From NCBI GenBank assembly GCA_000965745.1, contig CP009479.1, positions 352,001 through 416,000 of the forward strand: DNA of 64,000 nucleotides, read 5' to 3'. Position 1 is the first letter of the stretch, and each line of letters begins with the position of its first letter. This DNA is from an uncultured archaeon. Lineage in GTDB: Archaea > Thermoplasmatota > Thermoplasmata > Thermoplasmatales > Thermoplasmataceae. Under the pieces are notes generated by a model. It saw nothing but the letters and a program-made list of their open reading frames with translations. It had not been told where the DNA came from and did no database searches. Shown one piece after another: positions 1 through 64,000 of this stretch. The position numbers and the translations under genes are program-made.

Positions 1-25
1 ACTCTTTAACGGGCTGAGTGAGACC

Positions 26-484
26 ATGGCACTTAGCATGGGCACCAGGGCCCCTGATTTTGAGGGAAAGACGGATGAAGGCAGCCAGATAAGGCTTTAC
101 GAGGTTCTGAACAGCGGACCGGTAGTGCTCTATTTCTATCCAAAGGACGAGACTCCCGGCTGCACAAAAGAGGCCTGCACCTTCAGGGACAATTGGGATG
201 AGATAAGGGAGCTGGGAGGCACAGTTCTTGGCGTGAGCTCGGATTCCGTCGAGTCGCACAAATCATTCAAGGAGCACAGGAAGCTTCAATTCACCCTCGT
301 ATCGGATCCGGACGGGAAGATCAGGTCGATGTATCAGGCAAAGGGGGCTCTTCTCCCCGACAGAATAACCTATGTGATAGACACCGACGGAACGATAAAG
401 CACGTGTACAAATCACAACTGAATGCATCAAGGCACGCAGACGAGGCAATAAATGCCCTTAAGGTACTGAAGCCCGAAAAGTGA
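26..484 (+). CDS. bcp: Peroxiredoxin, Bcp/PrxQ family
   Basis: YFYPKDETPGCTKEAC peroxidatic motif. Confidence 0.95.
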   Translation: MALSMGTRAPDFEGKTDEGSQIRLYEVLNSGPVVLYFYPKDETPGCTKEACTFRDNWDEIRELGGTVLGVSSDSVESHKSFKEHRKLQFTLVSDPDGKIRSMYQAKGALLPDRITYVIDTDGTIKHVYKSQLNASRHADEAINALKVLKPEK

Positions 485-522
485 ATAATTGTAAAAGCTG
501 AATAATAAAAAATGGTGTTTGT

Positions 523-954
523 TTATGGTGTTATCTTAATAGCTCTGGTAGGACAAACACTTTCACAAGCCATGCAGAAAATGCACTCGCTCTCTCTGAT
601 AGGGTCGCACTTGTCAGTTCTGTATTTGTCATAGAGTTCTTTATCGCTGGAAATGTCCTTGTCGTTTCCGGTGCCCATCTCGCCTGAGTTGAGCTCCCAT
701 TCGAAGAGACTGACCGGGCAGACATCCATGCATGCTCCGTCAGCTATGCATGCTTCCCAATCTACAGCAACGTGACTTCCATGTATACCGAACTTTGTGG
801 GGTTAGGGTTTCCCTCTGCATCGGTTCTCTGAACTCCCTCTGCCCTGACCTCGTGCTCGTGATGGTTTCCTGTTACCGGATAGTTGTCCTGATCATCAAG
901 GAAATTCTCATCTATGGGTTTGGGCTTATAGTCCAAGGACTCTAATTTGACCAA
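523..954 (-). CDS. zfx: Zinc-containing ferredoxin (Thermoplasma type)
   Basis: His-containing N-terminal extension; CIADGACMDVCP and CIFCMACESVCP Fe-S motifs. Confidence 0.93.
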   Translation of the reverse strand: MVKLESLDYKPKPIDENFLDDQDNYPVTGNHHEHEVRAEGVQRTDAEGNPNPTKFGIHGSHVAVDWEACIADGACMDVCPVSLFEWELNSGEMGTGNDKDISSDKELYDKYRTDKCDPIRESECIFCMACESVCPTRAIKITP

Positions 955-1207
955 ATAATCACCATTACCTTATCGTCAGGAAGTTATTTAAATTCTACGT
1001 TGTGGAATCCGTGAAAATAAGTCTATTACACAGTGCAAGCGCAAAAACACGTTACAGTATAGCCAGAGAGACTTGCCCGGAATTCGGATTGCCCTGTGTC
1101 CTGGAAATCTGCTCCCTTAAGGGTTTAAGCGAATTTTTGCCGAATCCTGGCGGACCGGTCCCGGCATTCTCTGATAAAATTTTATTTGATGGTTTGATAC
1201 GGATAGT

Positions 1208-2224
1208 ATGCCGAGTGCCAATCAGAGATCAGTAGATCGAAAAGCGCAGGGGGAATTCATAAGCACATTCATAAGGCAGCTGAAATTTAAGAGGGAGGAC
1301 TTCAGAACCATAGGCAGTTTTGGAGGGTTTACGTCTCTTGTTGACCTTGGTAATTTTGCTGTATCAATAAACACCGACGGTGTGGGGACCAAGACCATGA
1401 TAGCTGAAGAAGCCAACAGGTGGGACACCGTGGGAATAGACTGCATTGCCATGAACGTGAATGATGCCATTACAGCCGGATCTGAGCCAATAGCCATGGT
1501 TGATTACCTGTCCACAAAGGAGCCGAACCAGGAGGTGGCAAGGCAGCTTGGAACAGGTTTCAATGTCGGGGCACAGATGTCCAACCTGACAATTGTTGGC
1601 GGCGAGACTGCAATAGTTCCCGATCTGGTGAAATACCTCGATGTTTCCGGAACTGTATTCGGGATAGTGCAGAAGAGCCAGATAGTCAATGGGGAGGGCA
1701 TAAGTGACGGTGACCTGATATTCGGGCTCCAGAGCAGCGGTTTGCATTCAAACGGCTTTACCACTGTGAGGGACATTCTCAAGAAGAACGAAATTGACAT
1801 ATTTGACACCTTCCCGGGCGACAACAAGAAGGGTGTGGACGTTCTTCTCGAACCGACCCGGATCTATGTCAGGGAGATACTTGACGTAATGAATATAGTC
1901 AGGATCAAAGGGATGGCCAACATAACGGGAGGCGGCATAAGGAACCTTTCAAGGATGAAGGACATGCTTTATGTCCTTGATGACCCGATTGAGCCCCAGA
2001 ACGTTTTCAGCAAGCTCATGGAGATGGGCGATCTCACTTACGGGCAGATGTTTGAGATTTTCAACATGGGAACAGGATTCACCGTTGTAGTGGACCAGGA
2101 CAGCAGGCTTGATTTCATAAACACACTGAGAAACAGGGTACCGTTCAAGGAGATAGGCCACGTTGAGAACGGCACCGGAATTCAGATACCGAAGTATTCA
2201 GTGGAGTTTTCTGGATACTACTGA
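1208..2224 (+). CDS. purM: Phosphoribosylformylglycinamidine cyclo-ligase (AIR synthetase)
   Basis: TDGVGTK, DCIAMNVND, GGETA, SSGLHSNG, FNMGTG motifs. Confidence 0.95.
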   Translation: MPSANQRSVDRKAQGEFISTFIRQLKFKREDFRTIGSFGGFTSLVDLGNFAVSINTDGVGTKTMIAEEANRWDTVGIDCIAMNVNDAITAGSEPIAMVDYLSTKEPNQEVARQLGTGFNVGAQMSNLTIVGGETAIVPDLVKYLDVSGTVFGIVQKSQIVNGEGISDGDLIFGLQSSGLHSNGFTTVRDILKKNEIDIFDTFPGDNKKGVDVLLEPTRIYVREILDVMNIVRIKGMANITGGGIRNLSRMKDMLYVLDDPIEPQNVFSKLMEMGDLTYGQMFEIFNMGTGFTVVVDQDSRLDFINTLRNRVPFKEIGHVENGTGIQIPKYSVEFSGYY

Positions 2225-2288
2225 ATTCAATTTTTTGTCATTGTTTATAAAACGAACAGCTTAAATGTTAGAATGATCTGTAGAAATC

Positions 2289-2639
2289 ATGAAAGTCATA
2301 GCTGTTGTAGATGAAGAAAACTACATAACTCCTCTGGAGTACGGAAACTCAATCATGGAAATTGATTCTGAGAGCAAAGAGATCAGGGAATATGAGAATC
2401 CTGGATTCGGCGCTCCCTTCGGAGGCAAGGAAAGAGCAATGCAGGGGATCCTTGGCCTTAATGCGGATGCGATGATTGTCAAGGAAGGTGTTCTCTGCCC
2501 TGGATCATACCATATGTCACTTGGCAAGATGAAGTACATCCCCGTCGAGGAGGAGAAACTCGACGATGTATTGAAAAACCTGAACGAACTCGAAGGCAAA
2601 ACGCAGCCTGAGCTCGATATAACAATGTGGAGAGAGTAA
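2289..2639 (+). CDS. Hypothetical protein, possibly NifB/NifX-like small alpha/beta fold
   Basis: 116 aa ORF; weak resemblance (YENP...CPGSY). Confidence 0.5.
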   Translation: MKVIAVVDEENYITPLEYGNSIMEIDSESKEIREYENPGFGAPFGGKERAMQGILGLNADAMIVKEGVLCPGSYHMSLGKMKYIPVEEEKLDDVLKNLNELEGKTQPELDITMWRE

Positions 2640-2640
2640 T

Positions 2641-3216
2641 TCAACTTCTCCCTTTATTTTCCCCTTTTTTCATAGCGCCTGCGATCATGTGTGCGAGCCT
2701 CACCGGTTCCGGTATGTTGCCCCTTATTATCGTCCTGTTGACAAGTTCTGTTGCTTCACCCTCTGAGATTCCGGCCAGATTGGCATAGACTGATTTCTTT
2801 GACTTGAGTTCAATAGGTACAGTTTCTGTTTTTTCAAGTATGTGGATCCTGGCCTCATAATCCGAAAAGTGTTTTTTCAGTGCGGCCTTCATTTCTTCCA
2901 GGCTGGGTTCCTTCCTTGTGACCGAAACCACGGGCCTTCCTGTCCTGGCATAGACCTCCGTTATATCACAGATATTGAAGCCGGCAAAAGTTATCCCATT
3001 CAGCATAATGTAATCTATCTGGCTGGAAAAGTGGGTTTCAAACATGGACAGTATCTGTTCAGTGGAGTCAAGGCCATCGATTGATACCCTGCGGGTGGCC
3101 ACCCCCTCGACATAACCATCCAGCCTTGCCATGACCCCGGCAAGATAGGTGTGCGTATCTACATCCCTGTCAAACGGGCCGTCATCCACTCCCAGAACGC
3201 GCTTAAACTCTTTCAT
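2641..3216 (-). CDS. DUF99/UPF0215 family protein (endonuclease V-like fold)
   Basis: GVDDGPF, DGLDST, GITFAGFN, PEPVRLAH motifs. Confidence 0.88.
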   Translation of the reverse strand: MKEFKRVLGVDDGPFDRDVDTHTYLAGVMARLDGYVEGVATRRVSIDGLDSTEQILSMFETHFSSQIDYIMLNGITFAGFNICDITEVYARTGRPVVSVTRKEPSLEEMKAALKKHFSDYEARIHILEKTETVPIELKSKKSVYANLAGISEGEATELVNRTIIRGNIPEPVRLAHMIAGAMKKGENKGRS

Positions 3217-3485
3217 GGATAGGTCATGATCCCGTTAATGTGGTATAACTTTGACTTTTTTGCGCACTTATGAAAAATTCCGGCCTTTTGGAAATCATGA
3301 TCGTCTTATTCGCAGGAACCTTCCAAAAGTCTATTATACCCTCTATGTTCGTTACCAAAACGCTTATATCAGCGCAAGATATACCAAGTTTACACGCGCC
3401 AGATGCACCTTCTAAAGACGCTTTAGAAGGGAAGGGTAAGAGGTTTAACGACCAATGACGCCAGCCTAATTAAAGTCACAACAAA

Positions 3486-6407
<2,922 letters not shown>

Positions 6408-6459
6408 GTTAAAGGATCATAAATAGGCTGGCGTTTTAAATCTTACCAAGCGTCGTGTA

Positions 6460-6481
6460 TTTTTATTTTTTTATTATTTTT
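6460..6481 (+). terminator. T-rich archaeal terminator-like tract after the 23S processing stem
   Basis: Long T runs following the 3' half of the processing stem. Confidence 0.5.
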
Positions 6482-6640
6482 ACTGCATGTGCTGTACTCG
6501 AGTCAAAAAACAGATATTGGAATGTTATATGTGTGCTGCTTCACATCCGGGAATGAAAATTTCAGTGTAGTGCAAATTTATTTGCTTTTTATATTAATGT
6601 GCTGGTGTAACCGCAACGATCGGGCGAACCTGCAAAAGGA

Positions 6641-6843
6641 AATGTTCTTAAAATCCCGTATTCATCGCGCTTTTTTCTGGCTCAGTCCTGTCAGCGACAG
6701 GAGCTTCAGCGGCTGGAATAGCCATATTATGGCTGGCTTATTCCTCCCCAGGATCTGCAATAGATATTGTATATGCAGGAATAGCTCTGATCGTCCCGAC
6801 GATCATATTCGGCCTCTTATCCGGAGGGCTGAACAAAGATTGA
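6641..6843 (+). pseudogene. 5' fragment of an MFS transporter (frameshifted, truncated)
   Basis: Manual translation NVLK/NPVFIALFSGSVLSATGASAAGIAILWLAYSSPGSAIDIVYAGIALIVPTIIFGLLSGGLNKD* resembles MFS TM1-TM2; frameshift near 6651, stop at 6841-6843. Confidence 0.6.
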
Positions 6844-6869
6844 TCGGCCATCATTCAACAAAATTGAGC

Positions 6870-7129
6870 TGGAAACCCACTTCCGAAAGGGAGGGGATGA
6901 AAGCGAAATCTTTCCCTATTTTCCAGAAATAATACATTGCTCACCAGCAGACAGAATTGAAGAAGGGTCGGATAACGTGTAGCTCCATGCGTTCCTGTGT
7001 CCGTAAAGTCAGGTGGCTGAGCATGGAGGACATAGTACCTTCGGGCCGAGGGGAATTCAAGCCTGTGGAGATTCCGCTGGTAACCGTGGAAGCAGGAAGC
7101 CCCTTTCGAAGGATAGGGGAGCAGGTCAC
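6870..7129 (+). mobile_element. Non-autonomous IS200/IS605-family remnant (left-end hairpin, tnpB 3' tail, right-end hairpin ending TCAC)
   Basis: Two related subterminal hairpins (GGAAACCCACTTCCGAAAGGGAGGGGAT; GGAAGCCCCTTTCGAAGGATAGGGGAG...GTCAC); peptide VPSGRGEFKPVEIPL..VEAGSP resembles archaeal TnpB C-termini. Confidence 0.62.
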
Positions 7130-7177
7130 TCGACAAGAAATCCTAATTGCTTATATTAGAGACCTGTCTGTTTAAAT

Positions 7178-7585
7178 GTGAATCCTGTTGGAAAACCGCG
7201 CGGTAGAGGCTTTTTAGCAGTCACAGCCATTTGGCGCGCCTTGTCGCTGGCCTCAGTTATCATGACAATAGTGGGTCTAGCTTACGCAACATGGTTCAAC
7301 CAGGTAATGGCTGGAGCCAATCCCGTTAATTTCATTCTGAGGTATGATCTTATTGTAGCTTGTCTGCTTTTGTTACCGCCTGTGATGTTACTGCTGAAGG
7401 TGAGTGTTGGCCTCTGTTCAATACCAGTTATGTTAGTTGCCATTGCCTTAACCTGGACTTCATTTGTTGCTGGAACTCAACTCCTTGTTATTGCATCAGT
7501 CTTCAACTTCATCCTGTTGAAGCCCATAGTAGACCTGCGCGACCAACGCCTTGTACAGAAAAAGATTCGAGAAATGCGTCAATGA
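7178..7585 (+). CDS. Hypothetical membrane protein
   Basis: About 4 hydrophobic segments. Confidence 0.6.
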   Translation: MNPVGKPRGRGFLAVTAIWRALSLASVIMTIVGLAYATWFNQVMAGANPVNFILRYDLIVACLLLLPPVMLLLKVSVGLCSIPVMLVAIALTWTSFVAGTQLLVIASVFNFILLKPIVDLRDQRLVQKKIREMRQ

Positions 7586-7670
7586 GGGATCTCCATTATT
7601 CTCCCTCAATTTTGGTCCTTTTCCATTTAATGCCTCTTCAGCCAATATTAATATATTCCACGAAGTTGAG

Positions 7671-8171
7671 ATGATCGTGGAAGGTGGACAAACCATTAAT
7701 TGCCCCAACTGCGAGGCCCCGGTGCCCGAAGACGCAGCTTACTGTCCCTCATGTGGCGCACCTCTTGCTGTTCTCACAGAGAGAGTTTCCCTTCCTGCAG
7801 GCGTGCTTCTTATTGCTTTCTTCCAGATAATCGGGTCTTTCCTCTTCCTTCTGTCAAGTTATTCAGCAGGTTCAATAATCTTTATGCTGCTCGATTTCCT
7901 TCTAATCCTCCTGGGTTTCGCCTTCTTCATGGGATACGCCGTGGCGAGATGGGTGATGGTTTTTGTATTCCCTGTGGTCATCTTTTCGCTGGTAATCTAT
8001 GCAGTGAACTTTCTTTCCCTCTACAGATCCCCTCCTGTTTCTGGTGCTGACATTGCAGCACTTGTTATCTCAGCCATATCGTTTATCTACCTTCTGACAC
8101 CTGGTGTCGGGATGTATTTCGAGCTGGCTGCAAAAAGAAGGGTAGACAGGATGGAAAACACAATGGGTTAG
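7671..8171 (+). CDS. Zinc-ribbon domain membrane protein
   Basis: CPNC..CPSCG followed by ~4 TM segments; ATG at 7671 preferred over the ORF-track start at 7551. Confidence 0.7.
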   Translation: MIVEGGQTINCPNCEAPVPEDAAYCPSCGAPLAVLTERVSLPAGVLLIAFFQIIGSFLFLLSSYSAGSIIFMLLDFLLILLGFAFFMGYAVARWVMVFVFPVVIFSLVIYAVNFLSLYRSPPVSGADIAALVISAISFIYLLTPGVGMYFELAAKRRVDRMENTMG

Positions 8172-8183
8172 TGTTCCCTGATA

Positions 8184-8636
8184 TCAAGCCTGACCGTTTT
8201 CTGACGATTTTGGCCCATTGTCATTGGAACTTATCGAGCTATTCATGGCTTTCATCAACTCGCTTGCATTTTCACCAACTGCAGTAAGATTAACGGTGTA
8301 CGTTCCCCGGCCATTCCGGACGATATCCAGGTAGATCCTGTTCCAGGGGGAAGAGAAGTAGGCGATCAAGATCATGATTGCAAAAACGATGTCGAGAATG
8401 AATGCAACGACAAACCAGGGAGAGTTCATGTCTGAAAATGTGTAAAGAAGAGAGCCAAACTGCCCCAGAATAAGTATGGCGAAAAGAATTCCATTCAGGT
8501 TCCTCAGGCCGGTCGCCTCAATGTGTGAATCTTTGATCCTGTGAACGATCCTGTACTTTTTTCCGAGAACAAGTTCCTCGGCTTTCAGGAAAGCCCTGGA
8601 CGGTTCCGATCCGATCTCAAAATCAGCCGAAGGCAC
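8184..8636 (-). CDS. Hypothetical membrane protein
   Basis: Two central TM segments. Confidence 0.6.
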   Translation of the reverse strand: MPSADFEIGSEPSRAFLKAEELVLGKKYRIVHRIKDSHIEATGLRNLNGILFAILILGQFGSLLYTFSDMNSPWFVVAFILDIVFAIMILIAYFSSPWNRIYLDIVRNGRGTYTVNLTAVGENASELMKAMNSSISSNDNGPKSSENGQA

Positions 8637-8690
8637 ACAAAAGTACTCATATTTTCATATATAATAATTTGCCGGATAAAAATAAGGGGA

Positions 8691-9566
8691 TCAGGAAGCC
8701 TCCTTTGACTTCCTTTTGTTGAGGCTCTCGTTCAGTTCGGACGTTATTCCGTCGAAGATCTGCTTAAGAGTGTCGTTGATCTCCACTGCAGGGATTCCCT
8801 CGTCGGCTTTCTCGACAACCTCCGTCACGAGCGGGATCCTTCCAAGAAATGTGACGTTGTTCTCCTTTGCGGACTTCTCCCCGCCGCCTCTCTTGAATAT
8901 GTCAATGGTCTCGCCGCAGTGTGGGCAAACAAATCCGCTCATGTTCTCAACTATCCCAAGAACAGGCAGCTTCAGCTGGGACGCGAAGTTCATCGCCTTC
9001 TTAGCATCGAGAAGTGCAACGTCCTGGGGCGTAACTACAACTACAATTCCATCCGCGTCCGGAACAAGCTGGGACACGGTAAGGGCCTCATCGCCGGTTC
9101 CAGGTGGCATATCCAGGATGACATAATCCATGTCTTCCCATACTACATCCTCGAGGAACTGCTGGACGGCCTTGTGCCTGAGCGCCCCTCTCCATATGAC
9201 TGCCGTCTCTTCCGAAGGCAGGAGGAAAGCCATCGAGATGACCTTCACGCCATATTTTGTCTCGAGGGGGAGTATCTCCCCCTTCTCGGTGGCGTAGACT
9301 TTCTCCTTGTCCACGCCGAGCATTTTGGGGTCATCAGGCCCGTTGATATCGGCGTCGAGAAGGCCAACCTTGAAACCCTGCTTCGCAAGCGTAACCGCAA
9401 GATTGACTGCAATCGTTGATTTTCCGACTCCGCCTTTTCCGCTCATCACCATGATGGTGTGCTTGACTCCCCTGTACTTCTCCGATTTTCCCGGAGGCTG
9501 AACCATGGGAGTCGGGGGCGGTTTATTCATTTTGATTGTACCTGTAGGCATGGTTGAAAATAACAA
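8691..9566 (-). CDS. mrp: Mrp/NBP35 Fe-S cluster carrier ATPase
   Basis: SGKGGVGKST, DMPPGTGD, ENMSGFVCPHC. Confidence 0.95.
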   Translation of the reverse strand: MLFSTMPTGTIKMNKPPPTPMVQPPGKSEKYRGVKHTIMVMSGKGGVGKSTIAVNLAVTLAKQGFKVGLLDADINGPDDPKMLGVDKEKVYATEKGEILPLETKYGVKVISMAFLLPSEETAVIWRGALRHKAVQQFLEDVVWEDMDYVILDMPPGTGDEALTVSQLVPDADGIVVVVTPQDVALLDAKKAMNFASQLKLPVLGIVENMSGFVCPHCGETIDIFKRGGGEKSAKENNVTFLGRIPLVTEVVEKADEGIPAVEINDTLKQIFDGITSELNESLNKRKSKEAS

Positions 9567-9651
9567 CTTACTATTTTATCTTAAGCGATTGATTTCCGCG
9601 ATTCTGCGGATTCTTCAACGCCTGTGCAGGCCTCCTGCACAAATTTAAAAC

Positions 9652-10116
9652 GTGAGCGGCGATTCTGCATCCAACATGTTCAAGAACGGCTGTGTTTTCT
9701 GCGACGATGTTGTGAGGCATCACAGGGCTTCCATCGTGTACGAGGACGATTACACCATGGCATTCATGGACATAGCCCCTGTCGAGAGCGGGCATGTGCT
9801 TGTGATTCCCAAAGACCATTTTGTGAACATTTTCGATATCGATTCCTCAAGGTTCGCAAAGGTCCACGAGCTCTCAAGGGTCCTTTCAAAGGCCGTCATG
9901 AAGGCAGTCGGTGCGGACGCCATAAACATCGGCCAGAACAATGGCCCCTGCGCAAACCAGAGAGTGATGCATTACCATCTCCACATCATACCGAGATGGT
10001 GCGACAGGCACCTGAACTGGGAAAGGGGAGAGGCCGACGGGGATGAACTCGATTCGGTCGCCGGAATGATAAGGGACGTATTTCAGGAATTTGAGGAAGA
10101 ACTGAATTTTCAGTGA
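9652..10116 (+). CDS. HIT family hydrolase
   Basis: CVFC, GHVLVIPK, HYHLHIIPR. Confidence 0.93.
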   Translation: MSGDSASNMFKNGCVFCDDVVRHHRASIVYEDDYTMAFMDIAPVESGHVLVIPKDHFVNIFDIDSSRFAKVHELSRVLSKAVMKAVGADAINIGQNNGPCANQRVMHYHLHIIPRWCDRHLNWERGEADGDELDSVAGMIRDVFQEFEEELNFQ

Positions 10117-10176
10117 TAAGTTAGCCAAAATTCTAATATTTAAAGAAGATAGGCTCAATGATCATAATCCATCGAA

Positions 10177-10791
10177 GTGAACAGAGTGATTAAAATGAAG
10201 AGCGTGGAAGACCTCTACAAGAGGGCCCTGGAGCTTAAGAACAAGGGCATGTCGGATAAGGAGATATCAACGGAGCTTCACCTTTCCGTTAACACCGTTA
10301 CATGGCTCCTCAGTAAGGATTTCCTCAAGGAATCCTCCGTGCAGGATGTCAAGATCGGGTGGAGAAGTGCCGGCGTATTCGGCAACAGGATATACAACCT
10401 TTCAGAAGTTATAGCTGACATCATACAGGAAGAATCAATAATAGGCGACTATGAAGTCGACTCGATCCTCGGCGTTTCGATAAACGGCATTCCCTTCGCA
10501 ACAATGGTATCATTCATAATGGAGAGGGAAATCACCGTGTACAGGCCCCACCCCTCAAGGGAAGAGGGCTTTTTCAGCAGCAATTTTGCCGGAGTAAAGG
10601 GGAAGAACGTGGTCGTGCTGGACGATGTTGCCAGCACAGGCGAGACCCTCAAGAGGGCGATATTGGATGTCCAGAAAGCCGGAGGAAAAGTTGTCCTTGC
10701 CGTCGTCCTTGCATCCAAGATGGCAGGCGAGGAAATAAGCGGCGTCAGGGTAAGATCAATATTGAGGACAAGGCTGGTCGGAACTCAGTAG
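10177..10791 (+). CDS. PyrE-like protein (N-terminal HTH + PRTase domain; GfcR-like regulator)
   Basis: [19 protein letters not shown]; [17 protein letters not shown] motif. Confidence 0.88.
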
Positions 10792-10800
10792 GTTTTTGAA

Positions 10801-12315
10801 ATGCACTGGGCAGACGCGTTCGTCAGGAATCTTAGCGGAGATCAGATCTTCTCCACCGGAATATCGCCTTCGGGCCCCATTCACGTGGGCAACATGAGGG
10901 AAATACTCACTGGAGACATACTTTACAAGGCTGCAGTTGACAGGGGACTCATGAGCAGGTTCATGTACCTCTGCGACGACCTCGATCCACTCAGGAAGGT
11001 ATACCCGTTCCTCCCCGATACCTATGAGGAACATGTGGGAAAGCCGCTGAGCAGGATACCTGCTCCACAGGGGGAAGGAACGTACTCCGAGTATTTTCTC
11101 AGGCCTTTCCTCGAGACCCTTGATGTGATAAACGTCAGCGTGGAGGTCGTCAGGACAACTGACCTGTACGACCGGGGAGTTTTCGCGGAAGCCATTGACG
11201 TGGTCATGAGGAGGAAGAATGATGTGGCGCGCATTCTGGAAGAGATATCAGGCAGGGCAGTAGGAAAGGACTGGTACCCATACAACCCGTTGTGCAGCAA
11301 TTGCGGGAGAATAACAAAGGCGAAGGTTGAGTGGTACAGGTTCCCTGAAGTCGGCTACAGGTGCCAGTGCGGCCATGAAGGCGTCTCAGATATAAGGAAG
11401 GCAGAGGGGAAGATGCCCTGGAGAGTGGAATGGCCTGCCAAGTGGTATGCACTCGGAGTCACGGTGGAGCCTTTTGGCAAGGACCACGGCGTCAAGGGAG
11501 GGTCATACGACACAGGCAAGGGCATTATGGAAGAAATATTTGGGGCAAAGGCCCCCGAACCACTCATCTACGAGCACATCTTCCTCAAGGGAAAGGGTGC
11601 AATGCATTCATCGACCGGAGTGGTGATAGATGCCGCAGACATGGTGAAATTTGCCCCACCGCAGATACTCAGGTTCCTGGTGGCAAGGTCACAGCCTTCC
11701 AGGCACATAATGTTTGATCCAGGGGCGGGCCTTCTCAACCTCATAGACGAGTATGAAAAATACGAGAACCTGTATGCCTCAGGAGGAGAGCTGGACGAGG
11801 ATGCGAGAAGGGCGTACGAGCTTTCGAGGCTTGAGCAGAGCACGGAGAAACTGAGCAGCATAGGTTTCAGGCACCTTGTAACTCTTGTACAGATATACCC
11901 GCGTGAAGGGGATCTCCTCGAGGCCCTCCGCAGAACAGGGGAGGGTCTGGATGAAATAACCCCTGTCGTCCGCTCAAACATCGATGCAATAAGGAGATGG
12001 CTGGACAGGTACGCACCAGACAACGTGAAATTCAGCCTGCTTGAACCACATGAGAAAGTGGTCATCAATGATCAGGAAAGAAAGCTGATCGCCGGATTCC
12101 TTGAATCCGCAGGCAGCATCCAGTGGACGCCTGAGGCAATACACGACATGATACACGAGCTTATCAGGAACTCAGGAATGCAGCCAAAGTCCGGTTTCGC
12201 CGCTTTCTACAGGGTGCTTGTCGGAAAGGAGAGGGGGCCGAGGCTTGGGTACTTCCTTTCAACCCTTGGCAGGGAATTCACAATGAACAGGCTCTCTTCT
12301 GCAATCAACATGTAA
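10801..12315 (+). CDS. lysS: Lysine--tRNA ligase, class I
   Basis: MHWAD, GISPSGPIHVGN, EPFGKDH, MHSSTG, GPRLG. Confidence 0.96.
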   Translation: MHWADAFVRNLSGDQIFSTGISPSGPIHVGNMREILTGDILYKAAVDRGLMSRFMYLCDDLDPLRKVYPFLPDTYEEHVGKPLSRIPAPQGEGTYSEYFLRPFLETLDVINVSVEVVRTTDLYDRGVFAEAIDVVMRRKNDVARILEEISGRAVGKDWYPYNPLCSNCGRITKAKVEWYRFPEVGYRCQCGHEGVSDIRKAEGKMPWRVEWPAKWYALGVTVEPFGKDHGVKGGSYDTGKGIMEEIFGAKAPEPLIYEHIFLKGKGAMHSSTGVVIDAADMVKFAPPQILRFLVARSQPSRHIMFDPGAGLLNLIDEYEKYENLYASGGELDEDARRAYELSRLEQSTEKLSSIGFRHLVTLVQIYPREGDLLEALRRTGEGLDEITPVVRSNIDAIRRWLDRYAPDNVKFSLLEPHEKVVINDQERKLIAGFLESAGSIQWTPEAIHDMIHELIRNSGMQPKSGFAAFYRVLVGKERGPRLGYFLSTLGREFTMNRLSSAINM

Positions 12316-12385
12316 AAGGTATATAATTGTGCCCCATTCCAGACTGTAATACAAGCCAATAACTGTCACGGAGGGAATATAAGAC

Positions 12386-14509
12386 TTGAAAATACTGGTG
12401 AACTGCGCACTCCCCTATGCAAACGGACCCCTGCACCTGGGCCACATCGCAGGTGCATACCTTGGGGCGGACATATTTGTAAGATTTCAGAGAATGAGAG
12501 GAAATGAGGTCCTGTTCGTTTCGGGCAGCGACGAGCACGGCACCCCGATAACCATGAGGGCGGACAGGGAGAATACCACTCCCGCAAGCATAGCTGACCG
12601 TTATTACAGGGAGCATTCCGAGACCTTCAGGAACCTCGGGATCGATTTCAGCATCTTCTCCAGGACAACCACCAAAGTGCACGCTGAAACTGTGAGGGAA
12701 ATTTTCCTGGAGCTAATGGACGGTGGCCTCCTTACCGAGAAGACGATGATATCCCCGTTCTGCCCGGGCTGCAACAGGTTCATGCCCGACAGGTACATCA
12801 CAGGAACCTGCCCCAACTGCGGCTTTGAAGAGGCAAAGGGCGACCAGTGCGACGAGTGCGGCAAGATCCTTGATCCCCAGGACCTGATAAGCCCGAAATG
12901 CGCAGTTTGCGGGACAGTCCCGGAATTCAGGGAGACAAAGCACATGTTCCTGAGGCTGGACCTCCTGCAGGACGGGATCCTGAAGTGGCTTGACACCAGG
13001 ACATTCTGGAAGCAGAACGTCCTCACATTCACGAAGAACTTCGTAAAAGGCGGCCTGAAAGAGAGGGCCATAACCAGGGATATCGAGTGGGGCGTGCCTG
13101 TTCCGCTTGAGGGCTATGAGAACAAGAGAATATATGTCTGGTTCGAGGCCCTTATCGGATACATATCGGCAGCAAAGATCTATTCAGAGAAGATCGGAGA
13201 CCCTGGCTACTGGAAATCCTTCTACATGGACCCGGAAGTGAGGAACTACTATTTCATCGGGAAGGACAACATACCGTTCCACAGCATAGTCTGGCCGGGC
13301 ATGATAATGGGCCTGAAGGGCATAAACCTCCCCTATGAGGTGGTGGCCAACGAATTCCTCAGGTTCAAGGGGAAACAGTTCTCCAAGAGCAGAGGCATAG
13401 GATTCACGGCCAATGAGATGCTGAACCTTGCTGGCAGGGATTACCTGAGATACTACCTTTCATCAATACTGCCGGAGAGCAGCGATGCTGATTTCTCGCC
13501 TGAGGATATGGCGGAAAAGGTCAATTCAGAGTACATCGACAAGTACGGGAATTTCATACACAGGGTCACGAGCTTTGCTTTCAACAATTCCCTGAAACTG
13601 GGCAAAGGGGAACTGGACGGGGACGACAGCATGATCCTGGAATACGCTGAAAAGAAGTTCACGCAATACTCCGGGAGGCTGGAGCGTGCAGAGGTCAAGA
13701 GGGCACTGCTGGAGTGGCTCGAGCTGGTGAAGGAGTCAAACGTATACTTCAACAGCTCAAAACCATGGGACCTGGTGAAGACAGACCTGAACAGGTGCAG
13801 CTCAAAGCTCTGGGTAGCATACAAGCTTGCACAGTACATGACGGTGATGGTATACCCCTTCACGCCGGATTCTGCAGTAAAGATGCTCTCCCGGCTTGGA
13901 GTCTCCCGGGAGGTTGAGAAAGCGGGATTCGATCTGCTGAAGAACGATGAGTTCACCATACCGGTTGAAAAACCTGCAAAACCCTTCAACAAGATGGAGT
14001 TTGAAGACGTGAACCCCAATCCGCTTGACCTCAGGGTTGCGAAGATAGTGGAGGCGAAGGATCATCCCAACGCGGATGCCCTGTATGTGATGAAACTGTC
14101 CGTTGGAGGCGAGGAGAGGCAGCTTGTTGCAGGCCTCAAGAAGCACTACAGCACCGAGGAGCTCATGGGCAGGAAGATCATCATAGTTGCAAACCTGAAA
14201 AAGGCAAAGTTAAGGGGAGAGGTATCCGAAGGGATGATGCTTGCAGCCGATGACGGCGATAGCGTCAAGTACCTCACTGTCCCGGATGAGATTCCGGAGG
14301 GGTCGAAGGTCAGCATAGGGGACTACGGCTACAACGGCACGGGGCAGATAGAGCTCAAGACGCTACAGGCGCTCGGGCTGAAGGTAAAAAAAGTAGACGG
14401 CCAGTTCAGGGCATCTGCTACACTCATGGACCATAACTATTTCCTGAACACAGGCGGGAAATTCGTTGAAGTGTCTGGGGAAAGCAGGGATGGGGCGACG
14501 ATCAAATAA
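12386..14509 (+). CDS. metG: Methionine--tRNA ligase with C-terminal tRNA-binding domain
   Basis: LPYANGPLHLGH, Zn knuckles, FSKSRG, HPNADAL...SEGMML. Confidence 0.97.
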   Translation: MKILVNCALPYANGPLHLGHIAGAYLGADIFVRFQRMRGNEVLFVSGSDEHGTPITMRADRENTTPASIADRYYREHSETFRNLGIDFSIFSRTTTKVHAETVREIFLELMDGGLLTEKTMISPFCPGCNRFMPDRYITGTCPNCGFEEAKGDQCDECGKILDPQDLISPKCAVCGTVPEFRETKHMFLRLDLLQDGILKWLDTRTFWKQNVLTFTKNFVKGGLKERAITRDIEWGVPVPLEGYENKRIYVWFEALIGYISAAKIYSEKIGDPGYWKSFYMDPEVRNYYFIGKDNIPFHSIVWPGMIMGLKGINLPYEVVANEFLRFKGKQFSKSRGIGFTANEMLNLAGRDYLRYYLSSILPESSDADFSPEDMAEKVNSEYIDKYGNFIHRVTSFAFNNSLKLGKGELDGDDSMILEYAEKKFTQYSGRLERAEVKRALLEWLELVKESNVYFNSSKPWDLVKTDLNRCSSKLWVAYKLAQYMTVMVYPFTPDSAVKMLSRLGVSREVEKAGFDLLKNDEFTIPVEKPAKPFNKMEFEDVNPNPLDLRVAKIVEAKDHPNADALYVMKLSVGGEERQLVAGLKKHYSTEELMGRKIIIVANLKKAKLRGEVSEGMMLAADDGDSVKYLTVPDEIPEGSKVSIGDYGYNGTGQIELKTLQALGLKVKKVDGQFRASATLMDHNYFLNTGGKFVEVSGESRDGATIK

Positions 14510-14662
14510 AGGTAATATTTAATCGTCTTGTTCACAATACGATTTCATTACCGGGATCATACTGATTTCGTCAATCAGGCAACATGTATCATCGATGTGG
14601 CGATGTCCCTCAACATTTAGGTCAAAAAATTTAATATCGAGATTTTAATATCACATCTCCCA

Positions 14663-14851
14663 ATGATTTTTATGACATTCACTAAATTTGAAAAAGCAAG
14701 GATTATCGGAGCGCGAGCTTTGCAGATTGCCATGGGTGCCCCGGTTATAATAGATGTCCCCAGCAACCTTATAGATCCTGTTGATATCGCCATGCTTGAA
14801 TTCGAGAACAATGTCATACCAATTACCATAAAGAGGGCAGAATCCTCATAA
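14663..14851 (+). CDS. rpoK: RNA polymerase subunit K (Rpo6)
   Basis: [21 protein letters not shown]. Confidence 0.96.
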
Positions 14852-15219
14852 CACCATTGAGGGCACATTTTCCTAAAGCATTGTAATTTTCCATAAGTTT
14901 TCTTCAATTTTGACCGTGGGTTTGCATTATCATGGGTGTTGTATATTAAAACCCAGAATTATCCAATAATTAGCAGGCTCGCGAAACAGTTAAATAGATT
15001 TTAGTTATAAGGGACATTACGCACTAAAAGTGTAGGAATATAACACTAATAGCCAGCCAACAAGGCGGGTAAGGGACAATGCTAAGTGCATATGTGTGAA
15101 CTATACCATTCCAAGGCTGGTAAATATGAGGTTGTGAGTTTATGCTCACTTCTGAGAGGGAAAGGTGCAAACTATGGCTCGCCAATTTCTCAATAATATT
15201 GTGCAAATGACAGGAATTA

Positions 15220-16689
<1,470 letters not shown>

Positions 16690-16818
16690 AAGACACGGCG
16701 AGCCATAGGCACACTCAATCCCTTTATATTCCAACCACTAGTGCACATTTATTCATAATCCATACTTTGCTCGAAAGAGTTTTATTTATTATTCTACTTA
16801 AGTGAGGTAAGGTTTAAT

Positions 16819-17040
16819 ATGTCCTTTGACGAAAAGGCAATGGAAATCCAGGATAAAGTTGAGAGAAGATTCTCAAATCTTGGGAAAGGCAAATATTCGA
16901 GGCTGCTCAGAATGGCCAAAAAACCGGACAGAGACGAGTATATCAAAGTCCTGCTCATTACAGGCGCCGGTATAATACTGCTCGGGCTTCTTGGGTTTTT
17001 TATATATCTTATGATGGGATATTATTTCAAAATACCATAG
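16819..17040 (+). CDS. secE: Protein translocase SecE (Sec61 gamma)
   Basis: RLLRMAKKPDRDEY plus a single TM; upstream of spt5. Confidence 0.93.
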   Translation: MSFDEKAMEIQDKVERRFSNLGKGKYSRLLRMAKKPDRDEYIKVLLITGAGIILLGLLGFFIYLMMGYYFKIP

Positions 17041-17051
17041 GTGAATCTTAA

Positions 17052-17933
17052 ATGCAGAATGCTAATGAAAACCAGTTTGAATGGATAAACTTCGAAGTTT
17101 CTGATGTGAAGAAGGGCAGTGGCAGAAAAGAAGATGTGCCTATACTGCTCAGGAACATTCAGAGCAAGAAGAGAAAATTTTCAATAAATATTCAGGTTGA
17201 ATTCGAGGAGAGAGATCCCCTGATAGAGTGGTTTTTTACTGTCGATGCCGGCAAGGCCAAGGATTACACACTCTCACCCAATGACAATTCCCCGATTACT
17301 GAAGAAGTGGAGCTCGATGCCCATCAGACGAAGAAAATAACACTTAACGTCACTACTCCGAAAGGTGGGTACATGGGAGATAAGGCTATCCTGACGGTCA
17401 AGATTGATTCCGAGGATGGTGTCCACTCGCTTACAAAGACTTTCAGCGTTACGATATCCCCTATAATTGTCGCCCTCAAGACAACCGTGGGGAACGAGAT
17501 ACCGGTTTCCCGCGACCTTGTCAATAGGGCTCAGAGAGACAAGGAGGAAAGGATGGAGACCAACCCGAATGCCATAAGCGAAATACTAGCAGTAATGTCT
17601 CCCTTCGAAGTCAAGGGGTACGTGTTCGTTGAGGCCATGCACTCCGATAGGATAGCATACATAGCCAGGGGGATAAGGGGCTTCAAGGGAATCGTCCAGG
17701 GAGATATTGATCTAGAGGAAATAGTGCACTACCTCACACCGAAACCAGCAGTCACCGGTCTTGAAATTGGGGCGTTTGTCGAGCTGATTGATGGGCCGTT
17801 CAAGGGGGAGAAAGCCAAGATTACATTCATAGACGCCGGAAAGGAGGAAGTTACAGTCCAGCTTATAGAATCAATGGTCCCAATACCTGTAACAGTCAAG
17901 GCAGAAGCAATCAGGATGCTTGACAAGAAATAG
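17052..17933 (+). CDS. spt5: Transcription elongation factor Spt5/NusG with N-terminal extension
   Basis: KTTVGNE, KGYVFVEA (NGN domain); GPFKGEKAKI (KOW domain). Confidence 0.92.
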   Translation: MQNANENQFEWINFEVSDVKKGSGRKEDVPILLRNIQSKKRKFSINIQVEFEERDPLIEWFFTVDAGKAKDYTLSPNDNSPITEEVELDAHQTKKITLNVTTPKGGYMGDKAILTVKIDSEDGVHSLTKTFSVTISPIIVALKTTVGNEIPVSRDLVNRAQRDKEERMETNPNAISEILAVMSPFEVKGYVFVEAMHSDRIAYIARGIRGFKGIVQGDIDLEEIVHYLTPKPAVTGLEIGAFVELIDGPFKGEKAKITFIDAGKEEVTVQLIESMVPIPVTVKAEAIRMLDKK

Positions 17934-17941
17934 GACATCTG

Positions 17942-19345
17942 ATGAAGCTTAAAGTTGGTTCCAAGGAGAAAGAGAGGAAGTTTCTGCAACATCTCAACAA
18001 ATACTTCGAGGATCCTGCTTCAATTCTGCCGGACTGCATGGACAAAGGTTTCCTTTGCCCCTTCGAGTCCTACCGGAAAAAGATTGATGCCACAGGCAAT
18101 TATGAAAAATACTCCAGATCGGCTGACCAGTTTCTCAGCGCCCTTGGTGAGACTAAGAAGATCATAGAGTCCGACTCCGCCCCAATTCTAGGGTTCATAA
18201 CAACACCATACGGGAATGTGGAGTATGCCAAGAGAGGCAATGCAGATCCCGCTGTCCTTGCCGGGCTCCAGCACTATGACAATGAGATATGGAGGATGCT
18301 TGCATTTTCATCACTGGCGAAGTCGAAAAAGGCGAGGGTCTACTCTTCCAGGAACTTCTATCTGGCCTCGTGCAAAAACAGCGGACCCGGAATAGAGTTT
18401 TTCCAGGATGTATTTGAGGAGCATGGAATCCAGCATTCTGTTTCTGATGGCATCATAGAGATAGGCGACTCCGGGAAGAGCATGGTCGTGACGCACTTCT
18501 CGGGACAGGCAGTAAGGATCTATGAAAACAGCCAGGGAAGCACCCTGCATATACTGATCAGGCACTTCCTCACGAAGGATTACTATTCTGATTTCTCAAT
18601 ATCAAGCGACTATCTTGAAGATTTTGTGAAGACCGTCCCTGAGGATGCGACTGCTTCATATTTCAACGGGAAGATTGATGACAGGCAGATGATCAAGAAG
18701 ATAGCCAGGCACAGAATTGACGAGGCTGTGGGCCAGGGAATGTACGTCATTGGGGACATGTGCTATACCGATTCCGATGAGTTCATTTCACAATTTACTG
18801 ATGATGCGATCTCTCCTGAGCTCCTCAGGGACCCGGTGGAGGAGTACGGCAAAGGCATATATCTGGAGACAGGAAGCACAAGAAAGCTCCTCGAGATACT
18901 GTGGCAGAAAAGTGGAGACAGGATAATCAAGAAGATGTTCCCTGATATGGATGACGGGAAGATAAAATCGCTTAAGGGCAGTCCAATGGACAGGATCGAG
19001 AGTGCTAGGAAGCTGTATAATTCAGATGAGATAGAGTCCTCTTTCGATGTTGAGCCTTGGTCAAAAAATGCGCAGTACCTGGTGGATCTCCTGAAGAAAT
19101 ACCACAAGGAAGGTAAAGACAATGCCATCAGAGAAGGGGAGAGAATGCTCACAAATTCCCCCATAGTGAAGGCCATATATTACGGGTTCCTGGAATCGGT
19201 TGGCGAGACCGAAAATAAGGAGTGGATGTTCACTCCGAACGAGATTGATCTTGGAACGAAGATGAAAGACCTGATAAGAGAGCTACTTACAAACGTCAGT
19301 GAAGTGAATGAGAAAATTGTTAACCTGAAGTCGTACATACCGTGA
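17942..19345 (+). CDS. Hypothetical protein (467 aa)
   Basis: Long ORF tightly packed between spt5 and the PUA gene. Confidence 0.8.
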   Translation: MKLKVGSKEKERKFLQHLNKYFEDPASILPDCMDKGFLCPFESYRKKIDATGNYEKYSRSADQFLSALGETKKIIESDSAPILGFITTPYGNVEYAKRGNADPAVLAGLQHYDNEIWRMLAFSSLAKSKKARVYSSRNFYLASCKNSGPGIEFFQDVFEEHGIQHSVSDGIIEIGDSGKSMVVTHFSGQAVRIYENSQGSTLHILIRHFLTKDYYSDFSISSDYLEDFVKTVPEDATASYFNGKIDDRQMIKKIARHRIDEAVGQGMYVIGDMCYTDSDEFISQFTDDAISPELLRDPVEEYGKGIYLETGSTRKLLEILWQKSGDRIIKKMFPDMDDGKIKSLKGSPMDRIESARKLYNSDEIESSFDVEPWSKNAQYLVDLLKKYHKEGKDNAIREGERMLTNSPIVKAIYYGFLESVGETENKEWMFTPNEIDLGTKMKDLIRELLTNVSEVNEKIVNLKSYIP

Positions 19346-19824
19346 GGGACCAGATGCCTAAACACTTTATATCAAAAAAAGAGCTTAAAAGCCTGAAGGA
19401 CAGGGTGGATCAGCTTGGGCTGGATCCTGAGACCCTGGCTAATGTTGAAGTGGAAGAGATTAAGGACGAAAAGTGCTATTTTGTTGACAAGAAGCCATTC
19501 ATCTATGAAAAGGGGAAGGAAGCATTCGTTCCAACCCTGTTCTTGCTGAATGAAGCCAGGCCCTCCGCCGCTTATGTCAGCGTTGATGATGGTGCAGTGC
19601 CGCACGTCATGAACGGGGCAAACGTTTTTGCCCAGGGGATCACCGAGATTGACATGAAAGTCAAGACTGGCGACATGGTGTTCGTAAGGAACAAGGACGG
19701 CATATTCCTTGCAGTGGGAATAGCAGAAAGAGATGCCCGGGAAATCATGGAAAACAGGAAAGGGGAAGCTGTCAAGCTGATACATTACCCGGACGACAGA
19801 ATCTTCAAGACCTTTTACAAGTAG
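19342..19824 (+). CDS. PUA-domain RNA-binding protein (DUF1947/MCT-1-like)
   Basis: PTL..VDDGAVPHVMNGANVFAQGI. Confidence 0.9.
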   Translation: MRDQMPKHFISKKELKSLKDRVDQLGLDPETLANVEVEEIKDEKCYFVDKKPFIYEKGKEAFVPTLFLLNEARPSAAYVSVDDGAVPHVMNGANVFAQGITEIDMKVKTGDMVFVRNKDGIFLAVGIAERDAREIMENRKGEAVKLIHYPDDRIFKTFYK

Positions 19825-19870
19825 GCAGGCATACCATAACACTTATCATCGGAAAGCTTATAATATCCCC

Positions 19871-20329
19871 ATGGTAGATTTACTGAGCATAGGGACAAAA
19901 GCTCCTGATTTTCATTCCGTGGATCAGGAAGGCAAAGAGATTAGCCTCAGCCATTTCAAGGGAAGGCCCGTCATACTTTATTTCTATCCCAAAGATGATA
20001 CTCCCGGCTGCACCAAGGAAGCATGCAACTTCAGGGACAACTACTCGCAGTATGAGGCCAGGGGAGTGAAGGTCCTCGGCGTCAGTGTTGACGATCAGGA
20101 ATCGCACAGGAAATTTGCAGAAAAATACAACCTGAATTTCACACTCGTTGCGGACGATTCAAAGGATATCTCGCGGAAATACGGAGCCCTTGGAGACAAC
20201 GTTGCAAAGAGAGTCACCTATATCATTGACAAGGAAGGTTCGATAGCTCACGTTTACCCAAATGTGAATCCGGACCAGCACTCAGATGAAGTTATGGCCA
20301 AGCTGCAGGACCTTAGGCTTGTCAGTTAG
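19871..20329 (+). CDS. bcp: Peroxiredoxin Bcp/PrxQ
   Basis: YFYPKDDTPGCTKEAC. Confidence 0.95.
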   Translation: MVDLLSIGTKAPDFHSVDQEGKEISLSHFKGRPVILYFYPKDDTPGCTKEACNFRDNYSQYEARGVKVLGVSVDDQESHRKFAEKYNLNFTLVADDSKDISRKYGALGDNVAKRVTYIIDKEGSIAHVYPNVNPDQHSDEVMAKLQDLRLVS

Positions 20330-20362
20330 CTAGAGAAAAAATCAATAAATATTGAGAAGGCT

Positions 20363-20824
20363 TTGATGGTTATGGCAGAACAACTTGAAACTGGAACCAA
20401 GGCTCCGGATTTTGAATCTGTTGATCAGAACGGAAACCCCGTCAAACTGAGCGACTACGACGGAAAAGTGCGTGTTGTTTACTTCTATCCCAGGGATAAT
20501 ACCCCTGGCTGCACCAAGGAAGCATGCAACTTCAGGGATAATTATGAAGAGTACGAGAAGAATGGCATAAAGGTATTCGGAATTAGTGTCGACTCAGAAA
20601 AATCACACAAGAATTTCGCGGACAAGTACGAGCTAAACTTCACGCTGGTAGCCGACAAGTCAAAGGAAATATCTGAGAAGTACGGTGTTCTTGGGGTTTC
20701 TTCAGCAAGAAGAGTCACGTACCTCATAGACAGAGAAGGTACAATAGCTCATGTTTACCCCAAGGTAAGCCCAAAGGAGCACGCTACTGAGGTCCTTAAG
20801 AAAATTGAAGAACTCGGTCTCTGA
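20363..20824 (+). CDS. bcp: Peroxiredoxin Bcp/PrxQ (tandem paralog)
   Basis: YFYPRDNTPGCTKEAC. Confidence 0.95.
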   Translation: MMVMAEQLETGTKAPDFESVDQNGNPVKLSDYDGKVRVVYFYPRDNTPGCTKEACNFRDNYEEYEKNGIKVFGISVDSEKSHKNFADKYELNFTLVADKSKEISEKYGVLGVSSARRVTYLIDREGTIAHVYPKVSPKEHATEVLKKIEELGL

Positions 20825-21104
20825 CCATTTTATTTTCATTGTTGCCTGAAAGTACTGGCAGAGGCAACACAGCATCCCTTCCACTAAAGTGAGGCGGAAT
20901 TGCTTTGCCGTTTAAAGAAATATATTATGTAGTTTTATTGCCAGTCTGCATCGAAAGAACAGACAGGATTATAGAAGACATAATCCAGACTATGGATACT
21001 ATTAGCAATAGCGGATTTGGATCTACCCAGGCCGCAACGATGAATAATGCTGCGGGGAGAAGATACTTTATCACTCCCCAAAAAAAAGGATAAAAATCCA
21101 TGGA

Positions 21105-21419
21105 TCATCCGAAAAGTGAGCTCAGACCTTCCATGGCCTCTTCTTCAGAGACTTCTTCCTTCTTCTCTTCTTTCTTTTCCTCTTTCTTCTTTTCCTTCTT
21201 CTCAGCCGGTGCAGCCTGTGGGGCAGCTGGTGCTACCGCAGCTGCTGCAGCGTTTTTAAGGACTTCTTCAATCTTGACCCCTTTCAGGCTTGAAACAAGT
21301 GTTTTGAGTCTTGCTTCATCTGATGAGACGCCAGCTTCTGCCAGAACCTTCTTCAAGTTCTCCTCGTCTATTTCCTTTCCGGCTGAATGAAGCAGCAAAG
21401 CTCCGTATATATATTCCAT
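21105..21419 (-). CDS. rpl12: 50S ribosomal protein L12 (P1)
   Basis: [11 protein letters not shown], Ala-rich hinge, EGLSSLFG C-terminus. Confidence 0.97.
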
Positions 21420-21438
21420 ATTTTCTTACCTCCTTACG

Positions 21439-22401
21439 TTATCCAAACAAGGAACCTAATCCTTCCGAAATGTTCTCGTCAACATTCCCTTCTTCTTTCT
21501 TTTCCTCTTGCTCTGGTTCTTCTTCTGCTTCCTCAGAAGCTTCTTCCTCGCCGCCAAGAGTGCCACTTAGGGCAGTGGCTTCCCTAATAGCTTTGAGTAT
21601 AAATAGTTCTATGTTGCTCTCATCCATGTATCCGCTCTCGAGAGCGAGCTGTTCAGCCTGGATCTTTGCCTTGAAAAGCAGATCGGGCAGAACCTCTGGG
21701 ACAATGAACATGGTTTCGAGTGCTACGCCTTTTGCTTCAGAGAATGCTTTTCCTATATCCCCAAGAATATCTTCCAGTTTGACTGAAAGGACATTCTTTG
21801 TGAATATAATGCCATCACTGTAAGCCCCTATTATATCGAGTCCAACGTTGATGGGCTTTATATCCAGTTTCTCCAGTATTTTCGCTTTGTCTCTGGGGAT
21901 TGGCTCTCCTTCCTTTACCAGAACGGTTTCCCCTTTGATCACTATCTTTCCCTTTTCAATTGCAGTCTTAAGACCCACTTTCTGGAATTCACTTATCATT
22001 GGGCCGGGCGGGAAACCGGTAACAGCCTCTTCAACAACTATATCCATTGGGGCAAGTTCTCCCCCTTTGGCCGGAGAATCCTGCCTTGTGTTGAATAGCA
22101 TATCGTAAATTGTCTTAGGATCCTTCTCCGACGTGAGAAGTGCTATCTGGCCATCACTATAATCCTTGAGAGACTGTATATTTTCCCTCTTTACCTTTTC
22201 AAGGGCGTTAAGAAACAGCCTCCTCCTAACAACTCTGAGGTTAACCTTGCCTTTCAGATCCCTCCTAATATTCTGGAGCTGCTGATTCCCGATACCCGTT
22301 ATATCAACTATTGCGACCACAGGGTGGGACTCAATTTCCTTCTTGAGTTCCTCAACGGCATCAACTTTCCACTGGGCAACTTTTGCCTGGTATTCGGTCA
22401 T
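21439..22401 (-). CDS. rplP0: 50S ribosomal protein L10 (P0)
   Basis: AQWKVDAV, TGFPPGP, GLGSLFG C-terminus. Confidence 0.96.
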   Translation of the reverse strand: MTEYQAKVAQWKVDAVEELKKEIESHPVVAIVDITGIGNQQLQNIRRDLKGKVNLRVVRRRLFLNALEKVKRENIQSLKDYSDGQIALLTSEKDPKTIYDMLFNTRQDSPAKGGELAPMDIVVEEAVTGFPPGPMISEFQKVGLKTAIEKGKIVIKGETVLVKEGEPIPRDKAKILEKLDIKPINVGLDIIGAYSDGIIFTKNVLSVKLEDILGDIGKAFSEAKGVALETMFIVPEVLPDLLFKAKIQAEQLALESGYMDESNIELFILKAIREATALSGTLGGEEEASEEAEEEPEQEEKKEEGNVDENISEGLGSLFG

Positions 22402-23063
22402 TTGTATTCCTCCATTTTAAGTCTTACAGCCTTGCCCATTGTCGTCTTAACATAAACTGAATCAATGTTGTTGTAGCCTTTTTCAAGCTTTCCTGCAAGC
22501 CTGGTTATAACTGCATCGACATTTTCAGCCAGATCTTCATCACTCATGTCTTTTGTGCCAACAGGAACATGAAGGGTTTTCTTATCTTTACTCCTGGCCC
22601 TTACCGTCTGTTTCAGATTAGCAATAAGGGGTGATGGGTCCTGCCCGGGAGGCAATGGCCTTGGCATCTTTCCCCTTGGGCCTAGAACCTGTCCCAGGGA
22701 CTTACCTATTGTTGCCATAAGTGTTGCCTCCGCAACAAAGAAATCGACGTCATTTGCCAGTTTCTTGAAGTCTTTCTTGTCATCTGCAAATTTTGTAACG
22801 TCTTCGGGACCGTACATGTAGTCTGCCAAATCCTTTCCCTTGTCCCTCATTTCCTCTGTTCCGATAACAGCGACTTTGTATTTCCTGCCTCTACCTTTTG
22901 GAAGCATAATCTCTTCATTCAGCCTGTTCTTTGGATCGCTGAGGTCAACCTCTTTCAGGTTTACCGCCATCTCAATGCTTTCCTGGAACTTCCTGTCTTT
23001 TGAAGATTGTTTTGCTTCTTTAACAGCTTCTATTGAAACACTGTTTGCCAAATAAATCACCAA
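22398..23063 (-). CDS. rpl1: 50S ribosomal protein L1
   Basis: LGPRGKMP, VYVKTTMG. Confidence 0.97.
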   Translation of the reverse strand: MVIYLANSVSIEAVKEAKQSSKDRKFQESIEMAVNLKEVDLSDPKNRLNEEIMLPKGRGRKYKVAVIGTEEMRDKGKDLADYMYGPEDVTKFADDKKDFKKLANDVDFFVAEATLMATIGKSLGQVLGPRGKMPRPLPPGQDPSPLIANLKQTVRARSKDKKTLHVPVGTKDMSDEDLAENVDAVITRLAGKLEKGYNNIDSVYVKTTMGKAVRLKMEEYK

Positions 23064-23097
23064 CCTGTAGTATAGCGAGCATTTGCTCTCCTACAGC

Positions 23098-23568
23098 TTA
23101 AATCTCAATTTTTCCGTTCTTAATAAGTGTTTGTATCTCCATTGGATCTTTTCCCTCGACGTTCAAGCCCAGGGAAACGCACGTGCCAATGACCTCCAGG
23201 ACTGCGCCCTTGAGATCGTATGCCATCATGCTGTCCATTTTAGCCTCTGCCACTTTCTTTATCTGTTCAATTGTCGCGTTGCCTGCAACCGTCTCCTTCC
23301 TGTTTGAGGCCCCCTTGGCAACGCCTACTTCTTTCTTGAGGAGTGCAGATGTCGGAGGTATTCCCACCTTGATCTCGTATTCCTTAGTATCAGGATTTGT
23401 AACAGTAACTGTAACTGGAACCTGCATTCCATCGAATGCTTTCGTTTTCTCGTTTATTTCCTTTATTATCTGACCAAGATTCAGCCCAAGGGGACCAAGA
23501 GCCGGGCCTATTGGGGGACCCGATGTTGCTTTTCCGCCTTCGACCATGGTTTCGACTGATTGTGCCAT
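23098..23568 (-). CDS. rpl11: 50S ribosomal protein L11
   Basis: GGKATSGPPIGPALGP. Confidence 0.97.
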   Translation of the reverse strand: MAQSVETMVEGGKATSGPPIGPALGPLGLNLGQIIKEINEKTKAFDGMQVPVTVTVTNPDTKEYEIKVGIPPTSALLKKEVGVAKGASNRKETVAGNATIEQIKKVAEAKMDSMMAYDLKGAVLEVIGTCVSLGLNVEGKDPMEIQTLIKNGKIEI

Positions 23569-23713
23569 TTATTTACACCTGCTTGCGCCGTCGTTAATGG
23601 TAAATACATTTTTTAACCTTTTGATTCTAACCCGAATTAATCTGAAAACTGGGTGAACCTATTTATTACTTGTATGATAACCCCGGGTCTATAGAATTCA
23701 TCGCGGGATTTCA

Positions 23714-24367
23714 ATGAATGTTGTGATTGAGGACGGAAGGCGTCTCGATAAATTCAGCCATCGGACAAGAGTCCTGGTAGACATATACAGGGCTACATCG
23801 ACAATACCAATCCTACTCAGAAACGGAGCAAGGGAAATCATCCCCACTGAGACCCTAGCAGAGGCCAGATTGATTAAAAGGGACAGACCCGACTGCGTCA
23901 TTGTCGGGGAGCGTTTTGGTTTCAAGGTCCCTGGATTCGATTACGGCAATTCTCCTTCACAGCTCCTTAACCTTGACTTCACCGGCAAGGTTGTAATTTT
24001 TACTTCCACAAACGGCACCAAGGTGCTCAAGAAGATAGTGGAAGGCGGGGAGGTGTTTATAGGGTCATTCATCAATGCCGACGCAACGTATGAAGCTCTC
24101 AAAGGAAAAGAGAGCGTTTCGATTGTAACTTCCAATAGGCCCGACGGGCGGGCAGAGGAAGACTACCTTTTTGCCGAATACCTGATGAAAAGGCTGAGAG
24201 GCGATGAAGTGTCCCTTACTGAATATGTGCGTCTCGTGAAGAAGAGTTCCGGTTCAAGATGGCTGAAAGTCATGGGTTTCTGGGGAGACATTTCTGCTTC
24301 CCTGACTCCCAACCTGGTTGATTTTCCTGTCATATACAGGGATGGAAAGATTATCAGATTTCAATGA
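23714..24367 (+). CDS. comB: 2-phosphosulfolactate phosphatase family protein
   Basis: VDIYRATSTI, GER.G, GNSP, STNGT, EED. Confidence 0.9.
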   Translation: MNVVIEDGRRLDKFSHRTRVLVDIYRATSTIPILLRNGAREIIPTETLAEARLIKRDRPDCVIVGERFGFKVPGFDYGNSPSQLLNLDFTGKVVIFTSTNGTKVLKKIVEGGEVFIGSFINADATYEALKGKESVSIVTSNRPDGRAEEDYLFAEYLMKRLRGDEVSLTEYVRLVKKSSGSRWLKVMGFWGDISASLTPNLVDFPVIYRDGKIIRFQ

Positions 24368-25028
24368 AATCCCCCTCTTTAAAACCCGACCCTCTGTGAC
24401 CTGCAAGATGTTCAAGGAGCAATCGTGCCCATTTGAGCTTTTTTTTCTTCACAGCAGGGTCTGATAGCTTTTCGGGATTTGGCCTGTCGAAATGAAAACC
24501 TGCCAGGATTATACCATCAGCACCGAAATGGTCAGCCAGAAATGCAGCCCTGTCCCCGTCGGTAAAACCGCCAAAATTGAATATGTTCCAGAGCGGTATG
24601 TTCTGGGTCGTTCCCACGAAAGTTCCTCCCGCAACTAGATCGAGGTTTTCCACTTCGCGCATATTGTCTCCGTGTGAGTGTATCACAACAGTGCTGCCCT
24701 GCGAAGCACAGGACATTATTTTGCCAATGTTTCCGTCCAGGTCGGTGACTATTATGTCAGGGCAGGGTTCAGCCTCGAGGAATGCCCCCAGAGCTGAGTC
24801 AGCCACAATTCTCAATCCAACTGGAATGCTGCCTAGTATGCTTCTGAGATTTTCACCATTTCCTATAACAACTGCCTTTTTGCCCTTTATTCGAACAAGA
24901 GGGGCCACAGTCGATTTATCACTTAGAATGGAAGAAAGTTTCAATGAGGAAAGATAATCCAGGCGCGGATCAAAAGAAAAATCGCTGATTATTCCCGAAT
25001 AGAAGCTCCACCAGTCTTTCAGGTTCAT
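24354..25028 (-). CDS. mptE: 6-hydroxymethyl-7,8-dihydropterin pyrophosphokinase (MptE-like)
   Basis: IVTDLDG, HSHGDN, NFGGFTDGDRA, KKKKLKWA. Confidence 0.9.
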   Translation of the reverse strand: MNLKDWWSFYSGIISDFSFDPRLDYLSSLKLSSILSDKSTVAPLVRIKGKKAVVIGNGENLRSILGSIPVGLRIVADSALGAFLEAEPCPDIIVTDLDGNIGKIMSCASQGSTVVIHSHGDNMREVENLDLVAGGTFVGTTQNIPLWNIFNFGGFTDGDRAAFLADHFGADGIILAGFHFDRPNPEKLSDPAVKKKKLKWARLLLEHLAGHRGSGFKEGDFIEI

Positions 25029-26206
25029 TTCTCGTCAAAGAAGCTGGAGTTTCCGGACGATCCTACAGACCTTGACTCCCCTGACTGGCCATAATACTTG
25101 TGGACCATAGAGGAAAGCATTGCTATGACAAGTCCCATAACAAGGAAGAAAACGCTCACAATGGCATACGAGAACGTGATGAATCCCAGTATGAACCTTA
25201 TGTAGTTGATCATGCCGTACACAATGAACGCTATTGACAGTGAGAACATTAGGCCATACCAGATGCGCTGTATTCCTGCTTTCTTGGATGATGCCATATC
25301 TACTGCTGTTCCCACCTCTCTCGCGAATACAGCGGCGTATATCCACCACGTAAAAAGCGACAGAAATATCAGGAGCCCGTCAAGTGCGGAGTGGTCAGTC
25401 CTTCTTGCAATTGCGAAGCTGGATGCCAGTCCTGCGAATATGAGCATTGAGGAAATTACGTAGGAAAGGAAAAGGATCCTGGTTTCCTGGGCATACTCAC
25501 GCACTGACCCAAGAAGCTTCTTCGCGAATTTTCCAAGCTCAAAGCCTCTTTCAACGAAGTACGCGCCAAGGACAATCGTGACAAATGTCACTGCACCTAA
25601 GCTGGGGTCAACAAACTGGACCTTCGCAGCAAATATTGAGTAAAGTATGAAACCGAGTGATACCACACCATAAGTCAGGAAAACAAGACCTAGCGGGATT
25701 ATGAACTTGTTGACAAGCTTCTTGTCCTTCAATCCACGAACTATGTAGTAATACAGCGACTCTATGTTCTGGTTGTGCCTGACCATTATGTGCTTTACAT
25801 ACCTGATCTTGATCCTTGATACTATCACAGGAACTATGTAATCATCTTCTGCACCATCGGTTACAAGAATAAGATCATCAAAAGTTCCTTGCTGAAGCAT
25901 TTCCTCCAGCTGGGCGCTTAGTATTTCATCCGAATGCGTTCCAACGTCAACATCTCCGGTTATCAGGCCGATGTCAACGTCCTTGCCCTGCCTCTGCAGT
26001 TCCTCGTAATGCCTTATTGCACCGAAAAGCGCGTTTGCATCGGAATCCTCAGGGTCGCTGGTAATAAGTTTGATTGCAGCGTTATAGCACTCAGCGTAGC
26101 CAAGGATGGGACCTGTTATTCCCACCTTCTCCCCGTAGTCGTTATCCCGGTCCACGTTAAGTATGAGTGTTCTCATATAGATCTGCTGTTCAGCGCCTGC
26201 TTTCAC
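25025..26206 (-). CDS. DUF373 family membrane protein
   Basis: VDRDND, DPEDSDANA, TDGAED plus C-terminal TM helices. Confidence 0.88.
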   Translation of the reverse strand: MKAGAEQQIYMRTLILNVDRDNDYGEKVGITGPILGYAECYNAAIKLITSDPEDSDANALFGAIRHYEELQRQGKDVDIGLITGDVDVGTHSDEILSAQLEEMLQQGTFDDLILVTDGAEDDYIVPVIVSRIKIRYVKHIMVRHNQNIESLYYYIVRGLKDKKLVNKFIIPLGLVFLTYGVVSLGFILYSIFAAKVQFVDPSLGAVTFVTIVLGAYFVERGFELGKFAKKLLGSVREYAQETRILFLSYVISSMLIFAGLASSFAIARRTDHSALDGLLIFLSLFTWWIYAAVFAREVGTAVDMASSKKAGIQRIWYGLMFSLSIAFIVYGMINYIRFILGFITFSYAIVSVFFLVMGLVIAMLSSMVHKYYGQSGESRSVGSSGNSSFFDEK

Positions 26207-26423
26207 TGTATCAGTGTTAATAGGTATTTAGGCTTTATTGATTGCATTATGTCATACAATCCTACCTACACACTGCAGGATGACAGGCGGTAAATTTAAC
26301 ATATAATTTCAGAATATAAAGATATTGAAGTTTTGAATAATTCAAAGATCGTGCTTCTCAAAGCTTGAAATGCAACGAAATGACGAGTTTATCTGATTTT
26401 ACAGCGAAACACTGGCGCGACCC

Positions 26424-26639
26424 TTATTTTATCACATAGTAGCCTGCGCTTTTCTGCCTTGCTACCCTTTTTATGTAACCGTTTTTCTGCAGCTCCTGGA
26501 GAGATGAGGACACTATCCCCTTTCCAAGAGAAGCTGATTTCATAATATCGTCTGCTGTCTTCAGTTTGTCTTCTGAGACAGCGCCTATCTTCTTCATTGC
26601 CTCATATATCTTCTTAGTGTTTGCTGACATTTCCCCCAT
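26424..26639 (-). CDS. Small basic winged-helix DNA-binding protein
   Basis: 71 aa, HTH-wing pattern (LQELQKNGYIKRVAR). Confidence 0.75.
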   Translation of the reverse strand: MGEMSANTKKIYEAMKKIGAVSEDKLKTADDIMKSASLGKGIVSSSLQELQKNGYIKRVARQKSAGYYVIK

Positions 26640-26947
26640 TTATTTACCTTTTTTAATATCACAATGTGTTATTTATTTGTTTATTGATGAAACTTCCCAG
26701 TTAAGCCCGCAGGCTCAGCAATCGACAAAAAACTGTTGCCGGAACTCAGTTCAGGGTTAAAAAACACATATATTTTTAAGGCAATTCGGTTCATGATGGT
26801 TGGATGCACACTGTCTCCCTGGCAGAATGAGTGCTAGAGCCCCAATAGCTTATCCTTATCATCATTTCTGCTTCATTTCGTCAATTGTTGAAATGAACAT
26901 CGTTAATTTTTATATAGTACCTGAATCTTCCACAATTAGGTGCATTA

Positions 26948-28003
26948 ATGTCAGGCATAGTATCGTACGGCTCCTACATCCCAAAGTACAGAATAAGGCC
27001 CGAGGAAATTGCGAGGGTCTGGGGAGAGGACGCCGAGAAGATAAAGAACGGAATATACGTTATAAGCAAATCAGTCCCATCCCCGGACGAGGATGTGGCC
27101 ACCATCTCAGTGGAAGCTGCAAGAAATGCGCTTAAAAGGAGGCCGATTAACCCGAAGCACATAGGGGCCATATACATAGGTTCCGAGTCCCATCCTTATG
27201 CTGTCAAGCCAACCGCGACGATCGTTGCTTCCGCATTGGGCGCGGATTTCAACCTGTTTTCAGCTGATTATGAGTTTGCCTGCAAGGCAGGGACCGCAGG
27301 AATGCAGAATGTAAAGGCTATGGTTGATGCGGGAAATATCAGTTATGGAATCGCCATAGGTTCAGATACTTCACAAGGTGCCCCTGGAGACGTTCTAGAA
27401 TATACTGCTTCTGCTGGAGGCACTGCTTTTCTAATAGGAGGCGAAGACGTAATTGCTGAGATAAACCATACCGCATCTGTTACTTCAGATACTCCAGATT
27501 TCTGGAGAAGGGAGGGGCAGCCGTACCCTACCCATGGCGAAAGGTTTACAGGCGAGCCGGCTTACTTCAAGCATACAAGGGCTGCTGCAGCCAGAATAAT
27601 GGAGATGGCAGGCACCAAGCCCGAAGATTATGATTATGCCGTTTTCCACCAGCCAAATGGGAAATTCCCGACAAGAGTGGCCAAGATTCTTGGCTTCAGG
27701 GAGGAACAGTATAAGGATGGCCTTCTCACACCGGTTATTGGGAACACGTATTCGGGTGCTATGATGACCGGCCTTTCAGCAATACTGGACAAGGCAAAGT
27801 CAGGAGACAGGATACTTGCTGTTTCATTCGGCTCAGGTGCCGGATCAGACGGCTTTGACATTACCGTAACCGATGCCATTGGAAAAATGGACCGCCACGC
27901 TGCTCCAACAATACAGGATATGCTGGACAATGTGAAATGGGTCGACTACTCGATCTATGCGAAGTTCAAGAAGAAGATAGTAGTGGGTGAGAATATTGCG
28001 TGA
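26948..28003 (+). CDS. mvaS: Hydroxymethylglutaryl-CoA synthase
   Basis: [36 protein letters not shown]. Confidence 0.95.
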
Positions 28004-29159
28004 TGTTTATATCATAGGTGCCGGAGAGACTAGGTACGGAGAGCTATGGGAGAGGTCACTGAGAGAGCTCGCCGTGGAGGCAGGCTTGAGAGCTATAGAG
28101 AATGCCGGCGTTTACAGCAGGGATGTTGAGATACTCTACGGGAGCAACAGCCTTGCGGGCATAATCAACGGGCAGGAGAATATCGGCTCGCTCATATCCG
28201 ATTTTGCCGGAATAGCGCATAACAACATTCCCGCTGTGAGAGTTGAAGCATCTTCTGCGTCCGGAGGGGCTGCATTAAGGGAAGCTTATCTAGCGATCAA
28301 GTCAGGGGAATACGACCTGATCATGGTAGGTGGGGTCGAGAAGATGACCGACATCTACGGCAATGAGCTCCTCAACATGATGGGTTCAATCCTTGACAGA
28401 GAGTGGGAATCCTTCTTTGGCGCAACCCCTGCCGCCATGGCTGCAATAGTGGCAAGGAAGTACATGAAGGACTTCAACGTGGAGAAGGAAGCGCTTTCGA
28501 TGATGTCCATCAATGACCATGAAAACGCATCAAAGAATCCAATGGCCCAGTACAAGAACAAGCTCACCCTCAAACAGGCCATGGGCGCAACAAACGTGGC
28601 AGAGCCGCTTACACTGATGGACTGCAGCCCGATAACGGACGGGGCATCCGCCATTCTGCTTGCCTCTGACAGATATATGAAAAAGAATAAGCTGGAAGGT
28701 GCAATGGTATTGGGGTCAGGCATCTCCCAGGATTACTTCGCCGTTCACAACCGGGAGTCGATATACACTCTCAATTCCGCGAAAATCGCAGCCAGGGAAG
28801 CTCTCAAGAAGGCGGGAAAAAAGCTTGACGACATATCACTCGTTGAGCTCCACGATTCCTACAGCATTTATGGGCTACTAGAGCTGGAGGATCTGGGATT
28901 CGCGGAAAAAGGGAAGGCCAAGCACCTTGTATATGAGGATATCAAGGCCGGAGGAAGAATCCCGGTAAACACTTCAGGGGGGCTTAAGGCCAAAGGATAT
29001 CCGCTCGGGGCGGTCGGTATATCCCAGGCAGTTGAGGCCTATGAACAGGTAATGGGAAAGGCTGGCCAGAGACAGTTGAAGAGTGTGGACTCCGTTCTTC
29101 TTCATAACATGGCAGGAACCGGCTCAACTTCCGTTGTCCATGTAATAGGAGGTGAATAA
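27987..29159 (+). CDS. Acetoacetyl-CoA thiolase family protein
   Basis: [31 protein letters not shown]; lies between HMGCS and DUF35. Confidence 0.92.
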
Positions 29160-29562
29160 TATGGGTGAGCTTTCAAGATTCTGGAGAGAGAGCGACCACC
29201 GGTACAGGCTGGTGGCCCACAAGTGCGGCAACTGCGACAGGGTTTACTTCCCGCCCAGGGATGTCTGCCCGACATGCCACAGGGAGTCCGTAGGCAAGAT
29301 GGAGCCCATAGACCTTTCAGGAAAAGGGGAAGTTGTCTCGTATACCGTTGTGCATGAAGCTCCAACCCCATTCACGAGACAGAAACCATACATCCTCGCC
29401 ATAATTAAACTGGATGAGGGCCCCTCTCTGACAGGACAGATAGTCGATTCCGATCCGGAGGAAGTGGATATGGGTAAGCGTGTCCACTCAGTTTTCAGGA
29501 AAGTCGCAGAAGACGGAAAGAGCGGAATAATACAGTATGGATACAAGTTTGTTCTTGACTGA
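29152..29562 (+). CDS. DUF35 Zn-ribbon/OB-fold scaffold protein
   Basis: CGNC..FPPRDVCPTC, YGYKF. Confidence 0.93.
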   Translation: MNNMGELSRFWRESDHRYRLVAHKCGNCDRVYFPPRDVCPTCHRESVGKMEPIDLSGKGEVVSYTVVHEAPTPFTRQKPYILAIIKLDEGPSLTGQIVDSDPEEVDMGKRVHSVFRKVAEDGKSGIIQYGYKFVLD

Positions 29563-29616
29563 TTTTTCTCAGTTCTTGAACAAACAAATTATATCCATCA
29601 ACCTTTTACTATATTT

Positions 29617-30099
29617 ATGACCAATAGGGCTTCAAAATACAGCAATGCCCTTGGCCTCTATGTCAATTGTGAGATCGACAACGGGTCAGTAAGCAGAGTG
29701 TTCGTCACCATGTCACCCCGGTTCGCGGAAGAAGGGAATGAAATTCTGGACAGGATATGCGAATACCTCTCTGGAGAAGCAGTTGACCTGTCTGATATCC
29801 CAATAGAGCCCCGGGGGACAGATTTCCAGAAGAAGGTGTGGTCAGCGCTCATGGATATCCCGAGAGGTGAGGTCCGGACATATTCTGAGATAGCAAGGGT
29901 TATTGGAAAACCAAAGGGTGCAAGGGCAGTTGGAAATGCCGTCGGATCAAACCACCTGTTGATTCTTGTCCCATGCCACAGGGTGGTCGCAAAACACGGG
30001 CTTGGGGGATTCTCTGCAGAAGGAGGCATTGAGACCAAGATGAAAATACTCGCCCTGGAAAAGGTACCTGCATCAGAAGTTGCAAAGATTGCCAGATAG
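29617..30099 (+). CDS. ogt: Methylated-DNA--protein-cysteine methyltransferase
   Basis: GTDFQKKVW, RAVGNA, VPCHRV. Confidence 0.95.
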   Translation: MTNRASKYSNALGLYVNCEIDNGSVSRVFVTMSPRFAEEGNEILDRICEYLSGEAVDLSDIPIEPRGTDFQKKVWSALMDIPRGEVRTYSEIARVIGKPKGARAVGNAVGSNHLLILVPCHRVVAKHGLGGFSAEGGIETKMKILALEKVPASEVAKIAR

Positions 30100-30206
30100 G
30101 ATACTTTGGCTTTTTTCCTTGCTGGGCGTAATTCTGAAACCATCCCGCCATCTTATGATAGACTATCATTGGTAATGTTTTTGTACCGCTCGGTGATGTT
30201 TGGGCA

Positions 30207-31217
30207 ATGGATGATCAGGGCCGGGACGATGGTTTCATTTTCGATGCTTATCCTGAAATGGTGCCCTCAGGGCCATCGACATGGGAGAAGTTTTTCACTT
30301 TCCTTGTCTACATTACCTTTGCAACCGCCTTCATTTTCCTGGTAATGAGCATTTTCTTTACACTGGACCCTTCCTGGGGATCAAGCCTTACACAGCCAGT
30401 CAACCCGTTCATATTCATTCTCCTTATCGTTTTGTCGTTCCCTCAGGTTTCACTTTTATCAATTTTTGTGGTGATGTTCATACTCTACCTGATTTTCTTC
30501 TCATCGATGGTGTATGAGAACAGAAGAGAAAGAAAGAAGAAACTGCTTGACACGCCAATAGGATATTTCATCGCCGCAGCTACCGCGGTTGAAGTAGTAG
30601 TCGTGATTATCACCCTTCTTGAGCATTACTTCGGAACTCCAATCGGAGGAGGCGGGATAGATACTGAACTGAAGAACAACCCTCTTCTTGGCTACATGAG
30701 CCTCATATATGCACCGTTTGTTGAAGAGCTTGGGTTCAGGATCCTTCCGCTTGGAATATTTAGCGCCCTGCTCGTCTTATTTTCCATAAGGACCAGAGGG
30801 GAACATGCACCTGAAAGCATGAGAGACACCCTTCTGGCGATCATCCTGCCCGGGCACATAAGGAGAAAGTATGATCTCCCGCTCAGAGGTGCGGACTGGG
30901 TCCTCATTATCATTACAAGCATAATCTTTGGATATGCGCACATATTCTTTGGCGGATGGGATTGGGGCAAATTCATTCCGGTTTTCATAACGGGAATCGC
31001 ACTCGCAATTGGTTTCCTGAAATTCGGTGCCTATGTGGATATACCTTTCCACTGGTTCTTCAACGGTTTCCTCACCCTTTATAATATTGAGCCTTCACTT
31101 TACGGGGCAACAAACCTGCTTGTCATCTGGCTCCTTTTTGTTGGTGTTGTCAGCATCATTTCAATACTCATGTATGCGAGGGAAAGGCTCCGAAGGGGCG
31201 GGACCGCACCTGCTTAA
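30207..31217 (+). CDS. CPBP/CAAX family intramembrane metalloprotease
   Basis: APFVEELGFR, FGYAH, HWFFN; multiple TM segments. Confidence 0.88.
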   Translation: MDDQGRDDGFIFDAYPEMVPSGPSTWEKFFTFLVYITFATAFIFLVMSIFFTLDPSWGSSLTQPVNPFIFILLIVLSFPQVSLLSIFVVMFILYLIFFSSMVYENRRERKKKLLDTPIGYFIAAATAVEVVVVIITLLEHYFGTPIGGGGIDTELKNNPLLGYMSLIYAPFVEELGFRILPLGIFSALLVLFSIRTRGEHAPESMRDTLLAIILPGHIRRKYDLPLRGADWVLIIITSIIFGYAHIFFGGWDWGKFIPVFITGIALAIGFLKFGAYVDIPFHWFFNGFLTLYNIEPSLYGATNLLVIWLLFVGVVSIISILMYARERLRRGGTAPA

Positions 31218-31831
31218 CTCTTTCTGATTACCCTTTTTCCCTTTATTTCATAATTTCCATCCAGCACGAGTCCTACAGAATATACAAGGGCTTCATGCTC
31301 AACTGGATGTATCCGGTCTGCAAGTGATTCGGGCGTGTCATCATCCGCTACCTGAACAGTTCTCTGTTCGAGTATAGGGCCCCCGTCGACTTCTGCCGAG
31401 GTAAAATGAACTGTGCATCCTGAGATCCGTGCACCACTTTCCAGCACCGCTTCGTGCACCTTTGACCCGTAGAAGCCTTTCCCGCCAAAGCATGGGAGCA
31501 GGGATGGGTGGATATTGATTATCATGTTCTCGAACTTCCTGATGAATTCATCCGGAAGAATTTTCATGAATCCGCCTAGAACTATGAGGTCAGCGGACGA
31601 GTCTTCAATGAGCTTAGCTATAGTGTCGAAGTAAGTACCCCTGTTTTTGGCTGTTCTCGGGAACTCGACCGCGTTGATCCCATGATTTCTTGCCCTCGTA
31701 AGTGCGTATGCGTTTACGCGATCTGAAATTACAATGCTGATTTCAGCTTGCAGAATACCGGACTCGACAGCATCAATGACCGCCTGGAGATTTGTTCCGT
31801 TTCCCGAAGCCAGGAAAGCCAGTTTTTTCAT
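31214..31831 (-). CDS. purN: Phosphoribosylglycinamide formyltransferase
   Basis: LASGNGTNLQA, NIHPSLLP, SGCTVHF, DGGPI; start placed at MKKLAF. Confidence 0.95.
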   Translation of the reverse strand: MKKLAFLASGNGTNLQAVIDAVESGILQAEISIVISDRVNAYALTRARNHGINAVEFPRTAKNRGTYFDTIAKLIEDSSADLIVLGGFMKILPDEFIRKFENMIINIHPSLLPCFGGKGFYGSKVHEAVLESGARISGCTVHFTSAEVDGGPILEQRTVQVADDDTPESLADRIHPVEHEALVYSVGLVLDGNYEIKGKRVIRKS

Positions 31832-31936
31832 TACAGTTAGCTTATATGCGGATAAAGATAATAGTTTGTAATTCCAAGGAATGGTTAATATAAAAGAAGC
31901 AATGCTCATATTGACTTTCAAACAGAGTGTCTTCAA

Positions 31937-32893
31937 ATGCTAGATATATGGATTGAAAAATACAGGCCAAAGAATCTCTCTGAAATCCATGGCCAGAAAG
32001 AAAACATACAGAAACTGAAATCATTCGTCAATGCTAAGGAGCTGCCGCACCTCATATTTGCAGGGCCGGCAGGTACCGGAAAGACATCAGCGGCGCTTGC
32101 ACTTTCAATCGAGCTGTTCGGAGAAAACTACAAGGAGAACCTTCTTGAACTCAACGCATCAAACGAGCGCGGAATAGACGTAATCAGGGAAAATGTGAAG
32201 GATTTTGCAAGGATAAAGCCTTCCAACGAGCTTGGCTTCAAGATCATATTCCTTGATGAAGCTGACCAGCTTACCTCAGAAGCGCAGGCTGCCCTAAGGA
32301 GGACCATGGAGCTCTACTCCTCAACCACACGTTTCATATTTTCGTGCAACTACTCCTCGCAGATCATCCCGCCGATCCAGTCGAGGACTGTAGTTATGAG
32401 GTTCAGGCCGCTAATCCCGGACCAGATGAAAAGCAGGCTAAATGATATTGCCAGGAAGGAGGACTTCACAATTGACGAGGATTCGCTAACGGCGATTACA
32501 GAGATCTCTGAAGGTGATATGAGGAAGGCCCTGAACATACTTCAGGCAATATACTCGTCCGGCGAAGTTTCCGCGAGAAGGATCTATGAGATTGCAGGAT
32601 ATGCACAGCCCTCCGACTTCAAGAAACTTCTTTCAACTTCGATTTCAGGCCTGTTTGATGAAGCACGTGCAGTACTTGACAGGATGCTCATTGAAGACGG
32701 CCTCTCAGGCATGGATATCGTAAAGGGCCTCCACTCCTATGTAAGGAAAGAGCCGATAGCCCCGAGGCAGAAGATAGAGATCATAATGGCTCTAGCAGAA
32801 GCTGAATTCAGGATTGTAGAGGGTTCCAGCGACAACATACAGCTTGATGCTCTTCTCGCCAAGATTGCATACATAGGCAACGAATACAGCTAA
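31937..32893 (+). CDS. rfcS: Replication factor C small subunit
   Basis: WIEKYRP, GPAGTGKT, ELNASNERG, DEAD, IQSR. Confidence 0.96.
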   Translation: MLDIWIEKYRPKNLSEIHGQKENIQKLKSFVNAKELPHLIFAGPAGTGKTSAALALSIELFGENYKENLLELNASNERGIDVIRENVKDFARIKPSNELGFKIIFLDEADQLTSEAQAALRRTMELYSSTTRFIFSCNYSSQIIPPIQSRTVVMRFRPLIPDQMKSRLNDIARKEDFTIDEDSLTAITEISEGDMRKALNILQAIYSSGEVSARRIYEIAGYAQPSDFKKLLSTSISGLFDEARAVLDRMLIEDGLSGMDIVKGLHSYVRKEPIAPRQKIEIIMALAEAEFRIVEGSSDNIQLDALLAKIAYIGNEYS

Positions 32894-32902
32894 CCGGAAC
32901 AT

Positions 32903-34498
32903 CTATTCAAAATCGAAGAGGTCCATTTTTTCCTTCTTCTTTGGTTCGGCTCTTTTCTTTGGCTTTTCGGGTTCGTATGTGGTTTCATACCTCTTTATGT
33001 TGGATTTCATGCTGGTCTCCTTCCTGAGGCTTGAATAATAATAGCCTGTGTCCCTTGAACCTTCGTACAGGAGGATGAAGACGTCACCGGCATGTTTTCT
33101 TCCCGTCCTTCCACGGCGCTGTATTGACCTTATCTCAGAAGGAACGGGCTCATAGAAAATCACACGGTCTGTGCTTGGGATGTCAAGCCCCTCTTCAGCG
33201 ACGCTTGTGGCAACCAGAACGTTGTATTTTCCCTGCCTGAAGTCATTGAGTATCTCTTCCTGCATCTTCTGGTTCATACCTTCGTCATCCTCCTTGCTTG
33301 CCTGCCCCACGAACCTCACAGGACGGATGTGGCTGGAATTTTCCTTGAAGTATGACGTAAGGATGTCAGATGTTTTCCTGAAGTGGGTAAATACTATTAT
33401 CCTTGATTCGGGGTTCTGTGACAGAACCTCCTCGCTGAGGTCCATTGCCGCCTTCATCTTGGGGCTCGATTTCTCTGTCTCCACACAACTCCTCAGTTTC
33501 GTCATGAGTATCTCAAAGTCATCGCTGTTCCTAAGAAGGGTGGCAGTCCGCTTCAGGGTCTTTTCCTCACTGTTCAGTATGCTCATGATGTAGTCATAGG
33601 CGATCTGGACTCCCTGGCTTTCGAGGTATTCTATGGCATAATCTATCCGAATGGCTGCAGATAGGTATGGTATGAAGGAGAACAGGGCTTTCTCTCCCGC
33701 CTTGGCCCTTTCTATGAGATCGGGAATTTTTGACGCCAGAACCTTTCTGGACATGTTTGTCGACCTCAGTATCTGATGGGACTTCAGTTTGTTTACAAGC
33801 TGGTTGAAGAGAGCCTTCAGGTATGGCGAGGTATCTGTGACGCTTTTGGGCAGCCTGATCTTGACAACGTTTAGTTTGATCTCATTTACGTATTTCTTGA
33901 CATCAGGTGAATTCTCATCCTTGATCAGGACTTTCTCTATACCCAGCGCCTTGGTCACCTCATCGAATTTCTTCCTGTCACCTCCCGGGCTTGCAGTGAT
34001 GGCAAGTATGAGCCTCTTCCTGGCTTCCAGGTAACTCGAGGCTACGTGGACATAGGCATAATTTCCTGTTGCCCTGTGTGCCTCGTCAAAAACAATTATC
34101 CCGAACTTGGAAATATCAACTGTGCCGTTCCTGAGGTCATTGCTCACAACCTGTGGTGTTGAGACGACCACCTTCGAGGAGACCCATTTTATGAGCCTGT
34201 CCTCGTTGTCGACTTCCCCTGTGAACTTGGTTATCTCGTTTTCATTGAGAGAGAGCAGCTTCTTCATGGTTTCATAGTGCTGCCCAACCAGTGGCTTGGT
34301 TGGAGCCATGAAAAGTGCCTTTCCTGAACCTTCCTCAAGAATTTTCGCTATGACCATTGCTGCAATTATGGTCTTTCCCAGTCCTGTTGGAAGCACAATA
34401 AGCGTATTCTGGTTCACCGCTTCATCATAAAGATTGGTCTGGTATTCCCTTGGCTCTATGACTTTTTTAGACAGAAGCGGGTTGTCCACACCCTTCAA
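32903..34498 (-). CDS. hef: Hef/FANCM-like SF2 helicase (no C-terminal XPF nuclease domain)
   Basis: PREYQ, LPTGLGKT, DEAH, TASPG, QRRGRTGR. Confidence 0.9.
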   Translation of the reverse strand: MKGVDNPLLSKKVIEPREYQTNLYDEAVNQNTLIVLPTGLGKTIIAAMVIAKILEEGSGKALFMAPTKPLVGQHYETMKKLLSLNENEITKFTGEVDNEDRLIKWVSSKVVVSTPQVVSNDLRNGTVDISKFGIIVFDEAHRATGNYAYVHVASSYLEARKRLILAITASPGGDRKKFDEVTKALGIEKVLIKDENSPDVKKYVNEIKLNVVKIRLPKSVTDTSPYLKALFNQLVNKLKSHQILRSTNMSRKVLASKIPDLIERAKAGEKALFSFIPYLSAAIRIDYAIEYLESQGVQIAYDYIMSILNSEEKTLKRTATLLRNSDDFEILMTKLRSCVETEKSSPKMKAAMDLSEEVLSQNPESRIIVFTHFRKTSDILTSYFKENSSHIRPVRFVGQASKEDDEGMNQKMQEEILNDFRQGKYNVLVATSVAEEGLDIPSTDRVIFYEPVPSEIRSIQRRGRTGRKHAGDVFILLYEGSRDTGYYYSSLRKETSMKSNIKRYETTYEPEKPKKRAEPKKKEKMDLFDFE

Positions 34499-34584
34499 TG
34501 TTCACTAAATATAAAAATTAGTCAGATAGGTTCTGACTAATGAAGGGAACCTTATAATACCCTCATTTGTATTAATTACTGATT

Positions 34585-35829
34585 TTGATGTCCGATACCC
34601 CTCCTATTACGGTAATCGATTCCCAGGAAAAGCTGAAGAAGCATTTTGTTTCAATTCCCAAGTCTGGCTCGTGGCTCAAGGGCATCAATTCATCCCAGAT
34701 TGAGGAAACTGCATCCCGAATAGTCAAATGGTCGCCTGGATCAAGAAACAATATTTTTCTGGTAAAGAGCCATGAAAGCAGGTACAGGGAAGCTACTGCC
34801 TTTCTCATCCTGAGCAAGTTGATTTCTGGTGGCAAGAGGGTCCTTATTCCAACCGCCAAAGCTGAAAATTTAGACGAGAAAGGGCTGTTCGGGAATGGTG
34901 ATGTGCTGTTTCTTAATGCTGCGGAAAGCAATACCGGCAATGGCTTGAGGTGGGAAGATCAAAGCAGGCTTTTAGGGGATATCTGGACCGGAAGAGCGAG
35001 TGACAAATTATTGAATATTCCCATAGTTGCACTAAGCGATCTCGATGGTGAAGAAAAGCAAGAGACAAAGATTCCACCGTACGTTGAGGGCCATATGGCA
35101 CCTTCGAGGAGTGACTGGAGAATCACACTATCTGTTGGGTTCATCCTGTTTGCAGCAGAATTCCTCCTAATGGCCATAGCCAACGGCATAAAGGGAGGGC
35201 TTGGAATTGCGGGGATCGGCTATCGCCAGTACTACAGCAACCAGTTTATGAATTTCCTTGTTTATGGCCAAGTGGAGACTTCCCCTTACAACTTCTTACT
35301 CATATATCCATGGTTTACGATTATAGGTTTGGCCTTGATCCTGATCTCGAGAAAATTCGTTGACAGGAGAACCTACAGGCTTTTCATCTACGCAACAGTA
35401 CTGTGGGTCGTTGGAACCATTGGCGTGACTCTTGCCTTCAATTTCACATTCTTCGGCCCTTTTAGCGGCAATGTATTTTCCAGGACCGTGCCAGCGTTGA
35501 TCTACGAAATCGGAATAAATTCCAGCCAGAGCGTCTTCGTTTCCCTGACCTACGCCCTCTTAATAGTCAGGTTTGCAAAATATCGTCAAAAGATCATCCT
35601 CATGATAGTGTCTGCAGGTTATGTTGCGGTAACTGCATTACAGTCCAGTGTGGTTGCCTTCAATGGGCCGGGCGCTGTGATTAGACCGGGATATGCAACG
35701 ATGCCTAGTGTATATCAGATAATAAGCTACGTGCTGTTTACGTTTTTATTCACAGCCTACTTCGTTCTGTTTTTGAAGTTAGATCTTTATTCTTCAAAGA
35801 ATCAGGGAAACCTGGTAATCAGAGATTGA
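34585..35829 (+). CDS. Hypothetical membrane protein (soluble N-domain + ~6-7 TM)
   Basis: Hydropathy pattern; N-domain similar to the next gene. Confidence 0.75.
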   Translation: MMSDTPPITVIDSQEKLKKHFVSIPKSGSWLKGINSSQIEETASRIVKWSPGSRNNIFLVKSHESRYREATAFLILSKLISGGKRVLIPTAKAENLDEKGLFGNGDVLFLNAAESNTGNGLRWEDQSRLLGDIWTGRASDKLLNIPIVALSDLDGEEKQETKIPPYVEGHMAPSRSDWRITLSVGFILFAAEFLLMAIANGIKGGLGIAGIGYRQYYSNQFMNFLVYGQVETSPYNFLLIYPWFTIIGLALILISRKFVDRRTYRLFIYATVLWVVGTIGVTLAFNFTFFGPFSGNVFSRTVPALIYEIGINSSQSVFVSLTYALLIVRFAKYRQKIILMIVSAGYVAVTALQSSVVAFNGPGAVIRPGYATMPSVYQIISYVLFTFLFTAYFVLFLKLDLYSSKNQGNLVIRD

Positions 35830-35862
35830 CCCAGTTTATGCTTACTGGATCGAGGAGCTTGA

Positions 35863-37143
35863 ATGCGGAAACGAGATGTTATTATATTAATGAGCATTAA
35901 TCACATAACGGGCAGGACTGTGGAAGGCAGAAAAAATGCATATTGTACCGTAACGGATGAAGAGGCACTTTTGAGAAACATCCCTTCCGTAAGTAAAAAT
36001 AACAGTGGTTTTGCAAGGAAGAATTCAGAGCTTCTCGAAGAGGTGATATCCAAGATAGCAAACTGGAAACCGGATTCCGGGGATAACATCTTTCTTATTC
36101 AGAGTAAATTTCGGGAGGACCGCAATACACTGGCTTTTCTTGTGCTAAAGACGTTCATTGGAAAAGGTTTCAAAATACTTCTGATCAGCAATGGCGAGAA
36201 CTTAGAGGAGCCTTCGAATGAGCTTCTTTCAGGCAACGGCAAGGTTGTCATGCTGATAGATGCTTCAACCGGTTCTGATGAAAATGGTGAGAATTCCCCG
36301 CAGAAGCTCCTAAATCGAATAAGAATGGGTGCTGTGTCCAGTGAGATGAAAAGAGTGCCTGTTCTGGCCCTTTATGAAGGGGCAGATAGATTGGAAGAGG
36401 GCAGCGGGAGTAGGCCAGATGATGTGACAGTTGAAGGCTCCTCGAATCCCGGCACGAGGTCTGCGGCCTTTCTTCTTGGATATATCCTCATCTCTGTTCC
36501 CATATTTCTGGGGTTCATTTCACAGGCATACCCCACAATAGTTGAGTTCCTTGTGGACCCCTCCTCCCACTTCACTGTACATGGGACCGTCAACGTTGGA
36601 TTTGTCCTCACCTATTCCCTCTTCTATGTTATTACAATAATCTCTTTGCTCGGAGTTGCAGGCGCTATTATCACGTTCTTTTCCCGCAGGCATCTTTCAA
36701 GGAGAAAATACAGAATAATGTCTGCAGGACTTGTCCTACTCATCATCGGAATGTCAATCACCCCCTTCATAAACGTGTTTTTCTTCCAGAATCTTGTCAA
36801 CCACGGGTTGTTTGAAATCGAGACACTCCTCACACTTTCTCTTAGTTCTGTGGCATATTTGCTCCTAACTCTATGGTTTGTTGGAAAGAAACTGGGAGTT
36901 GCACTTGTGATCCTCATTGTCGCCAGATTTGCAGTTACCTCCATAATGAACTTGCTCCTGCAGGTTCCTGGCAGAGCCATTATGCCTTTGAATCTCCGGA
37001 TTTTAACACTTTTCCGAGTATCCGGTATGGTTCCGAGGATCATATTGCCAATTGCATCCGGAATGATGTTTGCAACGATGGTTTATATTGGGGTTAAATC
37101 CCACATAAAACCGGAGATTCTTGGATCTACGCAGGCTATGTAA
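35863..37143 (+). CDS. Hypothetical membrane protein, paralog of the preceding gene
   Basis: Shared I..W.P.S..NIFL..S..R....AFL.L...I..G...LI pattern. Confidence 0.75.
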   Translation: MRKRDVIILMSINHITGRTVEGRKNAYCTVTDEEALLRNIPSVSKNNSGFARKNSELLEEVISKIANWKPDSGDNIFLIQSKFREDRNTLAFLVLKTFIGKGFKILLISNGENLEEPSNELLSGNGKVVMLIDASTGSDENGENSPQKLLNRIRMGAVSSEMKRVPVLALYEGADRLEEGSGSRPDDVTVEGSSNPGTRSAAFLLGYILISVPIFLGFISQAYPTIVEFLVDPSSHFTVHGTVNVGFVLTYSLFYVITIISLLGVAGAIITFFSRRHLSRRKYRIMSAGLVLLIIGMSITPFINVFFFQNLVNHGLFEIETLLTLSLSSVAYLLLTLWFVGKKLGVALVILIVARFAVTSIMNLLLQVPGRAIMPLNLRILTLFRVSGMVPRIILPIASGMMFATMVYIGVKSHIKPEILGSTQAM

Positions 37144-37210
37144 CGGCGGATGCGCTTCTTTTCTGCAGTCGGCAATAAGTAGCGACATATTGCCAAGCGT
37201 TTTATATTGA

Positions 37211-38206
37211 GTGCGAGATTTGCAACTCATGCCTAATATAGAGCTGCTTAGAATAACGAGCAGAACGCTTGCGAAGAATCCTTTGAATGATCCTGCAGAA
37301 AGGGACCTTGTTTTATTCAAGCCCGAAGAGGTAAAGGAAGGTGCGCCTCTGCTCATTGGCCTTGCCGGTTTTGGAGGAGGCGCCAGGAGTTTCCTTAACT
37401 TTTCACCTCTATCAACGAATTTCACTGAGGTAGTTTCCAAACTTAGAAAATCCGGGGAGCTTAAGGATGCTATAATAGCGATTCCTGACTGCTTCACCTC
37501 CTACGGAGGCAATCAGTATGTCAATTCCAGCGCGATGGGAAATTATGAGGAGTTTATAACCAAGGAGCTTATTCCCGAAATGAAGGACAGGTTCAAAACC
37601 GGAAAGACGGGGGTTTTTGGAAAATCATCCGGTGGATTCGGGTCATACACCCTGGCGGTTCACAACCCCGAAATAATCAGCGGATTTGCGGACCATTCTG
37701 GAGATGCAGGTTTTGAATACTGCTACCTCCCTGACTTCCCAAACACCATAAAGGAGTTTAGAAAAGCGGGTGGGCCGAAAGAGTGGTTTGAGACGTTCCA
37801 GAAGAGCGTGAACAAGTCTGCCAAGAAGTTCATGGAGCCATTGAACATCCTGGCAATGTCCGCTTCCTACACTCCGAATCCTGATTCTGATACCATGATG
37901 ATCGATTTTCCCTTTGACCTCAAGACTGGCGAACTTCTGGACGACGTCTGGGAAAAATGGAAGAAATTCGATCCAGCTAGAACTATTTCCTGGAACTTGC
38001 AGAAAATCCGGGAAATGGATGCAGTATACCTTGATGTGGGATCAGAGGATGAGTTCAACATAAATATAGGCATGAGGAAGATGCACAGAGTGCTAGAAGA
38101 GAGCAAAGTTGAGCATTTCTTCGAAGAGTTTGAGGACGGTCATTTCAGCATTTCCTACAGGTATGAGAAGTCGCTGGCTTACCTTGCCGAGCACCTCTCA
38201 CAATGA
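37211..38206 (+). CDS. Alpha/beta-hydrolase esterase (enterochelin esterase-like)
   Basis: GKSSGG nucleophile elbow; DVGSEDEF; DGH. Confidence 0.88.
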   Translation: MRDLQLMPNIELLRITSRTLAKNPLNDPAERDLVLFKPEEVKEGAPLLIGLAGFGGGARSFLNFSPLSTNFTEVVSKLRKSGELKDAIIAIPDCFTSYGGNQYVNSSAMGNYEEFITKELIPEMKDRFKTGKTGVFGKSSGGFGSYTLAVHNPEIISGFADHSGDAGFEYCYLPDFPNTIKEFRKAGGPKEWFETFQKSVNKSAKKFMEPLNILAMSASYTPNPDSDTMMIDFPFDLKTGELLDDVWEKWKKFDPARTISWNLQKIREMDAVYLDVGSEDEFNINIGMRKMHRVLEESKVEHFFEEFEDGHFSISYRYEKSLAYLAEHLSQ

Positions 38207-38291
38207 CATTTTTTATCTTTAGGTAAGCAGGTGCCCTTAAGTAGTGCAAATATTAACTACAACTTCAGGGATACAGAGCATAGTGCGACAA

Positions 38292-38363
38292 GGGCCGGTA
38301 GATCAGCGGTAGATCGCTTGCTTCGCAAGCAAGAGGTCTCGGGTTCAAATCCCGACCGGTCCA
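38292..38363 (+). tRNA. tRNA-Ala(CGC)
   Basis: Cloverleaf GGGCCGG...CCGGTCC-A with G3:U70; anticodon arm CTTGC-TTCGCAA-GCAAG; T-loop GGTTCAAATCC. Confidence 0.96.
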
Positions 38364-38412
38364 TTTAATTTATTAATCGAATACTTTTTATCTCAGTACT
38401 CGTTATGTTCTC

Positions 38413-39702
38413 ATGACCATGCAGCCGAAGTATCAGGAACTGCTTCTTGACGAGGACGTGCGCAGATGGTTTGAGAACCTCAAAGCAAAGTCGGTTCTCA
38501 CGGCAACAGTGGCATTGAGGAATCTTGGCCACTATTGCGAACTTACCCAGACAAATCCAAAAGAAATCCTGAAAAAAGCAGCGGCAGATGAGAAGGATTT
38601 TAGGTACGAATTCACGGATTTTGTCAGGAAGATGGAGAAAGAGGGCAAGGCAGGATCATACATTGCGAGGTTCAAGAAGGTCATTTTATCATGGCTGAAG
38701 TTTAATGGTATCGGTTTGCAGTTAACCGTTAACATATCCGGGGAAAACGAGACGCCGACAATAGTTAACGAAAGGGTGCCTAGCAAGGAAGAACTAGCCA
38801 GAATACTCAGGAAAGCCACCTCAAGAGGCAGGGTTGCCGTAGCAATCATGGGATTCTCTGGTCTCAGGCATGAGTCTCTGGGAGACTATGAAGGCACAGA
38901 CGGCCTCAGACTTGGAGATATCAAGGACCTGAGGATATCGGATGAAATCCAGTTTGACAAGACGCCAGCGATGATTCTGGTCAGGAACAAGTTGAGCAAG
39001 GCGAGGCACCAATATTTCTCTTTCATAGGAGAGGAAGGAGCCACTTACATCAAGGAATATCTGGAAGAACGGAGAAAGCAGGGAGAGGATTTAACCTACG
39101 AATCTCCATTACTGCAATTCGATGTCCGTGGAGTGAAAAAGAATGACTTCCTCCGAACCACCCTGGTGACAAGGGATATTAGAGAAGCAATAGAGAATTC
39201 TGGCTTGAAGATGCGCCCCTATGTACTAAGAGCATATTTCAGCACGGCTCTTGACATTGCAGAGGCAAAGGGCCTCACATCCCATCCATGGAGGCAGTTT
39301 ATTATGGGCCACAAAGGAGACATCGAGGCGAGATATAGCACAAACAAACGATTACCTCCGGAAGTTATAGAGGAAATGAGAGAGGCGTACAGAAAGAGCA
39401 CAAAGTTCCTTGAAACAAGATACAGCGAACTTGAGGAGGACAAAGCCAGAATGTATCTGCAACAGCAACTCTTGTCAGCAGTGGGCTACAAACCTGAAGA
39501 GATAGACAAGATGGATCTCGCTGACATCAGCAACGATGATTTCCAGAAGCTCCTAAGGGACAAGGTTGCAGGAGCCATGGCAAGCAACGGCTCGAAGCAG
39601 AGGCTCGTTCCCATGAACGAGATTGAGAAACTCCTAAGTGAAGGATATGAGTTCCAAGCAGTCCTGCCCAACGGAAAGGCTATAATGAAAATGCCGTTTT
39701 AG
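38413..39702 (+). CDS. Tyrosine recombinase/integrase (intact, not split by att)
   Basis: SGLR, LSKAR, PYVLR, MGH, ARY catalytic pattern. Confidence 0.93.
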   Translation: MTMQPKYQELLLDEDVRRWFENLKAKSVLTATVALRNLGHYCELTQTNPKEILKKAAADEKDFRYEFTDFVRKMEKEGKAGSYIARFKKVILSWLKFNGIGLQLTVNISGENETPTIVNERVPSKEELARILRKATSRGRVAVAIMGFSGLRHESLGDYEGTDGLRLGDIKDLRISDEIQFDKTPAMILVRNKLSKARHQYFSFIGEEGATYIKEYLEERRKQGEDLTYESPLLQFDVRGVKKNDFLRTTLVTRDIREAIENSGLKMRPYVLRAYFSTALDIAEAKGLTSHPWRQFIMGHKGDIEARYSTNKRLPPEVIEEMREAYRKSTKFLETRYSELEEDKARMYLQQQLLSAVGYKPEEIDKMDLADISNDDFQKLLRDKVAGAMASNGSKQRLVPMNEIEKLLSEGYEFQAVLPNGKAIMKMPF

Positions 39703-39707
39703 AGACA

Positions 39708-40223
39708 TTGCCATGCGATGAACACCCTGTAGAATTTGCAGTCAACTGTACCCGGTGCAAACTAATCTTAGACTTCATATGCGAAAGTAAAGACGAGGTC
39801 TCCACTAACCAATTATACGCTGCATTCCAGAGCAGGGAACACGGTTTGACAATGTCCCACCGTACGGTTGATAAGCATGTCAAGGAGTTAACGGATAATG
39901 GTTTTCTGCGAAGGTTCGTTGACAGCAAAACCGGTCAGGTAACACTGTTCGTTGACGTTTTTAACATCTATATCAGTATGACAAACAGGAAGTCTGAACT
40001 ACTTGAATCTTTAGCCCAGAAGTCAAAATATTTTCTGTACCAGTACGTTGAATCTAAGTCGGAATGGACTTACAAACTCGCCTATGACTGCCCCAAATGC
40101 GGTCAAAGTAAAATCATACCGAAATATGACAGATTCGTTTCTGAGGAGCACGACGGCACAATTATCACTTCTGTAAAATGGGAATGTCCATCCTGTGAAT
40201 ATGAAAGGCTGGAATACTGGTAG
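39708..40223 (+). CDS. Hypothetical protein with wHTH-like region and CxxC zinc-ribbon motifs
   Basis: CTRC, TVDKHVKELTDNGFL, CPKC...CPSC. Confidence 0.65.
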   Translation: MPCDEHPVEFAVNCTRCKLILDFICESKDEVSTNQLYAAFQSREHGLTMSHRTVDKHVKELTDNGFLRRFVDSKTGQVTLFVDVFNIYISMTNRKSELLESLAQKSKYFLYQYVESKSEWTYKLAYDCPKCGQSKIIPKYDRFVSEEHDGTIITSVKWECPSCEYERLEYW

Positions 40224-40279
40224 CCTTGTTTTGCAAAGTATCTAAAACGATACAATACCCGGCATTCCATTATTAGTTC

Positions 40280-40468
40280 ATGCAGGAAAGTCAGCAAGGC
40301 AAAAGAGTCTCTATTCTGGAACTCAAAAGGAATTTTTTGGGAAAATTTCCTTCTCACCAGTTATCAAAGATACTCTCTGCAGAGCCGGATAGCCTTACGG
40401 GCGAAGAACTCCTGGCTAAGGCCCAGACATGGCTGGCTTTCTTCAAGGGAGATGATGGTACTGAGTAG
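40280..40468 (+). CDS. Small hypothetical protein
   Basis: Overlaps the start of the next ORF; operon-like packing. Confidence 0.6.
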   Translation: MQESQQGKRVSILELKRNFLGKFPSHQLSKILSAEPDSLTGEELLAKAQTWLAFFKGDDGTE

Positions 40469-40820
40469 GAAACAGAGAGTTGTTTTAAGCAAGAATGAGC
40501 CGGATTATGGCGAAAGCGTACCGCAAGAGATCGTGCATTACGAGATAGCCAATCCGCAGAAAAAAGGCACAATAGAGAGGCTTCAGGAAACGGTTATCGA
40601 CAATACGGTTAACCGTTACGAGCTTGAAGACCGAAGGCAGATAGCAGCCATACGAGAATTCATGGAGCGGAATCCCGACATTAGTTACGTGGAATACGAG
40701 TCAAATCCTGTGCTACGGATGGACCTCGTGATAACGAGACGCGGTCTTATTTTCAAACGTGAAGAAGCCTCAATATCCGCGACACTCACTCCAAACAGGA
40801 GATTCAAGGCCCAGAGGTGA
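40452..40820 (+). CDS. Hypothetical protein
   Basis: Operon packing, plausible composition. Confidence 0.65.
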   Translation: MMVLSRKQRVVLSKNEPDYGESVPQEIVHYEIANPQKKGTIERLQETVIDNTVNRYELEDRRQIAAIREFMERNPDISYVEYESNPVLRMDLVITRRGLIFKREEASISATLTPNRRFKAQR

Positions 40821-40823
40821 GTT

Positions 40824-41231
40824 ATGGGGTTTGAAGAGAAGGCAGGCCTTATCTGCGTCACTTGGAGCATTTTTCTCATACTTTCCATCATCTTCATACC
40901 ACCCGTCTGGCACGGATTCCTGTGGCTTCTGGCCTCTGGAAACATCTTCTTCAAGGTCTTGGGCTTAATCGGCATAACAACGGCACTGGTCGGTCTCATG
41001 ATAATCCTCTACAATACGATATCCTACATCGTCTATGCCCTAATCATTGCGTTCTCAGTAGGGACGCCAGCTATGGCACTATACCATTTCCTAGGGCTGG
41101 AACATTCAATTGTTATAGCACTGATTATAGCGTTAATCGTGATCCTGTACCTGCTGGAAACGAGAACAGTCAGGGTTGAACACCATACTGTAACTGTGAG
41201 TCTGCATAGGCGACTTGTGGTAAAAAAGTAG
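40824..41231 (+). CDS. Hypothetical membrane protein (~4 TM)
   Basis: Hydrophobic segments; GAGGTGA RBS upstream. Confidence 0.75.
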   Translation: MGFEEKAGLICVTWSIFLILSIIFIPPVWHGFLWLLASGNIFFKVLGLIGITTALVGLMIILYNTISYIVYALIIAFSVGTPAMALYHFLGLEHSIVIALIIALIVILYLLETRTVRVEHHTVTVSLHRRLVVKK

Positions 41232-41238
41232 CAAGAAA

Positions 41239-43113
41239 ATGGATAAATATTTTGAAGGGGGAATAAGAAGTATGCGAGAAATGGGCTTTTCTGAACTTAT
41301 CAATGCACGAAAGGTCCTATCCAGGCCCATAATCGAACTGCCCATAAGAAATGAGGAGAGGCTATTCTATCATCCTGAAAAAAGGCTCAAAAGGTTCACC
41401 GGACGAACTGCAATTGCCTATGCCATAATACCGGATAGCGAAAGAGGCAAGTTCAGGAGAGAAGAATGCTCTCCCAAAGCCTCTTCCCTCATGGACTACA
41501 TTCTCCATAAGGGAAACAGGAACGTGTCAATAACAGGAGTATCAGGGCAGGGTAAGAGCTATCTTACCACGCACCTAATATCGATATTCAGGGACAAGGA
41601 GACAATCATATTCTCATTCAAGCCGAATGATCATGAACTGCATCTTGGGATTCCGGTTGTGGATGCAAAGGAATGCCTACCCAACCCCTTCAGGGATGTA
41701 AACGCCTTCTCCGAGTCATACATTACCGCATTCTTCGGTGAGAAGACCTCATCGGGCATACAGCTTCAGCAAACTCCTGGATTCCTGCAGGAGATCGCCT
41801 CTGAAAGCAATACCTGGAAAGACTTCATGAAAAAACTCTTGGAAAGGAAGAGATCCGCATCCAAGAATCAGGTTGAGGCTCTGAACGCAATTGAGCAGAA
41901 TGTAAAGAGCCTGATCATTGACAATATGGGAAGCGTGGTCCTGGACAATGGGAGCATCGTTTTTGACTTCTCATCCCTCCCAACGAAACAGGCGCAGAAT
42001 TTCTATGCCGAGCTAATGCTGAGGCAGATATACAGGGAAATGGAAGAGCGCAAGAGGGACGACGTTCTCATTCTGATAGACGAAGCTCATCGATTGACCA
42101 AGTCCTACCATACAATCCTTGATGTCATGTCCAGGGAGATAAGGGACAAGGGAATGCTCTGGATAATCACACAGAATCTTATCGACATACTGCCAGAAAT
42201 GAGGGCGAATTTCGGTACAAAGTTCACTTTCAGGTTAGGAGATGCCGACCTTAACATGCTTTCATACAACCCACTTATGAGATACGCTGTCGAAATACTG
42301 CAACCTAGGCAGTTCATAGACATAGAGTTCCCTGAAGGATCGTCATTCTCGCCGGTCTTCACCTACGTTTCGAATGGCCTTGAGCACAAGGAGACGCAAA
42401 AGGTCGCAGCGGTGGTATCTGAACCAAAGAGGGAAGTGGGAGTCGGAGGGAGAGGGGAGATTACCGACTACAGGAGGGAGGCCCTAGAAATCCTCAGCGA
42501 GAAAATGTCCTATGCAACTGAACCAAAGAGGGAAGTGGGAGTCGGAGGGAGAGGGGAGATTACCGACTACAGGAGGGAGGCCCTAGAAATCCTCAGCGAG
42601 AAAATGTCCTATGCAACCGAAATGGGAAAGATAATAGCCGAGAAATACGGCATCACAAAGGACCAAGCCAAACTCAGGCTGAAATCAGCACTTGAGGAAC
42701 TGAAGAACAACAACGAAGTTGGCAGAGTTAAGTATCTCAGGGATGGAAAGCCAATAGTTATGTATTATTCCAAGAGCCCAAATCTCTCCAATCTACATAC
42801 TGGAATGCAGAGCCAGGTAGTCGGAATCCTGAACGATTTGGGAGTGAGCATCAACAGGATATCCACCACCGGAGAAAGAAGCGCATTTGACATTGAAACC
42901 GACTTCTTCATGGTCGAGATTGAGACAGGCCTGAAGCACAGCATGGAAGACCTGAAGGATAGGATAAAAAGCACTAACCTTCGTGTAATAGTAATAGTGC
43001 CTAACAAAGAGCTGGTAGACAAATACAAGGATCTAGGAGAGAATGTGTCAGTGCTAACAATAGACTCTCTGGCCACTGAGATTGCTGAGCCACTGCATTC
43101 AGATAACTCCTAG
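41239..43113 (+). CDS. HerA/FtsK/VirD4-like ATPase with putative C-terminal PD-(D/E)XK-like domain
   Basis: Walker A GVSGQGKS, Walker B ILIDEAH, ITQ motif; C-terminal FDI...VEIETG. Confidence 0.8.
   Translation: MDKYFEGGIRSMREMGFSELINARKVLSRPIIELPIRNEERLFYHPEKRLKRFTGRTAIAYAIIPDSERGKFRREECSPKASSLMDYILHKGNRNVSITGVSGQGKSYLTTHLISIFRDKETIIFSFKPNDHELHLGIPVVDAKECLPNPFRDVNAFSESYITAFFGEKTSSGIQLQQTPGFLQEIASESNTWKDFMKKLLERKRSASKNQVEALNAIEQNVKSLIIDNMGSVVLDNGSIVFDFSSLPTKQAQNFYAELMLRQIYREMEERKRDDVLILIDEAHRLTKSYHTILDVMSREIRDKGMLWIITQNLIDILPEMRANFGTKFTFRLGDADLNMLSYNPLMRYAVEILQPRQFIDIEFPEGSSFSPVFTYVSNGLEHKETQKVAAVVSEPKREVGVGGRGEITDYRREALEILSEKMSYATEPKREVGVGGRGEITDYRREALEILSEKMSYATEMGKIIAEKYGITKDQAKLRLKSALEELKNNNEVGRVKYLRDGKPIVMYYSKSPNLSNLHTGMQSQVVGILNDLGVSINRISTTGERSAFDIETDFFMVEIETGLKHSMEDLKDRIKSTNLRVIVIVPNKELVDKYKDLGENVSVLTIDSLATEIAEPLHSDNS
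42419..42617 (+). repeat. Perfect in-frame 99-bp tandem duplication (33 aa)
   Basis: EPKREVGVGGRGEITDYRREALEILSEKMSYAT x2; units start at 42421 and 42520. Confidence 0.97.
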
Positions 43114-43194
43114 AATCGTTAGGGCTCCTATTGCGACTATGATGCAAAGAGCAATAATGCCTATCCCCACTACAACTTTTCCAGTGTTTGACAT
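43099..43194 (-). CDS. Unannotated 31-aa single-TM peptide
   Basis: Manual translation MSNTGKVVVGIGIIALCIIVAIGALTILGVI*. Confidence 0.55.
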   Translation of the reverse strand: MSNTGKVVVGIGIIALCIIVAIGALTILGVI

Positions 43195-43305
43195 AGTATT
43201 ATCGGCATGTGAAAAAAGTTAAGCTTATCCTCAATTAAGTTAACCGCTAACCGTTATTCCGAGCGGGTTAACCATAAACTTATAATTCTTTGCAAACAAG
43301 CTTGA

Positions 43306-44064
43306 ATGATGATCATCTCTATCGCCAACCAGAAAGGAGGTTGCGGAAAGACAACTACTGCAGCAAATCTTGGAGCATTGCTAGCGAAGAAACACAGGGT
43401 GCTCCTGGTTGACATCGACCCACAGGGAAATCTTACCACTCATTTTGGAATCAACAAGGCGGAACAGAAGCACACCATATACGATGTGATGCTCGATGGC
43501 AGGATTGAGGAAGCAATTATCCGAAAGGATGGAGTCGACATCGTGCCGAGCACCATTGACCTGGCCGGGGCCGAGGTGGAGCTAACCGGAAAGATAGGGA
43601 GAGAGTATATTCTGGATAACGAACTCAAAAGAATCGCCAGGAAATACGACTATGTAATCATAGACACCCCGCCCAGTCTGGGAATATTCACCATCAACTC
43701 GCTTGTTGCATCTGACTATGTGCTCATACCCGTGCAGGCTGAATTCTTCGCTTTGGAAGGTTTGACGCAACTCATGAGAGTCGTAGAACTCGTGAATTCA
43801 AGGCTCTCAAGAAACCTGAAACTGCTTGGAATGGTAGTAACTATGTTCAATTCCAGGACAAGGTCATCCAAAGAGGTCCTTGAGGAGGTCAGGAAACACT
43901 ATACAAAGAACCTGCTTAAGACAGTTATACCTAGGAATGTGACAATAACCGATTCCACCATGGCTGGCTCTCCTGTAGTGAGATATAGGAAATCTGCTCC
44001 TGCATCAAAGTCATATATGGCGCTTGCAAATGAAATTCAGAAAAAGCTAAAGGTGTCAAAGTGA
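43306..44064 (+). CDS. parA: ParA/Soj family partition ATPase
   Basis: NQKGGCGKTT, DIDPQGN, IDTPPSLG, PVQAEF. Confidence 0.94.
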   Translation: MMIISIANQKGGCGKTTTAANLGALLAKKHRVLLVDIDPQGNLTTHFGINKAEQKHTIYDVMLDGRIEEAIIRKDGVDIVPSTIDLAGAEVELTGKIGREYILDNELKRIARKYDYVIIDTPPSLGIFTINSLVASDYVLIPVQAEFFALEGLTQLMRVVELVNSRLSRNLKLLGMVVTMFNSRTRSSKEVLEEVRKHYTKNLLKTVIPRNVTITDSTMAGSPVVRYRKSAPASKSYMALANEIQKKLKVSK

Positions 44065-44396
44065 AAGACCCTATAATGAGACTTAGACAAATTCAAGGGG
44101 AGGTCTATAAACTCCATTTAGATATGGTAAAGGCAGGTGGCGGATATGATAAACTTGCCGATTACATAATCAAACAGTCACAGGGAAAGAACTCTGAACA
44201 AGACCCTACTTTACATCTTGCTGCCGTTACACATAGCATTTTAGGGCTCATAGCAGACTATAGCAAGTTTCTGAAAGCATACGACGAAGAGCATAGGAAC
44301 CCAAACGACCCGAAATTTGTAGGAAGCGTGGGAAATTTAGTATTTTTCGCGAAGAAAGGTTGGCCTCCAAAATTCAAGGTAAGAAAGGTGAAATAA
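44061..44396 (+). CDS. Hypothetical protein in the par operon
   Basis: Overlaps the parA stop and the next gene's start. Confidence 0.65.
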   Translation: MKDPIMRLRQIQGEVYKLHLDMVKAGGGYDKLADYIIKQSQGKNSEQDPTLHLAAVTHSILGLIADYSKFLKAYDEEHRNPNDPKFVGSVGNLVFFAKKGWPPKFKVRKVK

Positions 44397-44668
44397 TGGC
44401 AGATATGAAGAAAAGAGGTTTAGACAGTCTAATATCACAGAACTCACACTCTGATTCCGAGGCAAATAGTCCAGAGGAGAGATTCACAAAGACGGTAGGC
44501 TTCAAAGTAACCGAGAAGCAGTACGAAACTTACAAAAGATACTCAAAGTACTTTGGTTCCAACGACCTCATAAAGAAATGGCGTTCAGACCTTGACAGAA
44601 TAGAACAGGAGAAAGGCAAGGACATGGAAAGCGTGGAAACTGAGATCAGAAAACGGTTAACGAAGTGA
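44396..44668 (+). CDS. Putative ParA partner / centromere-binding protein (RHH-like)
   Basis: N-terminal KKRGLDSLI resembles the ParB ParA-activating peptide; TKTVGFKVTEKQYE beta-strand/helix pattern. Confidence 0.6.
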   Translation: MADMKKRGLDSLISQNSHSDSEANSPEERFTKTVGFKVTEKQYETYKRYSKYFGSNDLIKKWRSDLDRIEQEKGKDMESVETEIRKRLTK

Positions 44669-44753
44669 TGGTTAACTGCTAACGTAAAGTTCTAAAACCT
44701 TAGACGGTTAACAAGGTAAGGCATTTTATGCCTCAGGCAATAGAGGGAGCAGA

Positions 44754-45179
44754 ATGGCATTCTCAAGTGGATTTACACGGTGGATTCCGTTAATAATAGT
44801 GGCGGTTGTTGACTTCTTGATCTTCATCTCAGTTTTCTATTTTGTACCCAGTACATCTCCATATTACACACCGCTTTACTACCTCGTTGACTTTTTGTCT
44901 TTCTTCGCTGTAATTATTGCTTGGCAATCCATCAGATCTGCTAGAAGAGTAGTTTACAAGACTAATCGCAGATTTATTTACAGCACAATAGAGGATGATT
45001 CCGACACAGACGAATACAAGCAGAAACTAAAGGAAGCTTCCGACCTCTACCTTCAGGGGGGAATAAACTCCGATGAGGAGTTCTTCACAGTATTAGGCGA
45101 GCATACACCAAAGGAAGAGCGTATTTTCCGCGCCCTAAAGGGGGCAAGACAAGAATTTGGAAAAATGGGCAGGAGATAA
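44754..45179 (+). CDS. Hypothetical membrane protein (2 N-terminal TM)
   Basis: Hydropathy pattern. Confidence 0.7.
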   Translation: MAFSSGFTRWIPLIIVAVVDFLIFISVFYFVPSTSPYYTPLYYLVDFLSFFAVIIAWQSIRSARRVVYKTNRRFIYSTIEDDSDTDEYKQKLKEASDLYLQGGINSDEEFFTVLGEHTPKEERIFRALKGARQEFGKMGRR

Positions 45180-45181
45180 TT

Positions 45182-45352
45182 ATGAAAGAGCACCAAGCAA
45201 GGACGCACCAGTGCGAGATCTGTAAACTCCATTATAACAGTAAGGGCGATGCTGAAAAGTGCCAGGAATGGTGCAGTCAGCACAACTCGTGCAACCTTGA
45301 GATAACATCAACGTCCATTGAGGCTGTGAAAAGCAGGCATGTGCCATCCTGA
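45182..45352 (+). CDS. Unannotated 56-aa Cys/His-rich zinc-finger protein
   Basis: Manual translation MKEHQARTHQCEICKLHYNSKGDAEKCQEWCSQHNSCNLEITSTSIEAVKSRHVPS*; starts 3 nt after the previous stop. Confidence 0.7.
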   Translation: MKEHQARTHQCEICKLHYNSKGDAEKCQEWCSQHNSCNLEITSTSIEAVKSRHVPS

Positions 45353-45358
45353 TTCTGC

Positions 45359-45436
45359 TGTCACTAAACTTGTAATTTTAGTAACGCCACTAAACACTGG
45401 ATTTTAATAACATATGTGTCCCTAAATTCTATGACT
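45359..45436. promoter_or_regulatory. Candidate res site (three inverted-repeat subsites) upstream of the resolvase
   Basis: TGTCACTAAA-8-TTTAGTAACG; CGCCACTAAA-8-TTTAATAACA; TGTCCCTAAA-0-TTCTATGACT. Confidence 0.6.
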
Positions 45437-45439
45437 TAA

Positions 45440-46045
45440 ATGACGCTCGTTTTCGCCTACGTTCGAGCCAGCACCCAAGAGGAGGTCAGGCAAGGCTCAA
45501 ATGAGAGGCAGAAGGACGTAATCAGGGAGTACGTGAAATCCAAGGCCTACGAACTGGAATTCTTTGAAGACAGGGCCAAATCTGGGAAGAACACCCAGAG
45601 GCCGGACTTCGAGAGGATGCTGAAATCCCTTGATAATAAGCCCAAGGTGGTCATTGTGGCAAAGATAGACAGGTTTGCCCGCTCCTTATCGGATCTGCTG
45701 AGAATGCTTGAATATCTGGACCAGAAGGGCATAGGATTCATCAGCGTCAACGACCCAGGCATTGATACCACCACACCCAATGGAAGGCTCCTGCTGCAAA
45801 TTCTGGGCGCATTCGCTGAATTTGAGAGGAACATGATAAATTCCAGGACCAAAGCAGGAAGGGAACAGGCGATGAATCGAGGAGTTAAATTCGGCAGACC
45901 AGCACTGAAAACAAGGAATGGCAGCTTCCTGGACAGGAGGAGAGTCATTGAATTGAAGGAGAAAGGCCTGTCTGCCAGAGCCATAGCAAAGTCCATGGAA
46001 TGCTCCGTTACACCAATACTGAGAATCCTAAAGGAGGTCTACTAA
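45440..46045 (+). CDS. Serine recombinase (resolvase/invertase) with C-terminal HTH
   Basis: YVRAST, SGK..RP, KIDRFARS, AEFER, GVKFGRP. Confidence 0.94.
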   Translation: MTLVFAYVRASTQEEVRQGSNERQKDVIREYVKSKAYELEFFEDRAKSGKNTQRPDFERMLKSLDNKPKVVIVAKIDRFARSLSDLLRMLEYLDQKGIGFISVNDPGIDTTTPNGRLLLQILGAFAEFERNMINSRTKAGREQAMNRGVKFGRPALKTRNGSFLDRRRVIELKEKGLSARAIAKSMECSVTPILRILKEVY

Positions 46046-46278
46046 TTCTCAGTGAAAGAGAGAGAGTCGCCGAACGCGTGAGCGCTCTTATTATATAATA
46101 TATACCTGATACAATGAACATTACATATTAAAAAAATGGAATTTTCCTTAATTTTTAAAGCTTGAAACGAACAAAGAACAATCCACTTGTTTTCTGACAC
46201 TCTCTCTCCAAAATCAATAACGACTGTTCTGCGACACTCAATGATTCGACTCGTTCGTTACTTTTAATAATCTTACCA

Positions 46279-47391
46279 GTGAAGCATGATTGTGCAGGTG
46301 ATCCAATGGCAATGAAAGATCCCTATGCATTCTTCGACACCAAGGTTAAGCAGAGGGCAAAGGAGACAAGCAACATAAAGAATGCCATCCTCTTTGACAT
46401 GGACTACAAGCCAAACCAGATTCTAATCAGAAAGGAGCTCGACAAGGTAACAGATGACTTAGCTGATTATGTGAACCTGCACCTGCCAAGGCACATAATC
46501 ATATACGGTTCCAAGGGGTCAGGTAAGACGCTCAGCGCCTTGATTATGGCCAGGGCCCTGAAAGAGAGCAAATCTGTGCCATATTACTACATAAACGTGA
46601 GGGAGAACCCGACATCCATCAAGGCATACCGCTACCTCACGAGAGTATCAAGCCGTGGGCACGACATAGAGGAGGTCGAGAGGAGATTCGACCAGATGCT
46701 TGAGGGAAAGTCTATCGTAATACTGGATGAAGTGGACTTCCTGCAGGACTTTGACATCCTATATCACGTCACGAGGCACACCAAGGCAAATCTTATACTG
46801 CTGACCCAGAAGGTCTACTGGTACAAGGACATGAATGATGAGAGCGTCAAGAGCTCGCTTCAGCCGGACCACATAGTATTCCACGAGTACAACGCCGAAG
46901 AAATGCGAGAGATCCTGAAGATGAGGGCCGAGGAGGGCCTTAATGGATTTGACAAGGATGCCTTGGGGCTTCTCTCTGCCATGCTGGTGAGGGAATACAG
47001 GAGCGATGCAAGAATTGGAATAAAGGCCCTGGAAATTCTCGGAAGGATAAACAAATGGACTGATGAAGCTGTAAGAGCAGCACTGAGACAGGCGTATGTT
47101 GAAGTGGAAGGGGAAACCCTGAGGAACCTTGGAGACAGGGATTTAATCATTCTCGCCTCATTGATCAAGAATCAGGACACAAACAAGGCCTACGCAGAGG
47201 TGACCAATGTCAACAACTTCCTGGTAAAGGGAATGAGCAAGTCTACATTCTTCCAGAGTGTCAACTACTTGCAGAATCTTGGTCTTGTCACACTGATCAA
47301 GAAAAAGATTGGTCGATACTACACAATGGAGTCGCAAATTTTATTATCCGATGCGTCGATTGTATCTGTCGAGCTGAAAAAAAGACTTTAG
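46279..47391 (+). CDS. cdc6: Cdc6/Orc1-like replication initiator
   Basis: YKPNQILIR, YGSKGSGKT, ILDEVD, FHEYNAEEMREILKMR, DAR, C-terminal wHTH. Confidence 0.85.
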   Translation: MKHDCAGDPMAMKDPYAFFDTKVKQRAKETSNIKNAILFDMDYKPNQILIRKELDKVTDDLADYVNLHLPRHIIIYGSKGSGKTLSALIMARALKESKSVPYYYINVRENPTSIKAYRYLTRVSSRGHDIEEVERRFDQMLEGKSIVILDEVDFLQDFDILYHVTRHTKANLILLTQKVYWYKDMNDESVKSSLQPDHIVFHEYNAEEMREILKMRAEEGLNGFDKDALGLLSAMLVREYRSDARIGIKALEILGRINKWTDEAVRAALRQAYVEVEGETLRNLGDRDLIILASLIKNQDTNKAYAEVTNVNNFLVKGMSKSTFFQSVNYLQNLGLVTLIKKKIGRYYTMESQILLSDASIVSVELKKRL

Positions 47392-47405
47392 TAACGTTCA
47401 ATAAC

Positions 47406-49499
47406 ATGGTGTTTTATATGGTTGATTCTTTGATGGAAAAAGGTGACCAAACTCAAAGAGGTGGCAATGGGCAAAGGAGATCATTAATCGAGGAGTTGCC
47501 AAGAATAGTCGACAGAGGAAAGAAGGAGGCACAGAAAATTCTTGATGGGCTTTCTAAGTCCCAGAGAGTAACTCTTCAGACAAACGAATTGGTGCTGCCT
47601 ACAAAGGCCATCGGAGGGCTGACCAAGTTTACGGGGCAGACTGTAAGGACGGAAGATAACAGTGAATTTCTTAATCGACTCATATACGGTGATAATCTGT
47701 TTGCCATGCAGGCACTTTTAGCAGGCGATCCTGAAACAGGACTTCCGTCAATGAGAGGCAGGATCGACCTGATTTATATTGATCCGCCCTTTGACAGCAA
47801 GGCGGATTATAGGACAAAAATACATCTTCCTTCCGTAGACATTGAGCAAAAACCATCGGTAATAGAACAATTCGCATACTCTGATACTTGGAAAGACGGG
47901 ACAAAGTCTTATCTGGAGATGATCGCCCCCAGATTGGTTCTAATGAAAGAACTACTGAGTGAAAAGGGTTCAATCTACGTGCATATAGATTGGCATGTTG
48001 GACATTATGTAAAAGTAATAATGGACGATATCTTCCAAAAGGAAAATTTCATAAATGAGGTTGTTTGGAAAAGAACAAGTGCTCATAGCGATTCTGGTAG
48101 ATATGGAATCAATAGTGACTACATATTATTCTATACAAAAACTTCTGAAAGGATCTGGAATCAGCAATACGAACCATATTCAGAAGAATACCTTGCGAGG
48201 TTCAGAAATGTTGACCCTGATGGGCGTAAATGGCAGGACGGACCGATAACGGCTAAAGGATTACAGGGAGGTGGTTATTCCTATGAATATAAAGGGGCCT
48301 ATGGCTACTGGAGGTGTCCTAAATCAACCATGGAAAGACTTGACAAGGAGAACCGGTTGTATTTCACCAAGAATGGTGGGATTAGGATAAAGAGGTATCT
48401 GGACGAAACTCCGGGAATACCTATGCAGACCATTTGGACGGACGTTTTTGCTGTCAATTCTCAAGCTCATGAAAGGGTAGATTATGTTACCCAAAAGCCG
48501 GAATCATTGCTGGACAGAATAGTAAAAACATCATCTGATGAGGGTTCTATTATCGCAGATTTCTTTGCAGGTTCTGGAACATTAGGAGCAGTGGCAGAGA
48601 AACTTCGAAGAAAATGGATTATGTGCGATTTAGGTAGACCTGCAAGTATGATCTCTCGAAAACGTCTTATCGACCAGGATTCCGGACCATTCCTCTACCA
48701 AACTATTGGAGACTACCAGAAAGAACAGTTTGAAAGATCGCAATTCAGACGTATAGGAGACCTTGCCCATGTTGTGATCAACCTATACGGTGCGCTTCCA
48801 TTTCCGATGCAAGAAGGTACCCCCACTAATCTTGGCTACATCAAACAGAGTAAGACTTTGGTGTTTGTTGACTCTCCCACAAAAATCACTGGTTATGCTA
48901 CTCTTAAAAGGGCCCAAGAGCTCAGAGCCTCCTTCATGGGAGGATGGAGCAGAATAGTTGTTCTGGGTTGGAACTTCGAAACGGATATTGGTAAAATCAT
49001 AGACGGCATAAACGATGATAAGCTCGAAGTACTGGTGATTCCCCCAGACTTGTTGGAGAAGTTAAAACACAAGGCTGACTACGAGAAACTCATAAAAGAA
49101 GGGAGCGTAAGATTCAGTTCTTTACAATACCTTGCTGTCAGACCAGTTATCAAAAAATTAGCAGATGACGACACGGAGGAGTTGACAATTGAACTTGAGA
49201 ATTATGTTCTTCTTTCCCCAGATGCATTACCACTTGACAAGGCAGACAAGGACAAACTCGAAAAGATCATAGAAGAGGATCCTTTGAGTCTCGTTGAATA
49301 CTGGAGCATTGACCCAGAATATGATGGAGAGATGTTCAGGAGCAAATGGCAGGATTACCGGGAAAACCATGAAGAGTCCGCTAAGGTGGACCGAAAGGTA
49401 AAACTCCTTGTCCCCAAGATTAATGGAAAAAGAAAGGTCTGCGTGAAAGCAGTTGATGTATTCGGATTCGAGAGCGTGACCGTTAAAGAGGTATTTTGA
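47406..49499 (+). CDS. mod: Type III R-M methyltransferase subunit (beta-class amino-MTase)
   Basis: IYIDPPF precedes DFFAGSGT; TQKPE motif; overlaps the res start. Confidence 0.9.
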   Translation: MVFYMVDSLMEKGDQTQRGGNGQRRSLIEELPRIVDRGKKEAQKILDGLSKSQRVTLQTNELVLPTKAIGGLTKFTGQTVRTEDNSEFLNRLIYGDNLFAMQALLAGDPETGLPSMRGRIDLIYIDPPFDSKADYRTKIHLPSVDIEQKPSVIEQFAYSDTWKDGTKSYLEMIAPRLVLMKELLSEKGSIYVHIDWHVGHYVKVIMDDIFQKENFINEVVWKRTSAHSDSGRYGINSDYILFYTKTSERIWNQQYEPYSEEYLARFRNVDPDGRKWQDGPITAKGLQGGGYSYEYKGAYGYWRCPKSTMERLDKENRLYFTKNGGIRIKRYLDETPGIPMQTIWTDVFAVNSQAHERVDYVTQKPESLLDRIVKTSSDEGSIIADFFAGSGTLGAVAEKLRRKWIMCDLGRPASMISRKRLIDQDSGPFLYQTIGDYQKEQFERSQFRRIGDLAHVVINLYGALPFPMQEGTPTNLGYIKQSKTLVFVDSPTKITGYATLKRAQELRASFMGGWSRIVVLGWNFETDIGKIIDGINDDKLEVLVIPPDLLEKLKHKADYEKLIKEGSVRFSSLQYLAVRPVIKKLADDDTEELTIELENYVLLSPDALPLDKADKDKLEKIIEEDPLSLVEYWSIDPEYDGEMFRSKWQDYRENHEESAKVDRKVKLLVPKINGKRKVCVKAVDVFGFESVTVKEVF

Positions 49500-52423
49500 T
49501 GGTAAATGTCAAGTCTCCCGGAACAAGAGATGTACCGCTAAAGCTTGCGAAGAGGATTACCGAACAAGCAAACGAGTTGTGGAAATCTGGAGAATTTCTT
49601 GAGAAAGTCGCGCCAATAACTCAGGAACTGCTTAAGTTCTGGGACCCTGATGGAATATTTGCTGATGAAAGAAGCATAAACTTTCATGATGGGCAGTGGC
49701 AATCGATACTGAATGTAATCTATGTGCACGAGGTCCTGAAACTATCCAGCGTTGGTGAGCTGTATGCTCAAATTTACTCAGAACTGCTGGCGCAAATGAA
49801 CATGGCAGATCTCAAACAGGATAAATACGAACATCCAAAATATTGTGTAAAGATGGCAACAGGAACCGGTAAGACTTGGGTTATGGATGCTTTACTCATA
49901 TGGCAATACCTTAACTCAAAATACGATGAAAATGGAAGTGAGAGGTTCTCAAAGAACTTCTTGTTAGTGGCTCCTGGTATCATAGTCTATGAAAGACTCC
50001 TGGACGCTTATCTGGGAAAGCGAAGAGAGGACGGTAATAGGGACTTTGATCAGTCCGATTTCTGGAGATTTCAGAAACTCTTCATTCCACCTGTCCACAA
50101 GGATGCAGTCTTTGGCTTTATCCAGAGTTGTGTTTCTCAAAAAGAGGAAATAGGACGAAAAGTCACCGGAGAAGGGCTAATAGGAATCACAAACTGGCAT
50201 CTTTTGGCAGAGGATGAGGAAGAAGATGAACTGGAGTCTGCACTAGATAGGCCAGATATAGCAGTAAATGAACTGCTCCCCATTACTCCTGGTACTTCCC
50301 AGGGCCATTCCTTGGAGGAACTTGACAATCAGTATATGAGAGGCCGGGAACTCGACTACTTATCAAGTCTTCAGGACCTTGTCGTATTCAATGACGAAGC
50401 TCACCATCTTGGCGAGATGAAGAGGGCGGATCAGGTTGTGGAGAAGAAATGGCAGGAAGCACTGGACAAAATTGCAGAGATCAAGAAGGATCGTTTCATG
50501 CAAGTGGATTTTTCAGCAACACCGTACATTGTCACTGGTAGTGGACAAAGCAGAGTCCAGAATCATTTCCCACACATAGTGTCCAACTTCGAACTCGTGG
50601 ATGCAATAAAAGAAGGACTGGTCAAAACTGTCGCTATTGACAAGAGGAAGGAGTTCGGTTCAATTCCTCTTGAGGACCTTGAGTACAAAGCAGAGCGAGA
50701 GGGCAAACAGGTTGCGAGTCTCTCCGATGGGCAAAAACTCATGCTAAGAGCAGGTATGCAGAAATTGAACATACTTGAGGAAGAATTTACAAAACTGGAC
50801 TCGACAAAGTATCCTAAAATGCTAGTCGTCTGTGAAGATACCAAAGTGGGCCCTCTGGTTATCACATTCCTTCTGCAGGAAGGCTACTCAGAGGACGATG
50901 TAATGGAAATCCACTCCACAAGGAAAGGCGATGTGAGCGAGGCAGAGTGGAAAGTGATTGAACAAAGACTCTTCGACATAGACCGTCATAAGAAGCCAAA
51001 GGTGATTGTTTCCGTTCTAATGCTCAGGGAAGGATTTGATGTTAACAATATATGTGTTATAGTGCCACTTAGGTCCGCCTCTTCTTACGTTCTATTGGAG
51101 CAGTTAATAGGGAGAGGTCTCAGATTAATGTGGCGTGGACCAGACTACGATGATATAAGAGCAGAAAATCGTGAGAAACTTCTAGTAAAGAAGGAAGAGC
51201 CAGATAGCTATATTGACATTCTAAGTGTAGTAGAGCACCCTAACTTCATCGAATATTATGAAAGAGTCCTTGCCGGAATGGTGGGCAAGGTCAGTGAAGA
51301 ACCAACAAAGAATAGAGTCGTTGGCGACCTTATCAAGGTAGGTCTCAAACCTAACTACAGAGACTATGACTTGTTCTGGATCATCATATTGCAGGACAAA
51401 GAGGAAGAACTCGCGGTGCCTGACCTATCCATAAATAAACTTGAGCCATTCCAGATGAGACTTGAGGATTTGCGTTCACTGGTCGGGCGAAAAGGTGATA
51501 CGTTTTACAGCGAGGAATTGACAGTAAAGACAACTTTTGGCGAATATACTGTTACAGCAGACATTTTCACTGCAAAAAGCTACAATTCATTTATCCAGAA
51601 AGTGGTGAACGCAGTGTCAGTTATCCATGTCAATGCAAGAGGCAGGAAATCAAGGGATTTTCCAGTCATGCAGGTTAATTCTGCCCTTATTGCAAAGCTC
51701 ACGGATGAATACATCAGACACAAACTATTCGGGCAGGAGTTTGATCCATTAGTGGATAATAACTGGCGCGTACTTCTTGTGGCACAGCAGAACTTGATCA
51801 AGCACATTGTAAGTAACATTGCACAGGCTGTTTATGATTCCATGAAGAATCTCAAAGTAAACGAGGCCAAGATCGTGAAAAAGTACTTCTCCGAGGTGCC
51901 TGAAATTCGAATAAGGGAAACATATGCCTTGAGAGCTGCAAAGAACATTTACGAGAAGATAGCCTATCCTTCACATGCTGGTGGGTTTGAAAAGGACTTT
52001 ATCGAATTCATAGATTCTGATTCCAAAGTCAAGGCATTTGTGAAGATAAACGAATACTACAACGACTTTGCAAATATCATTTATGTCAGGGACGACGGTC
52101 TTCTTGCTCACTACTACCCGGACTTCATGATAAGGGCTTGTGATCACATCTATCTTGTAGAAACCAAATCTGAAAGAGACATGAGCAACCAGAATGTCAA
52201 AAACAAGAGGATCGCAGCCATTGACTGGGTGGATAAAATAAATGAGCTCCCTCCAGAGGAAAGAATGAATTGTGATTGGAGCTACGTGCTCCTTAGCCAG
52301 AACACTTTCGAAATGATGAAAAAGCAGGGCGCGAATACCTGTGAGATACTGGAATACACCAAACTCACCAAGGCAAAGGTGAGAGGTACACTAGGAGACT
52401 ACATGGGATTCAAGGACTATTGA
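49496..52423 (+). CDS. res: Type III R-M restriction subunit (SF2 helicase + nuclease)
   Basis: MATGTGKT, DEAH, FSATP, LREGFD, QLIGRGLR; C-terminal YYPDF...VETK. Confidence 0.9.
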   Translation: MMVNVKSPGTRDVPLKLAKRITEQANELWKSGEFLEKVAPITQELLKFWDPDGIFADERSINFHDGQWQSILNVIYVHEVLKLSSVGELYAQIYSELLAQMNMADLKQDKYEHPKYCVKMATGTGKTWVMDALLIWQYLNSKYDENGSERFSKNFLLVAPGIIVYERLLDAYLGKRREDGNRDFDQSDFWRFQKLFIPPVHKDAVFGFIQSCVSQKEEIGRKVTGEGLIGITNWHLLAEDEEEDELESALDRPDIAVNELLPITPGTSQGHSLEELDNQYMRGRELDYLSSLQDLVVFNDEAHHLGEMKRADQVVEKKWQEALDKIAEIKKDRFMQVDFSATPYIVTGSGQSRVQNHFPHIVSNFELVDAIKEGLVKTVAIDKRKEFGSIPLEDLEYKAEREGKQVASLSDGQKLMLRAGMQKLNILEEEFTKLDSTKYPKMLVVCEDTKVGPLVITFLLQEGYSEDDVMEIHSTRKGDVSEAEWKVIEQRLFDIDRHKKPKVIVSVLMLREGFDVNNICVIVPLRSASSYVLLEQLIGRGLRLMWRGPDYDDIRAENREKLLVKKEEPDSYIDILSVVEHPNFIEYYERVLAGMVGKVSEEPTKNRVVGDLIKVGLKPNYRDYDLFWIIILQDKEEELAVPDLSINKLEPFQMRLEDLRSLVGRKGDTFYSEELTVKTTFGEYTVTADIFTAKSYNSFIQKVVNAVSVIHVNARGRKSRDFPVMQVNSALIAKLTDEYIRHKLFGQEFDPLVDNNWRVLLVAQQNLIKHIVSNIAQAVYDSMKNLKVNEAKIVKKYFSEVPEIRIRETYALRAAKNIYEKIAYPSHAGGFEKDFIEFIDSDSKVKAFVKINEYYNDFANIIYVRDDGLLAHYYPDFMIRACDHIYLVETKSERDMSNQNVKNKRIAAIDWVDKINELPPEERMNCDWSYVLLSQNTFEMMKKQGANTCEILEYTKLTKAKVRGTLGDYMGFKDY

Positions 52424-52448
52424 CTCTTCTTACACTGACAACTTGTAC

Positions 52449-52613
52449 CTAAGCAGTACTCTTTGGAATGGTGTAGGAATTCTTCTCACCCACATAGGTA
52501 TTGAAATTATTACCACACTCTGAGCATTTGTATCTTGAAACCTCATATACATTAAACGCCCATTGTTTGAGAGGAGGATTCTTATTTTCCATGTTACAGA
52601 CAGGGCACTTCAT
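52449..52613 (-). CDS. Unannotated 54-aa zinc-ribbon protein
   Basis: Manual translation MKCPVCNMENKNPPLKQWAFNVYEVSRYKCSECGNNFNTYVGEKNSYTIPKSTA*. Confidence 0.7.
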   Translation of the reverse strand: MKCPVCNMENKNPPLKQWAFNVYEVSRYKCSECGNNFNTYVGEKNSYTIPKSTA

Positions 52614-52639
52614 AACGAAATAGTAGAACTAACGCCGAC

Positions 52640-52822
52640 TTAAATTTGTTCCTGTAAAAACTCCCTTGCACTTCTGACCCCTTTCTTTATATCATCTTCA
52701 CTTTTTCTTAATTGCTCCATCACACAATGGCTTTGAAGAGTTTCAATGGTAGCAAGAAGGCTATCCAGGTAGGATTTTGGTATGCTTATCAACCTGTCGT
52801 TGTGTTTTGCCATCAAGAACAA
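52640..52822 (-). CDS. Orphan antitoxin-like protein (Phd/YefM/RelB C-terminal-like)
   Basis: YLDSLLATIETL...MEQLRKSEDDIKKG pattern. Confidence 0.55.
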   Translation of the reverse strand: MFLMAKHNDRLISIPKSYLDSLLATIETLQSHCVMEQLRKSEDDIKKGVRSAREFLQEQI

Positions 52823-53472
52823 TAATACATATTCAGCTTTTAGTATCTATTGGTAAGACTCCGGCTCAAATTCACCCCTAACCCCTCTTTGAGCCTCCGC
52901 CGATTACTATGTGCCCTTCGCTCGCCTGCACGCCGAGCACAGGACCCCATGCTTCGACTCCAATCAAAATTCACCCCTAGCCCCTCTTTTGATTTACGTC
53001 TCGCACTCTTCTTCGAAGAGCCCCTCATTCGCCTTGCTCATTCAGGGTGGTGTCCTGTGCTCGCCGCTCGTGGTGTATGTGTGGTGTTAAACACCTTCGC
53101 TTCGCTTGGTGTTCCACACCACCCACCGCTAACGCTTACACCACTCGGTCTTGCTACGCAAGACTTCCGGCTCGCTTCGGGCACATTATTCTCTCCTGCG
53201 GAGTGCAATTTTAGGGGAACAGGGGGAGGGGAATTTTTGACCGCACAATCTCGCTGCGCTCGGTGCGGGATAATATTAGGGGTTCTCGGTCCGTGCTCAC
53301 TTCAACGATTCACAGATGGATAATACAAAGCACTGCGACCAACCCTTTTGGGAAAAGGTAGACGAAAACAAAAATTATTAGAAAATAATGTAATAACCAC
53401 GTGACGAGGTTTGTATAACAAACCTGACAAACAGGTTTTATACAAGAAACCAATTAAGAGGTAGGTGAAACA

Positions 53473-54585
53473 ATGAGACTTAGAGCACTTGAAATTAGTC
53501 AGAAGGATACCCAGTTCTACCTCTGCTCATTTAGAGCAAAAGATATCGTTGGTATCTATAAGGTAGATACATGGAGAACGGATAACAGGAATGGCTACCA
53601 GAGAGATGTTGTAATCAGTAGGGCAAGAGGGTTTGGAAGATTCATAAGAGATGGCGGTGTCTCGCCTTCTTCCATACTGCTAAATGTGAGAGAAAGTGGA
53701 GTTATATCTTACAAAGATGGTTATTTACAGATCCCAGACGAGACTCCATTATGGATCGTAGATGGTCAGCACCGTGTCAAAGGGCTCAAAGAAATGATTG
53801 AAAATGATGGTCACATTGACATGGGAGAATTTGAATTCCCCGCAGTAATAATGAATTACCAGAATCCTTATGAGGAGGCTAAGCAATTCGTCATCATTAA
53901 CAGAACCGCAAAGGGTGTACGGTCTGATTTAGGTGAAAGATTCCTTCAAAGGGCTATTGAAGAACAAGGTAAAATGAGTGTCATGGCCAGACAAGGGCTC
54001 CCTTCATCGATTCTTACCGGAGTAGAATGGAAAACAAGGGCTGTCAATATAACCGACAGGATTAGCACCCTGGATACTTCTATATGGAAAGACCTGATTA
54101 TATTTCCGAACGAGCCTAAAGGCGATAAACTGGTCAGTCAAAAAGCATTTTCAGACTCACTGAGGCCAATTCTTAATGACCGACTATTTGAGAGACGTAC
54201 AGACGATGAAATAACCCAGATTCTCATAAACTACTGGAATGCAGTCAAGGAAATTTGGCCCAGATGCTTCAGCGATCCAAGCTCTTACGTTCTTCAGAAG
54301 TACGCAGGGGTTTTTGCCGTTCACAAGTTGCTTCCAAAGGCAGCTCAGTTCTGCCCTACTAAAGGCGATAAAATTGTTCTTACTAAAGATTCTTTCCTGG
54401 TAATTTTTGAAAGACTTTCTCAGAAGGACTTGGGGGACGGCAAGAAGTTTGACGAGGAAATTTGGGCAAACAGAGGCAGATATGGAATGCTTGGTACAAC
54501 AATGAAGTCCGTTTCCCTAATTACAGACGACCTGTCAGATGCGCTTGACAATTCTTTAGGATCGGGACAGGATATAGAACTGTAA
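53473..54585 (+). CDS. DGQHR-domain (DndB-like, ParB/Srx-related) protein
   Basis: GYQR, PSSILLN, IVDGQHR, QFVIIN; AGGTGA RBS upstream. Confidence 0.9.
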   Translation: MRLRALEISQKDTQFYLCSFRAKDIVGIYKVDTWRTDNRNGYQRDVVISRARGFGRFIRDGGVSPSSILLNVRESGVISYKDGYLQIPDETPLWIVDGQHRVKGLKEMIENDGHIDMGEFEFPAVIMNYQNPYEEAKQFVIINRTAKGVRSDLGERFLQRAIEEQGKMSVMARQGLPSSILTGVEWKTRAVNITDRISTLDTSIWKDLIIFPNEPKGDKLVSQKAFSDSLRPILNDRLFERRTDDEITQILINYWNAVKEIWPRCFSDPSSYVLQKYAGVFAVHKLLPKAAQFCPTKGDKIVLTKDSFLVIFERLSQKDLGDGKKFDEEIWANRGRYGMLGTTMKSVSLITDDLSDALDNSLGSGQDIEL

Positions 54586-54602
54586 TTACCCCCTATTTCT
54601 AT

Positions 54603-55832
54603 TTGGAGGAATGTATGTCTTGTGATTTTATTTCTGAATTTCAAGTAACTGGCGACAAAGTAGTAAATCCAAGAGAAGGAATAACTTATGAATTCAAGGA
54701 GAATTTTAACTGGGGAGGCAAAGAGAAATATGCCAAGATCATGGCTTCTTTTGCTAATTCCACAGGTGGTTACCTCCTATTTGGCGTAAAAGATGACGGG
54801 CATATCGAGGGTCTCTCTAACAACAACTTTGAAGACCGCGACCCGGCAAATATCAGTTCATTCTTGAATTCCTTGTTCACTCCTGCAATACGGTGGGGCA
54901 AGTTCGTATGTGAACTTGGAGGATACAAGATCGGAGTCATCAAAGTCGAAGAGGCAATAGAAAAACCAATTATATCATATAGGAACGGCCAAGAGGTGAA
55001 GGAAGGAGACATTTTCTTTAGGTATGCAGCTCAAAGTGAAAGAATTAAGTTTTCTGAACTGAAGTCGATCATTGAAATTGGAAGAAGGGTGTACGGAGAG
55101 AAGCTCCTCAAGAGTCTAAGAATGATTGTCGAGAAAGGTCCTGAATCTGTAAAACTGCTTGACCTGAACGAGTTGAAAGATGCAAAGAAAGATGAGATTT
55201 ACTTCCTAGATGATAACTTTCCCGATTCGGAAGTAAGGGTACACAGAGCCTCAGAAAGCGAACAAACAAAGGGAGTTGGCATAAAAATAGTCAATGTTGA
55301 AGGTAAGGCGATGCCAATTACAATTAGGGAATTTGCAAACATAAGTTCAGAACTTATTGTGCACGCCTTTCTTGATCAAGAGCTCCCTGCAAAATTTGAT
55401 CCAATGGGCTTTGTGGAACGTCTCGCTTTCGAAACTAGCGGTTTGGTGCCTATGTATTTTTATATAAAAGAGGCCAACTTAACAAGAGATGAGGCAGTTG
55501 AGCTTATTAAAAAAACAAAGTCTACCACTAGAGGAAGAACTACTATCCTAAAACGATTGAGTGGTAAGGAATACGACTTCAGATCTTCAACATACAGCAA
55601 CACACTTGATGACTTAATTAATGGTTCCTTGAGCATAAGTGATCTGCAAACCTCAAATGTCAGGACCGTCTTGCAATCTATACGGTCTTGTTCAAAAGGC
55701 TTCTTGGTGCAGAACTGGAATAGGCTGAAGGACATAATGCAATACCTATATGATGAGTATTATATGAACCCGAAATTCAGGTCTGAGGTTAGATGGGCAA
55801 TGTGTTTCATAGACTTGACCTTATTTTCATAG
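54603..55832 (+). CDS. Schlafen/AlbA_2-domain protein with uncharacterised C-terminal region
   Basis: EGITYEFKE, SFANSTGGYLLFGVKDDG. Confidence 0.85.
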   Translation: MEECMSCDFISEFQVTGDKVVNPREGITYEFKENFNWGGKEKYAKIMASFANSTGGYLLFGVKDDGHIEGLSNNNFEDRDPANISSFLNSLFTPAIRWGKFVCELGGYKIGVIKVEEAIEKPIISYRNGQEVKEGDIFFRYAAQSERIKFSELKSIIEIGRRVYGEKLLKSLRMIVEKGPESVKLLDLNELKDAKKDEIYFLDDNFPDSEVRVHRASESEQTKGVGIKIVNVEGKAMPITIREFANISSELIVHAFLDQELPAKFDPMGFVERLAFETSGLVPMYFYIKEANLTRDEAVELIKKTKSTTRGRTTILKRLSGKEYDFRSSTYSNTLDDLINGSLSISDLQTSNVRTVLQSIRSCSKGFLVQNWNRLKDIMQYLYDEYYMNPKFRSEVRWAMCFIDLTLFS

Positions 55833-55839
55833 TCCGCGT

Positions 55840-55880
55840 AAGTATTCGCTTAATATTTTAATCAAATCCCGACCGGTCCA
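55840..55880 (+). repeat. attR copy 1 (arm + tRNA 3' core)
   Basis: AAGTATTCGCTTAATATTTTAA-TCAAATCCCGACCGGTCCA. Confidence 0.93.
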
Positions 55881-55888
55881 TTCGAACC

Positions 55889-56281
55889 CTACCTGAACAG
55901 CTTGAGACCCTTGTCAGTAAAAACTTCAAAGTGATTATATAAGGTATAGAGTGAGCATCCGTTATTAATTGCTATTGACGCAACAATAGCGTCCATTCTT
56001 GGAACTGCCCCTCCTTTTCTTTCCGCGTCTAATTCTAAAACGGCAGATAGTTCACTGTCATTTTTACTGTATTCCAGAGTTGGAATCTGCAGGACTAGAC
56101 GAGAATCTCTGGAGTATTTCTCTATACCGTACAGCACCTCATGCATGTTCACTGAACTTGTGCAGTATTCTTCCCCGCTTTCGATGATTTTAAGCATGAG
56201 TTCCTGGCCTTTGTATGAGTCCTTATCCAGCACTTCGATGATGATATCCGTGTCCAGAAGAATCAATTTCTTTTCTCCCAT
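55889..56281 (-). CDS. vapC: VapC PIN-domain toxin
   Basis: LLDTDIII, E, MDAIVASIA; overlaps the antitoxin gene. Confidence 0.9.
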   Translation of the reverse strand: MGEKKLILLDTDIIIEVLDKDSYKGQELMLKIIESGEEYCTSSVNMHEVLYGIEKYSRDSRLVLQIPTLEYSKNDSELSAVLELDAERKGGAVPRMDAIVASIAINNGCSLYTLYNHFEVFTDKGLKLFR

Positions 56282-56475
56282 CGTTTCTTTTCTATATCCA
56301 TGAGGAGCTCCTTCTTATTTTCAAATTCCACGCTTCCCCGTAGAGACAAAAGTAGATCCTTCTTGCTCTGTGATTTAATAAGCCTGTCCAGAAGTTCACT
56401 GAAACTTTCATTCTCCTTCTTGAATCCCATCAGTTCATCATATACAGATTTCTTAATGGTGATAGTTTTAGGCAT
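56263..56475 (-). CDS. vapB: VapB antitoxin (DUF217-like)
   Basis: MPKTITIKKSVYDEL..KKENESFSELLDRL. Confidence 0.88.
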   Translation of the reverse strand: MPKTITIKKSVYDELMGFKKENESFSELLDRLIKSQSKKDLLLSLRGSVEFENKKELLMDIEKKRWEKRN

Positions 56476-56550
56476 AACATATGTTTATGTTTAACACTAT
56501 TTATACCTTCATACATCTACCAGTAAAGGCGCTGGAACGTGTCTTCTATA

Positions 56551-56591
56551 AAGTATTCGCTTAATATTTTAATCAAATCCCGACCAGTCCA
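56551..56591 (+). repeat. attR copy 2
   Basis: Matches 55840-55880 at 40 of 41 positions (GACCAGTCCA variant). Confidence 0.9.
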
Positions 56592-56696
56592 CTTCAAGTT
56601 TACCGGGATATGCGAACAACTTTCAAGATTTACCCCCACCCTTGATTGTCTGCAGAAGCTCCATGCGGGATCACTTCAGCACCGGATCCAGTTCAA

Positions 56697-58151
56697 TCAA
56701 TTTTCTGGTTTCTTCAATTTCTTGAAAAGCTCATGTTCTATATCCGAAAGATTCATGAAGATTACATTTCCAGCCAGCCCATGCATGGCTCCCTTGAATC
56801 CACTTTTTGAAAATACAGCATATGTATAATTTTTCCCGGGGTATTGCTTTCTCAGTGATTCTGATTTTGTCTTTAAAGCTTCAACCACATTTATCGGTAC
56901 GGGACTGTTTGTCCACTTGCATTCTGCGAAAAACAATTCTCCACGTTTTTCGGAGTGTGCGACGATATCGATCTCCTCCACACCCCTGCCCTTTTTTCCG
57001 GACCCGTTTCTGCCCCACCACCTGGAAACAGTGTCAAACGATCTGCCTAATATCCCTTCCAATATTAGTTCCTTCATGAGGTTCTCAAACTGCTCACCCG
57101 CAAATGTGGGAAAATCTGTCTTTATGCTCTCAAGTACGCCTCCGTTGCGGGAACTCTCGATTTCACTCTTATGCGGCAATACATACCTGAACCAGAACTT
57201 CAGGTACTGGTCGGATATCCAGTACAATTTTCTCTTGAATTTCTCATGAGCCCCGAATGGCTTTTCAGGTATTACAAGGCCAAGTGACATGAGGACATCG
57301 AGATACTTGGATACCATACTCTTGTCCAGCCCGGAATAGTAACATATCTCTCCCAATGTATGATTTCCGTAAGAAATAGATCTGAGAATCAGCATGTAGT
57401 TCCTCGGTTCCCTGAATTCAGTTCTAAGGAGAAATTCTGCCTCCTCATAGAGTGCAGAACCTTTTGAAAGCAGGTTCTTTGACACATTTCCCCAAAATCC
57501 AACAGAAGGATCAAGTTTCAGAAGATATTCTGGTATGCCGCCAAATACAAAGTATGTATTGCATAAATCTTCAAATCCATAATCCACAAATTCAGCCAAA
57601 TATCTGAACTTCAAAGGTTTCAGCTGCAGTTGGCCGGTTCTTCTGCCGTAAAGAGGACTTCTACAGGAAAGTACTTCATTTTCCATTATGCTGATTGATG
57701 AGCCTGAAAGAATCAACATTACATTCATCTGCCTCAGAATCGTGTCGTATATTTTTTGAAACACCGATGAGATTGCCCTGTTAGCCTCTATTAGATATGG
57801 AAATTCATCAATGGCAATTATGACCTTTGATTTGCTTGCTTTCGCACGAAATGAGCTACTTGAAGCCAGAACAGAGAAAAGAGAGTGCCAATCATCAAAA
57901 CTTGCCTTGATAATACTGTCATCTTCCAGAAACCTTGATACACTCGCCTTGAAGTTGTTTATGTTTTCTTTGTCTCCTTCTGCTGTTGCAAGAAAATAGA
58001 CTCCCCTGTTGCCAATGAACCTACTGATTAATTCAGTCTTTCCAACCCTTCTTCTCCCATAAAGGATGAACAGCGAAGCTTCCTTGGATGAGTAAGCATT
58101 CTCAAGGATTTCTAGTTCCTCAACTCTGTTGACAAACTTTTGTTGATACAT
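56697..58151 (-). CDS. Archaeal ATPase (ATPase_2) with wHTH and DUF234 PD-(D/E)XK nuclease-like domain
   Basis: FVNRVEE, YGRRRVGKT, IDEFPY, SPLYGRRT, EIDIV...AECKW. Confidence 0.9.
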   Translation of the reverse strand: MYQQKFVNRVEELEILENAYSSKEASLFILYGRRRVGKTELISRFIGNRGVYFLATAEGDKENINNFKASVSRFLEDDSIIKASFDDWHSLFSVLASSSSFRAKASKSKVIIAIDEFPYLIEANRAISSVFQKIYDTILRQMNVMLILSGSSISIMENEVLSCRSPLYGRRTGQLQLKPLKFRYLAEFVDYGFEDLCNTYFVFGGIPEYLLKLDPSVGFWGNVSKNLLSKGSALYEEAEFLLRTEFREPRNYMLILRSISYGNHTLGEICYYSGLDKSMVSKYLDVLMSLGLVIPEKPFGAHEKFKRKLYWISDQYLKFWFRYVLPHKSEIESSRNGGVLESIKTDFPTFAGEQFENLMKELILEGILGRSFDTVSRWWGRNGSGKKGRGVEEIDIVAHSEKRGELFFAECKWTNSPVPINVVEALKTKSESLRKQYPGKNYTYAVFSKSGFKGAMHGLAGNVIFMNLSDIEHELFKKLKKPEN

Positions 58152-58263
58152 AAGTATTATACTTTATTCACAACAAGTACATTAACCTGTCCGGACTAAA
58201 CGTATTAAACTGAATAACCTTGGAGTCTTCCTTTAAAACAATAATAATTTATCAGGATGCCGT

Positions 58264-58506
58264 TCATTCAAGCTCGAGTCTTCTCTTCAGCTCTTCGAGT
58301 GAGATAAGTCTACCCTCCACTACATCCAAGGAACTCTCGAGGAAAGATGCTTTGAATTCATCAGTGTATCTACCTTCATCGTCACCCTCAGGGATCAGAC
58401 TCAATAATGCCCTTATCAATTTGTCATAAGAAATGCCACCGGCTTTCTTTAGTGCTTCCAATCTCAATTTAGTGGATTCTTTTACGTGGATTGTGGAATT
58501 ATTCAT
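58264..58506 (-). CDS. Orphan RHH/antitoxin-like protein
   Basis: STIHVKESTKLRLEALK..SYDKLIRALL; DVVEGRLISLEELK. Confidence 0.7.
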   Translation of the reverse strand: MNNSTIHVKESTKLRLEALKKAGGISYDKLIRALLSLIPEGDDEGRYTDEFKASFLESSLDVVEGRLISLEELKRRLELE

Positions 58507-58594
58507 TCTTTCCTATGATTAAGGAGAGCAACAATTTAAATGGTATCTTCAAGCGGAATGGGCGACGCGAGCATGAACTCATTTGTTAATTCCG

Positions 58595-58633
58595 GTATTC
58601 ACTAAAAACACTAATCGAATCCCGGCCGGTCAA
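58595..58633 (+). repeat. attR copy 3 (degenerate)
   Basis: GTATTC-12 nt-AATCGAATCCCGGCCGGTCAA; same arm spacing as copies 1 and 2. Confidence 0.7.
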
Positions 58634-58871
58634 TGATATCTCACGGTCATAATTTTCAACAGAAAACCTCCAATCAATAGATTTCAACTTCTGTCCATCG
58701 CCCATAAACCCTTGATAGAAACAAACTGGAAAAGAGTGCCAATGAAATGGTCAATTCCTAATTCTGCCCTCCAGTTGTTTAATTCAGCTTATGGTTTATC
58801 TCAAGTCCGTGGTGTAGCAGCCTCTAGATATGCGAATATGAACAAAGTTATTGGTATAACAATATGGATGC

Positions 58872-61800
58872 GTGCTAAGTAATCTCAATTCAAGAGTGAA
58901 CAACATGAGTGATTCAGGAGACAATAAAAAAACAACCGGTGACCCACAAATAGGGAGCATCCGGGCAAACACTAAAACTTCAACCAAGTGGATTGCAGTT
59001 GTAATAGCCCTTCTCGCAATAATAGGAGTCCTGGGTGGGGTGCTTGCAACACACTATTCCGCGGCCCAGACAGCCGGAGGGATCAACGCAATACTTTCAA
59101 GCAAGATTGGAGCAATAGATCAGAATGGAACCTATACGACGAGCATTACAGCGTCAAGCACTTTCAAGAACATGACAGTCTACTTCGGTGATGGTTCCAG
59201 CCAGCTCTTAAATTATAACGGGAACAATACTGTGAAAATCAGCCATAGGTATACTAATCCCGGTGAATACTATATTTTTGCCGATATCAACTATGGCTCA
59301 ACCAGCAGTTATTACATAGAGCCCGTCAAGGTTACACCACAGTACCCGAACACAAAATATGCCTACAGATCCATGTCTGTGGATCCCCTGTCTTCATCAC
59401 CGCAGTTGGTAAACAACCTGTCCAACATATTCAGCCCTGGTTCGCACATGACGCTCAACTTCGTCCCCCCTGTCGGAGGAGGCAGCGACCAGATAGTGCA
59501 GCAGACGCTGTCTATGTCCAACGGAACAGGGATGGTTTCGAGCCAGAACATACCTTACTTCTACAACCTGAACAATAAGGAATATGAGATTCCAGTTCAG
59601 ACGGAGGCTTATGGAGGTCTGCAGTCCGGCCTTTATGTTCTTGAGATCAACACCACCACAGCTCCGGTAAACTTCACACAGATGATAACTGCCAAGGTCT
59701 CAAGCACATCGATCATGAATTTCACGGCCAATCAGCAGTACATTTCTGCCTCTGCAACGTCGCTTGTCCACAACCTTTCAGCGTTGCAGTTTGACAGGAC
59801 AAACATAACCTACAGTGCCAATACGACAGTTAATTACACAAACCCTGCAGCTCTGTTTCTCTGGGATTCAGCGAATATCACCCTGAATAACGGATCAGTT
59901 ACTTACGGGACAAAAACGGTAACGTCAGGAACGTTTAAGGTGAATGCATCCACAGAGCTCTCCCTCTCCAGGCAGACTAACGTTACGTTCAACAACATGG
60001 CATCTGCAGAATTGAATGATACCAGCACTGTTTCAGTTTTCACCGGTGCAGCATCAGGCATAACAACGGACAATGCCACCCAGATAAAATTCCTTGCCAA
60101 TGCGCATAACGTTTCAGTGACATCAACATTGACCGGGGCCAGCACTGTTCCACTCAACAACGGAGAATACAACCGTTCCGCAACAGTCACAACATCCTAT
60201 TTCATAGATTTCCCGGTTGTCGGACAGGTACAGCAGCAGACTGGGGCATCCACAAGCTTCACCAACGCCGAGCCAAACCTGCCAGGCGGATATACGACGC
60301 TTGATCCGGCAACAGCATATTACCAGGCAGACACAGAAATACTTTCCAGCGTCCTGATGACGCTTGTAACGTATAACGGGTCTTCAACAAGCAATTTTGA
60401 GCCGCTCGTTGCAAAACAGCTGCCTTCTTTCAAGAACGGCGAAATAAACAGCAACTACACGAACAAGACTGTAACCACTCCATGGGGTTCAAAATATCAG
60501 TACAACGTCACCCCGGGCGAGAATTACACCTTTGTTGTAAACCAGAAGATCAAGTTCGCAAACGGGAATCCGGTTACAGCGTGGGATATCATGTACTCCC
60601 TGACAAGGACACTTCTCTTCGCGGGTGGATCTCCGGGAACTTCCGGATGGATCCTCGGGCAGTACATCCTTCCAGGGCATTACTTCAAGACAAACACTTT
60701 CTACAACATTACCACTAACATGACCGTAGACAACAACACAAACTCCATCACATTCCACTTCCAACAGCCAATGAACCCGAGTTTCGCGTTCCAGATCTTT
60801 TCGTCGGTCGGTACCTGGATCGAGGATTCCGGCTGGTACATAAAGCATGGGGCGGGGATAACATGGAGCAAACAGGGATTCCAGGACTACAAGAAATATG
60901 GGGATCTCAGCAACTACAACTCCTATGTCCAGAACCACGTGATGCCTGACGGCCCCTACAGAGTCTCATATATTGTGCCTGGGACTCAGGTTACACTTGC
61001 AGCAAACCCGGATTTCGTTTCACCCGGACCATGGTATCCTGCAGCGAAGATCAATACGGTCAACATACTATACCCCCACACCAATCAGCAAGCTTACCTG
61101 CTTCTGAAATCGGGGCAGGCTCAGAACGCATTTCTTCCGACGACATACTGGAACCAGACCAGGGCACTTGCAAACAGCGGAACTATCAGTGTGTATGGGT
61201 TCCCCACTCTGTCAATCAATTTCTACAACTTCAACCTGAAAATCAATGCTACGATACTGCATTCCCTGGACCAGTCGTCAAATGTGCCGTCATACTTCTT
61301 CGTCAACCCGAACGTCAGGAAGGCCTTCGCATACGCATTCAACTATTCCCTTTACTTCGGAAGGCAGGTTGGAAATGAGGTTTACAATACAACCTTCTTC
61401 TCGCCCTATGTAGGAATGCTTCCGTCTGGAATGCTCTACAACCAGACTGCACAGGGCCTGGCGGACGCGGGAAGCGGTGTTGTCAATGCTAACGGCCACG
61501 AGCCTTTCCAGCTTCAGCAGGCAAGAAAATACCTGAACTACTTCTTCAATGGCACAACAAGCTCATCCAACCACGACACAGCAGGCACAATGAACGTGAA
61601 ATTCCAGGGAGGAAAGGTTCTGTATAACGGCAACCCGCTTGTGATTCCAATAATAGTTCCTGCCAACGATCCCACAAGCACCGCAGCAGTAACAACATGG
61701 GGTGCGGACCTGAAGCAGATTCTACCCGGCGCATCTTTCCCTATTGTCCCGCTGCCGCTGACCCAGCTGTTCGGGGCATACTCGGTGCAGGGGCAGAACC

Positions 61801-62231
61801 CGATGCCAGTAAGCTGGGGCGCCTGGAACCCTGACTACCCCTTCCCCACAGACTATCTGCTGCCAATGGCAATGCCAATAAACGGATCCTTCTACATGGG
61901 AGCTGCAGATTACACGCCATACAATGTGGAAAACACCAGTCACAATGCCTACAACCTGTCTGAAGCAAGCTTCATGAACCAGGAAATCAGTGCATTGAAC
62001 AATGCGACAAGCAATGTGACAAATCAGACACTTTCGGAGTACTGGTTCCATGTTACGAACGGAATGGTCGTAAACAGCACAAATGAGGTATACGCCGGAC
62101 AGACACACAGATACCTAACCATCAGCGCAGGCATAAACGGAAACGACATTACAGCGTACCAGCAGAACGTGATGTTCGGAGGCAAAGGCATATTGCTCTA
62201 CAACCTTATCGGGTACAACACAACAGCGTGA
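58872..62231 (+). CDS. ABC transporter substrate-binding protein (family 5) with N-terminal TM anchor and PKD-like domain
   Basis: VYFGDGS...HRYTNPGEY (PKD); TLDPA, KFANGNPVTAWD, GPY, VRKAFAYAFNY, WNPDYP. Confidence 0.88.
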   Translation: MLSNLNSRVNNMSDSGDNKKTTGDPQIGSIRANTKTSTKWIAVVIALLAIIGVLGGVLATHYSAAQTAGGINAILSSKIGAIDQNGTYTTSITASSTFKNMTVYFGDGSSQLLNYNGNNTVKISHRYTNPGEYYIFADINYGSTSSYYIEPVKVTPQYPNTKYAYRSMSVDPLSSSPQLVNNLSNIFSPGSHMTLNFVPPVGGGSDQIVQQTLSMSNGTGMVSSQNIPYFYNLNNKEYEIPVQTEAYGGLQSGLYVLEINTTTAPVNFTQMITAKVSSTSIMNFTANQQYISASATSLVHNLSALQFDRTNITYSANTTVNYTNPAALFLWDSANITLNNGSVTYGTKTVTSGTFKVNASTELSLSRQTNVTFNNMASAELNDTSTVSVFTGAASGITTDNATQIKFLANAHNVSVTSTLTGASTVPLNNGEYNRSATVTTSYFIDFPVVGQVQQQTGASTSFTNAEPNLPGGYTTLDPATAYYQADTEILSSVLMTLVTYNGSSTSNFEPLVAKQLPSFKNGEINSNYTNKTVTTPWGSKYQYNVTPGENYTFVVNQKIKFANGNPVTAWDIMYSLTRTLLFAGGSPGTSGWILGQYILPGHYFKTNTFYNITTNMTVDNNTNSITFHFQQPMNPSFAFQIFSSVGTWIEDSGWYIKHGAGITWSKQGFQDYKKYGDLSNYNSYVQNHVMPDGPYRVSYIVPGTQVTLAANPDFVSPGPWYPAAKINTVNILYPHTNQQAYLLLKSGQAQNAFLPTTYWNQTRALANSGTISVYGFPTLSINFYNFNLKINATILHSLDQSSNVPSYFFVNPNVRKAFAYAFNYSLYFGRQVGNEVYNTTFFSPYVGMLPSGMLYNQTAQGLADAGSGVVNANGHEPFQLQQARKYLNYFFNGTTSSSNHDTAGTMNVKFQGGKVLYNGNPLVIPIIVPANDPTSTAAVTTWGADLKQILPGASFPIVPLPLTQLFGAYSVQGQNPMPVSWGAWNPDYPFPTDYLLPMAMPINGSFYMGAADYTPYNVENTSHNAYNLSEASFMNQEISALNNATSNVTNQTLSEYWFHVTNGMVVNSTNEVYAGQTHRYLTISAGINGNDITAYQQNVMFGGKGILLYNLIGYNTTA

Positions 62232-62363
62232 GCTTCGGTTCACGCCGAATAATTTTTTATTCTTTTTCTCTTTATTTTGACTGGAAGAACATTGTTATAC
62301 TACTGCAGGAGATCAGGCATTGAGGTTTGTTCAGGGCTTGCCGTTGAAAGTGATGCGTGAGGT

Positions 62364-62810
62364 GTGGAAATAAACATGACAGTAACCGTGCGTTCAGAAG
62401 TGAGAATATGGCCAAATGCCAGCAAGATAGACGACTGCACCCAGAATTACCTTACCATTCCAAAGAAGCTTATATCTGACACATACAACCCTGGTCCGGG
62501 TTCAATAGTAACAGGGAAGATAGTAGCCGTTTCAATAGAAACAGATGAAGACATAGTTGGTGGCGGCGAATTCTCAAGTGTTATAAGGGATATCCCGGCC
62601 AGTACGAGGATAGTACTCGGGCAGGGCGACTATGATTACCTTTTTATATTCACAAAGGACTGGAAAAAGATTTCCAAAAAATTCACTGTTCCAGGGAGAA
62701 AATTCCTGACCTACTCCATTGACTCGATCCAGAACGGAAGGAAAAAAGAGAGGATCTACCACGGAAATACGGTATACTGGGAAGAGAAGGACGGTACAAC
62801 CCTGGAATGA
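62364..62810 (+). CDS. Hypothetical protein
   Basis: 148 aa ORF with plausible composition. Confidence 0.55.
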   Translation: MEINMTVTVRSEVRIWPNASKIDDCTQNYLTIPKKLISDTYNPGPGSIVTGKIVAVSIETDEDIVGGGEFSSVIRDIPASTRIVLGQGDYDYLFIFTKDWKKISKKFTVPGRKFLTYSIDSIQNGRKKERIYHGNTVYWEEKDGTTLE

Positions 62811-62917
62811 GAAGGCAGGTTCAATGATGACTGATCGTGCGATACGAATAAATCTGACCAACATATATTACATCCGGACGTGGATATTTGCCGGACGGAT
62901 ATGACAGGAGCAACAGG

Positions 62918-64000
62918 ATGGAGAAAGTGAAGTATTACCTTGCCCTCGCAATAGAGAACAGAAACAAAGGAAGAATGAATGAGGCTGAAAGGAACTACAT
63001 AGACGCCGCACTTTCACTTCTTTCCCATGCAAAGTCTGATGACACACCATCCAGGGCTAAGGACATACGAAGAGCAATAGATGTCCTTGACAACTTCCTC
63101 AACGTGTTCCACCCATCAGACACAGGCTCCGGAGATGATTATGCAAATGAAGGGTGGAAAATTCTCAACGAAGTCGGAATAAGCGCCTCCAGGCTCGAAA
63201 AAACATCGCTTGAGGACGTGGCTGGCCTCAGTACTGTCAAGGAGGAAATCATGAGGAGGCTCATTTACCCTATCAAATATCGTGACCTGTCAAAAAAATA
63301 TGGAGTCAGGCCATCCGGCGGGGTACTGCTCTACGGGCCGCCGGGAACCGGGAAGACTTTCCTGGCCAGGGCGATTGCCAACGAGGCCGGGGCAGCTTTC
63401 ATCAATGTAAACCCCTCAAGCCTTTATAACCAATGGTTCGGGCAATTCGAGAAGAACATAACCAGGGTGTTTGAGGCAGCAAGGCTCCTGTCCCCCTCAG
63501 TGATTTTCTTTGACGAGATCGAGACTATCGCCTCAAGGAGAGGTGGGTACGAGCAGGACGCGGCCTCAAGGAGAGGGGTCTCACAGCTTCTTATAGAGAT
63601 GGAGGGTGTAGAAAAGACGAGGGATGAGGAGATATTTGTACTGGCTGCAACCAACAGGCCTTGGGACCTTGATGAAGCCATTCTGAGGCCTGGCAGGTTC
63701 GACATACGGGTTTACACACCCCTCCCTGATGCCAGTGCCAGAAAGAAGATGTTCGAAAACAATCTCAGGAACATTGCATTCTCTGATGGGGTCGACTTTG
63801 ATGATCTTGCCTCAAAGACAGAAGGTTACAGCGGGGCTGATATTTCATACATATGCAGGAGGACAGTTATTGGCGCCTTTGCAAGAAGTGTTGAAGCCGG
63901 CAGAGAGATAAGGCTTGCTGGAAAGGACATGGAACAGACTATTGCAGAGGTGAAGCCCTCTGTTTCAGGAAAAACTGTAAGCCTTTATGAAAAGTTCTCC
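62918..64000 (+). CDS. AAA+ ATPase (Cdc48/Vps4-like), truncated by the window end
   Basis: Manual reading: YGPPGTGKT, VIFFDEIE, AATNRPWDLDEAILRPGRFD; absent from the ORF track because it has no stop codon in the window. Confidence 0.88.
   Translation, partial: MEKVKYYLALAIENRNKGRMNEAERNYIDAALSLLSHAKSDDTPSRAKDIRRAIDVLDNFLNVFHPSDTGSGDDYANEGWKILNEVGISASRLEKTSLEDVAGLSTVKEEIMRRLIYPIKYRDLSKKYGVRPSGGVLLYGPPGTGKTFLARAIANEAGAAFINVNPSSLYNQWFGQFEKNITRVFEAARLLSPSVIFFDEIETIASRRGGYEQDAASRRGVSQLLIEMEGVEKTRDEEIFVLAATNRPWDLDEAILRPGRFDIRVYTPLPDASARKKMFENNLRNIAFSDGVDFDDLASKTEGYSGADISYICRRTVIGAFARSVEAGREIRLAGKDMEQTIAEVKPSVSGKTVSLYEKFS

Follow-up and report, generated by a model that had tools for sequence, protein, structure and literature searches.

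What process leaves several copies of the end of one tRNA gene standing one behind another on an archaeal chromosome, each closing a short segment of toxin-antitoxin (TA) or defence-like genes? Such a series occurs in a 64,000-nucleotide stretch (the window) of contig CP009479.1, from an uncultured member of the Thermoplasmataceae. A reading of this DNA made from the sequence only had proposed that successive integrations left their right-end cargo behind, building a chronologically ordered, integron-like stack. The explanation that we consider probable is site-specific accretion and exchange, at tRNA-Ala, of att-bounded cassettes that lack an integrase.

The att core, TCAAATCCCGACCGGTCCA, is the last 19 nt of tRNA-Ala(CGC) (38345-38363, + strand). 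As the sequence-only reading held, it recurs farther along the + strand, at 55862-55880 (no mismatches), 56573-56591 (one) and 58615-58633 (three), against a chance expectation from dinucleotide shuffles of 0.00, and the element-side arm GTATTC-N12-AA precedes all three distal cores at constant spacing. The sites are real and non-random. The 22-nt P arm of attR1 is exactly that of attR2, whereas the copy at attR3 is degenerate; the repeated unit is thus 41 bp (P arm plus 19-nt core), with start-to-start spacings of 711 and 2042 bp. The features of the locus are as follows.

38292-38363, + strand: tRNA-Ala(CGC), attL side (ARAGORN; core match)
38364-38384, + strand: P' arm, ending CGAATAC, directly 5' of the integrase gene (inverted repeats I2/I5)
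38364-55839, + strand: integrated plasmid-like element, 17.5 kb (Pfam, PHROGs, PADLOC)
38413-39702, + strand: divergent tyrosine integrase, 429 aa (NCBIfam, catalytic residues, fold search)
55840-55880, + strand: attR1, P arm and exact core, right end of the 17.5-kb element (profile score 51.7 bits)
55881-56550, - strand: body of cassette 1, vapC-vapB operon (Pfam; core-to-core homology in other genomes)
56551-56591, + strand: attR2, P arm and one-mismatch core (46.7 bits)
56592-58592, - strand: body of cassette 2, ATPase and RHH genes (Pfam, PADLOC)
58593-58633, + strand: attR3, degenerate P arm and three-mismatch core, outer boundary of the stack (32.0 bits)
58872-62231, + strand: gene for a 1119-aa solute-binding protein (SBP), chromosomal flank outside the stack (Pfam SBP_bac_5; 74% identical in G028)

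The P' arm is the P arm inverted (85-86% complementary) and is also found after every tRNA that bears an intact element; attR1, attR2 and attR3 have no P' arm. A profile scan of the window returned no additional att relics, and where the core passes into the cassette nothing past 'TT' is conserved. Because its core has three mismatches and its arm is degenerate, attR3 may be dead as a recombination site. The three sites are best read as the right-hand junctions of a stack made by site-specific recombination at tRNA-Ala.

The genes of the resident element include those for a wHTH protein, a 624-aa ATPase, ParA, a serine resolvase, an AAA protein, a DndB/DpdB-like protein, a Schlafen/AlbA_2 protein and a type III R-M system (Mod 47406-49499, Res 49496-52423), and its integrase gene adjoins the tRNA-side junction. 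By sequence the integrase has no Pfam Phage_integrase match at E<0.01 and finds only noise in the PDB; its NCBIfam matches are to XerA (2e-10, below the cut-off) and XerC (1.7e-5). Residues R152, K196, Y270xxR273, H300 and Y308 are invariant across 16 homologues, down to 41% identity. A Foldseek search with the AF2 model (pLDDT 77) returned XerA, XerH, IntI, Cre and lambda Int at 1e-7 to 1e-3, with IntI (2a3v) ranking among XerA, XerH and Cre and showing no preference. With its R-K-H/Y-R-H/W-Y set and Cre/Xer fold, the protein belongs to the tyrosine recombinase superfamily. Its family occurs in 68 of 101 Thermoplasmataceae genomes, with 86-96% identity between genera, and integrative plasmid-like elements of ~16-21 kb that target the 3' end of tRNA-Ala(CGC) or tRNA-Ala(TGC) are widespread in the Thermoplasmataceae.

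The segments between the sites, first described as ~0.7 kb of vapBC and ~2 kb with an ATPase-nuclease and an orphan antitoxin, hold a vapBC pair and an ATPase gene with an RHH gene, and the intervals contain neither a recombinase gene nor a P' arm, as had also been claimed. In cassette 1 the genes for VapB (56263-56475, - strand; Pfam PF02697, 4.3e-14, above cut-off) and VapC/PIN (55889-56281, - strand; Pfam PIN PF01850, 8.6e-8, above cut-off) overlap by 19 nt, the antitoxin gene preceding the toxin gene, and the pair is predicted to be a VapBC type II TA system. Its conserved palindromic operator/promoter region occupies 56476-56550, and the vapC stop lies only 8 nt past the core. Cassette 2 encodes a 484-aa ATPase_2+wHTH+DUF234 protein (56697-58151, - strand) and an 80-aa RHH protein (58264-58506, - strand). 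The ATPase matches the PADLOC candidate defence family PDC-S27 over its full length (4.9e-53, residues 5-443), which makes it a candidate PDC-S27 member with a putative defence function; no homologue of cassette 2 was present among 62 fetched cassettes. Although all genes of the window's cassettes are on the minus strand, as the sequence-only reading stressed, this does not hold generally: cassette genes of a sister array are on the + strand, and cassettes occur in both gene orientations. The congener G028 also has an att unit at the position corresponding to attR3, ~350 bp before the SBP gene that flanks the stack here.

That sister array is in the same genome, at tRNA-Ala(TGC), where an element whose integrase is 95% identical is followed by a parallel array with a degenerate fourth att site. 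Across the family, the arm-plus-core unit is found in 63 of the 101 genomes and 17 of 20 genera, at no fewer than 181 sites (the reversed-pattern control gave 0), in genomes that are related to one another and many of which are fragmented MAGs with contigs broken by the arrays. The largest arrays have ~10 sites, and the median unit length is 1.77 kb (n=58). Among 147 ORFs in 47 short cassettes we count 16 PIN, 11 VapB, 8 DUF7557, 7 ParE and 2 Fic genes, plus R-M genes; the entire 2.23-Mb genome that contains the window has only 9 PIN loci. Comparison of the tRNA-Ala locus among relatives, which had been put forward as a check, revealed variable cassette number and an order that is not the same in different arrays, with boundaries at att units, and lends support to a stack built by successive integrations at a tRNA hotspot.

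The 711-bp vapBC cassette recurs in 35 of the 101 genomes and 14 of the 20 genera at 76-89% identity. Its neighbours differ between genomes, and in the congener G047 it directly abuts tRNA-Ala(TGC). Its left end is 1-16 nt past a core. In five genomes the homology runs from core to core, with the operator conserved, and ends at the cores. Compared with G058 this cassette is 87% identical from end to end (711 versus 710 bp), and the sister array has a 1965-bp cassette that matches its counterpart in G015 over the whole length at 86.6% identity, whereas the chromosomal flank (5.3 kb) reaches only 68-79% identity within the genus and cannot be aligned to either genome. By these alignments the cassettes are far more alike between genera than chromosomal DNA is. 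Closer relatives reveal differences of whole blocks. On the downstream side of one att unit, genomes G031 and G050 share 8.3 kb at 99% identity, and upstream of that unit G050 lacks ~29 kb (6-7 units) that is present in G031; a stretch of four cassettes is 99.6-100% identical in content and spacing in the two genomes and is therefore stable on that timescale. These comparisons support the view that cassettes or blocks have moved from one array, tRNA-Ala gene or genus to another. Behind the resident element, the integrase-less cassettes are discrete units with exact core-to-core boundaries and their own promoters.

Under the accretion and exchange that we favour, new DNA would enter mainly at the tRNA and push older units outward. 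Recombination of the tRNA-side site with any distal P-arm-plus-core site would excise the element alone or together with cassettes, which could thereby be dropped, picked up or moved as blocks, as in CIME accretion and cis-mobilisation. We propose that addiction and defence help cassettes to be retained, and that this is why TA and defence genes are the commonest cargo. We infer that the exchanges are carried out by the integrase rather than by homologous recombination, and attR2 and attR3 of the window are presumably still substrates. Counting against this explanation, the origin of a cassette left boundary that has no P' arm lies outside its account.

Could the distal sites instead be inert scars, left when whole elements integrated in tandem and lost their integrase-proximal parts, with the likeness between genomes due to shared ancestry of element right ends? 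We regard this as unlikely, though several observations fit it. Besides the degeneracy of attR3, att sites overall become poorer the farther they lie from the tRNA (p ~1e-4; p = 0.03 with the first site left out), a few genomes have N-terminal fragments of the integrase after an att unit, several cassette homologies (that of the ParE module, for example) are anchored at the right end only, and the four-cassette stretch is fixed between G031 and G050. The fall in quality upholds the earlier claim that divergence rises with distance from the tRNA as a trend and not as a rule: decay is monotonic in only 3 of 10 arrays, several being saw-toothed in a way that suggests block insertion. A chronologically ordered stack is consequently a statistical tendency, and strict chronological order is ruled out. 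What inert scars, and with them the proposal that right-end cargo was left behind by decay, do not explain is the loss of the P' arm, which lies within 21 nt of the core, at ~99% of internal sites. Complete P-core-P' junctions number only 2 in the 101 genomes, against the 181 or more arm-plus-core sites, and random decay is therefore disfavoured. Nor does decay account for a vapBC left boundary that is constant in 14 genera, at varied array positions and at both tRNA-Ala genes. The greater similarity of cassettes than of chromosomal DNA between genera likewise speaks against scars, as does the fact that two genomes 99% identical nearby differ by several units (29 kb) with an edge at an att site. 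P-core-P' junctions do exist in nature: two acid-mine-drainage metagenome contigs carry the attP junction that had been predicted, with the integrase gene starting after it. Both are short and end just upstream of the arm, compatible with a free circle or a tandem, accompanied or not by cassettes. Viral contigs gave 0 matches to the attP pattern, and one scan of metagenome contigs gave 0 matches to empty-site junctions (tRNA core to post-attR1 or post-attR2 flank).

It is also conceivable, if more improbable still, that accretion is real and that the reshuffling is due to host homologous recombination (RadA-type) between near-identical 41-bp repeats. The repeats are direct and often within two mismatches of the core consensus, and the resulting deletions and block swaps would look identical. 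However, a 41-bp repeat offers little length for efficient homologous recombination, an integrating vehicle is needed to carry DNA from genus to genus and from one tRNA gene to the other, and the unit at which exchanges fall matches the attP half of the integrase itself. That attR2 arose as an assembly artefact or a recent tandem duplication, as the identical arms of attR1 and attR2 might suggest, we judge to have almost no chance of being correct. Only 41 nt are repeated, with cores one base apart, and the 670 bp between the two sites are a unique, intact vapBC operon. An assembly duplication is refuted, since the two copies differ, the contig is single and closed, and in other genomes too the operon stands between these two att units, the same architecture being present in many. 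A bolder version of site-specific exchange, which we hold only tentatively and think doubtful, is that the cassettes are themselves the mobile units, with the 41-bp P-arm-plus-core unit as their sole requirement in cis and the integrases of resident elements taking up, excising and rearranging single cassettes in trans at tRNA-Ala. If true, archaea would have in these arrays a counterpart of integrons, anchored at a tRNA and built on duplex att sites, and Thermoplasmataceae genera would share a pool of TA and defence genes.

Among described systems, the closest resemblance is to the CIMEs of Streptococcus thermophilus (ICESt1/ICESt3), for which decay, accretion and transfer of whole composites have all been described (PMC5704250). 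As there, segments that bear att sites and lack an integrase stand in tandem with an element that encodes one, the insertion point being a target gene's 3' end, and the composite could in principle excise by alternative att pairs. The cassettes have no integrase or transfer genes of their own and lie between two att sites that belong to a related element with an integrase, the left site being without the cassette's own arm. Unlike CIMEs, they are in an archaeal host, have no conjugation module, are much smaller (0.7-3 kb), number up to ~10 per array and carry mostly TA modules; their left arm is absent almost without exception, and single cassettes recur in 14 genera. Tandem integrated elements at one tRNA gene have been noted for archaea and bacteria (PMC6563490, PMC8371274), and here too tyrosine-recombinase elements re-use one site, with tRNA 3' ends repeated and the intact tRNA at one end. 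Those tandems consist of a few whole elements, whereas most units here are single-operon and without a recombinase, and the internal P-core-P' junctions that are the hallmark of whole-element tandems are rare.

Integrons have been reported in Archaea (PMC9668308). Like integrons and TA-stabilised chromosomal super-integrons, the arrays consist of ordered short cassettes that each end in a recombination site, beside a gene for a tyrosine recombinase; the newer units tend to lie at the proximal end, and TA cassettes are abundant. The attC sites of integrons are imperfect palindromes that are recombined as folded single strands. The sites studied here are instead duplex direct repeats, made of a tRNA 3' end and an element arm, with no folding (-1 to -4 kcal/mol for the att units, z -1.2 to +0.7). 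There is no attC, attI or Pc/common promoter and no IntI at a fixed platform; the recombinase gene belongs to a mobile element, and by sequence the enzyme matches XerA best, not IntI. While integron cassettes are promoterless and co-oriented, these have their own promoters or a conserved operator and lie in both orientations. Integron-like accretion, as first suggested, thus stands only as a functional analogy, and the system is best read as CIME-like.

'Defence islands' with vapBC and R-M genes near tRNAs and integrases have been noted in Cuniculiplasma (PMC5155288), and vapBC/R-M-rich genomic islands associated with tRNAs and integrases have been noted in acidophilic archaea (PMC12302457); both sets, predicted with IslandViewer (version 3 and 4), are from the organism family considered here. 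The passages that term searches found in the two papers describe neither an att-bounded cassette structure nor a shared att unit, and the word 'tandem' is absent from PMC12302457. Accretion at tRNA genes was already known, and what our analysis adds is its cassette-scale, family-wide occurrence in archaea: dozens of single-operon TA and defence cassettes, with one conserved 41-bp site each, stand up to ~ten deep behind two tRNA-Ala genes. The near-total absence of P' at internal sites points to a site-specific step not yet described. If the integrases act on these sites, acidophilic archaea would have a simple route by which to trade defence and addiction modules, and the 'defence islands' noted in accounts of these genomes would have a mechanism.

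We find that the only tRNA gene in the window, tRNA-Ala(CGC) at 38292-38363, shares its last 19 nt (the core) with three distal sites, where the chance expectation is 0.00 copies (dinucleotide-preserving shuffles). The sites and the genes between them are as follows:

55862, same strand as the tRNA: attR1, exact core copy
Interval 1: VapC/PIN and VapB genes
56573, same strand as the tRNA: attR2, core copy with 1 mismatch
Interval 2: genes for an ATPase_2+DUF234 protein and a small RHH protein
58615, same strand as the tRNA: attR3, core copy with 3 mismatches

The 22 nt of non-tRNA sequence to the left of each distal core is also repeated (the P arm, starting GTATTC), identical at attR1 and attR2 and degenerate at attR3, and an inverted copy of this arm (P', ending CGAATAC) lies immediately 3' of tRNA-Ala(CGC), followed by a 429-aa open reading frame. 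The tRNA-side junction, attL, reads tRNA-core-P', and each distal site reads P-core; P' was absent after the core at attR1, attR2 and attR3 alike, and scanning the window with a profile from 47 such sites found no further att relics. The sequence-only reading had described these sites, their arm and the contents of the intervals accurately.

The 429-aa protein is, judging from its sequence and a predicted structure, a divergent tyrosine recombinase whose C terminus is extended by a region of ~120 aa, because it matches archaeal XerA (NCBIfam, 2e-10, far below the cut-off) and XerC, because R152, K196, Y270xxR273, H300 and Y308 are invariant in 16 homologues (down to 41% identity), and because its predicted fold (pLDDT 77) resembles XerA, XerH, IntI, Cre and lambda Int; a Pfam integrase match was not found. 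The 17.5 kb from attL to attR1 looks like an integrated plasmid carrying defence cargo; its genes include those for ParA, AAA ATPases, a Schlafen/AlbA_2 protein, a DndB/DpdB-like protein and a type III R-M pair. In addition to the tyrosine integrase it has a serine resolvase gene (45440-46045; Pfam Resolvase, 1.5e-44), and a serine resolvase is also encoded by a sister element in the same genome. We also note a perfect 99-bp tandem duplication (42419-42616; 2 copies, 100% identical) within the element's 624-aa ATPase gene, which adds 33 in-frame residues.

Related loci are spread over the Thermoplasmataceae sensu lato (Acidiplasma, Cuniculiplasma, Thermogymnomonas, and E- and I-plasma MAGs). 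Of 101 sampled genomes, 68 have the integrase, which often shows 86-96% identity between genera, and 63 (17 of 20 genera) have the arm+core pattern, at 181 sites or more; a reversed control pattern gave no matches in the 101 genomes. Among 16 arrays retrieved for comparison, which have up to about 10 sites each, conservation is confined exactly to the 41-43-nt att unit; the flanking sequences share nothing but 'TT' after the core. Array units have a median length of 1.77 kb (n = 58), 21 being 1.3 kb or shorter.

All-against-all comparison shows that the cassettes between consecutive sites are separate units which different arrays have in common. Over its whole length, the 711-bp vapBC cassette of the window has 87% identity to a 710-bp cassette in another genus (G058), and it has ~80% identity to cassettes of four further genomes (G015, G072, G033 and G073), and in a five-way alignment homology runs from core to next core, with unrelated DNA outside. 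This cassette is carried by 35 of 101 genomes, spread over 14 of 20 genera, with 76-89% identity and in every case with its left end 1-16 nt after a core, whereas 5.3 kb of chromosomal flank has no nucleotide match in G058 or G015; we conclude that the cassettes have moved horizontally as units. In the congener G047, tRNA-Ala(TGC) itself directly adjoins the vapC end, and the cassette is 83% identical versus 68-71% for the chromosomal flanks. A palindrome, CATAACATATGTTTATGTTT (56476-56520), lies upstream of vapB, is shared by the four full copies of the cassette that were compared and is likely the autoregulatory operator, so that the cassette would carry its own expression signals. Site counts and cassette order vary between arrays, a comparison that the sequence-only reading had proposed as a check.

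The window's genome is closed (2.23 Mb) and carries the sister element at tRNA-Ala(TGC) (G000:C1:602393-632325; L007, L008), its integrase 95% identical to the window's, followed by three clear P-arm+core sites and a degenerate fourth. A 1965-bp cassette there is 86.6% identical end to end to a 1963-bp cassette of G015, in which it shares one array with vapBC; in the window's genome the two are at separate tRNA-Ala genes. The sister cassettes encode a wHTH protein with a 248-aa protein and a VapB-like/ParE pair, and since these genes are on the plus strand, the minus-strand orientation remarked on in the window is no rule. TPR and Fic genes lie past the third site. The genome's third tRNA-Ala gene, tRNA-Ala(GGC) (1511165-1511236), has a core differing by 2 nt and lies ~8 kb from a third integrase paralogue (42% identity; G000:C1:1502423-1503709). 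Two loci elsewhere (L107, G016:C11; L106, G074:C77) each hold two complete tRNA-Ala(TGC) copies; the first precedes cassettes, and the second, 2.5-4.7 kb on, precedes P' and an intact element in G016 and a P'-less cassette in G074. The same non-P' sequence, probably a different repeated element on the same core, follows a tRNA-Ala gene in each of two congeners, the CGC gene in one and the TGC gene in the other:

L083 (G047:C155), 3301-3524: tRNA-Ala with ttcgaattgttttctggg...; contig ends 205 nt later
L089 (G009:C23), 2642-2865: tRNA-Ala with ttcgaattgttttctggg...; contig ends 205 nt later

It had been proposed that successive integrations left a chronologically ordered stack. The window's 0-1-3 mismatches match a wider trend, in that the att profile score drops the further a site ranks from the tRNA (p about 1e-4 by permutation within arrays; p = 0.03 without the first site), but only 3 of 10 arrays with at least three sites are monotonic, making distance an unreliable clock; several are saw-toothed, which fits insertion of pre-assembled blocks. 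Genomes G031 and G050 are 99% identical across 8.3 kb beginning at an att unit, while ~29 kb (6-7 units) between that unit and G031's element is missing from G050 (98% complete), which has the att unit of its own element there instead. Seven independent integrate-and-decay cycles within so brief a time are unlikely, and the simpler reading is a multi-unit block gained or lost by recombination at att units. A second array is the same in both genomes (952, 3197, 856 and 1618 bp), so arrays can be stable too. Tandem integration of whole elements should produce P-core-P' junctions, and only 2 of these occur in the 101 genomes versus at least 181 P-core sites. Because P' lies 21 nt or less from the core, random deletions would often leave it intact, and decay alone does not account for its near-absence at internal sites. 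The core must have been joined straight to internal DNA by some site-specific step; candidates are secondary sites used within an element and the integration of circles that lack P'. Two acid-mine-drainage metagenome contigs (L112, ACXJ01005769; L113, ACXJ01007508) do carry the predicted attP, with P-core-P' leading into the start of a gene for a closely related integrase, which supports the arm assignment; these junctions may come from excised circles or from tandems, between which contigs of this length do not distinguish. A scan of metagenome contigs for empty-site junctions (tRNA core with post-attR1 or post-attR2 flank) found none. Activity of attR2 and attR3 at the present day is inferred, as is the enzyme behind the cassette exchanges, putatively the integrase.

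Among 147 ORFs (at least 65 aa) from 47 short cassettes in 13 arrays, matches include PIN (16), VapB (11), DUF7557 of the RHH family (8), ParE (7) and Fic (2), others being R-M enzymes or Schlafen-type helicases; in the whole 2.23-Mb genome, PIN loci number only 9. In PADLOC, the 484-aa ATPase of interval 2 hits the candidate defence family PDC-S27 (4.9e-53). Addiction and defence plausibly explain why cassettes persist. Passages on Cuniculiplasma (PMC5155288) and other acidophiles (PMC12302457) report TA/R-M 'defence islands' near tRNAs, as IslandViewer predictions, and the matching passages do not describe the att structure; tandem integration at a single site is noted in reviews of archaeal elements (PMC6563490, PMC8371274). 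True integrons are reported from Archaea (PMC9668308) and are distinct from the tRNA-Ala stack, which is not an integron: its sites are unfolded duplex repeats, attI and Pc are lacking, its cassettes have their own promoters and both orientations, and its recombinase is carried on a mobile element. Accretion at tRNA-Ala is supported and extended by the comparative data, and we regard the tRNA-Ala stacks as a new, cassette-scale archaeal form of an already known accretion-type process.
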